From contig CAYHVY010000001.1 of assembly GCA_964360095.1 (NCBI GenBank), forward strand, positions 1 to 37,603: a DNA stretch of 37,603 nucleotides, read 5' to 3'. Numbering within the stretch: the stretch's first letter is position 1; the number at the start of each line of letters is the position of its first letter. The position numbers and the translations under genes were made by a program. The notes below the pieces were generated by a model. The model searched no databases. It had not been told where the DNA came from and was given only the letters and a program-made list of their open reading frames with translations. The stretch comes from an uncultured Candidatus Peribacteria bacterium. GTDB taxonomy: Bacteria; Patescibacteriota; Gracilibacteria; UBA1369. Below are positions 1 through 37,603 of this stretch, one piece after another.

Positions 1-2
1 AC

Positions 3-518
3 AGCCAGGTGGAAAAACCTGAGTCTTTTGAAAAAAGGATTATGATTGATACCGCAAAGGTAAAATCATTCGACCTAAAGCCGGAAATGAGCGCCAGAGA
101 AATCACTGCTATAGCGTTAAATGAAATAGGTAAAAATAAATATTCACTTTTAGTACAAAATTTCGCAAACGCGGATGTTGTCGGGCATGCAGGAGTTCTT
201 AAGGCCGCAATCACGGCATGTGAAGTCCTTGACGAATGTATAGGTAAAATCAGTGAAAAGACGATTGAAAAAGATTATGATCTTATCATTACCGCCGACC
301 ACGGCAACGCGGAATACATGATTTATGAGGAAAATGGCAAGCCCTGCCCGTCACATACAATAAATCCCGTTATTTTTATTCTTGTTTCAAAAAAATATCA
401 GCATGTTAAATTGAGAACAGGCCGAGGATTGGCAGATATCGCCCCCACTGTGCTGCAATTACTTGGTTTGCAAAAACCTGTTGAAATGACAGGAAAAAAT
501 ATAATAATTGATAAATAA
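3..518 (+). CDS. gpmI: 2,3-bisphosphoglycerate-independent phosphoglycerate mutase, C-terminal fragment (5' end lies outside the window)
   Basis: The reading frame is open to the window edge. It carries the ITADHGNAE metal-site motif and the C-terminal GLADIAPTVL segment typical of iPGM. Confidence 0.8.
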   Translation, partial: SQVEKPESFEKRIMIDTAKVKSFDLKPEMSAREITAIALNEIGKNKYSLLVQNFANADVVGHAGVLKAAITACEVLDECIGKISEKTIEKDYDLIITADHGNAEYMIYEENGKPCPSHTINPVIFILVSKKYQHVKLRTGRGLADIAPTVLQLLGLQKPVEMTGKNIIIDK

Positions 519-528
519 TATAAATATC

Positions 529-1602
529 ATGAAAGCAGTAATACTCGCTGGTGGAACGGGAACCAGGCTATGGCCACTCAGTCGCGTTAGTCAGCCAAAA
601 CAGTTTCAAAAGCTCGTTACAGACCGCAGCATGCTGCAGGATGCTATTTCACGACTCAATTTTTTAAAACCGGCTGACATTTACATTTCCACCAATATTG
701 AATATGAAAAAATTGTGCGCGAACAGGCTCCGAAAATTCCTCCCGAAAATATTATTGTTGAACCGGCGCTGCGCGACACTGCGCCATGTATTGGGCTGGC
801 GGCAGTGTATATTTCTCAGAAATATCCAAATGACGTGATGGCTGTCATTTACGCGGATCATCTCATCCAAAATCAAAAAGAGCTGATAAAAAAACTGAAA
901 ATCGCGGAAAAATTGGCCAAAAAAGAGAACACGCTAAATATTATTGAAGTAAAAGCCAAATATCCAAATGTCAATCTTGGATATGTCAAAATCGGCAAAA
1001 TGCTGAAAATGATTGACGGCGCGGAAATTTTTTCCTTTGAAAAATTTATAGAAAAACCGGATCTGCAAATGGCCACAGATTTTCTGAAGTCATATAAATA
1101 TCTTTGGAATACAGGTTTATATGTATGGAAAATTGAAACAATTTTGAAAAAATTCAAAAAACATCTGCCAAAAACTTACGAATGCCTCATGAAAATAAAA
1201 AAAATAATTGGCGCTGCCGGCTTCCAAAAAGCCGTAAAACACTATTATCCACTGTGCGATAAAATTTCCATTGATTACGGCATTATGGAAAAAATACATC
1301 CAAAAGAGGTGCGCATTATTCCAGCGGAACTTGGCTGGAGCGACGTGGGAACATGGGAATCCATCTTTGACGAACTTGTAAAAAATGAAAAATCAAATCT
1401 TGTGAAAGGCAAACATATGGGGATTGACACCAAAGGCTCGCTTATTTACGGTGGTAATAAATTAATCGCGACCATTGGCGTAAAAAACCTGATTATTGTG
1501 GAAACTGATGACGCAATATTGATTTGCGACAAAAAACGCAGCAGTGAGGTAAAAAAACTGGTTGAAAAACTCACTAAAAAAAATTACAAATATTTATTAT
1601 AA
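529..1602 (+). CDS. Sugar-1-phosphate nucleotidylyltransferase, mannose-1-phosphate guanylyltransferase-like
   Basis: The N-terminal MKAVILAGGTGTRLWPLSR signature matches the ManC/CpsB NTP-transferase domain. The ATG at 529 is preferred over the ORF-track start at 508. Confidence 0.8.
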   Translation: MKAVILAGGTGTRLWPLSRVSQPKQFQKLVTDRSMLQDAISRLNFLKPADIYISTNIEYEKIVREQAPKIPPENIIVEPALRDTAPCIGLAAVYISQKYPNDVMAVIYADHLIQNQKELIKKLKIAEKLAKKENTLNIIEVKAKYPNVNLGYVKIGKMLKMIDGAEIFSFEKFIEKPDLQMATDFLKSYKYLWNTGLYVWKIETILKKFKKHLPKTYECLMKIKKIIGAAGFQKAVKHYYPLCDKISIDYGIMEKIHPKEVRIIPAELGWSDVGTWESIFDELVKNEKSNLVKGKHMGIDTKGSLIYGGNKLIATIGVKNLIIVETDDAILICDKKRSSEVKKLVEKLTKKNYKYLL

Positions 1603-1633
1603 AAATTCACCCAAAATTCAAAATTCAAAATTC
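1602..1633. repeat. Heptamer-period AAAATTC tract directly upstream of a start codon
   Basis: AAAATTC occurs at 1602-1608, followed by three perfect tandem AAAATTC units at 1613-1633. The ATG is at 1642 and no Shine-Dalgarno sequence is present. Confidence 0.7.
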
Positions 1634-1641
1634 ACCTTACT

Positions 1642-2058
1642 ATGCTTCCAAAACAACAGCCGGTTCAAATAAAACCAAAACCCTGGGGGCAGGAAATATG
1701 GTTTGCGCATACCGCAAAATATGCCGGGAAAATTCTTGAGGTAAAAAAGGGGCATCGGCTTTCTCTGCAATATCACGAACAAAAAACAGAAACACAGTAT
1801 ATTCTTGAAGGAAAGGTAAAATTGACCTACGGAAAGGACAAAAACAGCCTTGAAGAATCCACTTTGTCGCCTGGTGACAAAGTGGATATTTTTCCGTATA
1901 CTGTTCACCGTGTTGAAGCTCTGGAAGACTCAAAAATCATTGAAGTTTCAAGCCCGGAGCTGGATGATGTGGTAAAACTGGCAGATGACTATGGACGCAG
2001 CGGAAAGGGCAACAATGAGATGTTGGATCAAAAATTGTCACAGCAAAAAAAATCATAG
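1642..2058 (+). CDS. Cupin-fold protein resembling the phosphomannose isomerase module of bifunctional ManC, encoded as a separate gene
   Basis: KPWGQEIW...GHRLSLQYHEQKTETQYILEG is the cupin His/Glu motif pattern. The gene follows the nucleotidyltransferase gene directly. Confidence 0.65.
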   Translation: MLPKQQPVQIKPKPWGQEIWFAHTAKYAGKILEVKKGHRLSLQYHEQKTETQYILEGKVKLTYGKDKNSLEESTLSPGDKVDIFPYTVHRVEALEDSKIIEVSSPELDDVVKLADDYGRSGKGNNEMLDQKLSQQKKS

Positions 2059-2093
2059 AATTCCCTATTCATTTTTCATTATTCCCTATCCAC
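2059..2093. repeat. Five 7-nt units (AATTCCC TATTCAT TTTTCAT TATTCCC TATCCAC) filling the spacer before secDF
   Basis: Read directly from the sequence. The spacer runs from just after the cupin stop (2058) to 1 nt before the secDF ATG (2095). Confidence 0.6.
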
Positions 2094-2094
2094 T

Positions 2095-5000
2095 ATGCAT
2101 AAACGTCACATCCTCAAAGTCGGCATCATTATCCTGGTAACGCTCATTCTGGGCTTTATTGATTTGCCGTCAGAAAAGCAGAAAAAGCTCTTTCCGCCTA
2201 CGCCACAGGCAATCCAGGACAGCAAATATCATTTGGGTCTGGATTTGCAGGGAGGATCTCAGCTTGATTACAAAATTGACCTGCGAAAAGTTCCCGAAAA
2301 GGATCGGAAAAGCATTATTGAAGGAGTCAGTAACGTCATCAACACGCGGGTCAACGGTTTAGGCGTATCTGAACCAAATATTTATCTTTCTTCCGTCGGG
2401 GATGAACAACATCTTATTGTTGAACTCGCCGGCATAAAAGATCTGGAAGAGGCTAAAAAGGTAGTTGGGAAAACAATTCAGCTGGAATTTAAAGAGCAGC
2501 GCGGCACTGAAGATACGGAAGCCCCTAAAAGAGCAAAAAACGCGGCCCAGGCGCTTCTGGACAAAGTAAAAGCCGGTGGCAATTTTGATGTTCTGGGCAA
2601 AGAAGAGTCTCTTGGAAATCCCGGAAAAGTGACTTTTCAGGAGGTTGATTTTCAGTATAAAGATCAGGTGCCATCGGCTCTTGTAAATGACCTTTTTAGC
2701 GCAAAACCCGGAGAAATTCTTAAAAACATCATTGAAACAAGCGGTGAATACAGTATTGATGCAACAGGTCAATTAGCGCCAAGCAAAGGGCACAATGTGG
2801 TAAAATTGCTGGAAAAACGCGACCAAAAACGTGAAATAGATGAAAAACGCGAAGTAACTGTGAGTCATATTTTAGTTGCATACAAGGGCGCGGAACGGGC
2901 GGATTCCGCCGTAACGCGTACTGAAGATGAGGCCAAAAAACGCGCCGCAGAAGTTCTGGAAAAATTGCAAAAGGGTGGAAAATTTGATGAATTGGCAAAA
3001 CAATATTCGGACGACAAAAGCAATAAAGACAGGGGTGGGGCTTTAGAGCAGGCGGTTAAAGGTGAAAGCCAATACGCGAAAGAATTTGAAACCGCCGCTA
3101 TGGCATTAAAAAAAGTTGGAGATCTATCCCCTGTCACAAAAACGTCTTTTGGTTTTCATATAATCAAAGCGGATAAAATCAAAGAAGCCTTAAAGGAGAC
3201 AAGAACCGAACCGCAGGTAAAATATACGAAGATTTTTTACAGTGCGGCATCAGATCCATGGCAGGATACGGAATTAAGCGGAAAACACTTCACACACGCT
3301 GACATTCAATATGATCAGCTTTTCAATCCATATGTATCCATTCAGTTCAATGATGAAGGGGCAAAACTTTTTGAAAAACTCACTGAAAAAAATGTCGGTA
3401 AACCATTGGCCATTTTTGTTGGAGGACAGCTTATTTCTGCACCAAACGTGAATGAAAAAATCAGCGGAGGTAAAGCTCAAATAAGTGGCCGTTTCACATT
3501 GGAAGAAGCCAACAAGCTGGCACGCGACCTCAATACCGGAGCAATACCGGCCCCAATCGTCTTGGCCGGTCAATATACGATTGGAGCGACACTTGGGCAG
3601 GATGCTCTTAATAAAAGTCTTTTCGCGGGCAGTATTGGCTTTCTCCTGGTCGCTCTGTTTATGATTCTCTATTACCGTCTGCCAGGCCTGCTGGCTGTCA
3701 TCGCTCTCACGATCTACGCAATTTTAATGCTGTTCCTGATTAAAACTGCCATGCCGCTCTATTGGTCTCTCCCGATATCCGTGGCTGCATTTGTCTTTTT
3801 AGTGATGAAGATTCTTCGTTCCCGCGAATCAGGGGCCGAAAAAGCAATTGGACTTGTTCTTTCCTGTTTTGTGCTTTTCTTTCTAAGCTTCCTGCTTTCA
3901 ACACCGGTTGTAATGACATTGGCTGGTATCGCCGGCGTTGTTTTATCCATTGGTATGGCCGTGGATGCCAATATTCTTATTTTTGAAAGGATAAAAGAGG
4001 AACTTCGTGATGGACGCACTCTGAGCGCGGCCATTGAAGTTGGCTTTGACAGGGCATGGAATTCCATCCGGGATTCAAATTTTTCTTCTCTCATCACCTG
4101 CGGAATTCTTTTTTATTTTGGAAGTTCCATTATTCAGGGTTTTGCTTTTAACCTTGCGGCGGGTATTTTGGTTTCCATGTTTACAGCCATTACCATTACA
4201 AAAACCTTTATTTCCGCTCTGATAAACACAAAATTGGCCAATAACTTGTGGCTTTTTGGAACACCAAAGAAAAAAGAAAAGAAATTATTGCCGATTATTC
4301 CAAACAGAAAAACCGCCTACATTGTCTCACTGACTGTATTGGCACTGGCTCTCATTAGCATACCCGTTTTTGGGCTTAAATTGGGGCTCGACTTCACCGG
4401 AGGAACGCTGATGGAATTCAAGTTTCAAAAGGCTGTTAATGTTTCGGACATAGAAAAAGCTTTTCAGGAAAGTGTTCAAATATTAAATCAACAAAAAGAT
4501 AAAAAAACTGAGAGTAAAATTGACCCCGGAACTCCGCACATAGTTCCAAGCGAACAGGGATTTATTGTGAAAACACGCCATATCAGCTCGGAGATTCACG
4601 ATCTTTTGATTCCGGAACTTAAAAAGAAACTTGGGGCGTTTGAAGAAACACGCTTTAATACTGTAGGCCCGACTGTTGGAGAAAGTCTGCGTTGGCGCGC
4701 GACATTGGCTGTGGCGGTCGCCAGCATAATGATTGTGCTGTATGTCGCTTTTGCTTTCCGCAAAATTCCGCGTTATGTAAGTAAGTGGCGTTTTGGAACG
4801 GCCGCGATTATCGCTCTGTTGCATGATTTGGGCATCATGCTTGGGGTATACGTATATTTTGGAGTATTTTTTAACGTTGAAATTGACGCGCTTTTCATTA
4901 CAGCAATGCTGACAATTCTTGGATTTTCGGTCCATGACACCATTGTCGTTTTTGATCGTATCCGCGAGAAACTCAAATATCAGAAACATGATGAAAGTTT

Positions 5001-5241
5001 TGCTGAAATTACAAATCAGGCCGTCAATGAAACCATCGCGCGCTCCATCAACACATCTTTTTCGGTATTTCTTACCCTGCTGGCCCTGGCTATTTTTGGA
5101 GGCGAAAGCATTCGTTTCTTTGTTTTATCGCTTCTGGTGGGCATCGTGGCCGGCACGTATTCCTCCGTTTTTGTCGCAAGCCCCGTGCTTGTAGACTGGC
5201 AGGAGCATGCTAAAAAAGCGGTACACGAGAAAAAGAAGTGA
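2095..5241 (+). CDS. secDF: Fused protein-export membrane protein SecD-SecF with parvulin-type PPIase modules inserted in the SecD periplasmic P1 domain
   Basis: SecD motifs are GLDLQGGSQL, VNGLGVSEPNI and TLEEANKLARDLNTGAIPAPI, followed by 6 TM segments. SecF motif GLDFTGGT is followed by 6 more TM segments. Residues about 254-362 read as parvulin (VTVSHILVAYKG...GGKFDELAKQYSDD...GGAL...SFGFHIIKAD). Confidence 0.9.
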   Translation: MHKRHILKVGIIILVTLILGFIDLPSEKQKKLFPPTPQAIQDSKYHLGLDLQGGSQLDYKIDLRKVPEKDRKSIIEGVSNVINTRVNGLGVSEPNIYLSSVGDEQHLIVELAGIKDLEEAKKVVGKTIQLEFKEQRGTEDTEAPKRAKNAAQALLDKVKAGGNFDVLGKEESLGNPGKVTFQEVDFQYKDQVPSALVNDLFSAKPGEILKNIIETSGEYSIDATGQLAPSKGHNVVKLLEKRDQKREIDEKREVTVSHILVAYKGAERADSAVTRTEDEAKKRAAEVLEKLQKGGKFDELAKQYSDDKSNKDRGGALEQAVKGESQYAKEFETAAMALKKVGDLSPVTKTSFGFHIIKADKIKEALKETRTEPQVKYTKIFYSAASDPWQDTELSGKHFTHADIQYDQLFNPYVSIQFNDEGAKLFEKLTEKNVGKPLAIFVGGQLISAPNVNEKISGGKAQISGRFTLEEANKLARDLNTGAIPAPIVLAGQYTIGATLGQDALNKSLFAGSIGFLLVALFMILYYRLPGLLAVIALTIYAILMLFLIKTAMPLYWSLPISVAAFVFLVMKILRSRESGAEKAIGLVLSCFVLFFLSFLLSTPVVMTLAGIAGVVLSIGMAVDANILIFERIKEELRDGRTLSAAIEVGFDRAWNSIRDSNFSSLITCGILFYFGSSIIQGFAFNLAAGILVSMFTAITITKTFISALINTKLANNLWLFGTPKKKEKKLLPIIPNRKTAYIVSLTVLALALISIPVFGLKLGLDFTGGTLMEFKFQKAVNVSDIEKAFQESVQILNQQKDKKTESKIDPGTPHIVPSEQGFIVKTRHISSEIHDLLIPELKKKLGAFEETRFNTVGPTVGESLRWRATLAVAVASIMIVLYVAFAFRKIPRYVSKWRFGTAAIIALLHDLGIMLGVYVYFGVFFNVEIDALFITAMLTILGFSVHDTIVVFDRIREKLKYQKHDESFAEITNQAVNETIARSINTSFSVFLTLLALAIFGGESIRFFVLSLLVGIVAGTYSSVFVASPVLVDWQEHAKKAVHEKKK

Positions 5242-5274
5242 GCATACTTGAGTTTATTAATGATGCCATAAATT

Positions 5275-6555
5275 TTATTTCAATAAGTCGTCCAACTCGC
5301 ACGACAACAGCGCTGATTTATTAAGCACGATCTGTTCCTTCTGGTTCAAATTGTCGGCCATCATCCGGATAACCTTAGTGATAATGCTGTCCCCGAGCAT
5401 AATCTGATTAGTTTTCTTGAAATACTTCTCGGTCTTCTGATAAAACATGGTCGCGTACTGCTTAAGCTTATCTTCGGGAGTCGGACGGCTACTTACACCA
5501 TTACTTCTAAAATCAAATTTTCCTTCCAGCTTCTTATCTACTTCGATCTGCAAATTACCCTCGCCAAATATAATCCAGTCCTCGAGGTTATAAACAATCC
5601 TGACCGACCCACCGTCCTCTGTCGTATATCGGTAAACGAAAGAAAAAGTATCTGTAAGAAAATCCTGATGTATCCCGATACTCTCTAGCTCTTTTATGGT
5701 GCGGATTTTATATTGATCCAAAAGTCGTAGATAGCTCTCTCGCCAATTCTTGAGCCAATTTCGAATATAATTTTTATTCACGAACAGAGGCTCGAGGTCC
5801 TGCTCAAGATTCTTATCATTAACCTTATTCATCTGAAGCGTGAGCTTATCAAAAAGCGTGCGAGGGTCTTTTGTATTAATACCTTTAGAGACAAGATAAT
5901 CGAAATCAGGCACCACCTTTTTATTCATGTACCAAAGAAGGTCATAAATATCACGTCCTTTTTCCTCATAGACCGCTTCTCCCACGCCACGAGTACCGCG
6001 GAGGAAAATAGCAGCAAGCTTGCTCGCCATAAGCGAGGACATGTTGTAGGTGGTGATCACAAAAGAGAGCTGATCACGGTTTATCGGTCGACGTTCAGTG
6101 ACGATCTTGGGAGCGACAAAATGATTGAGATCAATTTTGACATGTACCTGCTTTGAAGGATTCCCCAAGCTTAACTCTTTGCCGACATGGAACTTCAAAA
6201 GTAAACCTCTGCCGGTGGTTGTTTTTATCGTAAGAAAATCAGCTCCCGCATCATAGGTATTAGTGAAGTGATCTTCGAGCTCTTTTTTTAGCTTCTCCAA
6301 AAACTTCTCTGTTATCGCATGTGAAATTTCAAAATCTAGATCAACTGACATGCGATCAAGTTCGTGAACGATACGAAGCGAGGAACCGCCATACATAATC
6401 CACGAATTGTATTTCGGATGATGATAAATAAAGTTGAGAACGTAAAACTGCAACTCTTCTTTTAAAGCATTACGCCGAGTTTCCGCATCAAGACTGCCGT
6501 AGGCGGCAAGATCATCAAGCTTACGTTTTAGAATTGTAGAAATCTGTTCACTCAT
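5275..6555 (-). CDS. AbiEii/DUF1814-family nucleotidyltransferase toxin (type IV TA) with a C-terminal extension of about 140 aa
   Basis: YGGSSLRIVHELDRMSVDLDFE matches the GG(T/S)xL...R.S.DLDF nucleotidyltransferase signature. Its start overlaps the stop of the upstream AbiEi-like gene by 8 nt. Confidence 0.75.
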   Translation of the reverse strand: MSEQISTILKRKLDDLAAYGSLDAETRRNALKEELQFYVLNFIYHHPKYNSWIMYGGSSLRIVHELDRMSVDLDFEISHAITEKFLEKLKKELEDHFTNTYDAGADFLTIKTTTGRGLLLKFHVGKELSLGNPSKQVHVKIDLNHFVAPKIVTERRPINRDQLSFVITTYNMSSLMASKLAAIFLRGTRGVGEAVYEEKGRDIYDLLWYMNKKVVPDFDYLVSKGINTKDPRTLFDKLTLQMNKVNDKNLEQDLEPLFVNKNYIRNWLKNWRESYLRLLDQYKIRTIKELESIGIHQDFLTDTFSFVYRYTTEDGGSVRIVYNLEDWIIFGEGNLQIEVDKKLEGKFDFRSNGVSSRPTPEDKLKQYATMFYQKTEKYFKKTNQIMLGDSIITKVIRMMADNLNQKEQIVLNKSALLSCELDDLLK

Positions 6556-7165
6556 GAAAGTATTTATTAATCATTGAATAAAATTTATCCCGTTCGCTTT
6601 TTTCCATCTCATCGATATCTATCCTTAATTCCGCAATCATTGCTTTGACTTTTTCTATGTCCAGATCGTTAAGCTGACGCGTTCTCAAATAAAGCAAATC
6701 AAACAATGCTTTAGATGGAGAAGCTATATAGAAATCAAACTTTCCTTCTGCCAGAGAAAAATCCGTAAAAAAATCTTTGCTGATCGACTGATATGAGAAA
6801 TTACCAGCCTTTGTCTGATATTCTTTTGTTACTTTAAGTGTGACCGAGGTGACAGAATGGATCGCTTCAGTGGCGAGGTTGTAATACTGGAGTGCCGCCC
6901 ATGAGCTGATATATGACGGTGTGCGAATGATATTGGCAAGATAGAATGAGTAAGAAACATCGTTCCTGTTTTTATCAAAAAAATCAGTAGAGACATACAA
7001 CCCTCTTTTAAGCTGGATAATATTTTTATACTTCAAAAACCGGCTAATGTAGACATTAAGTGTAGAGTCTTTGAGTCCCAACTGCCTACCAAGCTGAAAT
7101 ACAGTAATTTTACTGAAATGAGACAGGGGTTTAAGTTGTTCTAATAGGTTACTCTTGCTTTTCAT
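6548..7165 (-). CDS. AbiEi-family antitoxin / wHTH transcriptional regulator
   Basis: The N-terminal region FSKITVFQLGRQLGLKDSTLNVYISRFLKYKNIIQLKRGLYV ends in the family RGLY signature. The ATG at 7165 was chosen because the longer track ORF (to 7288) runs across the tRNA gene. Confidence 0.7.
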   Translation of the reverse strand: MKSKSNLLEQLKPLSHFSKITVFQLGRQLGLKDSTLNVYISRFLKYKNIIQLKRGLYVSTDFFDKNRNDVSYSFYLANIIRTPSYISSWAALQYYNLATEAIHSVTSVTLKVTKEYQTKAGNFSYQSISKDFFTDFSLAEGKFDFYIASPSKALFDLLYLRTRQLNDLDIEKVKAMIAELRIDIDEMEKSERDKFYSMINKYFHE

Positions 7166-7258
7166 AATATAACAGAAGTGTATCATATCAGAAACACCTA
7201 TGTCGATAAGCTGAATTTCCCGCCGCCCAAAAAACGGGAAAAAAGTTGGAATATTTTT

Positions 7259-7333
7259 TGGTGCCTCTGGGGGGAATCGAACCCTCATCCCTGGTTCCGA
7301 AGACCAGCGCTTTATCCATTAAGCTACAGAGGC
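7259..7333 (-). tRNA. tRNA-Arg, anticodon UCG, with encoded CCA
   Basis: The reverse complement is GCCTCTGTAGCTTAATGGATAAAGCGCTGGTCTTCGGAACCAGGGATGAGGGTTCGATTCCCCCCAGAGGCACCA. It has a perfect 7-bp acceptor stem, a D arm GCTT/AAGC, an anticodon stem CTGGT/ACCAG with loop CTTCGGA, and a TTCGATT T-loop. Confidence 0.9.
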
Positions 7334-7424
7334 GTTTACTACATGCCCTTTCATTTTATAGTCCAAAACGACTTAAAGCCATAAGAGTTTTTTCTACCGT
7401 AGTCAAAAATACACGTGAGTATTT

Positions 7425-7453
7425 TTGACAATAGTAGAAAATACACATATAAT
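7425..7453 (+). promoter_or_regulatory. Consensus sigma-70 promoter TTGACA-17-TATAAT, probably producing a leaderless or near-leaderless mRNA
   Basis: TTGACA lies at 7425-7430 and TATAAT at 7448-7453, separated by an exact 17-nt spacer. The in-frame ATG at 7460 starts 7 nt after the -10 element. Confidence 0.6.
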
Positions 7454-7459
7454 GATGGC

Positions 7460-8581
7460 ATGGCAATATTTAAACGCTATCTTATTCAACAGGTTGAGAA
7501 AGATCTCCAAAGGAAAATGGTCTTTGTTGGAGGACCGCGACAAGTTGGTAAAACAACTCTGTCAACACATACCAAATTTTCCGACAAAACAGGATATTTA
7601 AACTGGGATATCGCAGAACATAGAGAAAAAATCCTCAGACAGCAATGGCCTGCAACTCAATTGTGGATATTTGATGAAATTCACAAATACCACCAATGGC
7701 GTAATTTGCTAAAAGGGCTATATGATGAGTATAAAGGAAGTCAAAAAATTCTTGTTACAGGCAGCGCAAATTTGGATATATATCGTCATGGAGGCGATTC
7801 CCTTCAGGGACGTTACCATTATTTACGGTTACATCCCTTGTCTGCCGCTGAATTAAAAATACATTCTTCCAAAGAATTGCTTAATTTGTTGGAACTTGGC
7901 GGTTTCCCTGAACCCTTTTTTCAAAGCAAAAAAATTGAGGCAAAACGCTGGTCACGCGAATATCGCACAAGGCTCATTCAGGAAGATTTGAGATCTCTTG
8001 AGCGTATTCATGACATCGGCAAGGTTGAACTTTTGATGTTGAGGTTACCGGAGCTTGTCGGATCACCCCTGTCCATCAATGCAATCCGTGAAGACCTTCA
8101 GGTAAGCCATAAAACAATGGCAACCTGGCTCCTTGTCCTGGAGAAACTGTATGCCATTTTTCGTCTTTCACCATTTGGCGCACCGCGTATTCGTGCCGTC
8201 AAAAAAGAACAAAAACATTATCATTTTGACTGGACATTAATTGAAAATAGCAGCATTCGTTTTGAAAACATGGTGGCATGCCATCTTCTCAAATGGGTAC
8301 ATTATGAACAGGATGTGAAAGGGCGTGATCTGGAATTGCGATATTTTCGAGATACCAATGGAAAAGAAATTGACTTTGTCATTATTGAAAAATTAAAGCC
8401 AATTATGGCCATTGAATGCAAATGGGAAGACGGCCCTGTCTCCAAAGCTCTTTCTTATTTTAAATTGCGTTTTCCGGCATGCGAAATGTGGCAAATCAGC
8501 GCTATTGGAAAACAAGATTATCGTTCAAAAGAAAAAATAAGAGTCTCGCCCGCGATCGGATTTTTAGCAGGACTGGTATAA
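7460..8581 (+). CDS. COG1373-type AAA ATPase with a C-terminal DUF4143 / PD-(D/E)xK-like domain
   Basis: Walker A is GGPRQVGKTT and Walker B is LWIFDEIH. The C-terminal EIDFVI...AIECKW resembles a nuclease D...ExK motif. The track's GTG start at 7415 lies inside the promoter, so the ATG at 7460 is preferred. Confidence 0.7.
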   Translation: MAIFKRYLIQQVEKDLQRKMVFVGGPRQVGKTTLSTHTKFSDKTGYLNWDIAEHREKILRQQWPATQLWIFDEIHKYHQWRNLLKGLYDEYKGSQKILVTGSANLDIYRHGGDSLQGRYHYLRLHPLSAAELKIHSSKELLNLLELGGFPEPFFQSKKIEAKRWSREYRTRLIQEDLRSLERIHDIGKVELLMLRLPELVGSPLSINAIREDLQVSHKTMATWLLVLEKLYAIFRLSPFGAPRIRAVKKEQKHYHFDWTLIENSSIRFENMVACHLLKWVHYEQDVKGRDLELRYFRDTNGKEIDFVIIEKLKPIMAIECKWEDGPVSKALSYFKLRFPACEMWQISAIGKQDYRSKEKIRVSPAIGFLAGLV

Positions 8582-8594
8582 AAACTTTTCGCTA

Positions 8595-8623
8595 TAGAAA
8601 AAATCGTCAAAAAAGGGTATAAT
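8595..8623 (+). promoter_or_regulatory. Promoter-like box TAGAAAAAATCGTCAAAAAAGGGTATAAT upstream of the Fic operon
   Basis: A perfect TATAAT lies at 8618-8623, 26 nt before the ATG at 8650. The box matches the one at 14651-14679 at 25 of 29 positions. Confidence 0.5.
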
Positions 8624-8649
8624 CGTGAGATTATTAAATCCTTTTCTCT

Positions 8650-8979
8650 ATGCCATTGTCCTCGGATTTTCTGGCCCAATTCAAGTCTGAAGTTCAAAAA
8701 AGCCTGCTTCTGGAAGAAGCGGATAAACAATATTGGCTTGAGAATGCGGAAAAACTGCCGGTGAGTCTTATAAAAGCTTTTTTTGAAGAACTTAAGAAGA
8801 AAAATAATGTAATGAATAGCTATATCCAAGCTGCCGTTGACGCCGATCCATCATTGATTAGTGAGCTTAAAAATCAGCTTCGTTCTATACAAAGCCACAT
8901 CCTGAAATTAAAGGAAAAAAGTGAATCTTCTGGCGAAAAAATTGAAGAAACTCTCGAATCACAATTAAAACAAATATAA
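8650..8979 (+). CDS. Hypothetical small helical/coiled-coil protein, first gene of the Fic operon
   Basis: The 109-aa ORF is charged and helical in character and lies 22 nt upstream of the giant Fic gene. I recognise no motif in it. Confidence 0.5.
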   Translation: MPLSSDFLAQFKSEVQKSLLLEEADKQYWLENAEKLPVSLIKAFFEELKKKNNVMNSYIQAAVDADPSLISELKNQLRSIQSHILKLKEKSESSGEKIEETLESQLKQI

Positions 8980-9001
8980 ATTTAAAAATAAAAACACAAT
9001 C

Positions 9002-12000
9002 ATGGGAGAGTTTGATCTACAGAAAGCCGATATTATAACAGTAGAAAAACAAGCTGGCGAAAAGAAGCACGAATCTTTGCAGCAAAAATTACAGACAAAT
9101 CGTGATCTTTTCACGAGCCATACAGATAAAGTGGAAAATGCTCTTGCTGATGCTCTAAAAAGTTTGACGAGTCAGGAAGCCAAAGACGCTTTAAAAGCTG
9201 ATCAAACAAAGATTCGTGATTTTTTAAAAAGTGTTGCCGATAAAGGGCGTTCAATTTTGAGCGGCAAGGAAGGGGCAGAATCGGTTGATCAAATGATTGA
9301 AGGTCTGCGGAGTGCCATTAAAGATGCCAAAAATAATATAGATTTTTATACAATACTGGATAAATCAAGAGAGCTGGCCAAGGCATCCATACCGGGAATC
9401 AAACTCGTCTACGATCTTCAGGCAAAAGGCGGGTCCGACATTGATAAAAAAATGGATAAAGCCACCGACCAGGCACTGGGTGATCTTCAAGTCGCGCGCA
9501 ACATGTTTGACGCATACAAAGACAAGGCTCTTCCGCAGACCCTGAAAACCATCTACGATGCTGAACTCAAAAAAATTGATGATCAGATAGCAAAAATCCT
9601 GCAAATAAGAGAGGCATATACAGACATTGCGGGAAAAGAAAAAAAACTGGCGGAAATTGAGCAATATTTCAATAATGACAATCTTACGAAAAATTCCAAT
9701 CTTGCAAGAGGGCAATTCGATGATATCGTAAAAAGCAAGAATCTTGCGCCGGAAAGGCTTACTGTCAAGCTAAAATCAATGGGGGAGCAGGCCGATAAAG
9801 CCTTGACTGACCTATGCAAGATCAAAAAAGAGGCCGTTGGCGTTAGTCGCGATGCGCTACTTCCAGATCAACAAAAAAAATATGACGAAATTGTAAAAAA
9901 ACTGGGCGAGCAATTGCAGGAAATGACGGGTTTAAAGGTATATGCCAAAAACCAGGAATTGATTGATCGTGTAAATAAAACTGAAGGCGGCAAATATCTC
10001 CAAATGGAAAGTAAAGTGATCAACGGGCAATTCGTGACTGCGGTTACATTTACAGAAGAATTCCAAAAGTTGCCGGAATTAAAGCAGCAGGAAATCAAAA
10101 TGGCTTTGCAAGGCGTATCTTTTGAAGTCGCCCTTGATGTTGCCAAAAAAACAGGCCTTCCGGAAGATAAATCCTGGCTTGAGGGTCAACAAAAATTGGA
10201 TAAAGGCGATCGCGCAGGCGCAAAAGCGTTGTTTCTTGATTACGTTGCAAAGTTTAAAAATAATCCAGAAAAAAGGCTTCAAGTCGAAAATGCAAAAGGA
10301 ATGTTGCGCGCGATTCTAAGAGAAGATTTAAACCAGGTAAAAGAACATTTTAGCCTGATAAAACAAACGATTGAAGGGCGAGGCGGCGGAGTAACGGGTA
10401 AATTTGACGAACTGCGCAGCGTTCACGACAAACATGGCAGACTTGATGCTGTTAATGGCTTTATAAAGCAAGCGGAAGGATTGATTGCGAGCGGAGAAGC
10501 GCTAACAATTGACGAGATTTACAAAAAACTGCCGAAACTCAAGGACAGTATTGATTTGAAGAGTGACGGAATTTCTATGTTGGATCCCTTTGAACAGCAG
10601 CAACTTTTGAATGAGGCCGATCCCGCAAAACGGCGTCAAAATATTTTAAAACTTGCAAGGGCAGCTAAGGCTGTGGAGTTGACAGCTTTATCTGCAAAAT
10701 ATTATGAAATGTATTTTGCGGATCGCATTGACGGTGCAAAAAAAAGCATCAGCCGCGAGAAGATAAAAGCGGATATTGATCAGGAAGAACTTACAAGCAG
10801 TGAATTTAGAGCGGAAATAAAAGCTCAAATCAAATCATTTCACGACAGCGCAAGACAAAAATTCATGGATGAATATTACAAAGAGCATCCTGGGGCGAAA
10901 AATCCGGCTCTTTCTAAGGACGATCCAGAGGTTAAAGCAATGAAAGCGGCTGAGGAAGCATGGGATAAAAGCTACGACGCGCAAAAGGGAAATGTTTATC
11001 AACAAGCTAAAGATGTGTTGATTGACATTCGATATGACAAGGCTGCAAAAATAGCTATCCATAAAGGAGTTGAAGCTATCACAAGGAGTGGGAGCGGCAT
11101 GACGGCGACAGAAGACGAAAAGATATGGAAAGAAGCCTATGGAAACATAAAAGGAAATGTGGAAAACATAACGGGCGAACACCTGGTTTTTACGCAGGAT
11201 GATTTTTATGAATTGCAAAGCAAAATGGCGGGTTCAATTTTAACAATGGAAATTGCCACACTGGCCGCGATGACAGTGGCAACAGGAGCTTCAGCGGCAA
11301 TCGCAGGTGGAGCATTAACTTCAGCCGGCGGAGGAACTGCCGGATTTTTAATTGAGGGATTGGTAATGCACAGCACAACCGCTTATCTAAATGAAGGCAA
11401 AATTGACCTTTCTTCACCGGAATTTTTACGGGGATTGGCGTCAACTTATGCGACTTTGGGGATTATGAAGGCGACAGGGCTTGGAGGCAACGTTAAACTC
11501 GGGGGCAAAGCGCCATCTGCGGTTGCGGAAAAAACAGCTTCTAGCGCAATTGCTACCGTAGCAAAAGGCGGCGCTGAATTTTTGGGAAAAGTAACCCTGG
11601 ATTCAACTTTAATGACAGGATTAAGTACTCTCGAACGCGGAATAGTAGACAAAAAATGGGCATCCTTTGATGAAATGGCCGGCGAATTCGGCAATAACGC
11701 CATCACATTCCTCGTCATCGGAGGATTGCATAAGGTAGCGGAGGAGAGGGCCCCAACAAAAAAAGGAATAGCTGATACAAAAGCGCCAACGGAACATGCC
11801 AGCAGGGCGTACAGGGAGGGTACGGTAGTGGCTGAACTTTCCATGGCAGATCGAAAAAATATTGATCATAATCCCAAAAATCAGCCGCATGATACAGAAC
11901 TTGAGGCAATTATAAAAGATAAGAATGAAGTCGAATCAGATTATAATAATATGAAAAAAAGACTTAGAAGTTTGCGGGATCAGGCTAATCTCGATCTAAT

Positions 12001-13171
12001 GACGAAGAAAGATAATCATGAATTAACTCAACAAATTGACGCACTTATAGGTAAGATCCAAAAATATAGCGATTCACTTAGATTAGAACGTGCAATTGAA
12101 AGGGAAGCAAGAGAAGATTTTGCTCAAAAACATATAGATGCAGCGGCAAACTTACATCCTGATATTTTTAGGCCAATTCTGTTTGAATTGATGATGAAAA
12201 ATCCTGTTGATTACGAACGGGTTATCTATCTTTCTAAACAAAGTGTCAAACTTGAAGCATCCGGATTGCATCAAGCTGCTAGAGATCTTAAGAATCTAAC
12301 TGGAGATTTTGCCACTGTAGATGGCAGTCCTTTAAAAACTGCGGAACAACGAGCTGCCTTTCTTGAAAAAATGTTGACGCTTTCGCCTCTTGAACATGAA
12401 TGGTATACAACAAGACCTGAAACAACTATTGACACTTCTTACTCTCGTTACGAGGAAAATTTCAATACACTTAAGGAGTTTAGTGCAAAATTTCTGAGCG
12501 AAAAGGTACTTCCTGGTTTAATCGCCAAAAACTTACCAATAAGTGAACTCATCTTGGAAATTCATCGGTGGCAAACACGCGGTTCACAAGCGCAATTGGA
12601 AATTTTAGGATCACCTGCCGAAGGATATGATATTTCTGGAAAAGTCCGCGATGTGCAGGTTTCTGTTGGAAATTACATAGCGCCTATCCCTGGTAAGGTT
12701 CCTGCACTGCTTGGAAAAATGTCAACAAGTATGCAAAACCTGGAAGTTCAGCTTACAAGTTTGAAAAAAACGAACCCAGCAGCTTATGAAAAAGCTGTGG
12801 TTAAAACGGCTTTGTATGCACTGCAAACTTTTGTTGACATTCATCCGATGCGAGATGGAAATGGGCGCACGAGCCGTACTTTATATGAATATTATATTGT
12901 CAAATTTTTAGGACCGACGAGTAAATATCGTAGACTTCCCATGACACAGCGTGATAACGGTGAACCTACTCTGCATGATGAATTACATCAAATGAACGGC
13001 AAACTGCAAAAGACTTTATATGAAAATAAGCCATATGGCAGGTTAGAAGGTCTATACGGGGATCAGCTTTCGAAAAAAATCGATGCAATTAGCCTCGCTG
13101 AACTTAATGCTGATCCGTTATACAAAGAATTCTTTGCAAAGTACAATACATTAATGGCATCATCTCCTTAA
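9002..13171 (+). CDS. Giant (1389 aa) Fic-domain protein: long helical N-terminal region, central Gly/Ala-rich hydrophobic region, C-terminal class II Fic (AMPylase-type) domain
   Basis: The Fic motif HPMRDGNGRTSR starts at nt 12842 (His1281). The inhibitory-helix motif SRYEEN, of form (S/T)xxxE(G/N), starts at nt 12443, which is 133 residues upstream of the His. The ORF is uninterrupted over 4.2 kb. Confidence 0.85.
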   Translation: MGEFDLQKADIITVEKQAGEKKHESLQQKLQTNRDLFTSHTDKVENALADALKSLTSQEAKDALKADQTKIRDFLKSVADKGRSILSGKEGAESVDQMIEGLRSAIKDAKNNIDFYTILDKSRELAKASIPGIKLVYDLQAKGGSDIDKKMDKATDQALGDLQVARNMFDAYKDKALPQTLKTIYDAELKKIDDQIAKILQIREAYTDIAGKEKKLAEIEQYFNNDNLTKNSNLARGQFDDIVKSKNLAPERLTVKLKSMGEQADKALTDLCKIKKEAVGVSRDALLPDQQKKYDEIVKKLGEQLQEMTGLKVYAKNQELIDRVNKTEGGKYLQMESKVINGQFVTAVTFTEEFQKLPELKQQEIKMALQGVSFEVALDVAKKTGLPEDKSWLEGQQKLDKGDRAGAKALFLDYVAKFKNNPEKRLQVENAKGMLRAILREDLNQVKEHFSLIKQTIEGRGGGVTGKFDELRSVHDKHGRLDAVNGFIKQAEGLIASGEALTIDEIYKKLPKLKDSIDLKSDGISMLDPFEQQQLLNEADPAKRRQNILKLARAAKAVELTALSAKYYEMYFADRIDGAKKSISREKIKADIDQEELTSSEFRAEIKAQIKSFHDSARQKFMDEYYKEHPGAKNPALSKDDPEVKAMKAAEEAWDKSYDAQKGNVYQQAKDVLIDIRYDKAAKIAIHKGVEAITRSGSGMTATEDEKIWKEAYGNIKGNVENITGEHLVFTQDDFYELQSKMAGSILTMEIATLAAMTVATGASAAIAGGALTSAGGGTAGFLIEGLVMHSTTAYLNEGKIDLSSPEFLRGLASTYATLGIMKATGLGGNVKLGGKAPSAVAEKTASSAIATVAKGGAEFLGKVTLDSTLMTGLSTLERGIVDKKWASFDEMAGEFGNNAITFLVIGGLHKVAEERAPTKKGIADTKAPTEHASRAYREGTVVAELSMADRKNIDHNPKNQPHDTELEAIIKDKNEVESDYNNMKKRLRSLRDQANLDLMTKKDNHELTQQIDALIGKIQKYSDSLRLERAIEREAREDFAQKHIDAAANLHPDIFRPILFELMMKNPVDYERVIYLSKQSVKLEASGLHQAARDLKNLTGDFATVDGSPLKTAEQRAAFLEKMLTLSPLEHEWYTTRPETTIDTSYSRYEENFNTLKEFSAKFLSEKVLPGLIAKNLPISELILEIHRWQTRGSQAQLEILGSPAEGYDISGKVRDVQVSVGNYIAPIPGKVPALLGKMSTSMQNLEVQLTSLKKTNPAAYEKAVVKTALYALQTFVDIHPMRDGNGRTSRTLYEYYIVKFLGPTSKYRRLPMTQRDNGEPTLHDELHQMNGKLQKTLYENKPYGRLEGLYGDQLSKKIDAISLAELNADPLYKEFFAKYNTLMASSP

Positions 13172-13184
13172 CCATCATACATTT

Positions 13185-14057
13185 ATGCTAGAAGAACATA
13201 TGAAAATTTACGATTCCAATGGCCAAGAAATTGCCGATATTGCCAAGGATAATGATGTAGTCCGACTTGTTATGCTATCGACAACAGGCACACATGAGCG
13301 AGTTCACGAAATTTTTTATGGCGTTGGAGATACTCAAGATCCTCAATTTGAAGCTAGGCTAAGAAATGCTTATGAAAGTAATGGATTCCGTTTTGAAAGT
13401 GCCAAGGATATTGAACAAAAGACTGCTAGAAATGTTTATTTTATCCACGAAAGCAATCTTATTGAAAATATAGTGGAAATTGATGAAAAACTTATTGGAG
13501 AGCGTTATAAAAAACGAACTCAACTGGGTTGTGTCGGCGCTTGGCTTCTCGGAGAAGATAGAGTAAAAGATAAACAACCGCTTTCTGGTAAAGATGTTAT
13601 AAGCATGCAACGTATGCTTACTGATGAACAAGCTATCTATGGACATTTTCTTGAAAATAAATACCGTGGTATCATACGCGGAGAAAACGATTTGGTGAGC
13701 ATTGGAGGACGCACTGTTATTCCGCCACGTCCCGAAGACTATGAAAGCTTTTTTACACGATTTAACGGTGGATTGCAGCAATTAAATCCAAGGAGCATTA
13801 GAGAGATCCTATGTTATCTTGCAAAAACCCATGTTGAATATGAAAGCATGCACCCTTTTGCTGATGGTAATGGCCGTACCGGAAGAAATATCGTCAATTA
13901 TGGCTTAAGCTACTTTAGTCTTCCAGTACTTGTCTTTACTAACCAGGATAAAGGAAAGTATTATGCAGGATTTATTGAAACAACTCAAGACATTTCAGTA
14001 ATGGAAGCATATTTTATAGAAAAATATCGTGAGCAAAATCCAGGATTGTTCCAATAA
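13185..14057 (+). CDS. Stand-alone class II Fic-domain protein, paralogous to the C-terminus of the upstream giant protein
   Basis: The canonical motif HPFADGNGRTGR begins at His223 (nt 13851). The inhibitory motif SNLIEN at residues 90-95 is also exactly 133 residues upstream of the His. The gene lies 13 nt after the giant gene. Confidence 0.85.
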   Translation: MLEEHMKIYDSNGQEIADIAKDNDVVRLVMLSTTGTHERVHEIFYGVGDTQDPQFEARLRNAYESNGFRFESAKDIEQKTARNVYFIHESNLIENIVEIDEKLIGERYKKRTQLGCVGAWLLGEDRVKDKQPLSGKDVISMQRMLTDEQAIYGHFLENKYRGIIRGENDLVSIGGRTVIPPRPEDYESFFTRFNGGLQQLNPRSIREILCYLAKTHVEYESMHPFADGNGRTGRNIVNYGLSYFSLPVLVFTNQDKGKYYAGFIETTQDISVMEAYFIEKYREQNPGLFQ

Positions 14058-14152
14058 TTTCCAAAGGAATATCCACTTCATACATCCAATCTCAAATTCC
14101 CCCAAAATCTTTTATAAATTTTGTGTGTAAATTTTTATAATTCCGCTTAAAG

Positions 14153-14176
14153 TCGCTGGTTTTTAAGAACCAGCGA
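14153..14176. terminator. Stem-loop between the convergent fic and dinJ-like genes (possible bidirectional terminator)
   Basis: TCGCTGGTT-tttaag-AACCAGCGA forms a 9-bp stem. There is no clear U-tract on either strand, hence the low confidence. Confidence 0.35.
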
Positions 14177-14235
14177 GGCCAAAATCTCTCTTAAAAATCT
14201 CAAAAAATTGTCTGGACAAAGAGAACCACTATAGA

Positions 14236-14523
14236 TCATTTTTTAGACTTAAGATTATCCAAATGTTTTTTTGCCTGACTCCAATTTTTAACGCTTTTTA
14301 TTTTTTCACCAAGGCCGGCTTCTTGAGATGCCTTCAAAATCTCCTTTTCCTCCTGAATGGTAAAACCATTATCAGTAAGCAGTTGAAATGGAATCCCCTG
14401 ATGAATAATAATTTGTTTAAAATAAATTTTAACTGCAGAACTTATATCAATTCCAATTTCATCAAGAACTTTCTTGGTAGATTTCTTGATTATGGGATCG
14501 ATACGGACTTGAATTGTGGACAT
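14236..14523 (-). CDS. RelB/DinJ-family antitoxin-like protein with no cognate toxin gene nearby
   Basis: MSTIQVRIDPIIKKSTKKVLDEIGIDISSAVKIYFKQIIIHQGIPF matches the DinJ ribbon-helix-helix N-terminus. The internal ATG at 14523 is preferred over the track start at 14643. Confidence 0.65.
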   Translation of the reverse strand: MSTIQVRIDPIIKKSTKKVLDEIGIDISSAVKIYFKQIIIHQGIPFQLLTDNGFTIQEEKEILKASQEAGLGEKIKSVKNWSQAKKHLDNLKSKK

Positions 14524-14650
14524 AGCAAATGATAAAAAATAAATACCTAGACACATACATACTACATCAAGCGTAGTGATATTGTAAATACTATGTAGCG
14601 ACAAAATTTGATCAAACTGAGTAATAAAATTTTCCCTTGTCAACGTACGT

Positions 14651-14679
14651 TAGAAAAAATGTTCAAAAAATAGTATAAT
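14651..14679 (+). promoter_or_regulatory. Promoter-like box TAGAAAAAATGTTCAAAAAATAGTATAAT upstream of the metallophosphoesterase gene
   Basis: A perfect TATAAT lies at 14674-14679, 23 nt before the ATG at 14703. The box matches the one at 8595-8623 at 25 of 29 positions. Confidence 0.5.
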
Positions 14680-14702
14680 GGCAGGAACATAACATTTTTC
14701 AT

Positions 14703-15902
14703 ATGCCTGTCCCCGATTCTACCAAAGAGCCTGAAACAATAACGTTAAGGTCACCCGTGCCAAAAAAAGTCGAGGATGCAACTCCGCCTCAACAGGAAGT
14801 CCCGACGGCGGCAGTTAGTGAAGTAAAAACCGCAGTGGCCCTGGCAACGACCAGATTCAGCCATCAAAGGAATATCACCCTGCGTGAACCGGCAGAGGTG
14901 CCAAGAAGTAGCGATGTGGTGGTGATTGGTGATCTGCACGGCAATTACGCAATAGCCCGTGACAGCCTTGCAGCCTTAAGGGTTATTCCGGCAAGCGACC
15001 GTGTGACATGGACCGGAGGTAATACCAGACTGATTTTTCTGGGAGACATTATCGCCGACAAGCATAAAAATGGTTTGGAAATTTTTTTGGCAATAAGGCA
15101 ACTTCAGGATGAGGCCGTAAAATGTGGTGGAAGTGTCACTTTGGTCGCGGGCAATCACGAAAATGCCGCAATTACTTTCTTGGCTGATAGGAAATCGCTA
15201 CATGGCAGAAATTTTTTTACAAAATATGCACACAGTCAACAGTTCATAGGGATTGTCGAATTTATGAGATTCGTGCCGGGCATAACACCGGAGTTACAGA
15301 AATGGTTACAGGGAGCACAATCGGTGAGTGAACTTGCAGGCAGAATATTACAGGCTGGTATTGATCTGGAAACAATTCAGCGAAAGATACTTGGGAACAT
15401 GAGGAAAGACGAAACCGGACTGCAAATATTGGAACAGATGGCTGAAATGCGGCTTGTAGAACAGATAGATGACACGCTTTTTCTGCACACGGAGCTTACG
15501 GATGACATTTTAAAAATGCTTGAAGATAAAGGCAATACTGTTGGGGAAAGCGTTGACAGCATAAATGCCGTATATCAAGAGGGTTTAAGGCATTTACTGC
15601 TTGGCGAAGGTACGATGCCGGAAGACTGGGATAGTATCAACAGGACATTTACAAAATCAGACAACAGATATTTTAAACCTCGGCCGAACCAGCTAGCGTG
15701 GCTCAAAAACAATGGTGTCAATTACGTCGTTCATGGGCACACAAAGTTGGAAGTCGGTCAACATGTTACAAAAACCGGGGATGGAGTCACCATTATTGGT
15801 ATCGACCACCATGCCGGTATAACAGGTCACGGCCGCGCACCCGGGGAAGACCTGTCCATTTTGACAATCTATAAAGAAGACGGCCATTTCAGTGATGTGT
15901 AG
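14703..15902 (+). CDS. PPP-family (calcineurin-like) metallophosphoesterase / Ser-Thr phosphatase-like protein with a Pro-rich N-terminal segment
   Basis: Motifs are VVVIGDLHGN (GDxHG), FLGDIIADKHKNG (a variant of GDxxDRG), VAGNHEN (GNHE) and VVHGHT. Confidence 0.8.
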   Translation: MPVPDSTKEPETITLRSPVPKKVEDATPPQQEVPTAAVSEVKTAVALATTRFSHQRNITLREPAEVPRSSDVVVIGDLHGNYAIARDSLAALRVIPASDRVTWTGGNTRLIFLGDIIADKHKNGLEIFLAIRQLQDEAVKCGGSVTLVAGNHENAAITFLADRKSLHGRNFFTKYAHSQQFIGIVEFMRFVPGITPELQKWLQGAQSVSELAGRILQAGIDLETIQRKILGNMRKDETGLQILEQMAEMRLVEQIDDTLFLHTELTDDILKMLEDKGNTVGESVDSINAVYQEGLRHLLLGEGTMPEDWDSINRTFTKSDNRYFKPRPNQLAWLKNNGVNYVVHGHTKLEVGQHVTKTGDGVTIIGIDHHAGITGHGRAPGEDLSILTIYKEDGHFSDV

Positions 15903-16167
15903 ACGGGGCTTTACCTCAAAAACTTTTCCATGGTAGCAACGCTCCTATGCACACGACGCATATTCATAAAAAGATTGAACAAAGCCATGATATGTTCTTC
16001 GCGCAGGGACATGTCGCAACCTGGCTCTATACTATCGTCATAAGGCTGTTTTCCTGATTGGTATGGGTCAAAATACATACTGTGATTATTGATGGGATGA
16101 TGATCTTATGCTATTTATATAAATTTGTCAACTTTACAATTCTATCAGCATTCGCCATCTTCCAAGC

Positions 16168-18231
16168 ATGGCTAATATATATGCTGAAATTCTTTTATCA
16201 CGAAAAGTGGGAACAAATACCAACACTTTGACATACAGGGTGCCGGATGGACTTAAAGCTGTGCTTCAAAAAGGCAATATTGTCGGAATTGGCTTAAGAA
16301 ATAAGAAAACACGTGGTGTCGTAGCTAGTATTCATGAACATAAACCAGCATATGAAACGAAAGAGATTCTTGAAGTCGTTCAAAAGGCGGCGCACCTGAG
16401 TCCATGGCAGATTGAACTTCTTTTTTGGATGTCTGATTATTATTTTTGCCCTCCGCACAAGGTTTTAAAACTGTTTTTCCCAAATACGATCAGTCAAAAG
16501 AAAAAGCTGCCGCAGTGGCTGCCAAACGCGGAAGAAACACTATGTCAAAATCAAGGTAGGGAACAAAAAATTTTGTTCCCTACCTTGATTTTAACGACAG
16601 AACAGGAGCAGACCTTTGAAACCATCCTTAAAACGAACAAAAAAACCATTCTTTTGCACGGTATTACCGGTTCAGGAAAGACCGAAATCTATCGCCGGCT
16701 TGCGGCAAATCAAATTCAACAAAACAAACAAATACTGATTTTGGTACCGGAAATTTCATTGACTCCTCAAACTTTTCAGAATTTCAGGGAAGAATTTGGC
16801 AACGCGATTGCCCTTCTCCACAGCCAATTAACTGCAAAAGCAAAAGAAAAACATTGGTATGACATTTACCACGGTGAAGCAAAGATCATCATTGGATCGC
16901 GCTCGGCGCTGTTCGCGCCGTTCGCCGACTTGGGCATGATTGTGATGGACGAAGAACATGAATTTTCCTATAAACAGGACCAGTCGCCGCGTTATCATGC
17001 CCGGGATGTCGCTATAAAAATGGCTGAACTTTTAGGAATAAAATGTGTTTTAGGAAGCGCCACGCCTGCGCTGGAAACATATTACAACGCCGCTCAAGGC
17101 CACTATGAGCTGGTTACATTAAAACAACGCATACAAAAGCAAAACATTGTGACGCTGCCGGCGGTTACAATCATTGATCTGCGGGAAGAAATCCGCAAAA
17201 AAAACTTTTCCATTTTCAGTGAACTTCTCATCCAAAAAATAACCGAAAAACTTGAAAAACAAGAGCAGATCATTCTTTTTTTGAACCGCCGCGGCGCCGC
17301 CTGCGCCATCCTGTGCCGGGAATGCGGACATATTGAAAAATGCGACAACTGCGATGTGGCCATGACATATCATAAAAACTTAACGGTAGAGAGGGTGATT
17401 TTGCCAGCACAAAGGCTTATTTGCCATCATTGCGGAAGTATAAAAAACATTCCCCTGCTCTGCCCAAAATGCGACAGCGCTTTTATTCGCTACATTGGTC
17501 TGGGCACACAGCGCATTGAAGAAGAGATTAAAAAAATATTTCCAAAAGCGCGCATTTTGCGGGCTGACAAGGACACAACCAGCCAGCGCGGCAGCTTTGA
17601 AAAGCTTTACAATGCGTTTAAAAATCATGAGGCGGACATTCTTATTGGCACACAGATGATTGGTAAAGGCCTTCATTTGCCTCAGGTCAGCCTGGTTGGT
17701 GTTATTTTGGCTGATTTAAGCCTGACTATACCGGATTTTCGGAGCGCAGAGCGGACATTCCAGATTCTCACGCAGGTAGCGGGCAGAGCCGGTCGGGAAG
17801 CCAAAAAAGGCGAAGTCGTCATTCAGACTTATTTACCGGAAAATTATGCCATTCAAAAGGCAATAGAACACGATTATGCGGGTTTTTTTGAGGAGGAAAT
17901 GAAAGTCCGAAAAACGTTCGCGTATCCTCCAATAAATAAACTCATTAAATTGACTTTTATTGATAAAGATGCCAAAAAATGCCTACAGAAAGCCAAAAAC
18001 ATGCTGGACATTCTCAACGAAACCGTTCAAAAAAATGATCTGAAAAACGCCGTAACATCTATAACAAATTATCCAGCTCTGATTACAAGATTAAAAAATG
18101 AATACCGCTGGCATATCTTAATCACCGGCCAAAATCCTGCTTTGTTGCTGAAGGGTGTCTCTGAAAATGGATCAAAAATCCTGCATGATGTGGATGTAAG
18201 GATTGATGTAGATCCGACGAGTGTTGTGTAA
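16168..18231 (+). CDS. priA: Primosomal protein N' (replication restart helicase PriA)
   Basis: Walker A is GITGSGKTEIY and the DEEHE box is present. The Cys-rich zinc region reads CRECGHIEKCDNCD...CHHCGS...CPKCDS. Confidence 0.9.
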   Translation: MANIYAEILLSRKVGTNTNTLTYRVPDGLKAVLQKGNIVGIGLRNKKTRGVVASIHEHKPAYETKEILEVVQKAAHLSPWQIELLFWMSDYYFCPPHKVLKLFFPNTISQKKKLPQWLPNAEETLCQNQGREQKILFPTLILTTEQEQTFETILKTNKKTILLHGITGSGKTEIYRRLAANQIQQNKQILILVPEISLTPQTFQNFREEFGNAIALLHSQLTAKAKEKHWYDIYHGEAKIIIGSRSALFAPFADLGMIVMDEEHEFSYKQDQSPRYHARDVAIKMAELLGIKCVLGSATPALETYYNAAQGHYELVTLKQRIQKQNIVTLPAVTIIDLREEIRKKNFSIFSELLIQKITEKLEKQEQIILFLNRRGAACAILCRECGHIEKCDNCDVAMTYHKNLTVERVILPAQRLICHHCGSIKNIPLLCPKCDSAFIRYIGLGTQRIEEEIKKIFPKARILRADKDTTSQRGSFEKLYNAFKNHEADILIGTQMIGKGLHLPQVSLVGVILADLSLTIPDFRSAERTFQILTQVAGRAGREAKKGEVVIQTYLPENYAIQKAIEHDYAGFFEEEMKVRKTFAYPPINKLIKLTFIDKDAKKCLQKAKNMLDILNETVQKNDLKNAVTSITNYPALITRLKNEYRWHILITGQNPALLLKGVSENGSKILHDVDVRIDVDPTSVV
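16547..16592. repeat. 46-nt near-perfect palindrome (REP-like GTAG...CTAC hairpin) in frame inside priA
   Basis: AAAATCAAGGTAGGGAACAAAA-aa-TTTTGTTCCCTACCTTGATTTT has 22-nt arms. It encodes QNQGREQKILFPTLIL in the linker before the helicase Walker A. Confidence 0.8.
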
Positions 18232-18436
18232 ATGGCATCATATATTTTTTTATTTTAGAAAAACTTAATAAACAATTTAGAAAGAGTTCATAAAACGATG
18301 ATAGTGTGCGTAATGTCGTACGATGAAAAGGCTTGGTAGTAGGTTTGAGATTGAAGGTTGTCTTCTAATGATATGTCGTAAAAGGAGGAGACGAAAAAAT
18401 ATTGTACAAAAAATACAACTTAAAACAGAAAAATTG

Positions 18437-19003
18437 TTATTCCGCGGCATCCGGTTCAGAATACTCAACGCGCGGCGCTACATCAATAATAGTTTGAGGT
18501 GGTTTTAAGCTTCTTATAGGCTTTATTGGCTTTCTTGCGGCGCGCAGCTGTTTCACTAAGCCATTCAACGATTTGATACGGTCGGTTGTAAATGATGAGC
18601 CGTTCTGCGCTAGATAATTTAACAGCGCTAATTCAGCCATCAATGATTGTACCAGAAGATATTGTCGCTCAAACTGCCCCTTAAAATTTTCCGTAACCTG
18701 CAGGCCAGCATTGAACAAACGTTTTCTGTTTTTCAAAATATTATCAATAATATCCAATTGCTGTTTCGCGATTTCTAATTCCGACATGGCCGTTTTTCTT
18801 TCTATCGCCAAATGTCCATCCATGACGTTTAAATCACCACTGCTTACTGGATGACCGATAGCTGCTTCAATAACAAGAAACACAGCCTGCAATCTTTCAG
18901 ATTGAGAAACGGCATTGTCATTAGCGGACACGGCTAGTAATTGGAAAGTACCGCTTTCCTCTGGATCAAAATGATCATTATCTTCTGTTTTTGCGTCTAA
19001 CAT
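18437..19003 (-). CDS. Hypothetical protein
   Basis: The ORF is 188-192 aa, with an ATG at 19003 and a TTG at 19015. I recognise no motif. Confidence 0.5.
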   Translation of the reverse strand: MLDAKTEDNDHFDPEESGTFQLLAVSANDNAVSQSERLQAVFLVIEAAIGHPVSSGDLNVMDGHLAIERKTAMSELEIAKQQLDIIDNILKNRKRLFNAGLQVTENFKGQFERQYLLVQSLMAELALLNYLAQNGSSFTTDRIKSLNGLVKQLRAARKPIKPIRSLKPPQTIIDVAPRVEYSEPDAAE

Positions 19004-19157
19004 TGTATATTTCAAATTAAAAATTACACTCCGAGCAGTCTATAACATAACTTGTCAACTGTCAATGCTCTTTGGGGGACTTTTTTGGAGTTATTGCCTA
19101 AATTGTAAATATTAAAAATGACCGGATATTAAATAATTTCTAAATTCTTTATTAAAA

Positions 19158-20135
19158 ATGAAGAAAAGAATCCTTTCCGGCGCTCAGCCAAGCGGAACTC
19201 TGCATCTGGGAAATTACCTTGGCGCGCTAAAAAATCATGTTGAAATGCAAAAAGAATATGAGTGTTTTATCTTTTTAGCTGATCTGCATGCTCTTACGAC
19301 TGTGCGCGACGCGGCAAAACTTCGCCAATTCACGCTCTCATTAGCCATGGATTATCTTGCGCTCGGTATTGATCCCGAAAAAACCGTTTTTTTTAGGCAA
19401 AGCGATGTTTATCAGCATACTGAACTTGCCTGGATTTTCAGTTGCGTGACACCGATTTCGCTTCTTGAGCGGGCGCACGCGTATAAGGATGCAGTGGCCA
19501 AAAACATGAAGGACGCGACCGCCGGACTTTTTACATATCCCGTTTTAATGGCAGCCGATATTTTACTCTATCAACCGGATATTGTACCTGTGGGTAAAGA
19601 CCAAAAACAGCATGTTGAAATTGCCCGCGACATCGGCGGAAAATTTAACGATACTTTTGGACAGGTTTTTAAGCTCCCGGAGCCATATATTCCTGAAGAT
19701 GCCGGCTATGTTATCGGCACCGACGGCGAGCACAAAATGAGTAAAAGTTATGGCAATGTCATAGAAATTTTTGCCGACGAAGCGCTTCTTCAAAAACAGA
19801 TCATGGGAATTAAAACTGATTCTACCCCATTGGAAGCTCCAAAAGACCCATACAAAGACATCGTCTATAAACTGTATTCCTATCTGGGAACGAAAAAAGA
19901 ACAGGAAGCTCTGGCAAAAAAATATAAAGCAGGCGGTTTTGGTTACGGAGAAGCCAAAAAAATCCTTTTAGCAAAAATACTGGATTATTTCGGCCAGGCC
20001 CGTAAAAAAAGGTTTGAACTTCAAAAAAATTTGGGCTATGTTGAAAATGCATTACAGGAAGGTTCAAAAAAAGCGAAAAAAATGGCCGAAATAACGATGA
20101 AACGGGTAAAAGAAAAAGCTGGATTACTTTTATAA
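19158..20135 (+). CDS. trpS: Tryptophan--tRNA ligase
   Basis: GAQPSGTLHLGNYLG is the HIGH-type motif and KMSKS is present. The 325-aa length is typical of TrpRS. Confidence 0.9.
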   Translation: MKKRILSGAQPSGTLHLGNYLGALKNHVEMQKEYECFIFLADLHALTTVRDAAKLRQFTLSLAMDYLALGIDPEKTVFFRQSDVYQHTELAWIFSCVTPISLLERAHAYKDAVAKNMKDATAGLFTYPVLMAADILLYQPDIVPVGKDQKQHVEIARDIGGKFNDTFGQVFKLPEPYIPEDAGYVIGTDGEHKMSKSYGNVIEIFADEALLQKQIMGIKTDSTPLEAPKDPYKDIVYKLYSYLGTKKEQEALAKKYKAGGFGYGEAKKILLAKILDYFGQARKKRFELQKNLGYVENALQEGSKKAKKMAEITMKRVKEKAGLLL

Positions 20136-21758
20136 ATGATGAGAGAAACTAAGTATATTTTTGTCACGGGCGGTGTCTGTTCTTCCCTTGGAAAGGGCAT
20201 TGCCACCGCTTCTATTGGCGCTCTCCTCAAGGCTTCCGGATTTAAGGTCTTCACGCAGAAACTGGATCCATATTTAAACGTGGATCCCGGCACAATGAAC
20301 CCGTTTCAACATGGTGAAGTTTATGTATTGCAGGATGGCGCGGAAACAGATCTTGATCTTGGACATTATGAACGTTTTGTAGGAGAAAATCTCACCGAAG
20401 TTTCTTCCGTTACCACGGGGAAAATTTATTCACACGTAATCAGTGAGGAAAGGAAAGGCTCTTTTCTCGGAGGAACCATTCAAATTATTCCGCATATAAC
20501 CAACGCGATTAAAAAACGGATTAAGGATGCCGGCAAACAGAATGAAACCGACATTGTGCTCATTGAAATTGGCGGCACAACCGGCGACATTGAAGGACTA
20601 CCATATCTGGAAGCCATTCGCCAGTTGCGGCACGAATTGGGTCACAAAAACACGCTTTTTGTGCATCTTACCCTATTACCCTATCTCGCCGCTTCAAAAG
20701 AGCTTAAAACAAAGCCCACGCAGGCTTCCGTGCGTGAATTGCGCGCTACAGGTATTCAGCCTGATTTTATCCTTGCGCGCGCCGACTATCCAATTCAAAA
20801 AGAGCTTCTCAAGAAAATTGCTCTTTTTTGTGATGTGGATGAAGAATGCGTCATTCCGGCGCCAACTGTGGTTTCCATTTATGAAGTTCCGATTAAATTC
20901 CAGGAACATCATCTTGCGGAACTGATTGGAAAAAAACTTGATCTTGGAAACATAAAACCAGATCTGAAAGAATGGGAGGGATTGGTAACAAAAATTAAAG
21001 CAAAAAGAAGCAAAATCAAGATAGCGCTGGTGGGGAAATATACGGGCCTTGATGATTCTTATTTGAGTGTGGTGGAATCGCTAAAAATCGCATGCTACCA
21101 TCAAAAAAAAGACCTTGATCTTAAGTGGATTGATTCTGAAAAGTTGGAAAAAAATGATCCTTCAGCGTGGAAGCTGTTAAAAAGCGTTTCAGGAGTGATT
21201 GTACCCGGCGGCTTTGGCTTGCGCGGGATTGAAGGCATGATAATGACGGCAAAATATTGCAGGGAAAAACGCGTACCATATCTTGGACTTTGTCTTGGGA
21301 TGCAAATTCAAACCGTTGAATTTGCGCGGCACGTATTCAAAGATGAGCGTTACACCTCCGAAGAATTTGACGAACAGGATAAACTGCCGTCTGAATTTTA
21401 TGTGATCCATTTCCTACCCGGACAATATAAAGAGCGCGATAAAGGCGGAACGCTGCGTCTTGGAGCATATCCATGCAAATTAACCGGTGGCACAAAAACA
21501 TATCGCCTTTATAGGAAAAGCATTATTGAAGAGCGACATCGCCACCGCTATGAATATAACAATGCTCTTCGCAAAAAACTTGAAAAAGCCGGCCTCATAA
21601 CCGCGGGAATTTTCCCGAAAGGCAATCTTGTTGAAATTGTTGAATTGAAAAATCATCCATTCATGATCGGTTCACAGTTTCATCCTGAATTTTTATCACG
21701 ACCAAACGAGCCGCATCCCTTGTTTAAGGGTTTTATTGAAGCAAGCAGCGCGAAATAA
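20136..21758 (+). CDS. pyrG: CTP synthase
   Basis: N-terminal KYIFVTGGVCSSLGKG, GATase motif GLCLGMQ and HRHRYE are all present. The start codon abuts the trpS stop. Confidence 0.95.
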   Translation: MMRETKYIFVTGGVCSSLGKGIATASIGALLKASGFKVFTQKLDPYLNVDPGTMNPFQHGEVYVLQDGAETDLDLGHYERFVGENLTEVSSVTTGKIYSHVISEERKGSFLGGTIQIIPHITNAIKKRIKDAGKQNETDIVLIEIGGTTGDIEGLPYLEAIRQLRHELGHKNTLFVHLTLLPYLAASKELKTKPTQASVRELRATGIQPDFILARADYPIQKELLKKIALFCDVDEECVIPAPTVVSIYEVPIKFQEHHLAELIGKKLDLGNIKPDLKEWEGLVTKIKAKRSKIKIALVGKYTGLDDSYLSVVESLKIACYHQKKDLDLKWIDSEKLEKNDPSAWKLLKSVSGVIVPGGFGLRGIEGMIMTAKYCREKRVPYLGLCLGMQIQTVEFARHVFKDERYTSEEFDEQDKLPSEFYVIHFLPGQYKERDKGGTLRLGAYPCKLTGGTKTYRLYRKSIIEERHRHRYEYNNALRKKLEKAGLITAGIFPKGNLVEIVELKNHPFMIGSQFHPEFLSRPNEPHPLFKGFIEASSAK

Positions 21759-21764
21759 AACGTC

Positions 21765-21804
21765 TTTGTTGTAGAGCGCAGGCATGCCTGCGCTCTACAA
21801 CAAA
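21765..21804. repeat. Perfect 40-bp palindrome (GTAG...CTAC core) downstream of pyrG; possible terminator or REP-like element
   Basis: TTTGTTGTAGAGCGCAGGCATGCCTGCGCTCTACAACAAA equals its own reverse complement. The ATG at its centre is the track start (21784) of the next ORF. Confidence 0.8.
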
Positions 21805-21825
21805 ATTGCCAATCACCAATATCCC

Positions 21826-23223
21826 ATGCCAAATTTTCGCTATCAGGTAATCAATCCCGAAAATAAAGAACTTTCGGGTATCATCAACGCTCCGGATGAA
21901 AAAAGCGCCAGACTGGAACTAAATCAGCTTGGTTTTTCTATTATCACCATAGAAGATGTAGGGACCGAAACGCTAGAGGCGGGTCTGCAACCCGCCCCCG
22001 CCATTCCGCTTTTTGAATTTGCGGCGCTGGATAAAAATCAAAAACGCGTGGCCGGAACCATTCAGAGCGAAAACCTCTACAGCGCCTACAAAAGGCTTGT
22101 TAAAGAGTATGTTTTTGAAGTTGAGTATCTTTTTGACGCAGGAATAAAAGAAGAACAGAAAATTGCAGAAAAACAAAAAGGCGTTTTTGAAATGCAAAAC
22201 CGGCTGGATATGGAGGAATTCGCTGAAAAAAAGAAAAAAATGGGTAGTGAACTGGACATTCAGGCGTTTGAACGGCAACAGACTGTGCTTGCAGAGCAGG
22301 TTGGCTTTGTTCTGAAAAAAGTAAAGGAGATACTGGATCTTTACGAAACCGAAATAAAGCCGGAAACAAAAGAGAAAATACGCCGTTATGTGGATAAAAT
22401 TTTACGCATCAAAAACAGCACAAATCTTGATTATATCCGTAACACATGCGAAGAACTACTCACATTTATTCAAAAAGAAGAACTTTTTTTACATGAAGAT
22501 CTTCGGCGAAAAGAGCACACGAAACTGCTTCTAGAAGCCAAGGGTATGATGATGCAACTTCACCGCAGTAAATTGACGCCGCTGCCGAATATCAAAGAAT
22601 TGTTCATGAATTGGCGTCAGGAACACATACTGGACAATGAACAACCTAATACTTTTGAGCGATTTTTAAATTTTTTGATTGGAATATTGATCGGTTTTAC
22701 GCAGGAAAGCGCGGAAATATTGGAAATTCACCGTCGCGTCCGTGTGTTAAATCAACAGCTATGGCAATATATCATTCTTTATTTTCAGGATGTAAGTCCG
22801 GAATTTAAAAATGAAGCAAAATCAGGTTTTAAAAATCTTCTGCATGAACGAAAAAAACTTGTCCACCAGCTAAAAACCGTCCGTCAACAAAATAAACGCT
22901 CATCAGAATCCGCAACCAAATCGGACAGATGGGAAAATCTCAAACAGGAACTCCATGATGTCAGCGGATGGCTGCTTGCTTTTTACCTATGCTACTATTT
23001 TGCATCACTTTATTTGAACAATAAAAAAATGGGGATCGGCCCTTTGTCGGCCAATTTTGACATCCTCCGGTCATCTTTTCTGAAATATTTTTTTGCCATT
23101 CTTTTCCTTTTTCACGTTTCCCTTGCGGTTAAAATCAATTTTTTCAGACGCAGCGAAATAGCGACGTTTATCGTGACTCCCCTTTTTTTGCTCGGAAGCA
23201 TTCTTATTTTGCTCAATTTCTGA
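21826..23223 (+). CDS. Hypothetical membrane protein with two N-terminal PilC/GspF-N-terminus-like modules and 3 C-terminal TM segments
   Basis: FRYQVINPENKELSGIINAPDEKSARLELNQLGFSIITIE and FEFAALDKNQKRVAGTIQSENLYSAYKRLVKEYVFEVEYL resemble the extreme N-terminus of T2SS-F/PilC proteins. The ATG at 21826 is preferred because the track start lies inside the palindrome. Confidence 0.5.
   Translation: MPNFRYQVINPENKELSGIINAPDEKSARLELNQLGFSIITIEDVGTETLEAGLQPAPAIPLFEFAALDKNQKRVAGTIQSENLYSAYKRLVKEYVFEVEYLFDAGIKEEQKIAEKQKGVFEMQNRLDMEEFAEKKKKMGSELDIQAFERQQTVLAEQVGFVLKKVKEILDLYETEIKPETKEKIRRYVDKILRIKNSTNLDYIRNTCEELLTFIQKEELFLHEDLRRKEHTKLLLEAKGMMMQLHRSKLTPLPNIKELFMNWRQEHILDNEQPNTFERFLNFLIGILIGFTQESAEILEIHRRVRVLNQQLWQYIILYFQDVSPEFKNEAKSGFKNLLHERKKLVHQLKTVRQQNKRSSESATKSDRWENLKQELHDVSGWLLAFYLCYYFASLYLNNKKMGIGPLSANFDILRSSFLKYFFAILFLFHVSLAVKINFFRRSEIATFIVTPLFLLGSILILLNF
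21973..22001. repeat. Degenerate copy of the GAGLKPAPT-type hairpin element, in frame in a linker
   Basis: CTAGAGGCGGGTCTGCAACCCGCCCCCGC matches the minus-strand form of the 37170-37198 element at 21 of 29 positions. It encodes LEAGLQPAPA. Confidence 0.6.
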
Positions 23224-23265
23224 CATTGCCACGCTTTCGCGAGAACCAAACAATATCAAATAACC

Positions 23266-23300
23266 ATAATTCAAAATTTGAAATTCAAAATTAAAAATTT
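23266..23300. repeat. Five 7-nt units (ATAATTC AAAATTT GAAATTC AAAATTA AAAATTT) before the lgt start
   Basis: Read directly from the sequence. The tract ends 3 nt before the ATG at 23304. Confidence 0.7.
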
Positions 23301-23303
23301 TTA

Positions 23304-24089
23304 ATGTATCCAATCTTTCTCCAAATAGGACCGGTCACCATCTACGCGCTACAGGTGTTCATGTCCATCGGTTTTCTCATGGCTCTTCTCGTACTTAATA
23401 AATTGATTCAAAAAGACCGCGATAAATTGACTTTTATTGCCAATCATAGTTTTGGCATTTTTTTGGGAGGCTTGATAGTGTCACGACTGATTTTTGTTAT
23501 CCGAAACGTGAAAGTTTTTTTTACGCCTCCATTTCTTACTCATTTCGCGGAAATTTTTTATATTTGGGATAAAGGTCTTTCTCTTTGGGGAGGTTTACTT
23601 GGAATCATACTCATGCTCACATATTATTGCGGAAAGAAACGGCAAAATCTCCGATCATGGCTTGATATATTCGTCATAAGCGTAATGTCCGGACTTGTTT
23701 TTGGCAATATTGGAACATTTTTGGACGGCCGGAATTACGGACGTGAAACAGTGTTGCCCTGGGGAGTTCTTATGGAAAATTCACGTTACGCGGTTCCAAT
23801 CCATCCCGTGCAACTTTATGCCGTCATTTATACTCTTATTTTAACAATTTTTTTAATGAAGTTTTTAAAAAGCAATTTTGGTAAAACGGCTGGAAATACA
23901 GCTCTTATTGGCGGCACCATTTACGCGTTTTTACGTTTTTTGGAAGAATTTTTCCGCGGAGATGAAAGCAATTATTTTTTCTTTTTTCGGGAAGCTCAAA
24001 TATATGCAGCTATTGCTTTCATCGTTGGCTGTGTTTTAATGTATCGTAGAATCAAAAGTCAAAATATCCTCAAACATCAAGAAGTATGA
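23304..24089 (+). CDS. lgt: Prolipoprotein diacylglyceryl transferase
   Basis: The protein is polytopic and carries WDKGLSLWGGLLG, GRNYGRETVLPWGV and HPVQLYA motifs. Confidence 0.85.
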   Translation: MYPIFLQIGPVTIYALQVFMSIGFLMALLVLNKLIQKDRDKLTFIANHSFGIFLGGLIVSRLIFVIRNVKVFFTPPFLTHFAEIFYIWDKGLSLWGGLLGIILMLTYYCGKKRQNLRSWLDIFVISVMSGLVFGNIGTFLDGRNYGRETVLPWGVLMENSRYAVPIHPVQLYAVIYTLILTIFLMKFLKSNFGKTAGNTALIGGTIYAFLRFLEEFFRGDESNYFFFFREAQIYAAIAFIVGCVLMYRRIKSQNILKHQEV

Positions 24090-24499
24090 ACATCATAAAC
24101 ACCATATTGACATATTTTTTTGAGCCATTGCCAAGCGGCCGGTTTGAATATATGTATACCTTCATCGTCCTGGCGATTGTTATCCTCACTTTTTCTATCG
24201 CGCTTCGGCTTTATCTCAAAAGGCAAAAAGATGACAAGATCTTTAGAAAACTTTTTCGGGAATTGCCTGGAAAATTACAAATCATTAGCATCGTTCTTGC
24301 GGTATATATTCTTGCCAGGTATGAACGTATGCCATATTTATCCATGAGATTTTTGCATTACATCATTTGGGCGGTAATGCTTTATTTGCTTATAAAATAC
24401 GCAAAAATATACTTTCAAATATATCCGGCAGAAAAAAAACATCACCAAAAACAGCTTGAACTTAATAAGTATTTACCCCGGAAGATGGGAAGAAAGTAG
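24086..24499 (+). CDS. Hypothetical integral membrane protein
   Basis: It has 3-4 hydrophobic segments, and its start overlaps the lgt stop (ATGA). Confidence 0.5.
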   Translation: MNIINTILTYFFEPLPSGRFEYMYTFIVLAIVILTFSIALRLYLKRQKDDKIFRKLFRELPGKLQIISIVLAVYILARYERMPYLSMRFLHYIIWAVMLYLLIKYAKIYFQIYPAEKKHHQKQLELNKYLPRKMGRK

Positions 24500-24530
24500 T
24501 TAGGGCTTGTAAAAAATATTTATCTATAAG

Positions 24531-25733
24531 TTATTTCCCCCAGTTCAACATATTGAGCTTATTTTTGTCCAGATAAAAAAGCGTGCGGTTTTTGGCGAAA
24601 AAAAACATGTCTTCAAAACGATTTATATTTGTCAACAAAGGAAAAACATTGGAAATGGAAAGATCGCTAACGGAAATATGATCTCTTCCCCGAAAAAGAA
24701 AATGTTCATCATCAAACCAGCCAATTAAGCCAAAATCGCCGTTATAGGAATGCAATAATTTTTTTTCATCCAGGCGCGGGTCATAGAAAAAAAGTTGTTT
24801 ATCAAAATCCGAAAAAAGAATCTGATTTAAACCGTTTAAAAAAACGCTTGGAAAAATCCTTTCAGCAACAAGTTTTAGGCTGGAATCAGGGTTCACAAGA
24901 TAGAGGGAAAACGCGCTATCGTTGGCAAAAGGAGGGGTTGTCTGAAAAACAAGAAAAGAATAGTTTTTATTTTCAATCGTCTTGACCGTATAAAATTTCT
25001 GAAAACTTTGATCAAGTAAAGCGACTTGTTTATCTGCAAAATCGCTCGAAAATAACATGCCGGAACTTAGGTAGTATATTTTCTTTTTTGCAATGGCAAA
25101 ATCGGTAACATCCGGCCTGATTTTTTCTCCAAAACTTGACACCTCTTCATCAAGAAAAATCGATTCCTTGACGTTGTCCTGAAAATGCGCCAGTAATTGG
25201 CCGGAAGACATAATTTCAACGCGCTCCAAATTTTCATGGTGAAGAGGAATTTCTTTTTGTCTGAAAGTTCCATCATCGTTCAAAAATATTACAGTTAAAT
25301 ATGGCTGATTTGGCTTGGTTATGACCAAAAATTCATCTCCGGCAACAACATGGACATCATCAACAAAACTGATGAGTTCCTTTGTCCACGCGGATATATT
25401 ACCCGGAACAAAAAGAATATCGGTTATTTTTGATACAAAATCCGCTTTTACATTCAATGTTCGTTTCCATGGCAAAAAATCTTTCTTCTTAAGAAGAAGC
25501 TCCGCCGTTCCTGGTAAAACGTCTTTTATCTGATAGGGTAAATTACCCATGTGTATTATTTTTCCATTAAATGTAACCTCTACAGCGCTTTCATGACCGG
25601 TGAGATCAATAATGCTGGTTTTTTTTATATCCTGCCGCGCGACATCATACTGGTATCCATAAGCCAAAAAAAGCGCATAAAATGACACGGCGCAAAATGC
25701 CAGGATGCCAATAAGTTTCAATAAAAAACGCAT
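24531..25733 (-). CDS. Membrane-anchored PEGA-domain-like protein
   Basis: An N-terminal TM segment (LIGILAFCAVSFYALFLAY) is followed by a PEGA-like segment (VEVTFNGKII...LPGTAELLLKKKDFLPWKRTLNV) and then a beta-rich region. Confidence 0.55.
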   Translation of the reverse strand: MRFLLKLIGILAFCAVSFYALFLAYGYQYDVARQDIKKTSIIDLTGHESAVEVTFNGKIIHMGNLPYQIKDVLPGTAELLLKKKDFLPWKRTLNVKADFVSKITDILFVPGNISAWTKELISFVDDVHVVAGDEFLVITKPNQPYLTVIFLNDDGTFRQKEIPLHHENLERVEIMSSGQLLAHFQDNVKESIFLDEEVSSFGEKIRPDVTDFAIAKKKIYYLSSGMLFSSDFADKQVALLDQSFQKFYTVKTIENKNYSFLVFQTTPPFANDSAFSLYLVNPDSSLKLVAERIFPSVFLNGLNQILFSDFDKQLFFYDPRLDEKKLLHSYNGDFGLIGWFDDEHFLFRGRDHISVSDLSISNVFPLLTNINRFEDMFFFAKNRTLFYLDKNKLNMLNWGK

Positions 25734-25742
25734 GATCTTTTA

Positions 25743-26273
25743 CTATTCCATTTTAATAACCTCATATTCCACCACGCCTGATGGAATGCGGACTTTAACT
25801 TTGTCACCCTGGCGGCAATCCAGAAGCGCCGCGCCTACCGGAGATTCATTTGAAATTTTATGACCGAGAGGATCAGCTTCCGTTGAACCAACGATGGTAT
25901 ATTCTTCATTAACAGCTGATTTTTTTGACATATTTTTGACAATCACTTTTGTTCCCAACTGAACTGTAGCCATGTGGTGCTTTTCTTCAATGATTTTGGC
26001 GTATTTGACCTTTTCTTCAAGTTCAATAATACGCCCCTCCACAAAAGCCTGTTCGTTTTTGGCCTCTTCATATTCGGAGTTTTCAGAAAGATCTCCATAA
26101 GAAATGGCTTCTTTAATACGTCCCGCGACTTCGCGCCGTTTGACATTTCTAAGCTGATCCAGCTCTTCTACAAGTTTTTTTAATCCATCTTTTGTGATAA
26201 GGATGAATTTATTATCGTCAGACGCGACGGTGGTCGTTGCCCCAACTGTGGCTGTTTTTGATGCGTTAGGCAT
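25743..26273 (-). CDS. greA: Transcription elongation factor GreA
   Basis: ITKDGLKKLVEELDQL...REVAGRIKEAISYGDLSENSEYEEAK is the coiled-coil region. The C-terminal globular domain follows. Confidence 0.9.
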   Translation of the reverse strand: MPNASKTATVGATTTVASDDNKFILITKDGLKKLVEELDQLRNVKRREVAGRIKEAISYGDLSENSEYEEAKNEQAFVEGRIIELEEKVKYAKIIEEKHHMATVQLGTKVIVKNMSKKSAVNEEYTIVGSTEADPLGHKISNESPVGAALLDCRQGDKVKVRIPSGVVEYEVIKME

Positions 26274-26279
26274 GAGATT

Positions 26280-26354
26280 AATTAAGAATTAAAAATTAAG
26301 AATTGGCAATTGATTGATCATTGAAAATTGATTGTGAATTGAAAATTGTGAATT
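26280..26354. repeat. Degenerate 7-bp-period AATT tract filling the rpoD-greA spacer
   Basis: ATT anchors occur at 26281, 26288, 26295, 26302 and 26309. They then continue with phase shifts at 26313, 26320, 26327, 26331, 26338, 26345 and 26352. Confidence 0.7.
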
Positions 26355-26356
26355 GT

Positions 26357-27502
26357 TTAGGGCTTAATCCTGATACTCGTCGGGTGCTCCTTCATTTTTT
26401 GCAATACTTTGGCTTCAATTTGGCGTATTCGTTCACGCGTAACGCGAAATTCATGCCCCACTTCTTCCAGGGTGTGGCCCACGCCGTCCTTAAGACCAAA
26501 ACGCATTTCAATAATTTTGCGCTCGCGCGGGGAAAGATACTGAAGCATTTCATGGATATTCTCCTTGATCAATTGCCGATTGGTTGCCTCGGAAGGCGAA
26601 AGCGCGTCATCGTCTTCTATAAAGTCTCCGAGTTTACTGTCTTCTTCGGTGCCAACAGGAGCTTCCAGCGAAACAATATCCTGTGAAATTTTCAGAATAT
26701 GGCGAACTTTTTTCACGTCCATATCCATTTCAGCCGCAAGTTCTTCGGCCAATGGCTCACGGCCAAGTTCCTGGACCAGGCGGCGTTGGGCGTGGGTAAG
26801 CTTGTTTATGGTTTCCACCATGTGTACCGGAATGCGGATAGTGCGCGCCTGATCGGCGATGGCGCGGGTGATCGCCTGACGGATCCACCATGTGGCATAG
26901 GTAGAAAACTTGAATCCCCTTTCAGGATCAAATTTTTCCACGGCTCTGAATAAACCAATATTACCCTCCTGGATTAAGTCCAGAAAGGAAAGCCCTCTGC
27001 CAATATATTTTTTTGCGATGCTCACAACCAGACGCAGATTGGCCTCCGCCAGACGTTGTTTTGCAGTCTGATCGCCTTTTTTGATACGGCGCGCCAAATC
27101 AATTTCTTCTTTTGCGGTCAAAAGCGAAACTTTGCCTATCTCACAAAGATAGAGACGAATGGAGTCGTTAGCAATCTCCCGCAATTCTATGGATTTTGCG
27201 ACTACTTTTTTTCCTTTTACTTCCTTGACCGCGACTATTTGTTCTTCCTCTTCCACTTCCTCCGTGTGAAAAGAAATGGCATCCTTGGCATCAATGACTT
27301 CAATTCCCAAATCCAAAAAAAGACCGTAGATTTCATCAAGTAAAATAAGATCTTCTTCAATATTGGGCATCGCCTTCATCAGCTCCTGTTGAGTGACAAA
27401 GCCGTGCTCTCTGCCCTTTTTGACCAAATCCCGCACTTCTGCCGGAAACTGGCCGAGCTTGTCATCGGAAGGGTGAACAATAAATTTTTTGGTTCGGGCC
27501 AT
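26357..27502 (-). CDS. rpoD: RNA polymerase primary sigma factor
   Basis: Region 2.4 is [29 protein letters not shown] and region 4.2 is [24 protein letters not shown]. The ATG at 27502 is preferred over the TTG at 27520, which lies in the repeat tract. Confidence 0.92.
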
Positions 27503-27510
27503 GTTCTTTA

Positions 27511-27617
27511 CAATTATCAATTTTCAATTTTCAATTTACAGTTTTCAATTAATTTTCAGTTATCAATTTTCAATTTTGAATTCAATTTCTAATTACTAAT
27601 TCATAATTCATAATTAC
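27511..27617. repeat. About 15 tandem degenerate heptamers (CAATTTT-type) between the dnaG stop and the rpoD start
   Basis: The units read CAATTAT CAATTTT CAATTTT CAATTTA CAGTTTT CAATTAATTTT CAGTTAT CAATTTT CAATTTT GAATT CAATTTC TAATTAC TAATTCA TAATTCA TAATTAC. The dnaG stop codon lies in the last unit. Confidence 0.8.
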
Positions 27618-29443
27618 TTACTCAAGGCATCCAGTTCCCTGATGAAACGCCTGGATTCATCTTTTTGACCCTGTTTTTCCGTGTCTCCAATTTGATGCTG
27701 AAGAGTAAGGCGTTTTTTATTAAGCGTATTCTTGATGAGCTTGTCAAGTAGAAGCTTCATTTCACGCTCAACTGCCTCTTCACCAATTTCACCGTAAAAT
27801 TCAGAGATATACAATGAAACAAGAGTTATTTTTTGGGCTAATTCATAAGGTAAAGAAGCTCTCAGGAGGTCTACATCCCAAACGCCCAAGCCATTATACT
27901 GATCGGAAAATTGCTTGTAAATAGCTTTCATGTCACCTGCAAAGTAATCGGATGAAATTTTGTCCTTAAGCAGTAGCCCTATACGGGGATACTCAAGAAT
28001 AAAAGCAATCAACAACTCTTCCGCCTGAAATTTTTTTGATTTAGCCGCGGATGGTTCGTTTGAATCCGAAAGACCGACATGCAAACGAGCCGGATGAGTT
28101 ACGGGTAATTTAAAATTTTTCAATTCATCGTACAGCTGTTTCTCGGTAACACGAAAATCACGCGCCAAAATGCGCACATATTCATCTTTTGCAAGAGGGC
28201 TTTTGAGTGTATGTAAAAATGGAGAAAAATCCTGCAAAATCTTCCGTTTTAAGGATGCATCCTCTTGGCGCAGCGCTGTATTAGCCTCGCTTTTGCTCGG
28301 TCTGGCAGAAAAATCATCGGCGCCATGGATTGAAATTAAGCGCTTATACAGATAATCACCATATCTTTCCGCTTTTTGAATGATCAAAGATAAATCGGCG
28401 GGAGAGTGTTGGCAAAATTCGGCAATATCCTTGCCTTCTGGAAGTTCAAGAATTTTTACTTCAAAATCAAATTCCTGTGCCAGTTCAAAAGCGCGTTTTG
28501 CCGCTTCCTGACCGGCTAAATCCATATCAAAAGCAAGACACAGTTGAGCTGAAAATGGTTTTAATAACCGCAACTGCTGACTTGTTAATGCTGTTCCGGA
28601 AACAGCCGCAACATTGGTTATTCCAGCCTGGTACGCGGCAATCATATCCATATATCCTTCAACCAGAACTGCGGATTTTTGAGTTTTTATGGAGGCTTTA
28701 GTCCAGGAAAAACCATAGAGAATATTGCTTTTGTGATAAATGGCCGTCTCCGGAGAATTGAGATATTTGGGATCCTGTTCATGCGCAAGAGCGCGGCCTC
28801 CAAAAGCGACGATGCGCCCCAAAGAATCGGTAATCGGAAACATAAGCCGTCCCCTAAAACGGTCATGGATACTGTCAAGTGTAGTTTCGCGGGAAAGAGC
28901 CAAGCCTGAAGCCACGAGCAGTTTCCGGCTAAACCCTTCTTTTAAAAGCATCTTAAACGTCGCCTCATAATCATCGGGAGAAAAACCGAGACGAAAAAGT
29001 TTAATCGTCTCATCGTTCAATCCACGTCGGCGAAGATACTCCAAAACTTTTGCTCCATTTTCACTATTCCACAACTGCCATTCATAAAAAGCAGCAACCG
29101 TTTCATGAACACGGAGAAGCTGCTCTTTTTCATCCTTATCAATAGGAGATTGCAGAGCGTACTTTTTTAATTCAACACCTGTCCGCTCAGCTAAAATTTT
29201 AAGCGCATCAACAAAATCAACTCCCTCCACTTCCCGAATAAATTGAAACACATCGCCGCCCTTGTGACAGCCAAAACAATAGGCAATCCCTTTTTGCGGC
29301 GAAACAATAAAACTCGGCGTTTTTTCGGCATGAAAAGGACAAAGTCCCTTCAAATTCTGACCGATTTTCTTGAGCTGCACATACTGGCTGACAAGATCCT
29401 CTATGGATAGGCGGCTTTTGATTTCATCGCGGGCATCGGACAT
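27614..29443 (-). CDS. dnaG: DNA primase
   Basis: The zinc finger is CPFHAEKTPSFIVSPQKGIAYCFGCHKGGD and the TOPRIM motif is VLVEGYMDMIA. Confidence 0.92.
   Translation of the reverse strand: MSDARDEIKSRLSIEDLVSQYVQLKKIGQNLKGLCPFHAEKTPSFIVSPQKGIAYCFGCHKGGDVFQFIREVEGVDFVDALKILAERTGVELKKYALQSPIDKDEKEQLLRVHETVAAFYEWQLWNSENGAKVLEYLRRRGLNDETIKLFRLGFSPDDYEATFKMLLKEGFSRKLLVASGLALSRETTLDSIHDRFRGRLMFPITDSLGRIVAFGGRALAHEQDPKYLNSPETAIYHKSNILYGFSWTKASIKTQKSAVLVEGYMDMIAAYQAGITNVAAVSGTALTSQQLRLLKPFSAQLCLAFDMDLAGQEAAKRAFELAQEFDFEVKILELPEGKDIAEFCQHSPADLSLIIQKAERYGDYLYKRLISIHGADDFSARPSKSEANTALRQEDASLKRKILQDFSPFLHTLKSPLAKDEYVRILARDFRVTEKQLYDELKNFKLPVTHPARLHVGLSDSNEPSAAKSKKFQAEELLIAFILEYPRIGLLLKDKISSDYFAGDMKAIYKQFSDQYNGLGVWDVDLLRASLPYELAQKITLVSLYISEFYGEIGEEAVEREMKLLLDKLIKNTLNKKRLTLQHQIGDTEKQGQKDESRRFIRELDALSK
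28251..28308. repeat. 58-nt GC-rich repeat, copy 1, in frame inside dnaG
   Basis: It aligns without gaps to 30664-30721 at 41 of 58 positions, including an identical 15-mer TGTATTAGCCTCGCT. It encodes ARPSKSEANTALRQEDASL. Confidence 0.75.
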
Positions 29444-29450
29444 TTATGGC

Positions 29451-29478
29451 GAATTATGAATTTCGAATTTTGAATAAG
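29451..29478. repeat. Four 7-nt units (GAATTAT GAATTTC GAATTTT GAATAAG) just upstream of the dnaG start
   Basis: Read directly from the sequence. The dnaG ATG is at 29443 on the minus strand. Confidence 0.7.
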
Positions 29479-29533
29479 GGGAACCTACTATAGCAGATAA
29501 TTTCTTTAGGAGGTAATTTTAGAAAAAATTTAA

Positions 29534-30607
29534 TTATTTTTCATTTTGATGTTTCTTCCCAAAATGCACGGCAAAGCCGCCGACAATAAACATTAAAATG
29601 ACTAAAACCGCTATGGCGTAGACCTTTTGCAAAGGTCCCAAAAAAATGGCGATGCCTCCAAAAAGAGCGCAAACGGCATAAATGAATAAAACCGCTTTCC
29701 GCTCGGAAAGGCCAATTTCAATCAGCCGATGGTGTAGATGATGTAAATCTCCGCGAAATGGAGATTTTCCGGATACGATGCGCCTCAAAATCACCCAGAC
29801 GGCATCCAATATGGGAAATCCAAGAATTAAAAATGCCGTTGTTATTTTTCCACCGGAAAAAATAGCTAACGTGGCCAGCAGAAAGCCAAGAAACATGCTT
29901 CCGGTGTCGCCCATGAGAATTTTTGCCGGATAAAAATCAAAAAACATGAAAGCAAAAGCAATTGCAAACAAAATAATGCTTAAAGTGGCCACAGGAACCT
30001 GTGAAGAAATATCAAAATGAATATCTGGACGAATGCTCAGAAAAAAAATACTCAAAGCGGCAATAGCTGAAACACCGCTTGGCAAGCCATTTAATCCATC
30101 CAGAAAATTCATGGTGTTAACAATCGTCACGACCCAAAGAATTGTAAAAAGCGCCCCCAGAAGAGAAATACTGACTATGGCTGTATCAATGGCTAAACTT
30201 ATGGCCTGTTTATCCAAAATAAATGGCGCGCCAAATGGATTTGAAATGGAACGTATGCCTATGCCGCTTGCCACCAGTACTCCAGCGGCCAGTATCTGCG
30301 CAAAAAGACGCAACACGGGGCTTAAACCAAAGAGATCATCCGCGAAACTGACACAAGCGATCATTAAAGCGCCCAGCAGCAAGCCTAAAACATGAATGTC
30401 AATTTTTACAAAAAGTAGAACAGAAATAAAAAAAACAGCCACAATGACAAGGCCACCATAATATGGAATTGGATTGCGCTTGAGGCCGTATTGCCACGGA
30501 CGATCGGTAAGTCCGAACTTCGGGAAAAATTTTAACGCAAGCATGGTCAAAAAAATCGTCAGGGTAAAGGCAAAAATGGCGGGGATTAGGTATTGGATAA
30601 TAGTCAT
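29534..30607 (-). CDS. Glycosyltransferase family 4, WecA/TagO-like polyprenyl-phosphate HexNAc-1-phosphate transferase
   Basis: NFLDGLNGL, MGDTGSMFLGF and DLHHLHHRL motifs are present in a polytopic protein. The ATG at 30607 (MTIIQYLIPAIF) is preferred because the track extension to 30730 runs through the GC-rich repeat. Confidence 0.8.
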   Translation of the reverse strand: MTIIQYLIPAIFAFTLTIFLTMLALKFFPKFGLTDRPWQYGLKRNPIPYYGGLVIVAVFFISVLLFVKIDIHVLGLLLGALMIACVSFADDLFGLSPVLRLFAQILAAGVLVASGIGIRSISNPFGAPFILDKQAISLAIDTAIVSISLLGALFTILWVVTIVNTMNFLDGLNGLPSGVSAIAALSIFFLSIRPDIHFDISSQVPVATLSIILFAIAFAFMFFDFYPAKILMGDTGSMFLGFLLATLAIFSGGKITTAFLILGFPILDAVWVILRRIVSGKSPFRGDLHHLHHRLIEIGLSERKAVLFIYAVCALFGGIAIFLGPLQKVYAIAVLVILMFIVGGFAVHFGKKHQNEK

Positions 30608-30659
30608 ATCTTGGTTTGAAAAAATGGCAGGAGTAACAAACATGCTTGTTACATACACG

Positions 30660-31391
30660 TTAAAAGGACGCGCCCAAGGGGCGCGGCATTGTATTAGCCT
30701 CGCTGCGGCTCGGCCTGATAGTTGGCACAAGAAAATTACGGCACGTTAAAGCGGTAATCTTTTCAAACGGAACAGCGTTTTCTATGGAAAAAGAGCCGAT
30801 TTTTGTGCGCCGCAGTGCTTCCACATATGCGCCGCATTGCAGAATTTGACCCAGGTCATGGGCAAAACTTCTGATGTAAGTGCCGCTGCCGCAGTGTACG
30901 GAACATTCCAATGCTGGATATGAAAAATGTTGAATGTCCACGCGGAAAAAAGTAACTGTTTTGGACTTTACATCGGGAATTTGGCCTCTTCTAGCCAAAC
31001 TGTAGGCGTGTTCTCCTTTGATTTTTTGAGCGGAATAAATGGGTGGTTTTTGAATCTGCTGGCCACGAAAATGCTTTTTTAAAACTTCCTCAAGTTTTGG
31101 ACGGTCAAATATTTGTGGCTTTCCGTGGGGATAAATCGGCCCTTCGGAATCATAAGTTGCGGAAACAGCGCCAAAACTAATGGTAGCGTCATATGTTTTA
31201 TCCAGACCCTCCAGATCATGCAGAGATTTTGTGGCTTTTCCAAAGGCAAAAATCATCAATCCGCTTGCCAGAGGGTCAAGAGTTCCGGCGTAACCTATTT
31301 TTTTCATGTCAAAAAGCTTGCGAAACACCTTCACCATAAAAAACGAAGTGATCCCTTTTGGCTTGTCTATGAGAAGAAAACCTTCATCCAT
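30660..31391 (-). CDS. truB: tRNA pseudouridine-55 synthase
   Basis: GFLLIDKPKGITSF and GYAGTLDPLASGL (catalytic Asp) are present. The ATG at 31391 is preferred, because the upstream MNFEFQI of the track ORF is encoded by the heptamer tract. Confidence 0.88.
   Translation of the reverse strand: MDEGFLLIDKPKGITSFFMVKVFRKLFDMKKIGYAGTLDPLASGLMIFAFGKATKSLHDLEGLDKTYDATISFGAVSATYDSEGPIYPHGKPQIFDRPKLEEVLKKHFRGQQIQKPPIYSAQKIKGEHAYSLARRGQIPDVKSKTVTFFRVDIQHFSYPALECSVHCGSGTYIRSFAHDLGQILQCGAYVEALRRTKIGSFSIENAVPFEKITALTCRNFLVPTIRPSRSEANTMPRPLGASF
30664..30721. repeat. 58-nt GC-rich repeat, copy 2, forming the 3' end of the truB ORF
   Basis: It matches copy 1 at 41 of 58 positions, on the same strand and in the same frame. 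It encodes IRPSRSEANTMPRPLGASF, followed by the stop, and contains the hairpin CGCGCCC-aag-GGGCGCG. Confidence 0.75.
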
Positions 31392-31418
31392 AATTTGAAA
31401 TTCGAAATTCATAATTCA
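31391..31418. repeat. Four 7-nt units (TAATTTG AAATTCG AAATTCA TAATTCA) spanning the murE stop and truB start
   Basis: Read directly from the sequence. The murE TGA (31409-31411) lies inside the tract. Confidence 0.7.
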
Positions 31419-32734
31419 ACCCTCACCGCGGTACTAAAGATTTCGCGAACCACCTTGCGGTCATCCCAGGGAACTTTTTTATCGCCGATCATTTGGATTT
31501 CTTCGCAGCCTTTACCGGCAATCACAACGACGTCATTTTCTTCAGCTAAAGAAAGCGCCAATTTAATAGCCTCATAACGATGCGGAATTTTCCAAAACCG
31601 TTCCCCTTCTCGCCGGTTGATACCCGCCGCAACTTCCTCAATGATCCGCCACTCTTTTTCTTCGTAAGGATCGTCATCCGTCACGATTACATAATCAGCA
31701 TATTTATCAGCTATCGCGCCCATTTTAGGACGCTTGGCCTTATCCCGTCCCCCGCCCGTAGCTCCAAAAACAACATACAGCTTGCCTTTCGTCAGTTTTC
31801 TATAGAGCGCAAGCAGTTTTTCCAGGGATTCATGCGTATGGGCGTGATCAACCACAACAGTGTATTTTTGGCCGCAATCAATCGTTTCAAGCCGTCCGGG
31901 GATGCCAGAAGCTTTTTCCAAAGCCGTTTTAATAACAGCAAGATTGATGTTATTCGCCAAAGCGACCGTAGCCGCAGCTACGGCGTTAGATACATTAAAT
32001 TCACCGGGTAATTTCAGATTGATTTCAATATGACTATTGGGCACATGTAATTCAAATGTAGTGCCACTGGCTTTTGGAAGCAAATCAGAGGCATAACATG
32101 TGCCGCTGCCCATACCATATGTATATTTGCGATCAACTAAAAACTGGTCAAAATAAAGAAAATTCGGATCATCCTTATTTAGAACGGCAATTTTTGGAAT
32201 GCGCGACTTGCGCGGTGAACGGTTCAAATGCGCAAAAAGAAGCCCTTTTATACGCAGATAATTTTGAAATCCGCCATGATATTCAAGATGATCTTCCCCG
32301 ATATTGGTAAACGCCACCGTGTCAAAATTAACCCCCCAAATGCGGTTTTGATGGATCGCGTGGGAAGAAATCTCCAATACCGCGTGAGTACAGGACTCCT
32401 TGACCATCTGTCTAAGTATTTTCTGTAGAAAAAATGGCCCCAATGTGGTGATTTTTGTGAGATTGCTCCATTGCAAATTCCCAACACGAAAATTGATAGT
32501 TGAGGTCATGCCAACTTTGTAACCCGCTTCCGTAAAAATTGTTGTGATTAAATTCGTAGTGGTTGTTTTTCCCTTCGTGCCGGTCACGCCAATAACATTT
32601 AAATATCGCGATGGAAAGCGATAATACACTGCCGCCATAATCGCCAGAATCTGGTGATAAAAGAGACGAAAAGGATTGCCTGGAGAAATCTTATTTTTGA
32701 GGTATTTGATGAGCATATTTTGAGATCCTAACAT
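31409..32734 (-). CDS. murE: Mur ligase, MurE-like UDP-N-acetylmuramoyl-L-alanyl-D-glutamate amino-acid ligase
   Basis: VIGVTGTKGKTTT (P-loop), TNIGEDHLEYHG, DHAHTHESLE and GGGRDKAKRP are present. The substrate-selectivity motif reads DDPY instead of DNPR. Confidence 0.85.
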   Translation of the reverse strand: MLGSQNMLIKYLKNKISPGNPFRLFYHQILAIMAAVYYRFPSRYLNVIGVTGTKGKTTTTNLITTIFTEAGYKVGMTSTINFRVGNLQWSNLTKITTLGPFFLQKILRQMVKESCTHAVLEISSHAIHQNRIWGVNFDTVAFTNIGEDHLEYHGGFQNYLRIKGLLFAHLNRSPRKSRIPKIAVLNKDDPNFLYFDQFLVDRKYTYGMGSGTCYASDLLPKASGTTFELHVPNSHIEINLKLPGEFNVSNAVAAATVALANNINLAVIKTALEKASGIPGRLETIDCGQKYTVVVDHAHTHESLEKLLALYRKLTKGKLYVVFGATGGGRDKAKRPKMGAIADKYADYVIVTDDDPYEEKEWRIIEEVAAGINRREGERFWKIPHRYEAIKLALSLAEENDVVVIAGKGCEEIQMIGDKKVPWDDRKVVREIFSTAVRVEL

Positions 32735-32736
32735 TG

Positions 32737-32765
32737 GTAAGGAACGGTTTGAAACCGTTCCTTAC
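32737..32765. repeat. 29-nt GTA...TAC hairpin between the riboflavin kinase stop and the murE start
   Basis: GTAAGGAACGGTTTGAAACCGTTCCTTAC has the same length and architecture as 37170-37198. It contains the riboflavin kinase TAA stop. Confidence 0.75.
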
Positions 32766-33139
32766 GGTATTTTAACCACCATCTTAATTTTTTTAACATC
32801 ATCCGCAAGCTGTTTTTTGAGACTTTCAACAGTGCTAAAATCTTTTGTTTTTCGGATTTTTTTGAGGATCTCCACGCGCACTTTCTGCCCATACAAATCC
32901 CCTTCAAAATCCAGCAAATGAACTTCAAGAGATGGCTTTAAAATGCCAAATATTGATATTGGACCAAAATGCAGCGCTCCAAAAAAAACACCTGTTTGAG
33001 TATACACTTTGGCAGCGTAAACACCAAAAGGCAATTCAAGCTTACCGTAAGCCAAATTAATGGTCGGAAAACCCAATGCATTCCCCTTGCCCATGCCACG
33101 AATTACTTGACTGGCGATGATTTTATATATTTTTGGCAT
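32762..33139 (-). CDS. Riboflavin kinase (stand-alone RFK domain, no FAD synthetase domain)
   Basis: GMGKGNALGFPTINL and LEVHLLDFEGDLYGQKVRVEIL motifs are present. The ATG at 33139 overlaps the upstream gene's end by 17 nt. Confidence 0.8.
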   Translation of the reverse strand: MPKIYKIIASQVIRGMGKGNALGFPTINLAYGKLELPFGVYAAKVYTQTGVFFGALHFGPISIFGILKPSLEVHLLDFEGDLYGQKVRVEILKKIRKTKDFSTVESLKKQLADDVKKIKMVVKIP

Positions 33140-34451
33140 TTGACCGGGAGGATAGTGGCAACAAAACAATCGCTACGATAAGCCAAAATAAAAGCGCGAG
33201 ATCGTTTTTAAAAAATGGGGTGTCAAAAAAGCCGTGAAAAATTATGATAAACAGCATAAAGAAGGCAATAACTTTGATTTGGACAAAAGAATCAAGGGTG
33301 TGTTTGTGAAATGTTTTTACGAGGGGCCAAATTTTGCGGATACACAAAACAATAATCCATAGGAACGCCGCTAGTCCAATCAACCCCAGATTCAGCCAGA
33401 AAGCCAAAAATAAATTATGTGGATGCAGCATGTTCCACTCATACGGCGCGTGCCCTAGAATACGGGGCGCTTCCAATTGATAAAAAACCGGAAATTGTCC
33501 TAACCCAAGGCCTAAAAAGGGATGTTCCGCGATAAGACGCATGGCAATCTGATAAACCTCAAGTCTAACTGCCGAAGAGGTTCTCTCAGTTATAACGGTA
33601 AACGTTTGCCATTTCACGGGATCTAAAAAAATAACAATCAGTATAACCGCAAGCGAAAAAGCAATAATACCAAAATATAATCTCTTGCGGGAAAACAATC
33701 TGTATCGCAAGGATAAATAGCATATAACAGCAATTATAACGGCCATAATCGCCGCATATGATTTTGTGAATAGCAAAGCCAAAGAAAGCGCTATAAAAGC
33801 CATGAAAGCGTCAAAAGCAAAATCTTTTAATCGCGTGAATGTGTAAAAAACAGCCGGCGTAAGGTACAAAGCAAGATAATTGGCGGAAATAAAAGGGCCG
33901 GAGGCGCGCGCGTCATCGGTAATATAATGCCTGGTTATAACCTGATATAAAGCCCATAAAGCTAGTGGCATGCAGGATAAAGTATAGAAATTCAAAAGTT
34001 GCCTAAAATCTTTTTCTTCACGCAGAAAAAAGGCAAAAAGTGAGAACATGAGGAGCGGCGCAACAATCCAGCCTTTTAAAATACCAAAAGCGATTTTTTG
34101 CGACTCAAAAAGCGTTTTCCCGTCAATCAAAAACATTTCTTTCGGAACAATCAAAGCTGAAATAATTGACGCAAACAGCACGAGCGCTATAGGAAGCCAA
34201 ATTTTATCACAAAATATAGACCATTGTATAAAAAATTTATTCAGTATTAAATGGATAACGAGAGCAGAAAAAGTAACATAAATCAGGCATTCAATCACGG
34301 TAAATGGAATTCCAGCAATTTTAAAATTCAACAAATATGCCGGAAAAAACAAAGGCAAAGCCAAAACAGCCCATTTCGGCTTAAACAGAGCAAAAATAAA
34401 ATATGCGACTATTAAGACATAATACAAAAAGGTTTGCGAAGCAAACTCCAT
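33123..34451 (-). CDS. O-antigen ligase / Wzy_C-family polytopic membrane protein
   Basis: The protein has 10 or more TM segments. The loop motif HPHNLFLAFWLNLGLIG resembles the Wzy_C signature. Confidence 0.65.
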   Translation of the reverse strand: MEFASQTFLYYVLIVAYFIFALFKPKWAVLALPLFFPAYLLNFKIAGIPFTVIECLIYVTFSALVIHLILNKFFIQWSIFCDKIWLPIALVLFASIISALIVPKEMFLIDGKTLFESQKIAFGILKGWIVAPLLMFSLFAFFLREEKDFRQLLNFYTLSCMPLALWALYQVITRHYITDDARASGPFISANYLALYLTPAVFYTFTRLKDFAFDAFMAFIALSLALLFTKSYAAIMAVIIAVICYLSLRYRLFSRKRLYFGIIAFSLAVILIVIFLDPVKWQTFTVITERTSSAVRLEVYQIAMRLIAEHPFLGLGLGQFPVFYQLEAPRILGHAPYEWNMLHPHNLFLAFWLNLGLIGLAAFLWIIVLCIRKIWPLVKTFHKHTLDSFVQIKVIAFFMLFIIIFHGFFDTPFFKNDLALLFWLIVAIVLLPLSSRSNAKNI

Positions 34452-34493
34452 AAATTCATAATTTTTAATTTCTAATTTCTAATTACTAATCAC
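34452..34493. repeat. Six 7-nt units (AAATTCA TAATTTT TAATTTC TAATTTC TAATTAC TAATCAC) between the hpf stop and the ligase-like start
   Basis: Read directly from the sequence. The hpf TGA (34490-34492) lies in the last unit. Confidence 0.75.
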
Positions 34494-35065
34494 TTATTCT
34501 CCATTTCCAGCAAACCATAGCTGCCATCTTCACGCCTATAAACAATCCCAAATTTTCCATTGGCAGAATTAGTGAAAGCGTAAAAATTGTGCCCCAAAAG
34601 CTCCATCTGTTCAGCCGCCTCTTCTTCATGCATCGGTTTTGAATCTGAAAATTTTTTCCGCTTACTGATTTTAGACACAGGAAAAACGCCACCGCCGGCA
34701 TCAGAGCTGATTTCTTCTAATGTTGAAGATGGAATCCACTGCCCCGAAAGATCTCTACGGTTGCGTCGGGCCTTGTAACGTTCCAATTGTTTTTTTAGTT
34801 TTTCAACCACCAAATCAGTTGCTTCTTCCACGGTAACACCGAGTATTTCCGCGCGCACAACTGCATGCGGCACAAACATCGTTACCTGAAGTGAAATATT
34901 TTTGTTGGATGTTTTTATGTTATTGGACTCAATATCCACATGGACTGTTGTTGACTCATCATCCACGCGTTGGCCCAAATGTTTAAGATGAGTAATTTTT
35001 TCCTCAATGTACTCGCGCTGCGCGTCACTTAAATTGATATGCCGATGGACAATGGTAATTTGCAT
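34490..35065 (-). CDS. hpf: Ribosome hibernation promoting factor, long form
   Basis: The N-terminal RaiA/S30AE-like domain reads MQITIVHRHINLSDAQREYIEEKI. The C-terminal dimerisation domain reads FYAFTNSANGKFGIVYRREDGSYGLLE. Confidence 0.88.
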   Translation of the reverse strand: MQITIVHRHINLSDAQREYIEEKITHLKHLGQRVDDESTTVHVDIESNNIKTSNKNISLQVTMFVPHAVVRAEILGVTVEEATDLVVEKLKKQLERYKARRNRRDLSGQWIPSSTLEEISSDAGGGVFPVSKISKRKKFSDSKPMHEEEAAEQMELLGHNFYAFTNSANGKFGIVYRREDGSYGLLEMENK

Positions 35066-35153
35066 AATATCAAAAAAATTATAATAACGGCGGCATTATA
35101 TCATTTGGGTGCAAAAAATCGAGGGATATACGTTTCCATGACTGCAAGCGTAA

Positions 35154-35834
35154 TCAGCGTTTTTTGAACTCCAAAACCCCTTCAGCAAGCTCAAAAAGAA
35201 CAGTTTGAGGATCCAGGGCTTTTGTCACGCCGGAAGCTAGCAACACGCCACCTGCGCCGAGTTCAAGGCTGCGATACACATCATTTTTTGTCTTGATACC
35301 GGCGCCAATGAGGACTTTTCCTTTTCCGATCATTGAAACGGCATCGGTAATAACTTGTGGATTCGCCGTGGTAACAGAAACATCGCCTCCAATAAGTTCT
35401 GGGGGCTCAACAGCAATCAGGTCAGGATCAAGTTCGGATATTGCTTTGCCAGCATACGCCGTGTCAGCGCAGACAAGCGTGAAAAAACCAATAGCACGAG
35501 CCATTTCTATGGATTTTTCAAGAATATCCAGTGACAATTTTCGTTCAGCGTGATTGATAAGCGACCCTGTGGCGCCAGCCTCCTGTAAAGCGCGCGGGGA
35601 AAGATGGCCTGTATAAGCCCCAAATTCAATTGGATCAAAATGCTGGGCAAAAACAGGAATGTCAACAGAACCTGCAATCAGACGCAAATCCATGGGCTGC
35701 ACGGCTATTGCGAAAGAAACGCCTGTTTTTTTCGCGACATATTGATGAATTTTCGCGAGCTCAAGGGCTTTTTCACCTGTAGCCTGTTCGTACGATTTAA
35801 AATTTACAACAATAAGAGGAAAGTTCAGTTTCAT
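35154..35834 (-). CDS. tpiA: Triosephosphate isomerase, short archaeal type
   Basis: At 226 aa it is short. VNFKSYEQATGEKALELAKI, INHAERK, IAVEPPELIGG and GVLLASGVTKA match archaeal TIMs rather than the bacterial GNWKMN type. Confidence 0.88.
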   Translation of the reverse strand: MKLNFPLIVVNFKSYEQATGEKALELAKIHQYVAKKTGVSFAIAVQPMDLRLIAGSVDIPVFAQHFDPIEFGAYTGHLSPRALQEAGATGSLINHAERKLSLDILEKSIEMARAIGFFTLVCADTAYAGKAISELDPDLIAVEPPELIGGDVSVTTANPQVITDAVSMIGKGKVLIGAGIKTKNDVYRSLELGAGGVLLASGVTKALDPQTVLFELAEGVLEFKKR

Positions 35835-35960
35835 AAATAAAGGATAGCCCTCCGGGCACTTGATGGCTAGGGCTTCCGCTACGCTCCAGCCTAATAGTAA
35901 TCCATATGGAACGTAAATCTATATTCCCTACAAATCACTATAACTTTAGCTGAGAGAACC

Positions 35961-35977
35961 GTAGCCGGCAAGGCTAC
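35961..35977. repeat. Short GTAG...CTAC hairpin just after the stop of the upstream minus-strand gene (possible terminator)
   Basis: GTAGCC-ggcaa-GGCTAC is nested within a second partial inverted repeat (GAACCGTAG / CTACGGTT). Confidence 0.45.
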
Positions 35978-35989
35978 ATAACAAAATCT

Positions 35990-37603
35990 CTACGGTTTCT
36001 GACGAATTATAATATCCAAATTAGCTCCCGGAATATCCACCACGCGAATACCACGTAAAAGGGCTTCGTAATTTTTCTCAATGGCTTCAATACGAATATC
36101 CAGTTTTTTTACCGCTTTTTCGTAAAAATCCAGAATCTGCTGTAGAGCCGAAAGACGAGCTTTTAAAGCTGTCTGTTTTTGAGCAACATCAACAAAACTC
36201 TGAAGTAGAAAATTTGCTTTTTCGCCGGCAAGACCTTCCAAAGACGCAAAAAAGTCCTGTTCAAGATTTTTTCTGTCAGGTCCAAGACTGTTAAAAGAAA
36301 TCTTCAAATCATCAATCTGCAAACCAAGTTCCTTAATAATTCTCGCGCTATTAGTGCGAACATTTTTAATTTTGCCAAGATAATCGGCAAGTTTAGAATC
36401 GCGCTGCGATGTCTGGTTTAACATGGCATACACATCTGTATCATACAGACTTTTGAGCTCACGGAGATTATGAATATACTCAATAAAAAGAGTTGCTCTT
36501 GCAAGCATATCTTTATATTGTCCATAATGATAAGCGGCCGTAATACCTGTTTCGCCTGCGACTGCAGGCTCGGCAAGTTTTCCAAAATAAAAGGCGTTTT
36601 TTATTGATGGAGTAACAACGTCTGTCAACGAACCGCTGTTTTTCGCAAAGATATAAGCGGTTCTGATTCCCCACGCGCGCAAAAATCCTTCATCTACACG
36701 GATTTCAACTGGCGCGGGAGGTGTTTTTGATTGGAAAAAAGCCATTATTTGACCATATGCAGATCTGCCGATATTGACCGCGATCCCGCTCGCAAACAAA
36801 AATCCCAAAAAAACAACAACTGCTGTAAGAACCACATATTTGAGGCGCAAATGCGCTCCCGCAAAAGCGGCGCCGTTTCCAAACTTTTTCTTAAAACCCG
36901 CTGAAAAACTGCCGCCAACCCCGGCTTTGGCCGCACCGCCAGTAGATTTTTCCTGTATTTCAGCGGCCTCAGCATGATCACTTAGCTCCTCCTGCGTAGA
37001 AATCTCCTGCTGATTGATAGGCACGGATTCTTCCACAAATTCTTCCTGCTCAATGATTTCAGGAGCGGTATTTTCCTCGGCTTCAGTAGGTGCGGGCTTC
37101 AAATCCACCCCTACGTCATGGGATGGAAAAAGCTCCGGAAATGGCTCTTTTGCTTCGTATTCGGGAGAGGTAGGGGCAGGTTTCAAACCCGCCCCTACCT
37201 CTTGAGGTTCAGGCTGCGGTTCTGGAGGCACGGACACGAATTCAGATTCCGGCTGGACAGTTGAAGGTTGAATATCGGACAATGACGGCTCTATCACGGC
37301 AGGCTCTTTTTTCGCTTCTGGTTCTGGCTGCACCACGGAACGCGGATCCGAGTTCCCTACGTCAGGGTTTTTTAATTCTTGCGCTTCTTCTGTGGAATGA
37401 AGGTCTTCGTTCCCTACGTTGGTTTCTTGAGGCGGAGGTCCAATGAAAGTGTGGTGCTGAACAGACGGATAAATGTCTTCCAGGGACTCCGTCAACGGCA
37501 AAGGCGCAAGATCTTGTACCTCTGCTTTTTGCGATTCCGATCCTGGTTCTAGCGGTAATTGTGTTTTTTCCTTTGAAGTTTTTTTAACTGTTTTTTTCTT
37601 TTC
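35990..37603 (-). CDS. Hypothetical membrane-anchored protein with a Pro/Glu-rich N-terminal region (5' end outside the window)
   Basis: The frame stays open from the TTG at 37501 to the window edge (EKKKTVKKTSKEKTQLPLEPGSESQKAEVQDLAP...). It has one TM segment (YVVLTAVVVFLGFLFASGIAV) followed by a helical C-terminal domain. Confidence 0.6.
   Translation of the reverse strand, partial: EKKKTVKKTSKEKTQLPLEPGSESQKAEVQDLAPLPLTESLEDIYPSVQHHTFIGPPPQETNVGNEDLHSTEEAQELKNPDVGNSDPRSVVQPEPEAKKEPAVIEPSLSDIQPSTVQPESEFVSVPPEPQPEPQEVGAGLKPAPTSPEYEAKEPFPELFPSHDVGVDLKPAPTEAEENTAPEIIEQEEFVEESVPINQQEISTQEELSDHAEAAEIQEKSTGGAAKAGVGGSFSAGFKKKFGNGAAFAGAHLRLKYVVLTAVVVFLGFLFASGIAVNIGRSAYGQIMAFFQSKTPPAPVEIRVDEGFLRAWGIRTAYIFAKNSGSLTDVVTPSIKNAFYFGKLAEPAVAGETGITAAYHYGQYKDMLARATLFIEYIHNLRELKSLYDTDVYAMLNQTSQRDSKLADYLGKIKNVRTNSARIIKELGLQIDDLKISFNSLGPDRKNLEQDFFASLEGLAGEKANFLLQSFVDVAQKQTALKARLSALQQILDFYEKAVKKLDIRIEAIEKNYEALLRGIRVVDIPGANLDIIIRQKP
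37086..37114. repeat. Degenerate copy of the GAGLKPAPT-type hairpin element, in frame
   Basis: GTAGGTGCGGGCTTCAAATCCACCCCTAC encodes VGVDLKPAPT on the minus strand. Confidence 0.6.
37166..37202. repeat. 37-nt REP-like hairpin (GTAG...CTAC) in frame inside a CDS
   Basis: AGAGGTAGGGGCAGGTTT-C-AAACCCGCCCCTACCTCT has a single A/C mismatch that becomes a G-U pair on the coding (minus) strand. It encodes EVGAGLKPAPTS. Confidence 0.8.

What the first reader, a model, noticed from the sequence alone, without database searches (positions are those of the whole stretch)
2512..3180. SecDF fusion carries parvulin-type PPIase modules inside the SecD periplasmic head
Seen in the sequence: one 1048-aa ORF has SecD hallmarks (GLDLQGGSQL, VNGLGVSEPNI, TLEEANKLARDLNTGAIPAPI, 6 TM) and SecF hallmarks (GLDFTGGT, 6 TM). 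About 220 residues lie between the two conserved halves of the SecD P1 domain. Residues about 254-362 read as a canonical parvulin rotamase (VTVSHILVAYKG...KGGKFDELAKQYSDD...GGAL...FETAAMALKKVGDLSPVTKTSFGFHIIKAD). Residues about 140-245 look like a degenerate second copy (AGGNFDVLGKEES...PSALVNDLFSAKPGEILKNIIETSGEY). Established knowledge: parvulin chaperones that act on secreted proteins (PrsA, SurA, PpiD) are normally separate proteins, and the SecD P1 head is thought to grip the emerging substrate. Inference: foldase and translocation motor are covalently merged here, which would suit a minimal genome lacking stand-alone periplasmic chaperones.
Basis: partly seen in the sequence, partly recalled or inferred. 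Interest (0 to 1): 0.7.

Follow-up and report, generated by a model that had tools for sequence, protein, structure and literature searches.

The report
SecDF translocation motor with built-in parvulin foldase
The protein-export helper SecDF of this candidate-phyla-radiation bacterium carries two parvulin-type protein-folding modules, one apparently active and one degenerate, next to its moving outer head; this layout is real and common in the group but has apparently never been described.

Summary
ORF 2095-5241 (+, 1048 aa) is an intact SecD-SecF fusion. Between Pfam SecD_1st (res 78-135) and SecDF_P1_head (391-486) lie about 258 residues, where Thermus SecDF has 41.

- **Module 2 (res 251-365):** a canonical parvulin (Rotamase_3, E 4.5e-28). 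The AlphaFold model matches Pin1 and PrsA at 1.2-1.7 Å. The tetrad H258/D307/T350/H355 is kept in 54-57 of 57 homologues.
- **Module 1 (res 136-250):** a degenerate parvulin-like module without the histidine pair.

The layout is not peculiar to this genome. All 120 best full-length homologues carry it (Peregrinibacteria/Peribacteria). Single-parvulin SecDs fill Moranbacteria and Parcubacteria. Of the 150 best 50%-identity cluster representatives, 69 have a parvulin at this site. Sources name them only SecD or SecF, and eight literature searches found no description.

The "replaces missing chaperones" inference fails. Seven related genomes encode both the fusion and a free lipoprotein copy of the same parvulin-plus-head unit.

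Most likely function: a proton-driven translocation motor with a PrsA/SurA-like foldase-chaperone mounted beside its substrate-binding head. Verdict: a new variant of a known kind, of moderate interest.

The parts
2095..5241 (+). Complete SecD-SecF fusion gene (1048 aa plus stop)
   Evidence: ORF list. Pfam and NCBIfam SecD/SecF models score above their cut-offs. Foldseek of the full AF2 model hits SecDF 5xap at E 2.1e-35. A 100% identical protein, P0001, is in public data.
2110..2160 (+). TM1 of SecD (res 6-22)
   Evidence: Helix 6-22 in the AF2 model; hydrophobic sequence ILKVGIIILVTLILGFI.
2227..2499 (+). P1 base part: GG motif and SecD_1st, ending in the strand IQLEFK (res 45-135)
   Evidence: Pfam SecD_1st 78-135. 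Aligns to Thermus SecDF 20-118. Mean pairwise identity among homologues is 0.74.
2500..2844 (+). Parvulin-like module 1 (res 136-250): degenerate, lacks the catalytic histidine pair
   Evidence: Rotamase E 1.1e-4 when scanned alone. The NCBIfam SurA model aligns 145-363 to SurA 193-384. The AF2 secondary-structure order fits a parvulin fold, and SurA 1m5y aligns over 243-246 columns. Position 233 is Y/F in most homologues. hhalign against module 2 aligns only 29 columns. phmmer against PDB gives nothing significant.
2845..3189 (+). Parvulin module 2 (res 251-365): canonical PPIC-type PPIase domain with a complete catalytic tetrad
   Evidence: Rotamase_3 E 4.5e-28. PrsA and Pin1 sequence hits. 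BLASTP to Pin1 gives 36% identity, E 1e-14. AF2 pLDDT is about 90-96, and Foldseek gives 3ik8 TM 0.88 / 1.7 Å and PrsA 4wo7 1.2 Å.
2866..2868 (+). Codon of His258 (equivalent of Pin1 His59)
   Evidence: Alignment to Pin1; H in 55/57 homologues.
3013..3015 (+). Codon of Asp307 (equivalent of Pin1 Cys113; Asp in bacterial parvulins)
   Evidence: Alignment to Pin1; D in 54/57 homologues, and neighbouring D306 in 56/57.
3142..3144 (+). Codon of Thr350 (equivalent of Pin1 Thr152)
   Evidence: Alignment to Pin1; S or T in 56/57 homologues.
3157..3159 (+). Codon of His355 (equivalent of Pin1 His157)
   Evidence: Alignment to Pin1; invariant 57/57.
3190..3270 (+). Conserved beta linker returning from module 2 to the head (res 366-392; Q374, K376, W389, T392)
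   Evidence: Long strands 366-383 and 389-395 in both AF2 models; column conservation.
3271..3594 (+). P1 head core (res 393-500), the substrate-contacting, swinging subdomain
   Evidence: Pfam SecDF_P1_head 391-486. Aligns to Thermus 160-262. Mean pairwise identity 0.71. Role of the head from PMC5974789.
3595..4254 (+). SecD TM2-TM6 (res 501-720), with the proton-pathway Asp624 in the VDANIL motif
   Evidence: Aligns to Thermus TM region, with D624 aligned to Tt D340. D624 is invariant. Helices in the AF2 model.
4297..5238 (+). SecF half (res 735-1048): GG motif, P4 domain, TM7-12, with Asp948 and Arg983
   Evidence: TIGR00966 733-1035. D948 aligns to Tt D637 and R983 to Tt R671. Both are invariant.

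Best explanation
The gene encodes a working proton-driven SecDF translocation factor. Its large extracytoplasmic P1 domain has acquired a tandem of parvulin modules at the base-to-head junction.

The tandem resembles the two parvulin domains of SurA. The first module is non-catalytic and chaperone-like. The second is a catalytically competent peptidyl-prolyl isomerase of the PrsA type.

The P1 head is the part of SecDF that contacts the polypeptide leaving SecYEG and swings with proton flow. The parvulins therefore ride next to the substrate site. They would bind the emerging chain and isomerise its prolyl bonds as it is released.

In effect, a PrsA/SurA-type foldase is tethered covalently at the exit of the Sec channel. 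This is a shared trait of many CPR (Patescibacteria) lineages, not an oddity of this genome.

- **Shown:** the domain identities, their order, their conservation, the intact motor residues, and the wide distribution.
- **Inferred:** that module 2 is enzymatically active, that it acts on Sec substrates, and how it sits in space.
For: - **Domain calls.** Pfam and NCBIfam domain calls and their order.
- **Insertion site.** Mapped on Thermus SecDF.
- **Insert model.** pLDDT 89.9. Matches Pin1 (TM 0.88, 1.7 Å) and PrsA (1.2-1.4 Å, 39-42% identity). SurA aligns across both modules.
- **Catalytic tetrad.** H258/D307/T350/H355 maps onto Pin1 H59/C113/T152/H157. It is kept in 54-57 of 57 homologues at 54-90% identity.
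- **Motor residues.** D624, D948 and R983 align to Thermus D340, D637 and R671 and are invariant.
- **Constraint.** Module identity is 0.40 and 0.52. That is lower than the core (about 0.7) but similar to the SecF P4 domain (0.47).
- **Distribution.** All 120 best full-length homologues carry Rotamase plus SecD/F domains. All 120 best homologues of a single-parvulin SecD do as well (Moranbacteria, Parcubacteria). Of the 150 best 50%-identity representatives, 69 do. About 63 GTDB species genomes do.
- **Autonomous unit.** The parvulin-plus-head unit also exists as a free lipoprotein whose modules match the SecD modules one for one. This argues that it works as a folding or chaperone unit in its own right.
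- **Independent biology.** AlphaFold models place both SurA parvulin domains on the SecDF P1 head in E. coli (PMC9987972). PrsA-like PPIC lipoproteins dock on SecYEG-SecDF in Mycoplasma pneumoniae (bioRxiv 10.1101/2025.04.25.650208). The P1 head cavity contacts precursor proteins (PMC5974789).
Against: - No enzymatic or genetic data exist for any member.
- In the Peregrinibacteria type, the loop that lines the proline pocket is altered: GG(A/V)L(E/D)xxV...Y replaces the canonical GGDLGFFxxGQM seen in other CPR SecDs. Activity or specificity may therefore differ.
- Module 1 is only marginally a parvulin by sequence.
- The full-length model has modest confidence (pLDDT 75, pTM 0.53), and no coordinates could be inspected. 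The position of the parvulins relative to the head cavity and to SecYEG is not established.
- Some parvulin domains of Sec-associated chaperones (SurA P1, PpiD) are inactive or dispensable (established knowledge).
- A common origin for the single-module and tandem types is not shown by sequence.
Confidence: 0.7

Rival explanations
1. The parvulin modules are holdase or scaffold modules only. They enlarge the substrate-binding surface of the P1 head, as SurA P1 and the PpiD parvulin domain do, and contribute no meaningful prolyl isomerase catalysis.
For: Module 1 lacks the histidine pair and barely matches parvulin profiles. In the Peregrinibacteria type the proline-pocket loop of module 2 departs from the canonical GGDLG-F/M motif. 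By established knowledge, the PPIase activity of SurA and PpiD is dispensable for their chaperone function.
Against: The full tetrad His-Asp-Thr/Ser-His of module 2 is kept in 54-57 of 57 homologues and in the free lipoprotein paralogue (H238 and H334 invariant). A pure scaffold would not need this. The model superposes on active PrsA and Pin1 domains at 1.2-1.7 Å.
Confidence: 0.2
2. The insert serves SecDF itself or the envelope rather than substrates. It might gate or bias the swing of the P1 head, or anchor the head to the cell wall or S-layer.
For: The insert sits exactly at the base-to-head junction that moves during the cycle. The models predict long beta-ribbon connectors (strands 232-250 and 366-383) that could stiffen this junction.
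Against: The same parvulin-plus-head unit exists as a free lipoprotein without any motor. It therefore has a function that does not depend on SecDF dynamics. Conservation of a catalytic tetrad is also unexplained by this reading.
Confidence: 0.08
3. Assembly or gene-calling artefact: a parvulin gene was wrongly joined into secD in a chimeric contig.
For: None found. It was considered because the window comes from an uncultured organism.
Against: The reading frame is uninterrupted. An identical protein and over 120 homologues with the same order lie on independent contigs from several sources, including closed chromosomes of 1.37-1.49 Mb.
Confidence: 0.01

Closest known systems
SecDF of Thermus thermophilus / Deinococcus radiodurans (PDB 3AQP, 5XAP, 5YHF)
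   Same: 12-TM RND-type fold, P1 base, P1 head and P4 domains, GG motifs, and the proton-pathway Asp/Asp/Arg residues.
   Different: The 41-residue segment between the base strand (LEFR) and the head core is replaced here by 258 residues forming two parvulin modules plus a beta linker.
PrsA, the lipoprotein foldase of Bacillus and other monoderm bacteria (PDB 4WO7, 6VJ6, 5HTF)
   Same: A parvulin PPIase held at the outer face of the cytoplasmic membrane to act on Sec-exported proteins. Module 2 is 39-42% identical to PrsA parvulin domains and superposes at 1.2-1.4 Å.
   Different: PrsA is a separate, lipid-anchored dimer whose parvulin is inserted in an NC chaperone domain. Here the anchor is SecDF itself, no NC or SurA_N domain is detected, and there are two parvulin modules.
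SurA of E. coli (PDB 1M5Y) and its reported contact with the SecDF P1 head
   Same: A tandem of one inactive and one active parvulin. The NCBIfam SurA model spans both modules, and Foldseek aligns 243-246 columns. AlphaFold models in PMC9987972 place both SurA parvulin domains on the SecDF P1 head.
   Different: SurA is soluble, has N- and C-terminal chaperone segments that are absent here, and serves outer-membrane proteins. CPR bacteria are regarded as monoderm (PMC9166423). Here the contact is covalent.
Mycoplasma pneumoniae 'dome' complex (Mdp436/444/489 on SecYEG-SecDF)
   Same: A genome-reduced bacterium that couples the Sec translocon, including SecDF, physically to PrsA-like PPIC-domain proteins. 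Only one of these keeps catalytic residues (bioRxiv 10.1101/2025.04.25.650208; 10.1101/2024.09.05.611430).
   Different: In Mycoplasma the foldases are separate large lipoproteins forming a chamber. Here the parvulins are part of the SecD chain. No sequence relationship beyond the parvulin fold was tested.
PpiD-YfgM at the E. coli SecYEG translocon
   Same: A membrane-anchored parvulin-containing chaperone positioned at the Sec exit (PMC9643414).
   Different: PpiD is a separate single-pass protein with an inactive parvulin that binds SecY rather than being part of SecD.

Membership tests
SecD/SecF protein translocase subunits (TIGR01129, TIGR00966; RND superfamily) | Scores above the curated family cut-offs for both halves | tested here: met
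   TIGR01129 380.9 bits (cut-off 244.4); TIGR00966 312.8 bits (cut-off 160); Pfam SecD_SecF_C x2, Sec_GG x2. The full-length SecDF equivalog models fall below their cut-offs (e.g. NF009583 614 vs 721), as expected with a 217-residue insert.
SecD/SecF protein translocase subunits (TIGR01129, TIGR00966; RND superfamily) | 12 transmembrane helices with P1 (base plus head) and P4 extracytoplasmic domains | tested here: met
   AF2 model secondary structure. Foldseek to SecDF 5xap gives E 2.1e-35, TM 0.64 on the target. This is a predicted, not solved, structure.
SecD/SecF protein translocase subunits (TIGR01129, TIGR00966; RND superfamily) | Proton-pathway residues (Thermus D340 in TM4, D637 in TM10, R671 in TM11) | tested here: met
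   D624, D948 and R983 align to them and are invariant in 57 homologues.
SecD/SecF protein translocase subunits (TIGR01129, TIGR00966; RND superfamily) | PMF-dependent stimulation of protein export | not testable with these tools
   Needs genetics or biochemistry.
Parvulin PPIase (Pfam PF00639 / PF13616), module 2 (res 251-365) | Profile score above the gathering cut-off | tested here: met
   Rotamase_3 98.6 bits (cut-off 22.5); Rotamase 94.5 bits (cut-off 21.7).
Parvulin PPIase (Pfam PF00639 / PF13616), module 2 (res 251-365) | Parvulin fold (four-stranded sheet with four helices) | tested here: met
   AF2 pLDDT about 90-96. Foldseek: Pin1 3ik8 TM 0.88, 1.7 Å; PrsA 4wo7 1.2 Å. Predicted structure.
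Parvulin PPIase (Pfam PF00639 / PF13616), module 2 (res 251-365) | Catalytic tetrad His / Cys-or-Asp / Thr-or-Ser / His | tested here: met
   H258, D307, T350 and H355 align to Pin1 H59, C113, T152 and H157. Conserved in 55, 54, 56 and 57 of 57 homologues.
Parvulin PPIase (Pfam PF00639 / PF13616), module 2 (res 251-365) | Measured cis-trans isomerase activity | not testable with these tools
   Needs an enzyme assay.
Parvulin PPIase, module 1 (res 136-250) | Profile score above cut-off and parvulin fold | tested here: inconclusive
   Rotamase scores 23.5 bits against a 21.7 cut-off, but Rotamase_3 (20.6 vs 22.5) and Rotamase_2 (23.6 vs 27) fall below theirs. No PDB sequence hit. hhalign to module 2 covers only 29 columns, P 4.7e-5. 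The helix/strand order and the SurA two-domain Foldseek alignment fit. In relatives such as P0175 the first module scores clearly as Rotamase.
Parvulin PPIase, module 1 (res 136-250) | Catalytic histidine pair | tested here: not met
   No His at the first-strand position. Position 233 is Y/F in 47 of 57 homologues.
PrsA foldase lipoprotein | Lipoprotein signal peptide, and an NC (SurA-N-like) chaperone domain flanking the parvulin | tested here: not met
   The N-terminus is SecD TM1 with no lipobox. No SurA_N or PrsA-type N-domain hit in Pfam. PrsA NCBIfam models score 51-53 bits against cut-offs of 343-361. It works like PrsA but is not a member.
SurA | N-terminal chaperone domain, two parvulins and a C-terminal tail | tested here: not met
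   Only the two-parvulin part aligns (SurA model positions 193-384). Score 38.5 bits against a cut-off of 394.

The most novel reading that the evidence does not exclude
The P1-head-plus-tandem-parvulin unit may be an autonomous extracytoplasmic folding device. In SecDF it would be mechanically coupled to the proton-driven swing of the head. CPR bacteria would then have an energy-coupled foldase outside the cytoplasm, where no ATP is available. Capture, prolyl isomerisation and release of the exported chain would be timed by proton flow. The free lipoprotein copy would be the uncoupled version of the same device. The fusion would also be natural 'Rosetta stone' evidence that parvulin chaperones (SurA, PrsA, PpiD) work on the SecDF head in other bacteria.
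Probability: 0.15. Interest if true: 0.85.

Novelty: new variant of a known kind. Interest (0 to 1): 0.55.

Why it matters
**Open question.** How proteins leaving the Sec channel are handed to folding helpers, in a compartment without ATP, is unresolved.

**Indirect evidence so far.**
- Low-resolution EM and AlphaFold models place SurA's parvulin domains on the SecDF P1 head in E. coli.
- In-cell tomography shows PrsA-like lipoproteins docked on SecYEG-SecDF in Mycoplasma.

**What this adds.** A large bacterial radiation has written this contact into a single polypeptide. That is independent evolutionary support for the foldase-on-SecDF arrangement.

**Practical value.**
- It offers a one-chain object for structural and biochemical study of translocation-coupled folding.
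- It flags a systematic annotation gap. Hundreds of CPR proteins named only 'SecD' or 'SecF' also carry a likely PPIase.
- 'PrsA present or absent' calls in CPR genome surveys may be confounded by this embedded domain and by its lipoprotein paralogue.

Tried and rejected
- **Foldseek with the whole 1048-aa model** returned only SecDF and RND transporters and said nothing about the insert. I therefore modelled the insert alone.
- **phmmer of module 1 against PDB sequences** gave no significant hit. **hhalign of module 1 against module 2** aligned only the two-helix segment. The claim that module 1 is a parvulin stays moderate.
- **Cluster look-ups for organism names** of 30 diverse representatives gave few names. 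All named SecD-type ones were CPR. The triple-parvulin stand-alone proteins turned out to be Deltaproteobacteria and Planctomycetes, unrelated to the question.
- **Nearest-neighbour comparison of parvulin modules** showed that the lipoprotein modules match the SecD modules one for one. It did not show that the single-module (Moranbacteria-type) and tandem (Peregrinibacteria-type) inserts share an origin, so that question is left open.
- **Eight literature searches** found no description of a SecD-parvulin fusion. The library lacks most subscription-journal papers, so absence is not proof.
- **Chimeric assembly** was considered and rejected.
- **Model coordinates** could not be inspected, so no statement is made on the distance between the parvulin active site and the head cavity.
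- **Long SecDF variants.** I did not examine whether the variants behind NCBIfam NF009585 (993 positions) or NF009540 (1403 positions) contain parvulins.
Full report
**1. What is in the sequence**

The window holds one uninterrupted ORF at 2095-5241 on the + strand, 1048 aa.

Pfam gives, in order:
- SecD_1st 78-135 (E 1.7e-14)
- Rotamase_3 236-360 (4.5e-28) and Rotamase 258-360 (8.2e-27)
- SecDF_P1_head 391-486 (1.2e-28)
- two SecD_SecF_C domains (1.5e-64) and two Sec_GG motifs

NCBIfam's secD and SecF domain models both score well above their cut-offs (380.9 vs 244.4 and 312.8 vs 160). Several PrsA, SurA and PpiC models hit residues about 145-406 far below theirs.

Against solved structures, residues 32-135 align to Thermus thermophilus SecDF 20-118 and residues 394-549 align to 160-316. 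So 258 residues stand where Thermus has 41.

**2. The two modules**

*Module 2 (residues 251-365)* is an ordinary parvulin by every test:
- Profile scores are four times the cut-off.
- It matches PrsA and Pin1 sequences directly and is 36% identical to the human Pin1 catalytic domain (E 1e-14).
- A model of the insert alone (residues 126-398, 26 homologues, mean pLDDT 89.9) superposes on Pin1 (TM 0.88, 1.7 Å), B. subtilis PrsA (1.2 Å, 39% identity) and B. cereus PrsA (1.4 Å, 42%).
- The Pin1 alignment maps H59, C113, T152 and H157 onto H258, D307, T350 and H355.
- In 57 full-length homologues of 54-90% identity these positions are H in 55, D in 54, S/T in 56 and H in 57.
- The basic residues that make Pin1 phospho-specific are absent, as in bacterial parvulins.

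*Module 1 (residues 136-250)* is weaker:
- Scanned alone it reaches Rotamase at E 1.1e-4, just above that model's cut-off but below those of the two sister models.
- It has no significant PDB sequence match.
- A profile-profile comparison with module 2 aligns only the two-helix segment (29 columns, P 4.7e-5).
- In its favour, the order of helices and strands in both models is that of a parvulin. The NCBIfam SurA model aligns across both modules (145-363 to SurA 193-384). Foldseek aligns SurA over 243-246 columns. In related SecDs the first module scores plainly as Rotamase (P0175).
- It lacks the histidine pair; position 233 is Y or F in most homologues.

I read it as a degenerate, non-catalytic parvulin-like module, comparable to SurA P1. 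The first strand of this module may be the SecD base strand IQLEFK. That is a model-based suggestion only.

**3. Where the insert sits and whether the motor is intact**

The insert follows the last base strand (LEFK, Thermus LEFR 113-116). It precedes the head core, to which it returns through a conserved beta linker (366-392). It is therefore at the base-to-head junction rather than in the middle of the head.

The same site holds 10 to about 155 residues in other SecDs. Some of these inserts, 90-145 residues long, match no Pfam family. The site is thus a hot-spot for insertions.

The proton-pathway residues of Thermus SecDF (D340, D637, R671) align to D624, D948 and R983, which are invariant in the 57 homologues. 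The full-length model (pLDDT 75.2, pTM 0.53) is recognised as SecDF by Foldseek (5xap, E 2.1e-35). Nothing suggests a decayed gene.

Within the family, the modules evolve faster (mean pairwise identity 0.40 and 0.52) than the base, head and TM core (0.69-0.74). They evolve about as fast as the SecF P4 domain (0.47).

**4. How common it is**

- The 120 best full-length homologues (53-100% identity, about 1006-1139 aa apart from two shorter fragments) all carry PF00639/PF13616 together with SecD/SecF domains. Where a source names them, they are 'protein translocase subunit SecF' or 'SecD/SecF fusion protein'. The organisms named are Candidatus Peregrinibacteria, Altimarinota or Patescibacteria group bacteria.
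- A search of 1.84 billion cluster representatives with the P1 region gave 310 hits below 1e-30.
- I classified the best 150 with HMMs built from the homologue alignment. Of these, 69 are SecD or SecDF with one to three parvulin modules between SecD_1st and the head. Another 31 have parvulins plus head but no TM domain. And 34 are SecDs without parvulin.
- Variants include stand-alone SecD with two modules (655-722 aa), SecD with one module (about 560-620 aa), and longer forms (775-830 aa).
- The 120 best homologues of one single-module SecD (P0204) all carry Rotamase plus SecD domains. The named ones come from Candidatus Moranbacteria, Parcubacteria and Patescibacteria group bacteria, including a 2016 record. 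Falkowbacteria and Kuenenbacteria SecDs with Rotamase also appeared.
- A scan of GTDB species genomes returned 80 loci. About 63 of them are SecD(F) genes with the tandem insert, in Peregrinibacteria, Peribacteria and 'Gracilibacteria'-labelled genomes.
- The closest genome is an uncultured Candidatus Peribacteria MAG (L015, which equals P0002, 90% identity). This places the window's organism.
- Apart from one partial record labelled Pseudomonadota (P0120), every named organism carrying the architecture is CPR. I could not test systematically whether it exists outside CPR.

**5. The 'minimal genome' inference**

The window has no other parvulin or P1-like sequence in any frame, and its other genes are ordinary housekeeping genes. 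But 37.6 kb cannot show absence.

Related genomes speak against the idea. A family of proteins of about 455-530 aa begins with a lipoprotein signal peptide (a near-invariant Cys). It continues with a weak SecD_1st-like segment, module 1, module 2 and a P1-head-like domain, and has no transmembrane domain. Pfam confirms Rotamase_3 (2.7e-30) plus SecDF_P1_head (27.3 bits, cut-off 27) in one of them.

Its module 1 is closest to SecD module 1 and its module 2 to SecD module 2. It is therefore a duplicate of the SecD P1 region with its insert.

Seven genomes hold both this lipoprotein and the SecDF fusion:
- Bin_387 (L001 and L010)
- SRP332253_co1_95 (L003 and L011)
- the closed 1.37 Mb chromosome OY969931.1 (L004 at 753 kb and L022 at 878 kb)
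- ERP107533_co1_54 (L005 and L014)
- AUK087 (L008 and L012)
- SAG AM-311-A13 (L007 and L035)
- SW.3.65 (L013 and L038)

 A published survey also reports PrsA in all CPR classes (PMC9166423). The fusion is therefore not a substitute for missing stand-alone foldases, at least not generally.

**6. Mechanism**

From the literature, the P1 head has an amphiphilic cavity that cross-links to precursor proteins. It swings between membrane-facing and upright forms in a proton-dependent cycle (PMC5974789).

The most economical reading follows. The tandem parvulin rides at the foot of this head. The degenerate module adds binding surface, and module 2 isomerises prolyl bonds of the chain as it is pulled out and released. 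This would be a PrsA/SurA-type activity tethered at the Sec exit.

Three lines outside this sequence point the same way:
- AlphaFold models of E. coli SecDF with SurA put both SurA parvulin domains on the P1 head (PMC9987972).
- PpiD-YfgM sits at SecYEG (PMC9643414).
- In Mycoplasma pneumoniae, PrsA-like PPIC lipoproteins form a dome on SecYEG-SecDF, with putative substrate density touching the one active-looking PPIC domain (10.1101/2025.04.25.650208).

The free lipoprotein copy shows that the parvulin-plus-head unit is useful without the motor. This favours a substrate-directed role over a role in SecDF dynamics.

The main uncertainty is catalysis. In the Peregrinibacteria type, the loop lining the proline pocket is unusual: GG(A/V)L(E/D)..V...Y instead of GGDLGFF..GQM. 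Several Sec-associated parvulin domains in model organisms are known to be inactive or dispensable. I give 0.7 to the foldase-chaperone reading, 0.2 to a holdase-only version, and little to the rest.

**7. Comparison with known families, and novelty**

The protein is a member of SecD/SecF, and module 2 is a member of the parvulin family. It is not a PrsA, SurA or PpiD: it has no lipobox, no NC or SurA_N domain, and scores far below those family cut-offs. It only works like them.

Eight full-text searches found no paper describing a SecD or SecDF with an embedded parvulin. The sequences have been public since at least 2016, and the protein collection searched here carries precomputed Pfam hits for them. 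The architecture is thus visible in databases but unremarked.

I rate it a new variant of a known kind. The interest is moderate. A Sec specialist would find a natural covalent SecD-foldase fusion across a whole radiation, plus its lipoprotein offshoot, informative. It would not overturn current thinking.

Noticed in passing
L001-L009 and L013 (e.g. L004:2995-4392 +); proteins P0186, P0190, P0197, P0397-P0423: A free-standing lipoprotein family (about 455-530 aa) in Peregrinibacteria/Peribacteria. It has a lipobox Cys, a weak SecD_1st-like segment, two parvulin modules (H238 and H334 invariant) and a SecDF P1-head-like domain, but no transmembrane domain. Its modules match the SecD modules one for one, so it is a duplicated SecD P1 region. 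Sources name it 'hypothetical protein' or 'peptidylprolyl isomerase'. It co-occurs with the SecDF fusion in seven genomes.
   Followed up: yes
L004:4373-5254 (-) and L013:4313-5053 (-): A trypsin-like peptidase gene (Pfam Trypsin_2) lies convergent to, and slightly overlapping, the 3' end of the lipoprotein paralogue in both loci examined. It is followed by 5-formyltetrahydrofolate cyclo-ligase and SHMT. This could be a foldase-protease quality-control pair.
   Followed up: partly
L069:1234-1962, L070:1194-1910, L073:1168-1917 (+): In three Peribacteria loci, a separate ORF of about 240-250 aa with a P1-head-like hit lies directly upstream of a SecD that has a long insert (single clear parvulin plus extra sequence). 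Its nature is not examined.
   Followed up: no
proteins P0203, P0221, P0232, P0246, P0217: These SecDs carry 90-145 extra residues at the same base-to-head site with no Pfam match. P0231 has a weak Rotamase_2 hit (8.2e-5). The site is an insertion hot-spot, and some inserts may be unrecognisably diverged parvulins or other domains.
   Followed up: partly
window:2845-3189 (res 314-331) compared with P0141, P0155 and others: The Peregrinibacteria-type module 2 replaces the canonical parvulin loop GGDLGFFxxGQMxxxF with GG(A/V)L(E/D)x(P/A)V...Y.KEF, while keeping the catalytic tetrad. This may mean altered substrate preference.
   Followed up: no
window:9002-13171 (+) and 13185-14057 (+): Two adjacent Fic/DOC-domain proteins. 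The first is very large (1389 aa) with the Fic domain only at residues 1182-1298. The rest of it has no Pfam match.
   Followed up: no
window:21784-23223 (+), 24531-25733 (-), 35990-37501 (-): Three long ORFs (479, 400 and 503 aa) with no Pfam family at E <= 0.001. The first lies directly upstream of the prolipoprotein diacylglyceryl transferase gene lgt (23304-24089).
   Followed up: no
window:5275-8581: Downstream of secDF lie two overlapping minus-strand ORFs (426 and 246 aa) and a plus-strand ORF of 388 aa with a P-loop motif (GGPRQVGKTT). They were not scanned against any family library, so their nature is untested.
   Followed up: no

What the first reader, a model, noticed from the sequence alone, without database searches (positions are those of the whole stretch)
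8650..14057. Three-gene Fic operon: small coiled-coil protein, 1389-aa giant Fic protein, and a paralogous stand-alone Fic protein (polymorphic-toxin-like layout)
Seen in the sequence: three + strand ORFs are separated by 22 and 13 nt. The giant ORF ends in a Fic domain with HPMRDGNGRTSR (nt 12842). The next ORF has a canonical HPFADGNGRTGR (nt 13851). Both carry an N-terminal inhibitory-helix motif of form (S/T)xxxE(G/N), namely SRYEEN and SNLIEN. By my count each motif lies exactly 133 residues before the catalytic His. The two Fic modules are therefore paralogous class II (auto-inhibited) units, one free-standing and one grafted onto about 1150 residues of helical, Lys/Glu/Asp/Ala-rich sequence with no signal peptide that I can see. 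Established knowledge: Fic domains catalyse AMPylation and related modifications, and Doc toxins share the fold. The conserved Glu of the inhibitory helix blocks productive ATP binding. Large proteins with C-terminal toxin modules followed by a spare module are typical of polymorphic toxin and effector loci. Inference: this is a candidate host-directed or competitor-directed effector system in an organism that probably lives attached to other cells. The free-standing paralogue may be a spare cassette, a regulator or an immunity-like partner.
Basis: partly seen in the sequence, partly recalled or inferred. Interest (0 to 1): 0.8.

Follow-up and report, generated by a model that had tools for sequence, protein, structure and literature searches.

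The report
Giant Fic enzyme with Fic-fused partner
A rare three-gene cassette in a candidate-phyla-radiation bacterium pairs a giant, fast-evolving protein ending in an unusual Fic (AMP-transferase-type) enzyme with a second, regulated Fic enzyme fused to a small companion domain that always accompanies this enzyme family, which looks like a toxin-and-antidote pair rather than two copies of one toxin.

Summary
The three + strand ORFs, their 22- and 13-nt gaps, both Fic motifs and both 133-residue spacings are real.

- **The two Fic modules are not close paralogues.** They share 25-27% identity over about 90-106 residues around the catalytic loop. Each is about as close to human FICD as to the other.
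- **The 290-aa protein is a credible class II Fic.** SNLIE sits at -133 from the His, as in FICD, in 10 of 11 orthologues.
- **The giant's SRYEEN is a chance match.** It lies in an indel-rich loop. Glu occupies that column in 5 of 22 family members.
- **The layout is the reverse of a polymorphic toxin.** The C-terminal "HPM-Fic" module is conserved (78-87% between congeners). The first 730 residues are hypervariable (25%) and mosaic.
- **The pairing is conserved.** The same cassette occurs in about 10 loci; the only named ones are Peregrinibacteria/Peribacteria MAGs. Short and mid-size HPM-Fic proteins (363-554 aa) are followed by an 81-100-aa protein homologous to the partner's N-terminal ~75 residues alone.

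Best reading (confidence 0.45): a self-contained, relocating toxin-antidote-type module. The companion domain would neutralise the HPM-Fic enzyme and the fused Glu-bearing Fic may reverse its modification. No function was tested. Whether the target is the producer, a phage-infected cell or another cell is open.

The parts
8595..8623 (+). Best sigma-70-like promoter match (TAGAAA-17-TATAAT), 27 nt upstream of the small ORF
   Evidence: This is a consensus match only; the number of promoter-like sites in the region is not above the shuffled expectation.
8650..8979 (+). Small 109-aa helical protein with a conserved YWLxN...LP core. It accompanies the giant forms only.
   Evidence: Homologues sit upstream of the giant in L001, L002, L005, L006, L007, L060 and L063 (25-55% identity), and a similar-looking ORF sits upstream in L066. 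It is absent from short and mid-size forms and from L061. No Pfam, NCBIfam, PADLOC or PHROG family matches. No (S/T)xxxE(G/N) motif in any member.
9002..13171 (+). Giant 1389-aa protein: hypervariable N-terminal region, a hydrophobic Ala/Gly-rich segment, then a conserved C-terminal HPM-Fic module
   Evidence: An independent assembly is identical at 1388 of 1389 positions.
9002..11191 (+). Giant aa 1-730: hypervariable, mosaic region with no recognisable domain and no internal repeats
   Evidence: 25% identity to the congener L005, against 92% for SecDF at the same syntenic locus. No detectable similarity to the N-terminal regions of L002 or L007. L006 combines an L001-like N-terminus with an L002-like insert. 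No Pfam hits in any giant scanned.
11204..11716 (+). Giant aa ~735-905: Ala/Gly/Thr-rich hydrophobic region; a borderline transmembrane or membrane-inserting segment
   Evidence: Kyte-Doolittle maxima are 1.56 in the window protein and up to 2.08 in orthologues. The region aligns across W, L001, L005 and L006. Most family giants have such a segment. No dedicated TM predictor was available.
11834..12232 (+). Giant aa 945-1077: helical pre-module region, conserved only among the closest relatives
   Evidence: 63-75% identity in P0022-P0024, but outside the matched stretch in more distant members.
12233..13168 (+). Giant aa 1078-1389: core of the divergent 'HPM-Fic' module
   Evidence: Exhaustive search finds 42 relatives at E <= 1e-3 among 1.84 billion representatives, with the core matching query positions 134-440. 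AF2 model mf0026c811cd3 has pLDDT 90.1 and pTM 0.87. Foldseek matches FICD, BT_2513, NmFic and EfFIC at TM-score 0.3-0.4.
12308..12418 (+). Subfamily signature FS.VDG..L.T.E.R.A..E.L..LS.LE..WY..RP (aa 1103-1139)
   Evidence: D1107 is present in 22 of 22 members; G1108, W1134 and Y1135 are invariant in A3; T1113, R1117 and A1119 are near-invariant; E1122 is present in 17 of 22. Role unknown.
12443..12460 (+).
   Evidence: It lies in an indel-rich, unconserved loop at the start of a helix (model residues 108-113).
12638..12679 (+). Flap (beta-hairpin) region GKVRDVQVSVGNYI (aa 1213-1226)
   Evidence: Aligns to the FICD flap. Strands at model residues 181-186.
12842..12877 (+). Catalytic motif HPMRDGNGRTSR (aa 1281-1292)
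   Evidence: HPMxDGNGR is found in 20 of 21 family sequences where the motif was located (one has Phe, one has Glu for Asp); His, Asn and both Arg are conserved.
13185..14057 (+). Partner protein (290 aa): companion domain fused to a class II Fic domain
   Evidence: The gap from the giant's stop codon is 11-27 nt in 8 loci.
13185..13412 (+). Partner aa 1-76: companion domain (three beta strands, two helices, one strand). It also occurs as a stand-alone 81-100-aa protein downstream of short and mid-size HPM-Fic genes.
   Evidence: AF2 secondary structure. hhalign probability 95.9%, E 5.9e-9 against the stand-alone ORFs. L144 81-aa ORF E 1.1e-13. All these ORFs end at TAA, so the result does not depend on genetic code. 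No Pfam family.
13452..13469 (+). SNLIEN (aa 90-95): inhibitory-helix motif of the partner
   Evidence: S, N, L, I and E are invariant in 10 of 11 orthologues; the sixth position varies (N/E/G/D/R). The -133 spacing equals that of FICD T230-H363, checked on the printed alignment. The PADLOC SoFic model match starts at residue 89.
13851..13886 (+). Catalytic motif HPFADGNGRTGR (aa 223-234) of the partner

Best explanation
The cassette is a self-contained, relocating conflict module built on a toxin-antidote-type pair.

(1) The effector is a divergent Fic transferase, called 'HPM-Fic' here. Its catalytic motif is complete (HPMxDGNGRTxR) and it has a flap, so it is predicted to transfer AMP or a related nucleotide moiety onto a protein target. 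No canonical inhibitory (S/T)xxxE(G/N) motif is conserved in it.

(2) Its constant partner is a ~75-residue domain encoded immediately downstream, predicted to bind and restrain the HPM-Fic enzyme.

(3) In the branch that includes the window, three things have been added:
- the Fic module sits at the C-terminus of a very long, hypervariable, mosaic region containing a hydrophobic Ala/Gly-rich segment;
- the companion domain is fused to a class II, Glu-bearing Fic domain which, by analogy with FICD, EfFIC and SoFic, most likely acts as a deAMPylase or eraser, giving a second layer of protection;
- a small helical protein is encoded upstream, probably a chaperone or adaptor for the long extension.

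Shown here: the gene layout and its conservation, the domain identities, the motif conservation, the homology between the companion domain and the stand-alone ORFs, and the rate contrast.

Inferred only: toxicity, neutralisation, deAMPylation, the chaperone role and the biological target. For the target I put roughly equal weight on two sub-readings. One is delivery into another cell, such as a host bacterium or a competitor. The other is an intracellular abortive-infection or toxin-antitoxin role.
For: Conserved unit:
- The order small ORF, giant Fic, ~290-320-aa Fic recurs at L001, L002, L005, L006, L007, L060, L063 and L066. L061 has it without the small ORF.
- The giant-to-partner gap is 11-27 nt in 8 loci.
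- Chromosomal contexts differ and no other neighbour is shared. The cassette lies between the PDH E1beta and E2 genes in L001/L006, in a defence-gene cluster in the window and L005, and next to a DUF87/TrwB ATPase in L007.

Companion domain:
- Short and mid-size HPM-Fic proteins (363-554 aa) are followed by 81-100-aa ORFs homologous to the partner's N-terminal domain alone, with a 14-nt overlap in L144 (hhalign probability 95.9%, E 5.9e-9; hmmsearch E 1e-13 to 7e-6).
- In L068 the partner has lost both the inhibitory Glu and the catalytic motif but keeps the companion domain. The partner's catalysis therefore looks dispensable there, while the companion domain is retained.

Motifs:
- The HPM-Fic catalytic residues are conserved.
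- There is no conserved canonical inhibitory motif N- or C-terminal of the core.
- The partner's Glu is invariant and in the FICD register, and its best structural matches are FICD, BT_2513, CdFic and SoFic.

Literature:
- The conserved Glu is proposed as a signature of AMPylation/deAMPylation bifunctionality and is needed for deAMPylation in FICD and EfFIC (PMC6408439).
- SoFic deAMPylates EF-Tu constitutively (bioRxiv 10.64898/2026.07.09.737422).
- FicTA modules have repeatedly been recruited as delivered effectors by fusion to a delivery domain (PMC5675462).

Conflict-type evolution: between congeners with 92% identical SecDF, giant residues 1-730 are 25% identical with about 250 residues of indels, the Fic module is 78-87% identical, the partner 69% and the small protein 55%.

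Rarity and patchiness: 42 relatives among 1.84 billion representatives, two species representatives in GTDB, and about 8 JGI metagenome contigs.
Against: - Nothing functional was tested. Toxicity, binding and deAMPylation are all inferred.
- I had no model coordinates. I could not check that the partner's Glu-94 contacts Arg-234, nor whether a non-canonical acidic residue of the giant (D1107, E1122, E1263 or E1296, all well conserved) occupies the inhibitory position. 'Unregulated' therefore means only 'no canonical motif'.
- The companion domain has no known fold family and no conserved Glu, so how it would neutralise the enzyme is unknown.
- Known Fic antitoxins (FicA, VbhA, Phd) are encoded upstream, not downstream.
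- The co-divergence of module and partner (r = 0.97) is largely explained by shared phylogeny.
- For the delivered-effector sub-reading: no signal peptide, no linked secretion genes and no recognisable delivery domain.
- For the defence sub-reading: the defence-island context is effectively one independent locus (the window and its syntenic relative L005). No NTPase or known sensor domain is present, and no PADLOC system matches beyond the generic Fic models.
Confidence: 0.45

Rival explanations
1. The two enzymes cooperate rather than oppose each other. The partner Fic and the giant's Fic act in the same direction. The partner might AMPylate and activate the giant, or the two might form a hetero-oligomer in which oligomeric state switches activity as in FICD and SoFic. 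Alternatively the companion domain is a specificity or targeting adaptor, or even the substrate. The cassette would then be a regulatory device, for example at the membrane, and not a toxin-antidote pair.
For: Fic enzymes are commonly regulated by oligomerisation and auto-AMPylation (PMC6408439, PMC6826200 and the SoFic preprint). Both proteins keep complete catalytic motifs in nearly all loci. The tight operon structure fits stoichiometric complex formation just as well.
Against: The distribution is patchy, the cassette relocates between chromosomal sites, and divergence is extreme relative to the flanking genes. These are features of accessory conflict systems rather than housekeeping regulation. 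Short forms need only the ~80-aa companion and no second Fic. The L068 partner is catalytically dead.
Confidence: 0.2
2. One reading: a polymorphic-toxin or effector locus in which two paralogous, auto-inhibited class II Fic units exist. One is grafted onto a delivery region and the other is a spare or orphan toxin cassette.
For: A large protein carries a C-terminal enzymatic domain and is followed closely by a second gene. Both proteins literally contain (S/T)xxxE(G/N) 133 residues before the His.
Against: The modules share only 25-27% identity around the catalytic loop. The giant's motif is not conserved. The conservation pattern is inverted, with the C-terminus conserved and the N-terminus variable. 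The downstream gene is an orthologous, co-inherited partner in every giant locus and not a variable cassette. Its N-terminal domain exists on its own beside short forms. No known trafficking domain is present.
Confidence: 0.05
3. A purely intracellular anti-phage (abortive infection) system. The hypervariable N-terminal region would be a sensor for phage components, the HPM-Fic module the effector that shuts down a host process such as translation or DNA topology, and the partner would keep it silent or reset it. This is a special case of the best explanation's core mechanism with a specific biological role.
For: In the window and in L005 the cassette lies among AbiEi/AbiEii, PDC-S01-type AAA_14 ATPases, a RelB homologue and a HEPN/MNT pair. 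The PADLOC 'SoFic' defence model matches the partner at E 1.3e-15. There are no export signals. A variable sensor with a conserved effector is a common defence layout (my knowledge). Short forms look like two-gene toxin-antitoxin pairs with overlapping ORFs.
Against: The defence-island context is effectively a single independent locus; other loci lie between PDH genes or elsewhere. No NTPase or known sensor domain is present. The conserved hydrophobic Ala/Gly-rich segment and the upstream chaperone-like gene are not explained. No phage-encoded relatives or counter-defence homologues were found.
Confidence: 0.2

Closest known systems
Class II Fic enzymes (human FICD/HYPE, SoFic, BT_2513, CdFic)
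   Same: The 290-aa partner has the canonical HPFxDGNGRxxR motif. Its N-terminal (S)xxxE motif is in exactly the FICD register (-133). Its best sequence and structure matches are to these proteins. The Glu suggests bifunctional AMPylase/deAMPylase behaviour (PMC6408439).
   Different: It has no TPR domain (FICD) and no wHTH domain (SoFic). Instead it has a novel ~75-aa N-terminal companion domain. The G/N position of the motif is not conserved. It always sits downstream of a second, divergent Fic gene. It scores far below the NCBIfam SoFic equivalog cut-off (30 bits against 550).
Class I FicTA toxin-antitoxin modules (FicT/FicA, VbhT/VbhA) and their effector derivatives (Bartonella Beps)
   Same: A Fic toxin is restrained by a small, separately encoded partner in a tight bicistron. 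There is an evolutionary precedent for such a module becoming a large delivered effector by fusion to extra domains (PMC5675462).
   Different: Here the companion is downstream, not upstream. It is an alpha/beta domain rather than a short helix donating (S/T)xxxE(G/N). Neither the companion nor the upstream small protein carries a conserved inhibitory Glu. No BID or other T4SS signal was detected.
Giant secreted Fic proteins IbpA (Histophilus somni) and PfhB2 (Pasteurella) (from my own knowledge)
   Same: A very large protein with the Fic enzyme at the C-terminal end.
   Different: Those proteins have an N-terminal two-partner-secretion domain and haemagglutinin repeats, and their Fic domains are tandem within one polypeptide. 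Here there is no signal, no repeats, no Pfam domain in the N-terminal region and a separate partner Fic.
Polymorphic toxin / effector-immunity loci (CdiA, Rhs, LXG)
   Same: A large protein with a C-terminal enzymatic domain, a protective-looking gene immediately downstream, and (as for LXG toxins, from my own knowledge) a small helical protein upstream.
   Different: The variability is inverted: conserved toxin, hypervariable N-terminus. No known trafficking domain is present. The downstream gene is conserved and is itself an enzyme fusion.
Enzymatic-reversal immunity and antitoxins (Tri1 against Tre1; DarG against DarT; SAH antitoxins of toxSAS) (from my own knowledge)
   Same: The proposed logic is a protective protein that both binds the toxin and enzymatically reverses its product.
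   Different: Here writer and eraser would be of the same (Fic) fold. This has not been shown for this system and rests on analogy only.

Membership tests
Fic/Fido superfamily (Pfam PF02661) | Pfam Fic model matched above the gathering score | tested here: met
   Giant 43.5 bits and partner 41.4 bits, against a cut-off of 24.
Fic/Fido superfamily (AMPylation-type) | Catalytic motif HxFx(D/E)GNGRxxR | tested here: met
   The partner's HPFADGNGRTGR is canonical. The giant's HPMRDGNGRTSR has Met in place of Phe, with every other motif residue present and conserved across the family.
Fic/Fido superfamily | Fic fold with a beta-hairpin flap | tested here: met
   The AF2 models have pLDDT 83.8 and 90.1. 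Foldseek top hits are Fic structures, with TM-score about 0.5 for the partner and 0.3-0.4 for the giant's module.
Class II Fic: the 290-aa partner | N-terminal inhibitory motif (S/T)xxxE(G/N) upstream of the core, conserved in orthologues | tested here: met
   SNLIE is invariant in 10 of 11 orthologues at -133, the FICD register. The sixth position varies (N/E/G/D/R).
Class II Fic: the 290-aa partner | The inhibitory Glu contacts the second Arg of the Fic motif and blocks productive ATP binding | not testable with these tools
The motif lies at the end of helix 73-90 and in the following loop, where pLDDT is about 73.
Class II Fic: the giant's module | A conserved N-terminal (S/T)xxxE(G/N) motif | tested here: not met
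   SRYEEN is present only in the window protein. The Glu column holds E in 5 of 22 sequences and a gap in 7. The Ser column holds S/T in 2 of 22 and a gap in 11.
Class III Fic: the giant's module | A C-terminal helix carrying (S/T)xxxE(G/N) about 79 residues after the His | tested here: not met
   No giant has the motif downstream of its His. The column at +80 is not conserved.
Class I FicTA (VbhT/VbhA type) | A small partner protein donating (S/T)xxxE(G/N) in trans, encoded upstream | tested here: not met
   No upstream small protein contains the motif. Their S-hhh-(E/D) stretch is not a conserved Glu. By my reading of the sequences printed, the downstream companion domain has no conserved Glu motif either.
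Polymorphic toxin system | Conserved N-terminal trafficking region with variable C-terminal toxin domains | tested here: not met
   The opposite pattern is seen: the C-terminal module is 63-87% identical, while the N-terminus is 25% identical or unalignable.
Polymorphic toxin system | Downstream orphan or spare toxin cassettes related to the main toxin | tested here: not met
   The downstream Fic is only 25-27% identical to the giant's module and is a conserved orthologous partner.
SoFic anti-phage defence gene (PADLOC) / NCBIfam SoFic equivalog | A full-length match that includes the C-terminal wHTH domain and scores above the curated cut-off | tested here: not met
   The PADLOC model is matched only over positions 63-245 of 361. 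NCBIfam NF046030 scores 30.2 bits against a cut-off of 550.
IbpA/PfhB2-type two-partner-secretion Fic exoproteins | N-terminal TPS domain and haemagglutinin-type repeats | tested here: not met
   No Pfam hit outside Fic in the window giant or in six relatives, and no internal repeats.

The most novel reading that the evidence does not exclude
A same-fold writer/eraser toxin-immunity system. The giant protein would be a membrane-translocating AMPylating effector that a CPR (Peregrinibacteria) cell uses against its host or its competitors. The partner would be a dual-mode immunity protein that both binds the toxin through a previously undescribed ~75-aa domain and removes the AMP mark through its Glu-bearing Fic domain. 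The small upstream helical protein would chaperone the giant's hypervariable delivery region. The short two-gene forms would be the ancestral toxin-antitoxin module from which the giant evolved by fusion, in parallel with the FicTA-to-Bep route in Bartonella.
Probability: 0.2. Interest if true: 0.8.

Novelty: new variant of a known kind. Interest (0 to 1): 0.55.

Why it matters
Fic enzymes are known to be restrained in three ways: by an inhibitory Glu-bearing motif in the same chain, N-terminal (class II) or C-terminal (class III) of the catalytic motif, or by the same motif supplied by a separate small protein, often an antitoxin (class I).

This cassette suggests a fourth arrangement. A rare, divergent Fic subfamily has no conserved canonical inhibitory motif. 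Its constant partner is a small, undescribed alpha/beta domain encoded downstream. In one branch that domain has been fused to a regulated Fic that could erase the mark.

If that is confirmed, it would be the first Fic-against-Fic writer/eraser pair in a bacterial conflict system. It would also give one of very few mechanistic handles on how CPR bacteria, which are mostly uncultured and thought to depend on other cells, attack or defend.

The extreme divergence of the giant's N-terminal 730 residues also marks it as a candidate interaction surface worth structural study: 25% identity between congeners whose SecDF is 92% identical.

If it is not confirmed, what remains is an ordinary if unusually large Fic protein with a Fic neighbour.

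Tried and rejected
**Searches that gave little or nothing**
- Word-indexed homologue search with the whole giant and with its C-terminal 470 aa. The exhaustive search and locus look-ups replaced them.
- Known domains in the non-Fic region: none in Pfam, NCBIfam, PADLOC or PHROGs for the window giant, and none in Pfam for six relatives. PDB sequence searches hit only the Fic core.
- Phage, plasmid and viral-structure relatives of the HPM-Fic module: only generic Fic matches.
- Full-text search for Fic domains in Peregrinibacteria: no paper.
Alignment A3, built from search-derived sequences, was accepted.
Six giants were scanned individually instead.

**Hypotheses tested and dropped**
- Class I, with the upstream small protein as a VbhA-like donor of the inhibitory helix. 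No motif is present, and the S-hhh-(E/D) stretch is not a conserved Glu.
- Class III, with a C-terminal inhibitory helix in the giant. Not conserved.
- The companion domain as a donor of an inhibitory Glu. One stand-alone companion (L144) has TPEIEN, but by my reading of the printed sequences that column is Y, A or H in the others.
- A functional link to the neighbouring metallophosphoesterase, prompted by a weak Metallophos hit in the 5662-aa family member. Similarity is weak (E 0.002) and the gene is absent from every other locus.
- Genetic-code artefact (UGA read as Gly) creating the short companion ORFs. All of them end at TAA.
- Internal repeats in the giants: none found.

Full report
**1. 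The observation**

The window holds three + strand ORFs at 8650-8979 (109 aa), 9002-13171 (1389 aa) and 13185-14057 (290 aa). They are separated by 22 and 13 nt. Both larger proteins match Pfam Fic above the gathering score.

HPMRDGNGRTSR starts at aa 1281 (nt 12842) and HPFADGNGRTGR at aa 223 (nt 13851). SRYEEN is at aa 1148 and SNLIEN at aa 90, each 133 residues before the catalytic His.

The 4.2-kb ORF is not an assembly artefact. An independent ENA assembly encodes a 1389-aa protein identical at 1388 positions.

The best promoter-like site lies just upstream of the small ORF. No convincing + strand terminator separates the genes. The literal observation is therefore correct.

**2. Organism and context**

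The window is an ordinary bacterial chromosome segment. It encodes SecDF fused to a PPIase, PriA, TrpRS, PyrG, Lgt, GreA, RpoD, DnaG, TruB and a Mur ligase. TGA is used as a stop codon.

The only named close relatives of the cassette are MAGs of Candidatus Peregrinibacteria/Peribacteria, part of the CPR. A Logan contig, L005, is syntenic with the window, with SecDF 92% identical. The window is therefore most likely from a Peregrinibacteria genome.

The immediate flanks are defence-type or toxin-antitoxin-type genes:
- an AbiEi/AbiEii pair at 5275-7288 (- strand);
- a PDC-S01-type AAA_14/DUF4143 ATPase at 7415-8581;
- an orphan RelB homologue at 14236-14643 (- strand).

**3. The two Fic modules are not close paralogues**

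BLASTP aligns them over only 106 residues at 27% identity (E 2e-6). A profile-profile comparison of the two orthologue families aligns 87 columns at 25% identity, covering the flap to the catalytic loop. Each family hits human FICD about as well as it hits the other.

The AF2 models are confident: partner pLDDT 83.8 and pTM 0.80; giant module pLDDT 90.1 and pTM 0.87. The partner resembles FICD, BT_2513, CdFic and SoFic at TM-score about 0.5. The giant's module is a more elaborated Fic fold, at TM-score 0.3-0.4.

**4. The inhibitory motif is real in the partner and fortuitous in the giant**

In the partner, S-N-L-I-E is invariant in 10 of 11 orthologues, although the sixth position varies. The register of -133 equals that of FICD (T230 to H363), which I verified on the alignment printed. 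The PADLOC SoFic model match starts at residue 89.

In the giant:
- none of the five orthologues has the pattern at -133;
- in a 22-member family alignment the Ser column is S/T in 2 sequences and a gap in 11, and the Glu column is E in 5 and a gap in 7;
- the pattern is expected 1.3 times per shuffled giant.

The equal spacing is also an accident of sums. Motif-to-flap plus flap-to-His is 65 + 68 in the giant, 77 + 56 in FICD and 75 + 58 in the partner.

No class III-type C-terminal motif is conserved, and no upstream small protein carries the motif.

One caveat applies. Several acidic columns are well conserved in the giant's family: D1107 in 22 of 22, E1122 in 17 of 22, and E1263 and E1296 in 19 of 22 each. 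Without model coordinates I cannot exclude a non-canonical inhibitory residue.

**5. A conserved, relocating cassette with inverted variability**

The 290-aa protein has a small family at 33-69% identity. In every locus recovered it sits 11-27 nt downstream of a 967-2729-aa protein ending in the same Fic module. In nearly all of these loci a homologous ~92-125-aa gene lies upstream.

The chromosomal contexts differ. The cassette lies between the PDH E1beta and E2 genes in L001/L006, next to a DUF87/TrwB ATPase in L007, and near a T4SS-pilin gene in L002. No other neighbour is shared.

The giants share a C-terminal ~445 residues at 63-75% identity. Their N-terminal regions are only 30-40% identical, unalignable or mosaic, and have no internal repeats.

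Between the window and its congener L005 the figures are:

| Region | Identity |
|---|---|
| SecDF | 92% |
| Flanking AAA_14 ATPase | 85% |
| Giant aa 1-730 | 25%, with ~250 residues of indels |
| Giant Fic module | 78-87% |
| Partner | 69% |
| Small protein | 55% |

This is the reverse of a polymorphic toxin.

No giant has any Pfam domain apart from Fic. Most share an Ala/Gly-rich hydrophobic segment, at aa ~735-905 in the window protein. By hydropathy it is a borderline transmembrane segment.

**6. A rare, distinct Fic subfamily with a constant companion**

An exhaustive HMMER search of 1.84 billion representatives with giant residues 945-1389 found only 42 proteins at E <= 1e-3, and 16 at E <= 1e-30. 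A scan of JGI metagenomes added about eight loci.

The family has its own signature: HPMxDGNGRTxR, H.WQ..GS..Q and FS.VDG..L.T.E.R.A..E.L..LS.LE..WY..RP.

Members range from 363 to 5662 aa. The key finding concerns the short and mid-size members (363-554 aa). They are followed not by a second Fic but by an 81-100-aa ORF, overlapping by 14 nt in L144. That ORF is homologous to the partner's N-terminal ~75 residues alone:
- hhalign probability 95.9%, E 5.9e-9 over 71 columns;
- hmmsearch E from 1.1e-13 to 7e-6;
- all of these ORFs end at TAA, so the result does not depend on the genetic code.

In one locus (L068) the fused partner has lost both its Glu and its catalytic motif but keeps the companion domain.

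The constant partner of HPM-Fic is therefore the small alpha/beta companion domain. It has no known family. The class II Fic domain is an addition found in the giant branch. The small upstream protein likewise tracks the giant forms and not the short ones.

**7. How it most likely works**

*Core (inferred, confidence about 0.45).* HPM-Fic is an active NMP-transferase-type toxin or effector, and the downstream companion domain restrains it. In the giant branch the fused Glu-bearing Fic adds enzymatic reversal.

The literature basis for reversal is twofold. The conserved Glu has been proposed as a signature of AMPylation/deAMPylation bifunctionality and is required for deAMPylation in FICD and EfFIC (PMC6408439). 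SoFic deAMPylates EF-Tu constitutively (bioRxiv 10.64898/2026.07.09.737422).

The upstream helical protein is probably a chaperone or adaptor for the long extension.

*Biological role (open).* I see two readings and weight them about equally.
- Delivered effector. In favour: the hypervariable, mosaic N-terminus; the hydrophobic segment next to the catalytic module; a chaperone-like gene; an immunity-like gene; and the precedent of FicTA modules becoming delivered effectors (PMC5675462). Against: no signal peptide, no secretion linkage and no known delivery domain.
- Intracellular abortive-infection or toxin-antitoxin device. In favour: the defence-island context in the window and L005, the similarity to the SoFic defence model, and the toxin-antitoxin-like short forms. 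Against: that context is effectively a single independent locus, there is no NTPase or sensor domain, and the hydrophobic segment is unexplained.

A cooperative or regulatory reading of the two Fic enzymes remains possible (about 0.2).

**8. Comparison with known systems, and novelty**

The partner passes the sequence tests for a class II Fic. The giant's module fails the tests for classes I, II and III. It also fails the defining tests for polymorphic toxins, for IbpA-type exoproteins and for the SoFic equivalog (see the membership table).

The arrangement works most like a Fic toxin-antitoxin or effector-immunity pair, but differs in three ways: the companion is a new domain, it is encoded downstream, and in this branch it is fused to a second Fic. 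I found no paper describing Fic proteins in Peregrinibacteria.

I rate this a new variant of a known kind. It is interesting mainly because it makes a Fic writer/eraser conflict pair directly testable. All functional statements remain inference.

Noticed in passing
window 5275-7288 (-) and 7259-7333 (-): An AbiEii (5275-6555) / AbiEi (6548-7288) type IV toxin-antitoxin or abortive-infection pair. The mechanical AbiEi ORF overlaps tRNA-Arg(TCG) at its 5' end, and the PADLOC match starts at residue 57, so the true start is probably an internal Met.
   Followed up: partly
window 7415-8581 (+); L005 2994-4115 and 11502-12641: A PDC-S01-type AAA_14/DUF4143 ATPase lies directly upstream of the cassette. 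In the syntenic relative L005, two such ATPases flank the cassette. A link to the cassette is not established, because other loci lack them.
   Followed up: partly
window 14236-14643 (-): A RelB/DinJ-like antitoxin homologue with an unusual hydrophobic N-terminal extension. There is no room for a RelE-type partner between it and the Fic partner gene, so it looks like an orphan antitoxin.
   Followed up: no
window 14703-15902 (+); L143 68-17056: A 399-aa calcineurin-like metallophosphoesterase with a Pro/Glu-rich N-terminal ~70 residues. The 5662-aa HPM-Fic family member (P0033) also carries a weak Metallophos hit. The two are only weakly similar (E 0.002), and the gene is absent next to the cassette elsewhere.
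   Followed up: yes
window 2095-5241 (+): A 1048-aa SecDF with a PPIC-type peptidyl-prolyl isomerase domain inserted in the periplasmic/P1 region. The same fusion is present at 92% identity in L005.
   Followed up: no
L001 2520-12323; L006 266-12917: In two related genomes the whole three-gene cassette sits between the pyruvate/2-oxoacid dehydrogenase E1beta and E2 genes. It therefore splits what is normally a contiguous operon, which argues for insertion of a mobile unit.
   Followed up: partly
L068 584-1354: A partner orthologue that is a pseudo-enzyme. The inhibitory motif reads SDLMAG (Glu replaced by Ala), the flap region is deleted and the catalytic motif has degenerated to ESDGRVKR, while the companion domain is kept. 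This comes from a single short metagenome contig.
   Followed up: partly
L143 68-17056 (P0033): A 5662-aa protein with the HPM-Fic module near its N-terminus (aa 149-490) instead of its C-terminus. It is followed by thousands of residues with faint HEAT, PHP and Metallophos hits, and no companion gene lies downstream on the same strand.
   Followed up: partly
window 12308-12418 (giant aa 1103-1139): The most conserved non-catalytic element of the HPM-Fic subfamily (VDG...T.E.R.A..E.L...LE..WY..RP; D1107 in 22 of 22 members). It lies about 145-175 residues upstream of the His. Its role is unknown; it could be structural, substrate-binding or a non-canonical regulatory element.
   Followed up: partly
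window 21784-23223 (+) and 24531-25733 (-): Two sizeable ORFs (479 and 400 aa) among housekeeping genes have no Pfam or NCBIfam family, apart from a sub-threshold GspF-like N-terminal hit for the first.
   Followed up: no

Follow-up and report, generated by a model that had tools for sequence, protein, structure and literature searches.

A palindrome in the reading frame of priA in a Peribacteria genome is very probably a copy of a double-foot GTAG REP hairpin

Introduction

How does a long and perfect palindrome come to lie within the reading frame of an essential gene without breaking it? The question is raised by the priA gene in a 37,603-nt stretch of DNA from an uncultured Candidatus Peribacteria bacterium (the window, to which coordinates given without a contig refer). 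A preliminary description of this stretch had proposed that a mobile or copy-prone hairpin colonised priA here with the frame kept. In this study, we followed the palindrome through its own genome (G000, 1.0 Mb), the sister species (G001) and more distant relatives, and weighed several ways in which such a sequence might have arisen.

Results

The palindrome lies in a lineage-specific part of the PriA linker

The sequence at 16547-16592 reads AAAATCAAGGTAGGGAACAAAA-AA-TTTTGTTCCCTACCTTGATTTT, in agreement with the 22-nt, fully complementary arms described earlier; the palindrome is perfect around a 2-nt centre, and the arms grow to 25 nt (16544-16595) if one mismatch is allowed. Folded as a single DNA strand, it reaches -23.8 kcal/mol, compared with -4.75 +/- 1.97 for shuffled sequences (z = -9.7; 0 of 200 shuffles were equal). 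Four palindromes with arms of at least 14 nt are present in the window, whereas mononucleotide shuffles yield 0.24 with arms of at least 10 nt.

The priA ORF is intact (Table 1), and the whole palindrome is translated to QNQGREQKILFPTLIL. PriA structures in the PDB align to residues 20-112 and then from residue 159, leaving the insert-bearing residues 113-158 unaligned. The ORF and this alignment gap confirm that the palindrome is placed in frame just before the helicase start, in the variable WH-to-helicase linker and just ahead of the helicase Walker A motif. PriA proteins from 20 other genera, the closest of which are 63-66% identical, are 9-10 residues shorter exactly at the insert; the extra residues are thus lineage-specific, a point that the preliminary description had proposed to check for roughly 15 residues. 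A metagenome scan with PriA detected no other member of the genus; the relatives that it yielded were all at most 65% identical. The priA gene of G001 contains a diverged copy at the orthologous position, in which 27 nt are duplicated in tandem, and the element therefore added its net 9-10 codons to the linker before this species and G001 split. Since G000 is a fragmented metagenome-assembled genome, one might suspect an artefact of assembly or amplification, namely a chimeric fold-back, but with a copy at the orthologous site of the independently assembled G001, and with the family recurring in further genomes and viral contigs, this explanation is hardly conceivable. Nothing that we observed suggests any function of the hairpin for PriA.

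The preliminary description took all 46 nt as the element. The palindrome is real, but the unit is its 28-nt core, read in phase 1 as (G)REQKILFPT; the outer 9 + 9 nt, which match native priA codons (..N-K-N / L-T-L.. in the nearest outgroups), are host-derived flanks turned complementary.

Table 1. The priA gene, its palindrome and related hairpin copies in the window
Feature	Position	Strand	Details
priA ORF, 687 aa, intact	16168..18231	+	E = 2.8e-115 to Klebsiella PriA structure 4NL4
Perfect palindrome	16547..16592		28-nt core + 9-nt flank per side (AAAATCAAG / CTTGATTTT)
28-nt core, very probably a double-foot REP, GTAGGGAACAAAAAATTTTGTTCCCTAC	16556..16583		GTAGGGA-N14-TCCCTAC
Second family copy, GTAGAGCGCAGGCATGCCTGCGCTCTAC	21771..21798		Perfect palindrome, extends to 21765-21804
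Third copy, 29 nt, GTAAGGAAC...GTTCCTTAC	32737..32765		GTAAGGA foot
Fourth copy, 29 nt	37170..37198		One A.C mismatch; in frame, minus-strand ORF 35990..37603
Decayed copy	37086..37114		10/14 positions paired; inside ORF 35990..37603
Another decayed copy	37333-37360		

Among the other copies in the window, the second begins 13 nt past the end of an upstream 540-aa ORF (20136..21758). The third occupies the entire spacer between two minus-strand ORFs, and its GTAAGG foot provides the TAA stop (32762-32764) for the ORF at 32762..33169; as had been noted, its stem is separated from that of the priA core by one compensated base pair, G-C to A-T in the foot. The fourth is read as VGAGLKPAPT.

The core belongs to a genome-wide family of strict length

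That the stem recurs elsewhere, as anticipated, is clear from a search of G000 with GTARRGR-N14/15-YCYYTAC, which gave 75 matches genome-wide compared with 0 for the reversed control pattern. The feet are spaced by 14 nt in 49 copies and by 15 nt in 26, with a single copy at 16 nt, another at 17 nt and no copy at 13 nt, and the unit length is strictly 28/29 nt. GTA at positions 1-3 is universal in the listed copies because the search pattern demands it, and position 4, at which the pattern allows G or A, is G in 64 copies and A in 15; the foot consensus is independently backed by the sharp 14/15-nt spacing peak and by the absence of reversed-control matches. Perfect palindromes account for 48 of 79 copies, though left arms differ pairwise at a mean of 5.3 of 14 positions.

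Genic copies are frequent: 34 of the 79 (43%) lie inside ORFs of at least 150 aa, with priA, dnaE, uvrC (twice), ligA, recF, murC and tkt among the host genes. The reading phase of ORF copies is phase 0 in 26 cases and phase 1 in 13, and no other phase occurs. Comparison with G001 or outgroups revealed other net in-frame gains, in UvrC (+8 aa), Tkt (+6), a helicase-like protein (+10) and a nucleotidyl transferase (+11). Junctions are untidy, with net length changes of 0 to +33 nt, and several sites resemble replacement of native sequence more than simple insertion.

The number of replication and repair genes in this list (priA, dnaE, uvrC twice, ligA and recF) and the maintained complementarity of the arms could indicate host cis-elements under selection, such as terminators, protein-binding sites or uptake-signal-like sequences, that are enriched in genome-maintenance genes and are not selfish. 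The subfamily with a GTAAGGA foot, which is intergenic, mostly has no flank extension and in some copies is followed by T-runs, is also compatible with such a role. However, the copies within ORFs fall in genes of unrelated function, 201 of 205 related genomes have only 0-2 copies, and unrelated cores occupy orthologous sites (see below). An Rfam search with the hairpins matched no family, and stem mismatches of the A.C type are as frequent as G.T (16 vs 13), so that there is no sign of RNA-level selection. We therefore consider host cis-elements very improbable.

High copy number coincides with one RAYT clade

The family is abundant in few genomes: G000 has 75 copies, G001 has 65, and G068 and G070 have 10 each, while the remaining 201 genomes of the order have 0-2. 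G068 and G070 belong to another family, yet they have identical 28-mers in common with G000, and the same 28-mers are also found in viral contigs, within phage genes (terminase and head genes).

The preliminary description had suggested looking for a RAYT or related TnpA gene. No RAYT gene or fragment was found in the G000 assembly (94% complete, 118 contigs), and a weak tblastn match on contig C30 proved to be the thyA-folA region rather than a transposase. The suggestion was fruitful in relatives: G001 has at least two full RAYT-like genes plus three fragments at contig ends, and the same clade is present in the element-bearing G068 and G070. RAYT genes are usually single-copy, unlike those of G001. 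Overall, the clade occurs in three of the four genomes with at least 10 elements and in one of the 201 others (Fisher p = 1.1e-5).

The G001 proteins match Pfam Y1_Tnp at 29.3 bits (cut-off 23), and their best NCBIfam model by far is NF047646, 'REP-associated tyrosine transposase' (E = 4e-16; 59 bits, with an equivalog cut-off of 80), whereas a sequence search of solved structures with these proteins found nothing. Their motifs NHFH/NHVH, WQ and YIINNP equal the signature of TnpA_REP subclass 2.4 (NH[IFV]H, WQ, YIxNNP; PMC6006769), with YIINNS as a second form of the last motif. REPs also lie within the RAYT gene itself. On G001 contig C8, an element at 10432-10459 is in frame within RAYT ORF 10211-10768 and is read VGNADLRSL; on G068 contig C4, the coordinates place an element (19946-19973) in an open frame of 219 aa, between the two segments that align with the RAYT. 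In subclass 2.4 as published, REPs flank the tnpA_REP gene; one G001 RAYT copy has a REP-like doublet directly upstream of the shared promoter-like region, and the other copies have no such doublet.

Conserved outer ends and variable inner ends in so short and perfect an inverted repeat might also point to a minimal MITE, in which two terminal inverted repeats of a DDE-type insertion sequence abut and are moved by cut-and-paste. This is extremely unlikely given that the enzyme found with the element is an HUH Y1 transposase, that REPs are defined by the GT[AG]G tag seen at the foot, that no parent insertion sequence was seen and that direct target-site duplications are absent, the flanks being inverted complements.

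Our results instead support a model in which the priA palindrome is, with high probability, a copy of a 'double-foot' GTAG REP, a 28/29-nt non-autonomous hairpin linked to a RAYT with the motifs of subclass 2.4. Against it stand the lack of a RAYT in the G000 assembly, the NCBIfam score of the G001 proteins below the cut-off and the failure to find a solved structure for them, the several RAYT copies in G001 and the untidy junctions. The lineage-specificity of the insert, the approximately 75 copies and the RAYT clade in relatives support the original proposal that a mobile or copy-prone hairpin colonised an essential gene with the frame kept. The likeness to GTAG REPs that had been drawn also holds for the GTAG foot and the RAYT link, but the foot is present on both sides and both feet are paired, as in the double-foot type.

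Flanks are palindromic and residents differ between sister species

Although the flank sequence is specific to each locus, the two flanks are complementary in 85% of copies, typically over 6-9 nt and at most over 15 nt. In two clean cases (C44:6401 and C28:4334), a native flank faces its own inverted copy on the other side, and at three sites (DnaE, C27:7970 and G001 L032:11336) native sequence provides 8-11 nt of an arm. Together with a G000 assembly that has no RAYT, these features are consistent with a transposase-free origin in which template switching during replication (quasi-palindrome correction, fold-back synthesis) makes and spreads the palindromes, and the RAYT link is coincidental. 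Template switching alone accounts for the growth and perfection of hairpins, but it does not explain how a defined unit came to be dispersed. Many unrelated loci carry identical 28/29-mers (one core as 11 identical copies), phage contigs and genomes of a different family have them too, both the foot and the length of 28/29 nt are strictly kept, and the element co-occurs with one RAYT clade. We thus regard a transposase-free origin as unlikely, and a RAYT-linked double-foot REP remains our preferred reading.

The comparison with G001 drew on 140 of its roughly 170 contigs. Both sister species had a hairpin at 14 of 44 orthologous sites, never with the same core, and in several of these pairs both palindromes are perfect.

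Two simpler accounts of the flanks were considered and rejected. A target preference for pre-existing hairpins was not seen when 11 clearly empty orthologous sites were compared with control windows close by: neither the best stem (4.27 vs 4.43 nt, p = 0.65) nor the folding energy (p = 0.26) differed. Palindromic flanks must therefore be made with or after insertion, not chosen. Pure insertion of the element plus an inverted flank copy was also rejected, because the summed length, determined by hand for ORF copies, was not enriched for multiples of 3; target bases must therefore be lost or overwritten as well.

Discussion

A possible route of spread

By analogy with the biochemistry of the enzyme family, the hairpins would be processed as folded single-stranded DNA by a Y1 (HUH) TnpA_REP of subclass 2.4 / RAYT group 4, and this RAYT may move or replace them. 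The site at which TnpA_REP cuts a single-stranded REP is a CT dinucleotide on the 5' or the 3' side of the hairpin, and the 3'-OH that is left can prime synthesis (PMC8266576); in the Peribacteria family, 59% of arms have TT or CT as the dinucleotide on the 5' side of GTAG. Complementary flanks could arise from fold-back synthesis, whether template-switched or self-primed, that copies one flank across, and a resident REP may give way to a different family member in the same position. The priA copy persists because its reading frame is maintained, the phase that contains TAG is avoided and the extra peptide is tolerated by the linker.

More tentatively, residents might be swapped wholesale for other family members, extend themselves outward by flank copying and be ferried between host families by phages, a combination that we regard as possible though doubtful. 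Such self-extension would use self-primed synthesis from the 3'-OH after RAYT cleavage at the foot, leading to an inverted rather than a direct target duplication. We found no description in the literature of REP turnover by swapping, flank copying and phage ferrying.

One implication of our study is that REP/RAYT systems, which are known mostly from Proteobacteria, Cyanobacteria and Bacteroidetes, operate also in tiny candidate-phyla-radiation genomes. Because such genomes have little intergenic DNA, it is largely within genes that the hairpins persist, as additional loop peptides, and these genes include essential ones for replication and repair. Inserts of 9-10 residues such as VGNG.KPFPT, GREQKFLFPT and similar ones should be annotated as parasitic DNA, not as lineage-specific protein features. 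In addition, the sister-species pair offers natural filled, empty and replaced sites, which could help to settle how REPs spread.

Comparison with known systems

Quentin, Siguier, Chandler and Fichant (2018) described 'double-foot' REPs with TnpA_REP (TnpA_Y1) subclass 2.4, which is RAYT group 4 (PMC6006769). Both the REP type and the RAYT subclass are thus already published, in other phyla, and the Peribacteria family is a further member. It shares with the published elements the 5' GT[AG]G and 3' C[TC]AC feet, the Y1 transposase with NH[IFV]H, WQ and YIxNNP (here in relatives), a tnpA_REP gene that bears an in-frame REP between HuH and Y, and a scattered distribution resembling horizontal transfer. 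It differs from them in its candidate-phyla-radiation host, its strict length of 28/29 nt, the approximately 43% of copies within ORFs, the locus-specific but palindromic flanks outside the feet, and a RAYT that is multi-copy in G001 and not found in G000. Less expected among our observations were these palindromic flanks, the apparent wholesale replacement of elements at orthologous sites and the copies in phage genes.

GTAG-tagged REPs, described by Di Nocera, De Gregorio and Rocco (2013), are 20-40-bp palindromic repeats that include intragenic REPs (PMC3733652). The Peribacteria elements resemble them in size, copy number and the GT[AG]G at the hairpin foot, in having some in-frame genic copies, many of them in replication and repair genes, and in subfamilies set apart by complementary stem changes. 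In canonical GTAG REPs, however, the tag is unpaired, at one end and mostly extragenic, whereas here it is paired, at both ends, and 34 of 79 copies are in ORFs. The REPINs of Pseudomonas (Bertels and Rainey 2011; PMC3116915) are likewise non-autonomous hairpins thought to be moved by a RAYT, but the Peribacteria unit is a single compact palindrome, apparently replaced wholesale at orthologous sites between sister species.

The palindromic elements of Rickettsia (RPE) are also in-frame palindromic repeats in essential protein genes of a small genome, a resemblance that is functional only. RPE-1 elements are longer palindromic insertions that are not known to have a dedicated transposase, while the Peribacteria element is 28/29 nt long, GTAG-footed and RAYT-linked. 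Against this background, the Peribacteria family is unusual mainly for having so many in-frame genic copies of a hairpin.

Results

The preliminary description had proposed that a REP-like mobile hairpin colonised the essential gene priA in frame, and our analysis supports this reading. The palindrome is real: AAAATCAAGGTAGGGAACAAAA-AA-TTTTGTTCCCTACCTTGATTTT has 22-nt arms with full complementarity, which grow to 25 nt at 16544-16595 if one mismatch is allowed, and it lies within the ORF in the linker before the helicase core. Folding the region as ssDNA gave -23.8 kcal/mol, compared with -4.75 ± 1.97 for shuffles (z = -9.7), and the window holds four palindromes with arms of at least 14 nt, whereas shuffled windows average 0.24 with arms of at least 10 nt. 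PriA is otherwise intact (E = 2.8e-115 versus Klebsiella PriA, 4NL4), and PDB alignments span residues 20-112 and 159-657, with the insert located in the unaligned linker that joins the winged-helix region to the helicase core.

Comparison of PriA orthologues shows that the insert is lineage-specific: 18 genera across the family and order have a PriA without the segment. The closest outgroups, from Peribacteria and Peregrinibacteria genomes and metagenome contigs, are 63-66% identical and read ...KKKKLHEWIPxEE...KK followed by LTLTxDQ at the site; the spacing from KKKL to L[TI]LT is 25 residues here versus 15-16 in these outgroups, a net gain of 9-10 codons. Each of the palindrome's 9-nt flanks matches native codons, N-K-N to the left and L-T-L to the right, and the two flanks have evidently been made complementary. 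The sister-species PriA (84% identical) carries an insert at the same site, diverged to GTACGGAACAAAGATTTTTGTTCCATAC, and the insertion is therefore older than the split between the two species. In that REP (contig C88 (L002), codons about 132-150), 27 nt are duplicated in tandem (ATEQRFLFH GTEQRFLFH) and the feet are mismatched (GTACGG...CCATAC); the copy is decaying and still keeps the frame. For PriA, the element has no effect that we can see and is tolerated DNA in a variable linker.

The palindrome belongs to a large family. A hairpin scan of the whole assembly (1.0 Mb, 118 contigs) returned 98 hairpins with stems of at least 14 nt, and about 80 of these share GTAGGGA...TCCCTAC feet, with GTAAGGA and GTAGAGA as variants. 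Unit length is strict: the feet lie 14 nt apart in 49 copies, 15 nt in 26, 16 nt in one, 17 nt in one and 13 nt in none, and a reversed control pattern gave 0 matches. Perfect palindromes account for 48 of 79 copies, yet the left arms vary between copies at a mean of 5.3 of 14 positions, and the inner 14/15 nt form subfamilies such as ACGGTTTCAAACCGT (n = 11), ACAAAAATTTTTGT (n = 8) and CGCATTGCAATGCG (n = 7). Because A.C mismatches in the stems are as frequent as G.T (16 versus 13), they give no pointer to selection on an RNA hairpin. The window itself has four good copies (starting at 16556, 21771, 32737 and 37170) and two decayed ones. In the intergenic copy at 32737, the GTAAGG foot provides the TAA stop (32762-32764) of the upstream gene, and the ATG of the downstream gene starts 2 nt past the element.

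Many copies lie inside genes: 34 of 79 fall within stop-to-stop ORFs of at least 150 aa, with a margin of at least 45 nt on either side. In-ORF copies are read in phase 0 (GTA GGG; 26) or phase 1 (xGT AGG; 13) and in no other; the phase never used would read TAG. Hosts identified by Pfam are a Mur ligase, transketolase, UvrC (two copies), LigA (helix-hairpin-helix region), DnaE (HHH_6 plus OB fold), RecF (SMC_N), YbeY, FBPase, a Der-like GTPase, FemAB, a nucleotidyl transferase and a polysaccharide pyruvyl transferase; a Walker-A/DEAD helicase-like protein was identified by eye alone. A notable share of the in-ORF copies fall in replication or repair genes (priA, dnaE, ligA, uvrC twice, recF and the DEAD-type helicase-like gene), located on contigs C10, C66, C28, C32 and C72 and, for priA, in the window. 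On contig C32, at about 2550-2660, an in-ORF REP adjoins a short tandem run of about four half-elements (GGGATTGTCCCTACAATT), which is read as a repeated peptide.

Coordinates of the elements and associated genes
Feature	Sequence	Position	Strand	Remarks
priA ORF	window	16168..18231	+	687 aa; contains the palindrome, translated QNQGREQKILFPTLIL
priA palindrome	window	16547-16592
REP copy	window	32737-32765		between two minus-strand genes; occupies entire 27-nt spacer
RAYT-like gene	sister species, contig C8 (L028)	10211-10768
Element in RAYT ORF	sister species, contig C8	10432-10459
RAYT-like gene	sister species, contig C48 (L068)	2185-2709
Element in open frame	G068, contig C4	19946-19973
Lone family member	G025, contig C5	39306-39333		GTAGAGAACAAAAATTTTTGTTCCCTAC
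Phage REPs	L314	1145, 3254, 3455		three copies, all in ORFs; terminase and Mu-F-like

In the search for a REP-associated tyrosine transposase (RAYT), Pfam Y1_Tnp had no match in the assembly that contains the window, and matched in the sister species. There, RAYT-like genes are present in at least two full copies, with ORFs of 175 and 186 aa that share 59% identity. Three more fragments sit where contigs end, a pattern suggestive of a multi-copy gene breaking assemblies; about 70 nt upstream is common to all copies. NCBIfam NF047646, "REP-associated tyrosine transposase", is by far the best model for these proteins (E = 4e-16), with a score of 59 bits, under the curated cut-off of 80. An intact element, read VGNADLRSL, lies inside one of the ORFs, and in G068, a genome from another family of the order, an element sits in an open 219-aa frame, between the two segments that align to the RAYT.

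Among 205 genomes of the order, copy counts are 75 in the window's genome, 65 in the sister species and 10 each in G068 and G070; the remaining genomes have 0-2 matches, which is the control level. Although G068 and G070 belong to a different family, they carry 28-mers identical to those found here, such as GTAGAGACGCATTGCAATGCGTCTCTAC. Across the order, members of the RAYT clade at E ≤ 1e-5 are confined to the sister species, G068, G070 and G028, that is, to 3 of 4 element-rich genomes versus 1 of 201 others (Fisher p = 1.1e-5). G025, a genome of another family, has a lone perfect family member and is otherwise without the element and without the RAYT clade.

The family also occurs in phages. 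Scanning IMG/VR for GTAGGGA-N14-TCCCTAC gave 92 matches, 24 of them with palindromic cores, where by our own arithmetic about 0.1 would be expected by chance, and several are identical to copies in one or the other of the two sister genomes. L314 (IMGVR_UViG_3300012020_000309) encodes terminase, portal and Mu-F-like proteins and is a genuine phage. L340/L356 (IMGVR_UViG_3300021189_000109), which encodes a CI-like repressor, an AAA_22 ATPase and an ORF6N domain protein, has at least five REPs. Neither shows DNA similarity to the two sister genomes or encodes a RAYT in the stretches examined.

For 44 copies, the flanking sequence could be matched to an orthologue in the sister species; the orthologous site there has no recognisable element in 30 cases, and 14 sites are occupied in both species. 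None of those 14 has an identical core, and four of the pairs consist of two perfect palindromes whose cores differ, such as ACAGGCATGCCTGT versus CGCAAAATTTTGCG at C14:13898 (contig:position). Independent hits would be expected to coincide about 0.3 times (our own arithmetic from element density), and the dominant subfamilies differ between the two genomes. Different cores at shared sites, with so few coincidences expected, argue that resident REPs may have been swapped in place for other family members. The sister species also has GC-rich insertions of roughly 50-60 nt (L105, L127, L057 and L043), for example ...GAACGGGTCTCGTGGGTTCCCG... and ...GGGGGCCCCCGCGAAAGCGGGG..., that are missing from the orthologues C11:9485, C14:3840 and C59:3958.

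Beyond the feet, 85% of copies have complementary flanks, typically of 6-9 nt and at most 15 nt, that are locus-specific. Two clean comparisons each show a native flank opposite an inverted copy of itself: at C44:6401, a 12-nt insertion reproduces CTAC and 8 nt of the right flank in reverse complement, and at C28:4334 (uvrC), the right flank AAAACC, of which AAAAC is native, recurs inverted as GGTTTT. No hairpin was already present at empty sites (n = 11, p = 0.65). Together, the inverted copies and the lack of a hairpin at empty sites suggest that fold-back synthesis at the hairpin makes the flanks, whether it is self-primed following cleavage or arises through replication template switching. 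Net length changes relative to the sister species span 0 to +33 nt. The elements in DnaE, a glycosyltransferase, MurC and LigA take the place of a native stretch of similar length and are not additions to it. At three sites, 8-11 nt of an arm come from native sequence; a rough estimate of the chance expectation is about 0.02, which is suggestive only.

Discussion

TnpA_REP enzymes from E. coli, Stenotrophomonas and Marinomonas bind folded single-stranded REPs, for which GTAG serves as a motif for recognition or guidance, and cleave on the 5' or 3' side of the hairpin at a CT dinucleotide (CA in Marinomonas), which leaves a 5'-phosphotyrosine link and a 3'-OH for transfer or for priming synthesis (PMC8266576). 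In this lineage, the subclass 2.4 enzyme probably processes the 28/29-nt hairpins likewise, and since the element is symmetric, both strands would offer the same substrate. The dinucleotide 5' of GTAG in 158 arms is TT in 50 and CT in 44. Replacement of one REP by another would fit the REP-REP recombination carried out by TnpA_REP in vitro (PMC8266576). The main gap in the REP/RAYT reading is that the window's own assembly is without a RAYT.

The kind of element is not new: subclass 2.4 RAYTs with their double-foot GTAG REPs have been published, and so have intragenic REPs. Quentin et al. 2018 described TnpA_REP subclass 2.4 (RAYT group 4) by the signature NH[IFV]H, WQ and YIxNNP, and this subclass goes with "double foot" REPs of 5' GT[AG]G and 3' C[TC]AC (PMC6006769); the sister-species proteins bear the same motif signature (NHFH/NHVH, WQ and YIINNP/YIINNS). 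The described system also includes REPs carried in frame within the tnpA_REP gene itself, which the elements in the sister-species C8 ORF and the G068 C4 frame match exactly. Similarly, Di Nocera et al. 2013 noted intragenic REPs in DNA replication and repair genes (PMC3733652), to which several of the hosts found here also belong. What is notable is the host lineage, Peribacteria of the candidate phyla radiation, together with the high in-gene fraction, the flank and replacement dynamics, and the presence of the elements in phage genes. The palindromic flanks, irregular junctions and replacement at orthologous sites go beyond the published description of double-foot REPs.

Follow-up and report, generated by a model that had tools for sequence, protein, structure and literature searches.

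Heptamer tracts with an AATT core before start codons in a Candidatus Peribacteria genome without Shine-Dalgarno use

INTRODUCTION

In the genome of an uncultured Candidatus Peribacteria bacterium, the spacer between dnaG and rpoD is taken up by a run of AATT-containing heptamers that reaches almost to the rpoD start codon. This raises the questions of what kind of element such a run is, whether it recurs elsewhere in the genome, and whether it serves the gene behind it or has simply accumulated there. An earlier note, made from the letters of the window (the whole stretch of 37,603 nucleotides analyzed here), had listed eight such tracts and offered four readings of them, namely, A/U-rich unstructured leaders for translation initiation; promoter, UP-like, or curved-DNA elements; binding arrays for a protein; and slippage-prone tracts of variable copy number. 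Overall, its interpretation was partly supported.

RESULTS

The dnaG-rpoD tract and the other tracts of the window

The features of the window are collected in Table 1. Pfam identities were obtained for DnaG, TruB, Mur ligase, HPF, Wzy_C, Sigma70, GreA, and LGT. The genes found behind tracts were rpoD, dnaG, greA, truB, lgt, secDF, the cupin gene, and the Wzy_C gene, and among the annotated genes, which are those of the window only, no common functional theme was apparent downstream of the tracts.

Table 1. Positions of the genes, heptamer tracts, and promoter element in the window
Feature	Position	Strand	Evidence or remark
Cupin gene leader tract, AAAATTC x3-4	1602..1633	+	ATG of cupin / mannose-6-phosphate-isomerase-like gene (1642-2058) follows 9 nt downstream
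Period-7 tract, degenerate (TATTCAT type), with a single exact AATT	2059..2093	+	Precedes SecDF gene (2095-5241)
lgt leader tract, 5 AATT	23266..23300	+	Ends 4 nt before ATG at 23304
greA	25743..26273	-	Pfam GreA
rpoD-greA spacer tract, fills spacer	26280..26354	-	Start-proximal AATTCTT AATTTTT AATTCTT AATT, then 6 nt and ATG
rpoD (primary sigma factor)	26357..27502	-	Pfam Sigma70; true start is ATG at 27502, MARTKK conserved in relatives
dnaG-rpoD tract	27512..27618	-	16 heptad slots: 14 exact AATT and 2 AACT; three phase blocks
dnaG (primase)	27614..29443	-	Pfam
dnaG leader tract	29451..29477	-	Sense CTTATTC AAAATTC GAAATTC ATAATTC, then GCCATAA, then ATG
Extended -10 box TGcTATAGT, upstream of dnaG tract	29487..29492	-	Sequence comparison
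Tract AATTATG AATTTCG AATTTCA AATT-ATG	31391..31418	-	Spans Mur ligase TGA stop and truB start
Tract of AATTAGA units, minority orientation	34452..34493	-	Between HPF stop and start of Wzy_C-family gene (34451)

The dnaG-rpoD spacer, which had been described as a degenerate period-7 array of about 15 units, is such an array, with 16 heptad slots counted. Its successive AATT motifs are spaced by 7, 7, 7, 7, 5, 7, 7, 14, 4, 14, 7, 7, and 7 nt. Read in the sense of rpoD, the 5' part runs TAAGT/AATTATG/AATTATG/AATTAGT/AATTAGA/AATTG/AATTCAA/AATTGAA/AATTGATAACTGAA/AATT/AATTGAAAACTGTA, and the 3' part, after AATTGAAAACTGTA, runs AATTGAA/AATTGAA/AATTGAT/AATT-GTAAAGAAC-ATG. The dnaG stop codon (TAA, 27614-27616) overlaps the first TAATT of the tract, and the rpoD ATG (27500-27502) lies 9 nt past its end. 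The tract is in the minority orientation, which is the one richer in G, and carries upstream ATG and TTG triplets. Its predicted folding energy was -9.3 kcal/mol compared with -9.4 in shuffles, and a search of the window against Rfam gave a tRNA as the sole match, with no known RNA family at the tract. A stable RNA structure was rejected as an explanation, both on this result and because leaders with a tract are less folded than those without (see below).

Tandem Repeats Finder (TRF) detected period-7 arrays at every other spacer that the earlier note had listed. Seven of its eight tracts hold 3 to 14 phased AATT motifs; the remaining one, at 2059-2093, has the period of 7 but a single exact AATT. 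The open reading frame (ORF) at 27389-27592 and the N-terminal extensions MIIVKN and MNFEFQI, all called spurious, were present as described. The tract at 31391-31418 is in the minority orientation and contains two in-frame ATGs, and the MNFEFQI extension of truB, being in frame, may represent a real start.

Heptamer tracts occur throughout the genome

The assembly (genome label G000) comprises 1.0 Mb in 118 contigs, of which the window is contig C1. Gene calls were simple longest-ORF calls (927 ORFs, 90% of the genome), with starts checked against homologues inside the window only. Across the whole genome, intergenic AATT pairs at distances of 7, 14, and 21 bp numbered 195, 138, and 76, respectively, against a background of about 20, and AATT was about 8 times more frequent at these distances in intergenic DNA than at other spacings. 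The lag-7 AATT signal was nearly flat in coding DNA. AATT was the top tetramer by far when all 256 were compared for lag-7 excess (195 versus 24), and 84 tracts with at least three phased AATT units were found compared with 0 to 5 in block shuffles. TRF, which makes no assumption about sequence, returned period 7 as the commonest (160 arrays, versus 46 for period 6 and 49 for period 8), and AATT was present in the consensus of 93 of these 160. The tracts are mainly intergenic: 9 of the 84 fell inside called ORFs, several of these being spurious 5' extensions. Array lengths ranged from 3 to 16 units with no preferred number. With lag-7 AATT far above background in intergenic DNA across the genome, the original observation stands, and the heptamer tracts are confirmed as a real, genome-wide feature of about 80 gene spacers.

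The units are of the type AATTNNN, for example, CATAATT, CAAAATT, and TTTAATT. In the TRF arrays, whose detection did not depend on AATT, neighboring units mismatched at 3 to 6% for the four core positions and at 33%, 49%, and 20% for the three spacer positions, and conservation of AATT exceeded that of the spacer bases 5- to 10-fold. Exchanges of A for T or T for A affected 17% of A/T spacer positions and 1% of core positions, and AT-biased mutation was rejected on this ground as the cause of the conserved core.

Tracts are anchored to start codons and prefer operon-internal genes

Tracts lay between codirectional genes in 58 of 84 cases, and after merging of the 84 into 78, a start codon was found within 40 nt of 59. 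With refined starts, the distance from the last AATT to the start codon had a median of 7 nt (interquartile range [IQR], 5 to 9), bearing out the claim that the tracts adjoin start codons, whereas the tract followed the upstream stop codon at a median of 19 nt (IQR, -2 to 54; p=0.005 for start versus stop anchoring). The AATT start positions were phased relative to the start codon at -12/-11, -19/-18, and -26/-25. Of 530 starts located behind a codirectional gene, 54 had a tract, and of 292 in divergent spacers, 8 did (p=5e-5); the corresponding figures for the set with constrained starts were 27/211 and 7/179. Operon-internal genes were thus about four times as likely as first genes to be preceded by a tract.

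The tracts also had a preferred orientation. Spacer triplets counted on the sense strand comprised 26 CAT versus 8 ATG, 22 CAA versus 4 TTG, 11 TAT versus 2 ATA, and 11 TCT versus 5 AGA. C exceeded G on this strand in 37 arrays and G exceeded C in 13 (p=9e-4), and it held 54 start triplets, compared with 117 for the antisense strand. The G-richer orientation, with ATG or TTG triplets upstream, is that of about one-quarter of the arrays, including the one before rpoD.

The genome does not use Shine-Dalgarno sequences, and tract leaders are weakly folded

The earlier note had remarked that the tract spacers have no obvious Shine-Dalgarno (SD) sequence. This is true but not specific to tracts, since it holds genome-wide: GGAG, GAGG, or AGGA was found between -20 and -4 at 16 of 395 well-constrained starts, compared with 24 in a control window further upstream, and G made up 6 to 12% of the bases in the -20 to -4 region. 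This is a genome without any SD use at all. The statement that the tracts replace conventional leaders was accordingly an overstatement, since no gene here has a conventional SD leader. The assembly contains no 16S rRNA gene; in three relatives of the same family the 3' end of the 16S rRNA reads GGAUCACCUCCUUUCU, which keeps the CCUCC anti-SD. AAUU is unable to pair with GGAUCACCUCCUUUCU, so the tracts are not SD sites. Judging from these relatives, the anti-SD is probably present in the host but unused, a combination known for Bacteroidota.

The 45-nt leaders with a tract had a predicted folding energy of -0.94 kcal/mol versus -3.62 kcal/mol for those without (p=6e-8), and their G content was 6.7% versus 13.8%. 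Among the four options of the earlier note, the A/U-rich unstructured initiation leader is the best supported, as the tracts lie downstream of recognizable promoters and before starts, are G-poor, and fold at -0.9 versus -3.6 kcal/mol.

Promoter-like sequences lie upstream of the tracts

Where tracts precede first genes, a canonical pair resembling TTGACA and TATAAT was recognized upstream of the tract (contigs C6, C27, C29, and C67), for instance, TTGACA-16-TAATAT about 25 nt before the tract on contig C6. The extended -10 box of dnaG, TGcTATAGT, is conserved as TGtTATAAT in the relative G001, and TATAAC/TATAAG boxes are located 13 to 14 nt before the dnaG ATG in G019 and G020. The leader from the -10 box to the dnaG ATG measures about 13 nt in G019 and G020, 28 nt with two heptamer-like units in G001, and 43 nt with four to five units in G000. 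Because the extended -10 box sits upstream of the dnaG tract, this tract would be inside the 5' untranslated region (UTR), and more generally a recognizable promoter upstream of a tract implies that the tract is part of the transcribed leader. From these arrangements we infer that the tracts lie within transcribed 5' UTRs.

A region-wide scan for -35/-10 consensus pairs at 16- to 18-bp spacing gave 31 matches versus 27.3 expected, no excess that would speak for promoter arrays; one match of 9/12 to the promoter consensus was found inside the rpoD tract. A promoter role would predict enrichment at first genes, and the tracts show the opposite, which argues against it. As to curvature, three steps of 7 bp, turning about 240 degrees each, would be expected to cancel A-tract bends, which disfavors the curved-DNA reading. 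The promoter, UP-like, and curved-DNA options thus found no support from the scan, from the position of promoters upstream, or from tracts being four times rarer at first genes. TATAATT was found as the last unit in 8 of 60 terminal versus 3 of 80 internal units (p=0.055), and a class of genes without tracts has TA[AT]AAT exactly at -12, a leaderless geometry.

Tracts are patchily distributed among relatives and stable within one population

The orthologous dnaG-rpoD spacer is 3 to 30 nt long in G001, G019, G020, G006, G021, and G032 and in four metagenome contigs. Because these spacers are so short, the tract of about 100 nt is a derived, lineage-specific expansion. In G001 this spacer contains five CCAACAA-type heptamers. 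At the greA spacer a tract was present both in G000 (AATTCTT/AATTTTT) and in G001 of the same genus (AATTAAT x4), and only two or three ATTATTA-like units were present in G020 and G021. Only G000 has the lgt tract, which is missing from the corresponding spacer of G001, G019, G020, and G021, and G020 has a tract of its own before a different gene. No period-7 arrays were found in the syntenic 19- to 23-kb stretches of G019 and G021. Among 40 relatives compared, only G001, G006, G020, and G031 had many four-unit arrays. In 301 genomes sampled evenly from the phylum, 68 (23%) had at least one five-unit array and a reversed control pattern was much rarer; G000 had the highest number, 23 arrays, and is the most extreme case of the sample. 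Start-proximal tracts were observed again in G001 (8 of 11) and G031 (7 of 9), with lineage-preferred units (NTTAATT in G001 and CGTAATT in G031), and one tract of G031 is followed by GGGGAGGG, a normal GGAGG. Beyond the phylum, AATT arrays were found in Cyanobacteria, Bacteroidota, Ignavibacteria, Planctomycetota, and Acidobacteriota among the matches listed from 185,579 species genomes, in a scan that required AATT and so cannot show AATT to be special. A universal start-anchored signal was rejected, since the AATT arrays at 120 loci of other phyla adjoin stops as often as starts.

The tracts at 26280-26354 and 23266-23300 were identical in three assemblies from the Hainich H52 groundwater well that are 99.5 to 99.9% identical to the window, a comparison made on consensus contigs, for two tracts, in replicate samples of one well. 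One replicate contig breaks inside the rpoD tract. Of the suggestion that the tracts are slippage-prone with variable copy number, the variation between genera was seen, but variation within the population was not, for these two tracts in the three samples.

G000 has lost mutS and mutL. Loss of mismatch repair (MMR) was nevertheless rejected as the cause of the tracts, since MMR-proficient G001, G006, G020, and G031 carry tracts while MutS-less G025, G035, and G038 carry none. The only S1 domains seen in G000 were those of PNPase and NusA, and relatives have a four-domain bS1; the neighbor of the G001 bS1 gene corresponds to a contig end in G000, so absence of bS1 is not claimable, and a missing ribosomal protein S1 was set aside as a cause. 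The assembly encodes no cold-shock-domain protein, which led us to discard cold-shock proteins as tract binders.

DISCUSSION

We tentatively favor the reading, at close to but under an even chance, that the tracts are slippage-born heptamer repeats kept as unstructured, SD-independent leaders. They would be lineage-specific heptanucleotide simple-sequence repeats (SSRs) of the form (AATT-N3)n that arose by replication slippage inside short AT-rich leaders. The probable seed is a TAATT-type motif already located about 12 nt before many start codons; genes that lack a tract likewise show TAATT enrichment around -15 to -12. The tracts now occupy the last 20 to 100 nt of the 5' leader or intercistron spacer and stop about 7 nt before the start. 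The statistical pattern suggests a selection filter for RNA ahead of the start that is poor in G, poor in start triplets, and unfolded; tract mRNA would also be rich in stop triplets, and the tracts may have been kept or at least tolerated on these terms. Because the genome has no SD pairing, the start codon is probably found via the local absence of RNA structure, and an unfolded tract might serve for ribosome loading or reinitiation before operon-internal genes. If the tracts do help ribosomes to start, they offer a clue to the translation of internal cistrons in genomes without SD use. Against this leader reading, unstructured AU-rich RNA explains neither the 7-nt period nor the conservation of AATT, about one-quarter of the arrays, that of rpoD included, are G-richer with upstream ATG or TTG, and a normal GGAGG follows one G031 tract. 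Moreover, G019 and G021 manage the same genes with 3- to 30-nt spacers and no tracts, which means that tracts are not needed for these genes.

The same tract-less relatives, together with the patchy distribution, speak for neutral microsatellites, that is, functionless slippage products that pile up in AT-rich untranslated DNA and whose anchoring is mere tolerance. Consistent with this alternative, which we regard as rather unlikely, are the way in which shared spacers of G000 and G001 have come to differ in the sequence and number of their units, the lack of start anchoring in AATT arrays of other phyla, the loss of mutS and mutL in G000, and the standing of heptamers as the commonest long SSRs in bacteria (Mrazek 2007, as cited in PMC4679880). 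However, neutral decay should hit the seven positions alike, and mismatch was 3 to 6% in the core versus 20 to 49% in the spacer, with flips at 1% versus 17%. Anchoring to starts rather than stops, strand bias, and internal-cistron preference call for selection, if only as a filter, tract sites are retained across genera although their units change in sequence, and MMR-proficient relatives carry tracts too. Were the tracts neutral, they would still show slippage remodeling leaders and misleading gene callers in reduced genomes. Strand bias would equally be expected of promoters, and sense-strand units such as CATAATT, TATAATT, and CAAAATT do resemble -10 elements, which could act in tandem as internal promoters for short-leader or leaderless mRNAs or as sigma-dependent pause sites. 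The codirectional enrichment fits internal promoters, TATAATT tends to be the last unit (p=0.055), and TA[AT]AAT stands at -12 in the non-tract gene class. This proposal seems improbable to us, since the critical A (hexamer position 2, unit N2) falls at the most variable position with 49% mismatch, tract hexamers lie at -15/-14 and not at -12, the terminal TATAAT scatters from 4 to 13 nt before the ATG, canonical promoters lie upstream of tracts, the scan gave no excess, and one-quarter of the arrays are reversed.

A 4-nt core held constant, 3-nt spacers that are free to vary, and a strict period are together the signature of a periodic binding array, in which a multimeric RNA- or DNA-binding protein would read AAUU/AATT every 7 nt and control translation, mRNA stability, or DNA structure of about 80 genes. 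The palindromic core is the same on either strand, so both orientations could work, and the lineage-specific on/off distribution fits gain or loss of a trans factor. HutP sites, which are UAG-N4 repeats and also have period 7, and TRAP sites, which are GAG/UAG-N2-3 repeats, similarly combine a short conserved core with a fixed period and free spacer bases, but they are single sites in one leader with a cognate protein, compared with about 80 sites here and no known protein. The constrained AATT core and free spacers thus agree with the protein-binding option of the earlier note; however, no candidate protein was found when S1 and cold-shock domains were sought, the downstream genes share no theme, preferred units differ between lineages, and arrays of 3 to 16 units show no preferred number, and we give this option a small chance of being right. 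It seems likewise quite unlikely that the AATT-phased heptads are a true cis-signal, with AAUU read every 7 nt by the ribosome, by RNA polymerase/sigma, or by a multimeric RNA-binding protein as an SD-independent entry or reinitiation site for operon-internal genes; were this so, it would account for the recurrence of one core-plus-spacer design in 23% of the sampled Patescibacteria and in other SD-poor phyla (Cyanobacteria and Bacteroidota). Finally, the tracts might be phase-variation (contingency) loci in which frequent changes of copy number switch or tune expression, as at hmw1A/hmw2A of Haemophilus influenzae with their phase-variable 7-bp repeats in the promoter/leader (PMC8262952, PMC12721329). 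Both consist of tandem heptamers between promoter and start codon, and assembly breaks and N gaps coincide with tracts. The hmw repeats, however, are perfect, polymorphic in copy number within the population, and upstream of adhesin genes, while the AATT tracts are degenerate, which suppresses slippage, and two of them were identical in three samples at 99.5 to 99.9% identity; the window genes behind tracts are housekeeping genes (rpoD, dnaG, greA, truB, lgt, and secDF) rather than surface or virulence genes. The tracts are therefore not hmw-type members, and phase variation is very improbable.

Any model, the favored leader reading included, has to accommodate a conserved palindromic AATT core with free spacers, arrays that stop at a constant 7 nt from the start, a sense strand poor in G and in start triplets, enrichment before operon-internal genes, and a probable 5' UTR location in a genome without SD use. 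The earlier note was right that such spacers have no described function, but the kind of element had already been described (MacGregor 2015, PMC4679880; Rehm 2015, PMC4692102). The AATT tracts are a well-defined new example of a known, unexplained class of heptamer repeats, and what is new is the degenerate core-plus-spacer design. In the literature, we found no description of heptamer repeats in candidate-phyla-radiation bacteria (Patescibacteria).

The closest analogue is the TAACTGA repeats, which are intergenic heptamer direct repeats of marine Beggiatoaceae and some Cyanobacteria and Bacteroidetes (MacGregor 2015, PMC4679880). In the Beggiatoaceae, 169 sets were reported, mostly forward, directly before starts, and mostly without a ribosome-binding site; some are in ribosomal-protein operons, and the distribution is patchy (PMC4679880). 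Both systems have many sets per genome (169 there and about 80 here) of 2 to 6 or more tandem 7-nt units that are mostly intergenic, oriented, start-proximal, and usually without SD, with some overlapping the upstream stop; in both, the downstream genes have no functional theme and the distribution is patchy. They differ in that the unit here is an AATT core plus three free bases and not a single set heptamer, the gap between array and start is about 7 nt and not 1 nt, and the host is a 1-Mb member of the candidate phyla radiation without any SD use. The operon-internal preference and the sequence evidence for a 5' UTR location go beyond what is described for TAACTGA.

More broadly, the recognition of heptamers as the most over-represented long SSRs of bacteria goes back to the survey of heptanucleotide long SSRs in prokaryotes by Mrazek (2007, as cited in PMC4679880), and slippage is the origin generally proposed for heptamer repeats (Mrazek 2007, via PMC4679880; PMC4692102). 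Like the long SSRs of prokaryotes, for which polymerase slippage has been proposed, the AATT tracts show over-representation of period 7, an intergenic location, and recurrence at the same spacers in relatives with variable length and sequence; a tandem 7-bp excess, intergenic position, and between-genome variation at the same spacer were all found here. Other heptamer repeats are GGGAATC of Xanthomonas and GGGGA(C/T)T of Nostoc (Rehm 2015, PMC4692102). These are G-rich, quadruplex-capable, and nearer to the end of the upstream ORF than to the next start (PMC4692102), in contrast to the AATT tracts, which are A/T-rich, G-poor, unstructured, and start-anchored. The STRR heptamers of Calothrix/Anabaena are further prokaryotic heptanucleotide repeats.

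Translation-start signals in the genome

Shine-Dalgarno (SD) sequences were found between -20 and -4 at 4% of the 395 constrained starts in the whole genome under study, a frequency below that of the control window. The genome makes essentially no use of SD sequences. The canonical CCUCC anti-SD tail of the 16S rRNA is kept in same-family relatives (L175-L177). Across the whole genome, a subset of 14 genes has TA[AT]AAT beginning exactly at -12 from the start codon, where the background count is about 2; this position corresponds to the geometry of leaderless mRNAs. In-frame TAA is likewise enriched at -15 and -12.

Ribosomal protein bS1 was not found in the assembly, where true absence is indistinguishable from an assembly gap (start of contig C60; C67:1-410); the gene neighbouring bS1 in the same-genus relative G001 matches a contig end in the genome under study. 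In relatives, bS1 is a four-domain form of roughly 420 aa (L178, L179). The assembly likewise yielded no cold-shock-domain protein.

The top promoter-like site of the region is located inside dnaG, about 390 nt before rpoD begins, and could serve as an internal promoter for rpoD of the sort present in other bacteria (see the table).

Heptamer arrays, their neighbours and their relatives

The relative G031, which belongs to a different family, has a (CGTAATT)n tract (L160 743-790) followed by a classical SD sequence, GGGGAGGG, and then by ATG, indicating that the tracts can coexist with SD-led initiation. The 7-nt period is more general than the AATT core, since two heptamer arrays of G001 lack that core. 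Very long AATT-core heptamer arrays were also observed in other phyla, for example AATTGGG in about 26 copies in a cyanobacterium.

N gaps in scaffolds and the ends of contigs are often located right beside heptamer tracts, which seem to interrupt assemblies made from short reads.

Promoter-like site, assembly breaks beside heptamer tracts, and heptamer arrays in other genomes
Feature	Location	Strand	Description
Promoter-like site	window 27893-27921	-	TTTACA-17-TATAAT, 11/12; inside dnaG
Gap or contig end beside tract	C38:1271-1402; C4:19705-19899; C4:22984-23166; C92:1-25; C47:7810-7848; L155:1
Non-AATT array	L151 3180-3207 (G001)		CCAACAA x4; before rpoD
Non-AATT array	L151 4340-4357 (G001)		AAACCTT x2.6; before greA
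Very long AATT-core arrays, other phyla	L069 5005-5189 (Oscillatoriales MAG); L138 2857-2993; L149 835-901

Mismatch-repair genes and population variation

The mutS and mutL genes look truly deleted from the genome under study. In G001, mutL-mutS (L159, contig C33) adjoins two genes whose orthologues lie on contig C37 of the genome under study, where a mutL remnant comprising only the last 25 codons (CPRGRPTIITLSSEELKKRFGRNYK*) was identified outside the window (C37:5495-5656), beside a tRNA-like sequence and with no assembly gap there. The MutS_V domain was detected in 37 of 41 relatives but not in this genome.

Comparison of the window with L157, a 99.9% identical locus of the same population from another sample, revealed a 23-nt indel at 24332-24366, which falls within ORF 24086-24499 and gives a product of 116 aa instead of 137 aa.

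Follow-up and report, generated by a model that had tools for sequence, protein, structure and literature searches.

The 37,603-nucleotide stretch of DNA analysed here (the window) carries on its minus strand dnaG (27614–29443), encoding a DNA primase of 609 amino acids with the Pfam domains Zn_ribbon_DnaG, DNAG_N and Toprim (residues 5–346), and truB (30660–31412), encoding a tRNA pseudouridine-55 synthase of 250 amino acids (Pfam TruB_N and TruB_C_2, residues 31–222) in the short form that lacks a PUA domain. An initial annotation had proposed that both genes contain, in frame, a GC-rich repeat of 58 nucleotides with 41 identical positions. Both stretches were confirmed at the positions given for them, and we refined their limits to 28251–28304 in dnaG and 30662–30717 in truB. 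The likeness held, at 42 of 58 positions (or 44 of 60 when 28245–28304 is aligned with 30658–30717), but the length did not, the repeat measuring 54–56 nucleotides. The window has exactly two occurrences of the identical 15-mer that had been noticed (TGTATTAGCCTCGCT). The minus-strand orientation and reading frame described for the two copies are correct, and both copies are GC-richer than their surroundings, at 57% and 66% versus 41% for the window.

The dnaG copy (28251–28304, minus strand; sense sequence CAGACCGAGCAAAAGCGAGGCTAATACAGCGCTGCGCCAAGAGGATGCATCCTT) is 54 nucleotides long and encodes residues 381–398 of DnaG, RPSKSEANTALRQEDASL. When aligned at the DNA level with the empty sites of L002 and L003, which read TTTTTCCGC followed across the insertion point by GAAACG, it corresponds to a gap of exactly 54 nucleotides, or 18 codons. 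An 18-residue gap is likewise seen at this position in 20 of 21 aligned DnaG homologues; the insert is missing from orthologues with protein identities of 80% and 75%, as well as from 18 that are more remote, and the filled site is found in two assemblies, those of the window and of the independent contig L001. In these alignments, the DnaG segment is a clean insertion that, among the homologues compared, is confined to the source population. It lies 35 residues past the TOPRIM domain and forms a low-pLDDT loop in an AlphaFold model, so that the proposed insertion into a tolerant linker is borne out both by this low-confidence loop and by the 20 orthologues that lack the segment. The DnaG of P0004/L045 has another 18-residue insert, four residues upstream, which is unrelated in its DNA to the repeat.

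The truB copy (30662–30717, minus strand; sense sequence CAGGCCGAGCCGCAGCGAGGCTAATACAATGCCGCGCCCCTTGGGCGCGTCCTTTT) is 56 nucleotides long and encodes a C-terminal tail, RPSRSEANTMPRPLGASF, which makes up the final 18–19 codons of the gene; the stop codon TAA (30660–30662) takes its first base from the last T of the copy. The claim of in-frame placement holds for both genes; the dnaG copy is an insertion, the truB copy a C-terminal extension and not an internal segment. Aligned with their orthologues, as had been suggested, dnaG displays its 54-nucleotide insertion and truB a tail that is missing from the two closest orthologues, P0122 and P0123, both of which end where the repeat starts. The truB gene of the closest relative, L004, ends in ...CAGGCC-ATGA. 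The truB copy itself is present in three assemblies, represented by the window, L049 and L050, of which the latter two are independent. On this comparison of sequences, the repeat reached both genes once the lineage had diverged from relatives with 80–85% protein identity.

Peptide searches led to no fewer than three additional copies, bounded by the same sharp ends, at unlinked loci on contigs from the same aquifer. One lies in frame within the rRNA methyltransferase RsmE (P0243/P0247; L046, 10196–10249, and L048, 859–912); it is present in three contigs (L046, L047 and L048), and alignments to RsmE structures in the PDB are interrupted at the repeat. Another forms the C-terminal tail of P0241, an anti-sigma-like protein adjoining an ECF sigma factor (L044, 1411–1466), and the start of P0241 holds a partial copy that keeps MPRPLG and has three nucleotide differences, all synonymous. 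The third, copy B (L046, 1913–1965), has no clean ORF, with stops in all six frames of this low-coverage contig. The initial annotation had allowed that no further copies might exist; RsmE, P0241 and copy B show that they do, and its proposal of a repeat family spreading into coding sequence is upheld by these unlinked loci. The host population is a Peregrinibacteria-like candidate-phyla-radiation bacterium of Hainich groundwater. L048, with the RsmE copy, and L049, which is 99.9% identical to the window, belong to one assembly (ERZ1292621) and have equal coverage, while L044, L046 and L047 probably derive from the same genome as the window, as judged by site, GC content and element identity. 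The copies are undercounted, since the six-frame peptide search covered matches of E 10 or less, at which single 18-residue matches stay hidden, and the representative-library search covered one protein per 50% cluster. Two of the four matches from the latter search, P0242 and P0244, were rejected as unrelated tandem-repeat proteins.

The repeat is a discrete unit with fixed ends, carried by at least five unlinked sites, and its sense consensus is CAGGCCGAGCCGCAGCGAGGCTAATACAGCGCCGCGCCCCTTGGGCGCGTCCTT(TT). The truB and L044 copies are identical at 52 of 54 positions within the unit, compared with 5 of 14 and 4 of 10 positions in the flanks, so that identity drops to the random level outside it. 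The copies contain 56–72% GC, against 40–41% for the host and the window, and those of truB, L044 and RsmE are 96–98% identical in nucleotides, third codon positions included. An HMM built from the five copies recovered every one of them with nhmmer at E = 1e-13 to 1e-19 (E=1.1e-15 for dnaG), and no other match below E=0.2; a consensus taken from the unlinked L044 copy matched the truB copy at E=2.5e-22. The dnaG copy is decayed, with 10 of its 12 differences from the L044 copy being G/C to A/T.

Four of the five copies lie within ORFs, copy B being the one outside any clean ORF. In all four coding hosts (DnaG, TruB, RsmE and the anti-sigma-like P0241) the orientation and frame of the repeat are identical, and its product is a hydrophilic peptide of 18 residues, RPSRSEANTAPRPLGAS(F/L), which is rich in Pro, Ser and Ala and in which the pattern RPS(R/K)SEANT..R...AS is common to all four. 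Two extra copies came from peptide searches, which favour the sense frame. The DNA of the source population examined amounts to ~60 kb, and figures for the whole genome, whether of copy number, orientation or frame bias, are extrapolated from it. A length of 18 codons, the absence of an in-frame stop and the tolerance of loops and tails for a hydrophilic peptide may together allow the repeat to persist in genes.

The 3′ half of the repeat resembles a Rho-independent terminator, with a predicted hairpin and a T run. The best match in a terminator scan was the module in the truB copy (30662–30685, minus strand), in which a stem of 7 bp, all GC (CGCGCCC-CTT-GGGCGCG; 30669–30685), is joined to TCCTTTT (30662–30668). 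Hairpin and T run are intact in both gene-end copies, truB and P0241/L044, each with seven GC pairs and TCCTTTT; the terminator-like part has deteriorated in the copies of dnaG and RsmE and in copy B, dnaG being without the hairpin and rsmE without the T run. The corresponding hairpin energies are -13.8 (truB), -14.0 (L044), -11.9 (rsmE), -6.0 (copy B) and -5.5 (dnaG) kcal/mol. The 5′ half can form a stem of 3–4 bp at most, leaving the strong hairpin near the 3′ end as the only one. Folding both strands, which the initial annotation had put forward as a check for structure, gave nothing significant beyond the local 7-bp hairpin (z-scores -0.8 to +0.7). At gene ends, as in truB and P0241, a predicted terminator may be harmless or even useful and would stay intact; inside genes, the hairpin would be selected against and decay under AT-biased mutation, which could account for the loss of the hairpin in dnaG and of the T run in rsmE.

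The dnaG insertion is bordered on its left by TTCTGC in the sense direction (28305–28310, minus strand; TTCCGC in the empty sites) and on its right by AAAAC (28246–28250, minus strand; GAAAC in the empty sites). The RsmE copy has the same left hexamer as dnaG and copy B has TTCCGG, so that TTCCGC, TTCTGC or TTCCGG lies directly 5′ of three of the five copies, and the empty dnaG site likewise has TTCCGC; neither the truB nor the L044 copy has a flank of this type. AAAC or AAC stands 3′ of the RsmE and truB copies too. Terminal inverted repeats were not found, the ends CAGGCCG and CGTCCTT being complementary at five of seven positions at best by eye. Nor was there any target duplication at dnaG when the filled and empty sites were compared, or any direct repeat in the flanks of the five copies. 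Pfam searches of the window and L046 revealed no transposase genes, and no Y1 transposase (RAYT) gene was seen in the ~60 kb available.

We looked for the repeat more widely. It was absent from 36.8 kb of DNA belonging to sister lineages. Exact scans with the pattern AGCNNNAGCGAGGCTAATACA gave 6 matches in genome contigs and 11 in metagenome contigs, and a scan with the 15-mer gave 21 in viral contigs, all of which were rejected as family members because their flanks were at random identity. A second scan of the viral contigs with a family-derived pattern found no match, and neither did BLAST of the consensus against phage and plasmid collections. These empty exact-pattern scans and BLAST searches indicate that the repeat is not widespread, in collections that apparently hold no Hainich assemblies. 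In Rfam, the window at gathering thresholds yielded one tRNA only, and L044 at E up to 10 yielded noise, which means that the repeat matches no described RNA family.

Taken together, these data make it likely that 28251–28304 and 30662–30717 both belong to a dispersed, lineage-specific repeat of 54–56 nucleotides that has multiplied in one Hainich groundwater population. A functional peptide module, such as a degron, an interaction tag or a C-terminal signal, could instead have been spread by selection, with the likeness in DNA being secondary. The common frame and orientation of all four coding copies and the exclusively synonymous differences in the partial copy of P0241 would both fit such a module. 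We nevertheless regard it as improbable, since the near-identity of the truB, L044 and RsmE copies extends to third positions and they have ~70% GC against 40% in the host, the host proteins are unrelated in function and carry the peptide internally in two cases and C-terminally in two, stops interrupt every frame at copy B, and the dnaG copy has diverged freely, keeping 11 of 18 residues. It is less probable still that no family exists and that ~54 nucleotides of the truB 3′ end or terminator region were copied once into dnaG, for example by template switching during replication. The two window copies do lie only 2.4 kb apart on the same strand, AACG stands 3′ of both, and the end of truB in L004 means that the first 6 nucleotides of the repeat could be native truB. 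Such a one-off local duplication is, however, at odds with the 5′ and 3′ ends shared by RsmE, P0241 and copy B at unlinked loci, and with the CCAAGAG loop and GCATCCTT end of the dnaG copy, which agree with copy B and the RsmE copy and not with truB.

Within the window alone, the likeness of the two copies is only modestly significant. The initial annotation had looked to shuffled controls: the pair indeed tops the direct repeats of a self-BLAST (score 28), yet one of 60 first-order Markov shuffles equals that score, and by our own calculation chance alone would yield about one exact 15-mer repeat in 37.6 kb. The outside copies make the likeness solid. A chance resemblance of two GC-rich patches in an AT-rich window is thus already refuted, to the point of being negligible, by the match of the other-contig consensus to the dnaG copy (E=2.5e-7) and that of the family HMM (E=1e-15); moreover, the dnaG segment was defined independently as an insertion. 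Hardly any weight attaches either to an artefact of assembly or binning through chimeric reads or contaminating GC-rich sequence, for although several contigs come from source assemblies of low coverage (~0.3–3x), the dnaG copy recurs in two assemblies and the truB and RsmE copies in three each, with all reading frames intact.

The dispersed repeat constitutes a new family within a known kind of element (RPE/REP/SPRITE-like); it is much shorter than the Rickettsia palindromic elements (RPEs), and its host is a candidate-phyla-radiation bacterium. RPEs are short dispersed repeats found in frame in unrelated housekeeping genes, in one frame and in tolerant surface regions, and are lineage-restricted (PMC10969869). 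The Hainich repeat is like them in lying in unrelated ORFs in one conserved frame, in giving its hosts a shared peptide and in being lineage-restricted, with insertion proven for DnaG. The analogy drawn by the initial annotation thus stands for in-frame dispersed copies and falls for a palindromic character overall: RPEs are ~100–150 bp long and palindromic throughout, whereas the repeat has 54–56 nucleotides and folds only locally, into a 7-bp hairpin within the 3′ half. As RPEs belong to Rickettsiales, a different phylum from the host of the repeat, homology is not expected, and the two were compared by description. SPRITE, a small dispersed repeat, stands out for a GC stem-loop of terminator-like form that precedes a T run (PMC10969869). 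The same arrangement occurs in dispersed copies of the Hainich repeat, intact at truB and L044, with termination predicted; SPRITE, however, is described as intergenic and longer, whereas the present repeat sits within ORFs and is read as protein.

REPs are extragenic elements of 20–40 nucleotides with a conserved GTAG-type 5′ tetranucleotide, often in inverted pairs, and the ends of IS200/IS605 elements require hairpins at both ends. The repeat shares with REP/BIME (RAYT) and IS200/IS605 elements the lack of terminal inverted repeats and target-site duplication and a GC-rich subterminal hairpin, and the short sequence that recurs at the 5′ side of three of its five copies may be a further likeness; it differs from REP/BIME in its 54–56 nucleotides, with a hairpin of only 17, and in having four of five copies in ORFs, and may differ from IS200/IS605 ends in that its strong hairpin lies near the 3′ end alone. 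The absence of terminal inverted repeats and target-site duplication also sets it apart from MITEs. In yeast mitochondria, mobile GC clusters are short GC-rich hairpin units in a very AT-rich genome, occasionally in frame (var1). These resemble the repeat as dispersed, hairpin-bearing GC-rich units with in-frame gene insertion, but are organellar, of other sequence families and usually palindromic. Several further readings were considered and dropped: an integron attC site (no R″/R′ core sites, and not an imperfect palindrome overall), a CRISPR repeat with spacer (both halves are conserved between copies), an uptake signal sequence (a 54-nucleotide insertion, not motif enrichment), a tmRNA tag (considered from the sequence), and the TR/VR pair of a diversity-generating retroelement (the window ORFs include no reverse transcriptase, the copies number more than two and occupy unlinked loci, and the dnaG differences are G/C to A/T decay, not adenine-specific).

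As to how the repeat is copied, we can offer only tentative suggestions. It may be non-autonomous and copied by one of two candidate modes: a single-strand, hairpin-dependent insertion beside a short target, much as for IS200/IS605 or REP-RAYT elements, or a templated copying from an existing copy, guided by microhomology. The TTCCGC-type left flank in three of five copies and in the empty dnaG site is offered for the short-target mode. A bolder reading, which we consider unlikely, is an actively mobile, terminator-carrying mini-cassette that would home to a split target (TTCCGC/AAAC) or to microhomology with its own 5′ end, by a mechanism undescribed for such short units and inserting without inverted repeats, target duplication or an element-encoded enzyme. 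Were it true, such a cassette would place predicted terminators at the ends of genes and give essential proteins, primase among them, new peptide loops.

Genomes of the candidate phyla radiation are small, streamlined and generally described as repeat-poor. A young repeat in a primase, a tRNA pseudouridine synthase and an rRNA methyltransferase implies that streamlined genomes too host proliferating selfish DNA, and that essential proteins can gain new loops and tails in a single step. Such inserts account for the ‘linker’ peptides restricted to one lineage, and for the unusual C-terminal extensions, that appear in annotations of metagenome-assembled genomes; they are usable as strain markers and may confuse the assembly of low-coverage populations. 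The predicted hairpins, intact at gene ends and eroded inside genes, represent a small natural experiment in selection against internal terminators, while the shared flanks TTCCGC...AAAC provide a handle on the copying of elements that have neither inverted repeats nor target duplications.

The genes relevant to the repeat in this window all lie on the minus strand: a Mur-ligase-like gene (31409-32734), truB (250 aa; 30660-31412), a family-4 glycosyltransferase gene (GT4; 29534-30643), dnaG (609 aa; 27614-29443), an rpoD-like gene (26357-27520) and greA (25743-26273). Homologues place the organism among Peregrinibacteria-like candidate-phyla-radiation bacteria. The initial annotation had described a 58-nt GC-rich repeat read in frame in both dnaG and truB. 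The two similar stretches are real: 28251-28308 and 30664-30721 match without gaps at 42 of 58 positions, and 28245-28304 and 30658-30717 at 44 of 60. Their shared 15-mer occurs at exactly these two sites within the window, and their GC contents are 57% and 66%, as compared with 41% for the window. The pair was the top direct repeat in a self-comparison of the window, the same score being reached in 1 of 60 Markov-shuffled windows, and by our calculation about one exact 15-mer repeat is expected by chance in 37.6 kb. These window-only statistics are modest, and the case for a repeat therefore depends on evidence from outside the window.

In dnaG (copy at 28251-28304), an alignment of 22 proteins revealed DnaG residues 381-398 (RPSKSEANTALRQEDASL, 18 residues) solely in the window and L001, a contig 99% identical; the orthologues P0002 (80% identity) and P0003 (75%) lack them, as do 18 more distant orthologues. 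In the DNA, the gap spans exactly 54 nt: in the sister lineages L002 and L003 the empty site reads GATGATTTTTCCGC followed directly by GAAACG, and comparison of filled and empty sites showed no duplication at the junction. This shows that the dnaG copy is an insertion, as had been suggested. The proposed tolerance of the DnaG linker was also borne out: the insertion starts 35 residues past the TOPRIM domain and, in an AlphaFold model (mean pLDDT 78), falls in a low-confidence loop (375-388) and the start of a helix (389-412). The DnaG orthologue P0004 (L045:438-2276; 64% identity) carries an insert of its own, also 18 residues long (VQHNVAIRSQQTSANETI), which lies four residues upstream within this linker and is encoded by DNA unrelated to the element; this marks the linker as a recurrent site of length change.

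The truB copy (30662-30717) is likewise in frame, but is a C-terminal extension rather than an internal insertion, and the repeat measures 54-56 nt, not 58. The closest TruB orthologues, P0122 (85% identity, ending ...YLTIDRP) and P0123 (78%, ending ...FLVNSI), terminate where the window TruB tail, IRPSRSEANTMPRPLGASF, starts, and the stop codon begins with the final T of the copy. An identical truB-copy sequence was present in two independent assemblies (L049 and L050). The closest relative's truB ends ...GA-CAGGCC-ATGA, so that the element's first six bases pre-exist where the window copy starts. TruB of this clade is a short form (~228-250 residues) that lacks the C-terminal PUA-like extension carried by relatives at 55-60% identity (~290-320 residues). 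Directly downstream of the truB copy, at 30607-30652, the glycosyltransferase gene start looks partly duplicated (MFVTPAIFSNQD then MTIIQYLIPAIFA, relatives having the second form only), with an AT-rich hairpin, GTAACAAGCATGTTTGTTAC, at 30633-30652. In locus L004 the truB-GT4 spacer measures 34 nt, in locus L005 the two genes overlap, and the window has ~70 extra bases.

Further copies were found elsewhere. A search with peptides from all four open frames of the element identified P0241, a 193-residue protein whose gene lies beside that of an ECF sigma factor on a contig from Hainich H32 and which ends ...STN-RPSRSEANTAPRPLGASF-LPKN. Its DNA (L044:1411-1466) is identical to the truB copy at 52 of 54 positions, while the flanks of the two show random identity (5/14 and 4/10). 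A three-peptide profile searched against 1.84 billion representative proteins matched P0241, P0243 and a further two proteins, which are tandem-repeat proteins and unrelated. P0243 is an incomplete RsmE (16S rRNA methyltransferase); its intact cluster mate P0247 (281 residues) carries the element in frame (...HLSA-RPSRSEANTAPRPLGASL-NNEA...), and alignments to solved RsmE structures break exactly at the element, where the query is ~21-38 residues longer. The 20-kb rsmE locus L046 holds a second copy, copy B (1913-1965), with a 2-nt deletion, where stops interrupt all reading frames. A five-copy HMM recovered all copies at E = 1e-13 to 1e-19 and no other match in 111 kb (window plus related loci), including 36.8 kb of sister lineages. 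With at least three copies beyond dnaG and truB, these matches indicate a family of dispersed copies and support the proposal that a repeat family has spread into coding sequence. On L044, P0241 begins (MIMPRPLGKYF) with a diverged and incomplete copy of the 3' half of the element, at positions 903-935 (ATGCCACGCCCCCTGGGTAAATATTTTT). This copy retains the peptide MPRPLG, all three nucleotide differences being synonymous, and was not detected by nhmmer at E<10.

Contigs 99.8-99.9% identical to the window derive from Hainich groundwater well H52. Because L048 (the RsmE contig) and L049 (identical to the window) share one assembly and have equal coverage, the copies very probably come from a single population. 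The window also holds a defence/toxin-like gene cluster (5275-6555, 6548-7288, 9002-14057 and 14236-14643), in which an AbiEii nucleotidyltransferase toxin has a partner upstream, a Fic-domain protein of 1389 residues precedes another Fic protein, and a RelB antitoxin is also encoded.

On the sense strand the consensus reads CAGGCCGAGCCGCAGCGAGGCTAATACAGCGCCGCGCCCCTTGGGCGCGTCCTT(TT), and the copies have a GC content of 56-72%, against 40% for the host. Neither terminal inverted repeats nor a target duplication was found when the copies, and the filled and empty dnaG sites, were aligned. Folding gave no significant overall structure on either strand and the element is not palindromic overall, but its 3' half contains a 7-bp all-GC hairpin followed by TCCTTTT, the strongest terminator-like site within the 27-32 kb region. 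Hairpin and T run are intact in the gene-end copies of truB (-13.8 kcal/mol) and P0241 (-14.0 kcal/mol). Of the internal copies, that in rsmE (-11.9 kcal/mol) has lost the T run (TCCTTAAAC) and that in dnaG (-5.5 kcal/mol) has its hairpin destroyed; in copy B, which has no clean ORF, the hairpin is weakened (-6.0 kcal/mol). The dnaG and L044 copies show 12 differences, of which 10 are G/C to A/T. The loop variant CCAAGAG (versus CCCCTTGGG), common to dnaG and copy B, and the 3' end GCATCCTT, common to the dnaG, RsmE and B copies, show that the family has sublineages and that the dnaG copy was not simply copied from truB.

Other repeats occur in the window. GC-rich hairpins of a second family, of GGTAGGGGCAGGTTTCAAACCCGCCCCTACC type, lie at 37166-37202, 37087-37111 and 21974-21998, within the ORF 35990-37501, which has no Pfam match, and the ORF 21826-23223. 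In the second of these ORFs the hairpin is read as LEAGLQPAPA, in a variable linker whose length is unchanged in the L003 orthologue, and is thus not a clean insertion. There are also long near-perfect palindromes: at 21765-21804 (40 nt, perfect) between pyrG and the next gene, and at 32737-32765 (29 nt) following the Mur-ligase-like gene, both probably terminators; at 16544-16595 (52 nt) within the priA ORF; and at 7381-7450 (70 nt, imperfect) upstream of ORF 7415-8581, beside the tRNA gene. AT-rich short repeats of AATTTTCAATTTT / AATTCAAAATT type (27507-27582, 23262-23299, 31379-31416, 34455-34484, 1611-1634, 26280-26356 and 29451-29480) recur on both strands, in many intergenic spacers and near gene starts, and may represent either promoter or UP-like elements or a further family of repeats.

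The junctions bear on how the element is copied. The empty dnaG site reads TTCCGC-G-AAAC and the RsmE copy is flanked as TTCCGC-T-[element]-AAAC, so that the two have 6 nt on the left and 4 nt on the right in common, a sharing at fixed register with a chance of ~1e-5 by our calculation. Copy B has TTCCGG on its left. The shared flanks and the truB junction would fit a target-specific, single-strand mode of insertion like that of IS200/IS605 or REP-RAYT elements, and would equally fit microhomology-guided templated copying from an existing copy, so that both modes are candidates. The TTCCGC flank is missing from the truB and L044 copies, and the accessible DNA of the population showed no gene for a Y1 transposase.

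The conserved core has a stop in two of the six reading frames. Of the four open ones, the sense frame encodes a hydrophilic peptide in which Pro, Ser, Ala, Arg and Thr are abundant, and the peptides of the antisense frames contain Cys or are hydrophobic. All three copies found without bias towards the sense frame (dnaG, truB and P0241) use it (chance probability ~0.03-0.06). We read this common frame as the probable outcome of a tolerance filter, as proposed for Rickettsia palindromic elements, a functional peptide being a possible alternative.

Those Rickettsia elements, dispersed in-frame repeats that give unrelated proteins a conserved peptide (PMC10969869), are the closest system in behaviour, although the element falls outside their structural definition, being 54-56 nt long and lacking an overall palindrome. 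The terminator-like module resembles that of pneumococcal SPRITE repeats, which are, however, intergenic (PMC10969869). Unlike MITEs, it lacks inverted repeats and target duplications of their type, and unlike REPs it does not have the format of a short extragenic palindrome. Literature searches found no such element reported in candidate-phyla-radiation bacteria, which is weak negative evidence. Taken together, the original observation was confirmed and its interpretation upheld, once refined as to length, the C-terminal position in truB and a hairpin confined to the 3' half. The element represents a new family within a known category, that of small dispersed repeats which are non-autonomous and tolerated in frame, and is so far restricted to one groundwater lineage. 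Its junction identities, and the contrast between intact gene-end and eroded internal predicted terminators, make it a good case for genome-wide study.

Follow-up and report, generated by a model that had tools for sequence, protein, structure and literature searches.

Why does a nearly perfect palindrome lie in frame within a protein-coding gene, beside a decayed copy of itself, and is it the DNA, the RNA or the peptide that accounts for its presence? The locus stands near the end of the window, by which we mean the whole 37,603-nucleotide stretch of DNA analyzed here, from an uncultured Candidatus Peribacteria bacterium.

A palindrome and a decayed copy in one open frame

The gene concerned and the elements within it are as follows.

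35990-37603, minus strand: host gene, 5'-truncated by the contig end; 606 aa at full length in the independent ENA contig L140
37166-37202, no strand assigned: intact element; core 37170-37198 (GTAGGGGCAGGTTTCAAACCCGCCCCTAC), a 29-nt double-foot REP, with a 4-nt palindromic flank extension per side (AGAG/CTCT)
37086-37114, no strand assigned: decayed element with the core type of the intact one (GTAGGTGCGGGCTTCAAATCCACCCCTAC); 25 of 29 consensus positions agree; read as D-VGVDLKPAPT-E
37337-37360, minus strand: relic of a second core type, coding strand GTAGGGAACTCGGATCCGCGTTCC; GTAG foot and 20-nt palindrome (one mismatch) kept, 3' CTAC gone; read as VGNSDPRS
37394-37417, minus strand: relic of the GTAGGGAACGAAGATCTTCGTTCC core type, coding strand GTAGGGAACGAAGACCTTCATTCC; read as VGNEDLHS; the sister species has the same type at both focal sites

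The arms of the intact element (37166-37183 and 37185-37202) measure 18 nt each, are 94% complementary and are separated by a 1-nt spacer, and no 29-mer of this kind arose in 100 dinucleotide shuffles of the window. When folding was compared with shuffles, the minus strand, which has the sense of the mRNA, reached -33 kcal/mol with 17 continuous pairs (z = -6.2), and the plus strand -30.7 kcal/mol (z = -5.1). The single mismatch, A:C on the plus strand, is a G:U pair on the sense strand, as the original prediction had stated. The base of the stem consists of three consecutive G-C pairs (GTAG-GGG...CCC-CTAC), 28 of the 29 core positions agree with the pan-bacterial consensus, and a 29-nt core within a 37-nt palindrome falls in the range of short palindromes (20-50 nt, capable of forming a stem-loop as single-stranded DNA). 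A scan of Rfam for a known RNA family returned one match only, a spurious lncRNA (E = 0.014).

The decayed copy starts 84 nt, or 28 codons, from the start of the intact copy and is 80% identical to it over 35 nt; it has lost the hairpin, its fold being no better than that of shuffles (z = -0.8). Arm complementarity, shuffles, and folding bear out the prediction of a near-perfect 37-nt palindrome with a decayed copy. The two had also been called tandem, which does not hold: because their similarity stops about 6 nt beyond the element, they are separate neighboring copies, and duplication of an 84-nt unit is ruled out. Both are read in the single open frame of 35990-37603, giving the peptides EVGAGLKPAPTS and DVGVDLKPAPTE, with the intact element read as E-VGAGLKPAPT-S. 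Four of the six reading frames of the element have no stop codon, the closed frame being only that with TAG. On the coding strand of this ORF, four GTAGGG feet lie within 303 nt (Poisson P of about 7e-8 per window).

The host protein

The complete 606-aa protein (P0001) is carried by the independent contig, and homologs were found in 25 of the 25 family and order relatives searched. It has a basic N-terminus, a long acidic and Pro-rich disordered region, one transmembrane helix, and a helical C-terminal domain; no family in Pfam or NCBIfam was matched. The helix lies as follows.

36734-36853, minus strand: predicted transmembrane helix, P0001 residues 320-359 (helix in the AlphaFold2 model), sequence YVVLTAVVVFLGFLFASGIAV

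It stands between the disordered region that bears the elements and the conserved C-terminal domain (35993-36733). Residues 58-318, which contain all the element copies, have a pLDDT below 50 and no secondary structure in the AlphaFold2 model; together with the shared reading frame, this agrees with the earlier claim that both copies are translated in a disordered region. The N-terminal regions of the relatives show no conserved sequence, and all relatives have the disordered region, without these elements. Metagenome searches for orthologous alleles with P0001 gave 369 pattern matches, none of which was a relative, and a degenerate nucleotide pattern of the conserved anchor EAKEPFPELFP matched nothing there.

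A palindrome family in the genome and its sister species

The 1.0-Mb genome holds about 83 palindromes of 28-29 nt with GTAG...CTAC ends (83-91 depending on the detection filter), spread over many contigs. They comprise at least eight core types, 55 of the 83 are perfect, and their feet are GTAG/GTAA...CTAC/TTAC. The focal core type is represented by only two intact copies and one decayed copy. Other members of the family include the following.

32737-32765, no strand assigned: GTAAGGAACGGTTTGAAACCGTTCCTTAC, a perfect 29-nt palindrome outside long ORFs, with no open frame of at least 100 codons (longest 69)
16544-16595, plus strand: member in priA, core GTAGGGAACAAAAAATTTTGTTCCCTAC at 16556-16583 with palindromic flanks of 10-12 nt; read in frame, within the linker joining the 3'BD to the helicase domain
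21765-21804, no strand assigned: a perfect 40-nt palindrome with core GTAGAGCGCAGGCATGCCTGCGCTCTAC

The palindromes are depleted in long open frames (54%, versus 85% of random positions). Forty-two copies lie within open frames of at least 180 codons, 29 of these with at least 45 codons on either side; with 29-42 of 83 copies intragenic, the family is not predominantly extragenic as REPs are held to be. The genes hit include those for PriA, DnaE, UvrC (twice), RecF, LigA, a DinG-like helicase, and FtsK. The second intact copy of the focal type lies in frame in the FtsK linker, where it encodes VGAGLKPTPT and has an A:C mismatch on the sense strand. The flanks are inverted repeats private to each copy; the perfect extension averages 5.3 nt in copies inside genes and 6.3 nt in those between genes, versus about 0.3 nt by chance.

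A strict pattern matched 52 times in this genome, 49 times in the sister species, and not once in 58 of the 59 other family and order relatives, with 0 or 1 match for the reversed-pattern control. At the level of sequence matches, these counts show a burst of copies specific to the genus. About 19 of the 24 intragenic copies compared have no counterpart at the orthologous position in the sister species, where both flanks align as protein, and the focal-type copy in FtsK is among those missing from the sister.

The focal 29-mer in other phyla

The focal 29-mer is present in genomes of about 15 phyla, as judged from record titles, and its core occurs in 1-287 copies in 24 other genomes, with none for the reversed control. 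The highest count, 287, is that of an Omnitrophota genome; Lamprocystis purpurea DSM 4197 has 207, and Dehalococcoidia chromosomes also hold many. Across 130 instances from many phyla, the borders at GTA and TAC are sharp and the flanks are unrelated in most. In long ORFs, the 29-mer is read in the VGAG[FL]KPAPT or the RGGF[EQK]TRPY frame, one host site being the CheW-REC linker of a CheA-type kinase; copies also lie between genes. These frames, and the spread over some 15 phyla, show that peptides of the VGAG[FL]KPAPT type occur in proteins of many uncultured bacteria, as the original prediction had suggested for GAG(F/L)KPAPT. A search of the available literature for 23-mer variants and for the peptides GFKPAPT, GLKPAPT, GFQTRPY, RVSNPPL, and GFETRPY found no paper.

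Two candidate vehicles were considered and rejected. A phage vector for spread between phyla is unsupported, the 29-mer being found in only 23 stretches among 2.9 million viral contigs. Pairs of 29-mers with inverted flanks (loci L099 and L111) could have been transposon ends, but the genes between them serve ordinary housekeeping functions (GNAT, MiaB-like enzyme, mannosidase, glycogen synthase, ROK, GH57).

RAYT-like genes

Searches with PF01797, NF047646, and tblastn found no gene resembling that of a REP-associated tyrosine transposase (RAYT) in the assembly, which is 94% complete and divided into 118 contigs, so that absence from the genome is not proven. Among Patescibacteria, NF047646-like genes, which represent the subclass 2.4 type of RAYT, were found in 22 of 23 palindrome-rich genomes versus 5 of 23 palindrome-free genomes (Fisher P = 4e-7), and, as far as gene matches tell, this shows the palindromes to be associated with RAYT-like genes across the phylum. 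The genes are multi-copy in many Patescibacteria genomes of about 1 Mb, with up to 19 matches. The RAYT-like proteins of the sister species fall under the NCBIfam cut-off (59 versus 80 bits) and carry NHVH/NHFH, WQ, and YIINN[SP] motifs, which correspond to the motifs of TnpA_REP/RAYT subclass 2.4 in the available text of Quentin et al. (PMC6006769).

At the RAYT genes of the sister species and at 10 further Patescibacteria loci, palindromes do not flank the gene within about 1.5 kb, so that a classical REPtron is not apparent. Of all 15 RAYT loci searched, 13 have no flanking palindrome within this distance, and loci L178 and L182 each have a single palindrome at about 1.3-1.4 kb. One RAYT copy of the sister species (C8) contains an in-frame palindrome inside the gene, between HuH and Y. 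In 120 cross-phylum loci, tblastn found no RAYT beside the focal 29-mer.

Origin of the focal copies

We consider it highly probable that the focal copies are selfish DNA of the double-foot REP type, written into a tolerant disordered linker, and that translation as VGAGLKPAPT is a by-product. The copies belong to the family by sequence, and the host region is predicted to be disordered. Elements built on the double-foot plan (5' GTAG, G/C-based stem, tiny loop, 3' CTAC) would have been written at the DNA level into the acidic, Pro-rich linker of this conserved membrane protein of a CPR bacterium, where nearly any sequence can be accommodated and they would therefore persist. Copying could start when a HUH enzyme of the RAYT type nicks the single-stranded hairpin at the GTAG foot, and the gene for that enzyme may have been lost from this genome or may lie outside the assembled contigs. 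Several results weigh against this account: the assembly yielded no RAYT-like gene, palindromes do not bracket most of the RAYT genes examined, the RAYT-like proteins of the sister species score under the family cut-off, and the length differences given below do not suit cut-and-paste. In addition, the intact focal copy is nearly perfect, yet the sister seems to hold a relic of the same type at that site, so that renewal or re-insertion would be needed.

How the copies are written is a separate matter, on which the identity of the element does not depend. Instead of being pasted in by a transposase, they could, though this is doubtful, arise when replication or repair switches templates, or by short-patch gene conversion, with microhomology to an element arm priming the event. 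Such events would replace the codons already present, duplicate one flank as an inverted copy by fold-back, and exchange cores where two elements have GTAGGG/CCCTAC ends in common. Several sites of the sister species fit this scheme. The empty sites already hold parts of the element termini: in FtsK, GTG..CCAACC stands where our genome has GTA-core-CCTACC (a net gain of 18 nt), and the empty sites corresponding to C59:3958 and C27:7970 contain GTAGGAC and AGTGACAAT, respectively, the latter matching the left arm of the element. At C25:7143, the left flank was there beforehand, and AGCAATCGT on the right, which the sister species lacks, repeats it as a reverse complement. Filled and empty sites differ in net length by a few to 42 nt, mostly well below 28-29 nt, in alignments read by eye and not tallied; these differences seem unlike what simple cut-and-paste of a unit of fixed size would give. 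The same site can also hold different cores in the two species, as in LigA and at both focal sites, where the sister has a core read as VGNEDLRSG. The copy-private flanks likewise favor template switching, and inverted repeats perfected by template switching are an established model (Lavi et al. 2018, PMC5941160).

However, these cases are anecdotal, the alignments are ambiguous in poorly conserved linkers, and the lengths are biased, as only in-frame survivors are visible. The strong phylum-wide association with RAYT-like genes argues for an enzyme at some step, and the cross-phylum copies of the focal core have no flank extension. Only tentatively do we suggest that double-foot REPs of this CPR lineage may be exchangeable cassettes, copy-written from arm microhomology over existing codons, with one flank inverted to yield a private, extended palindrome. 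As a separate part of this tentative suggestion, the identical 29-mer, at up to 287 copies per genome in about 15 phyla, might mean that a REP-RAYT system spreads between phyla.

The original prediction took another view, namely, that the inserts were exapted as low-complexity linker sequence and that a stable mRNA hairpin could also pause translation; the reading is taken here to cover a regulatory role of the hairpin as well. The stability of the sense-strand hairpin and the G:U pair at its sole mismatch speak for this view, as do the differences between the intact and decayed copies, three of five of which are synonymous within LKPAPT. However, the sister species has different peptides at the two sites, the hairpin of the second copy is lost, the same DNA is found elsewhere in another open frame or between genes, and the disordered region of every relative does without the elements. 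Judged from these alignments, VGAGLKPAPT is not a conserved peptide, and decay is under way in the older copy. As for selection on the mRNA hairpin, a G:U pair at this position is a one-in-two outcome, and the sense-strand mismatches of all intragenic copies are G:U in 8 cases, A:C in 10, including the FtsK copy, and other in 12; with no bias toward G:U, nothing indicates selection on RNA pairing. A translational pause at the hairpin is possible, but exaptation of the inserts seems unlikely.

It is very improbable that the peptides form a true protein-level repeat, such as a short linear motif, to which the DNA palindrome is incidental: four V-G-x... motifs do share a single disordered region, but a 29-nt palindrome identical to the repeat occurs up to 287 times in unrelated genomes, which is no by-product of selection on a peptide, and copies are also extragenic and in another frame.

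Finally, an assembly artefact, for which one could cite the contig end 400 nt away and the fragmentation of the assembly, can be dismissed with near certainty, as the contig from the other assembly is base-for-base identical across the palindromes, contig ends are within 300 nt for only 5 of the 83 copies of the family (7% expected), and the same 29-mer occurs in the cultured isolates Lewinella cohaerens DSM 23179 and Lamprocystis purpurea DSM 4197 and in finished long-read chromosomes. Over the ORF region, that contig is 98.97% identical (1643 nt), and all 17 differences fall in 36047-36206, so that the palindrome region is the same in both assemblies; a 37-nt palindrome is short relative to usual short-read lengths.

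Implications

From a practical perspective, a recurrent oddity of annotation is explained: when VGAG[FL]KPAPT and RGGF[EQK]TRPY segments turn up in proteins of uncultured bacteria, hypothetical or real, they are one REP hairpin in translation. Annotators should mask or flag such segments before they draw conclusions from homology searches, domain assignments, or tests for selection. In a 1-Mb CPR genome, much selfish palindromic DNA is tolerated within essential genes (PriA, DnaE, UvrC, RecF, LigA, FtsK, and the conserved membrane protein described here). If the elements are indeed exchanged as cassettes and copy-written, then REPs, with about 30-40 translated copies per 1-Mb genome, would be a steady source of new linker and disordered sequence in CPR proteins. 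They would also offer a tractable case for how REPs spread, a question still called unresolved (Corneloup et al. 2021, PMC8266576). Spread of REP-RAYT systems between phyla, if true, would break with the prevailing view of REPINs as lineage-specific and inherited vertically.

Comparison with known systems

The elements share several traits with the Rickettsia palindromic elements (RPE-1 and relatives), namely, selfish palindromes in a reduced genome that are inserted in frame and translated as an extra peptide. RPEs are roughly 100-150 bp in size. They are confined to Rickettsia and, save for the short RPE-4/6, have no GTAG...CTAC feet, whereas the elements described here are 28-29 nt long and occur in Patescibacteria and many other phyla. 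In the available text of Di Nocera et al. (PMC3733652), RPE-4/6 are classed as CGTC REPs. Our element works like an RPE, yet it is a separate family.

In the REPIN-RAYT systems of Pseudomonas and E. coli (Bertels and Rainey 2011; Corneloup et al. 2021, PMC8266576), the GTAG foot is needed for recognition of single-stranded DNA hairpins by the HUH tyrosine enzyme, and our elements also have this foot. Further similarities are that group 3 REPs are short perfect palindromes and that REP abundance tracks the presence of RAYT (PMC8266576). However, a REPIN moves as a pair of inverted REPs around a spacer, with a single-copy RAYT (PMC8266576), whereas our element is a single symmetric hairpin, the same on both strands, in which REP equals iREP.

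The GTAG-tagged REP superfamily and its intragenic members were described by Di Nocera, De Gregorio, and Rocco (2013, BMC Genomics 14:522, PMC3733652). Within the available portion of that article, the shared features are GTAG-tagged palindromes of 20-40 bp, intragenic copies that encode extra peptides, and replication and repair genes as frequent hosts; its authors regard insertions in flexible linkers as neutral. By the same text, GTAG is an unpaired tag at one end of their REPs, whereas in our elements it pairs with CTAC, and the REPs are predominantly extragenic in their species, unlike ours. [quoted passage not shown]

The closest resemblance is to double-foot REPs, which have been linked to TnpA_REP/RAYT subclass 2.4, corresponding to Bertels group 4 (Quentin, Siguier, Chandler, and Fichant 2018, BMC Genomics 19:475, PMC6006769). 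As described in the portion of that article available, the long REPs of this subclass have, as ours do, a 5' GT[AG]G foot, its reverse complement C[TC]AC at the 3' end, and a stem base of three G-C pairs; they are likewise scattered over many phyla, and the RAYT motifs NH[IFV]H, WQ, and YIxNNP are shared. No CPR host was found in that portion. Unlike the subclass 2.4 systems as presented there, our assembly has no detected RAYT, a third to half of the copies are intragenic, the flanks are palindromized, and the RAYT-like genes of Patescibacteria are multi-copy, with no palindrome flanking them in most loci examined. As far as the available texts of 2013 and 2018 go, both double-foot REPs and in-frame REP insertions have already been described, and the present locus is a well-documented new example of them.

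Results

A translated palindrome and its decayed copy

The minus-strand frame 35990-37603 of this genome (1.0 Mb, 118 contigs, 41% G+C, 94% complete) carries the intact hairpin element and a degenerate copy, both in frame and read as EVGAGLKPAPTS and DVGVDLKPAPTE, as the original prediction had proposed and as arm comparison, folding and translation confirmed. At the DNA level both copies are palindromes belonging to a REP family, which has further members in the window.

Elements in the window
37166-37202: intact element; two 18-nt arms, 94% complementary, single central base
37170-37198: 29-nt core of the intact element, GTAGGGGCAGGTTTCAAACCCGCCCCTAC
37086-37114: decayed copy, 80% identical to the intact one; start-to-start distance 84 nt
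37337-37360: decayed copy of another core type in the same frame, read as VGNSDPRS
37394-37417: decayed copy of another core type in the same frame, read as VGNEDLHS
32737-32765: family member from the palindrome scan
21765-21804: family member from the palindrome scan
16544-16595: family member inside priA

The 29-nt core had a chance counterpart in 0 of 100 shuffles. Folding of the sense (minus) strand of 37166-37202 gives -33 kcal/mol and a run of 17 pairs without a break (z = -6.2), whereas the plus strand shows one A:C mismatch, so the single stem mismatch is indeed a G:U pair on the coding strand, as predicted. The decayed copy has lost its fold (z = -0.8). The description of the two copies as tandem did not hold: their similarity stops ~6 nt past the element, and tandem duplication was rejected as their origin.

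A protein search located the full-length 606-aa product on an ENA contig of independent origin, assembled from Hainich groundwater, which matches the window at 98.97% identity over 1643 nt and is identical throughout the N-terminal region, both copies included. All 17 differences fall within 36047-36206, giving ~10% divergence over 160 nt of the conserved C-terminal domain in an otherwise identical match; the stretch resembles a tract of recombination or gene conversion between strains. The 29-mer was also found in cultured isolates and finished long-read chromosomes.

An orthologue of the host protein is encoded in 25 of 25 family and order relatives searched, the relatives being drawn from Patescibacteria. 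All have a basic N-terminus, then an acidic/Pro-rich stretch of 200-400 residues without conserved sequence and, after a single TM helix, a helical C-terminal domain that is conserved; the protein matched no Pfam or NCBIfam family. In an AlphaFold2 model built on 13 homologues, residues 58-318 have pLDDT <50 and no secondary structure, a TM helix is predicted at 320-359, and 432-586 form a confident helical domain. The element copies (residues 132-139, 151-158, 205-214 and 233-242) all lie in the low-confidence stretch. The disordered region is thus older than the elements and was not made by them.

A large family, frequent inside genes

A whole-genome palindrome scan showed the focal hairpin to be a rare subtype of a family of ~83 palindromes of 28-29 nt, 55 of them perfect, which start with GTAG (or GTAA), end with CTAC (or TTAC) and have at least 8 different cores (for example GGAACGGTTTNAAACCGTTCC, GGAACAAAAATTTTTGTTCC, AGACGCATTGCAATGCGTCT and GGACAATCCTAGGATTGTCC). 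The sequence at 28251-28308 is not a GTAG...CTAC palindrome. Four GTAGGG feet occur within 303 nt on the coding strand of the focal frame (Poisson probability ~7e-8 per window at the genome-wide rate). A strict pattern matched 52 times here and 49 times in the one same-genus genome, that of a sister species, with zero matches in 58 of 59 other family and order relatives. Slightly looser, it matched in 83 of 401 Patescibacteria genomes, with at least 8 copies in 25 of those 83 and the highest count, 60, in the present genome (reversed control 0-4).

Forty-two copies lie within open frames of at least 180 codons, 29 of them flanked by at least 45 codons on each side. On either strand two of the three element frames are open because the third contains TAG, and copies are read in both (VG... 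and ...P[TY]). Coding sequence holds fewer copies than random placement would give (54% vs 85% for random positions), although their number there is still very high. Hosts include PriA (linker between 3'BD and helicase), DnaE, UvrC (twice), RecF, LigA (HHH_2 split), a DinG-like helicase, FtsK, Der, a Mur ligase and transketolase.

Family members come and go between sister species and are tolerated in linkers. When 28 concatenated host segments were searched against the sister genome and then aligned as protein and DNA, ~19 of 24 compared sites were empty there, with both flanks aligning well, so most insertions are lineage-specific. The sole other focal-type copy of the genome lies in the FtsK linker (VGAGLKPTPT), where the sister FtsK is shorter by 18 nt. 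The same ftsK carries an in-frame TAA (1660-1662 of the extracted locus; contig C7, about 7545-7547) that separates the 4TM/linker part from the motor domain; the frame runs on unchanged past it, and the sister species has TCC (Ser) there in a single 802-aa frame. The TAA could reflect a split gene, a pseudogene, readthrough or a sequencing error.

The contig-truncated sister orthologue of the focal gene has retained the anchor YEAKEPFPELFP that lies between the sites but has another core at both. Site 1 reads VGNEDIRSG and then GMKQPAPA, apparently a remnant of the focal type; site 2 reads VGNEDLRSG and then a tandem array of three 18-nt units that stem from the right arm. There (coding strand nt 121-198, sister contig C146), the right arm plus GGT has been amplified to ENFRSG, EDIRSG and DDLRSP, so that a REP arm is turning into a peptide tandem repeat. 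Since other cores occupy both sites, the focal peptides are not conserved, and the sites are either hot spots or places of core exchange. LigA also has one site with two cores between the species.

Flanks and lengths at the insertion sites

Each copy has private flanking inverted repeats, with a mean perfect extension of 5.3 nt (intragenic) or 6.3 nt (intergenic) against ~0.3 nt expected by chance; conservation in the flanks is limited to a T at -1 and a Y at -2. At C25:7143 the left flank already exists in the sister species, and the right flank is its reverse complement; at C72:3520 an inverted repeat that was there beforehand in imperfect form has been perfected. Net additions at filled sites, estimated by eye from alignments without a tally, vary between a few nt and 42 nt, most of them falling clearly short of the element's 28-29 nt, and element termini or an arm were already there at several empty sites (FtsK, C59:3958, C27:7970). 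Some copies are nested, one element lying exactly central in another (C59:1895-1953, C40:4592-4644, C72:2160-2213), which suggests that hairpin tips are preferred entry points. These details, anecdotal and biased through selection for in-frame survivors, fit microhomology-primed copying with fold-back better than the pasting of a fixed unit.

The focal core in other phyla

A one-genome-per-species scan found the focal core at 120 loci or more in roughly 15 phyla among the matches listed, by a tally of record titles, including Chloroflexota, Thermodesulfobacteriota, Pseudomonadota, Nitrospirota, Planctomycetota, Omnitrophota, Actinomycetota, Acidobacteriota, Bacteroidota and Patescibacteria. 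Similarity between phyla ends sharply at GTA...TAC, without palindromic flank extension. With up to 2 mismatches, the 29-mer had 1-287 copies in each of 24 of those genomes (287 in a 1.6-Mb Omnitrophota genome, 207 in Lamprocystis purpurea DSM 4197; reversed control 0). Long open frames contain about half of the exact copies, read as VGAG[FL]KPAPT or RGGF[EQK]TRPY, and the two coding cases checked are real genes (a CheA-type kinase, in the CheW-receiver domain linker, and an MMPL transporter), bearing out the original prediction's statement that GAG(F/L)KPAPT-type peptides appear in proteins of uncultured bacteria. In viral contigs the 29-mer is rare (23 stretches). In an Anaerolineae MAG (L099 26-48 and 5634-5656) and a Chloroflexi MAG (L111 196-224 and 4285-4313) the core sits within longer species-specific repeats; these inverted pairs bracket ordinary operons and were rejected as transposon ends.

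RAYT-like genes

RAYT-like genes (REP-associated tyrosine transposases) occur in 21 of the 24 genomes carrying the 29-mer, which is weak evidence of a link because 6 of 14 control genomes match too. Across Patescibacteria the family co-occurs with these genes, found in 22 of 23 palindrome-rich vs 5 of 23 palindrome-free genomes (Fisher P = 4e-7). No Y1/RAYT gene was detectable in the present, 94% complete assembly; the sister genome has at least two full RAYT-like copies plus fragments. Among NCBIfam models its proteins match 'REP-associated tyrosine transposase' best (E = 4e-16), short of the curated cut-off, and their motifs (NHVH/NHFH, WQ, YIINN[SP]) are exactly those listed for TnpA_REP subclass 2.4 by Quentin et al. 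(2018, PMC6006769). In one of the copies an in-frame palindrome separates HuH from Y, an arrangement which that paper describes as unique to subclass 2.4.

Proteobacteria RAYTs are described as single-copy, whereas RAYT-like genes of Patescibacteria are multi-copy and often numerous, with 11-19 matches in genomes of ~1-2 Mb (G329, G103, G370, G421, G261; the highest count is 19, in 1.1 Mb). At 13 of 15 RAYT loci examined no palindrome lies within about 1.5 kb of the gene; the other two have a single copy at about 1.3-1.4 kb. Several RAYT-like genes matched as two halves of one frame, which suggests in-frame insertions. RAYT-like matches (NF047646) also occur within 1006-1415-aa open frames (G329:C1:200725-201144, G329:C5:11446-11865, G370:C85:4063-4521, G370:C118:3127-3615); the first of these frames (L186) starts like a class I aminoacyl-tRNA synthetase, and the transposase domain may be embedded in frame within host genes of those Patescibacteria.

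Discussion

The original prediction saw the repeats as exapted linker sequence whose mRNA hairpin could pause translation. This interpretation is supported in part. The copies are translated in a disordered linker, but exaptation is not supported, given the other peptides of the sister species and the decay of the second copy. These two facts, and sense-strand mismatches without G:U bias (8 G:U, 10 A:C, 12 other), argue against an RNA-level or peptide-level function.

Single-stranded REP hairpins are bound by TnpA_REP enzymes, which depend on the GTAG foot and can cut and rejoin DNA; the same source regards the route by which REPs disseminate as still unresolved (Corneloup et al. 2021, PMC8266576). 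A RAYT of the subclass 2.4 type, since lost or unassembled here, probably started copying at GTAG feet, the survivors being only those events that kept the frame in tolerant segments. The joint reading, copy-writing with cassette exchange plus one REP core spreading between phyla, is offered tentatively and may well prove wrong.

Our literature search found no paper on REPs in CPR. Quentin et al. (2018, PMC6006769) already describe double-foot GT[AG]G...C[TC]AC REPs, the association of these with RAYT subclass 2.4, their multi-phylum scatter and their in-frame insertion into the RAYT gene. Di Nocera et al. (2013, PMC3733652) report REPs in frame within other genes and argue that such insertions are neutral in flexible linkers; they also remark that replication and repair genes are frequent hosts of intragenic REPs, which the hosts listed here echo. 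The classic functional analogue of these translated REPs is the Rickettsia RPEs, a different family. The focal copies are thus a well-documented further case of double-foot REPs translated in a disordered linker.
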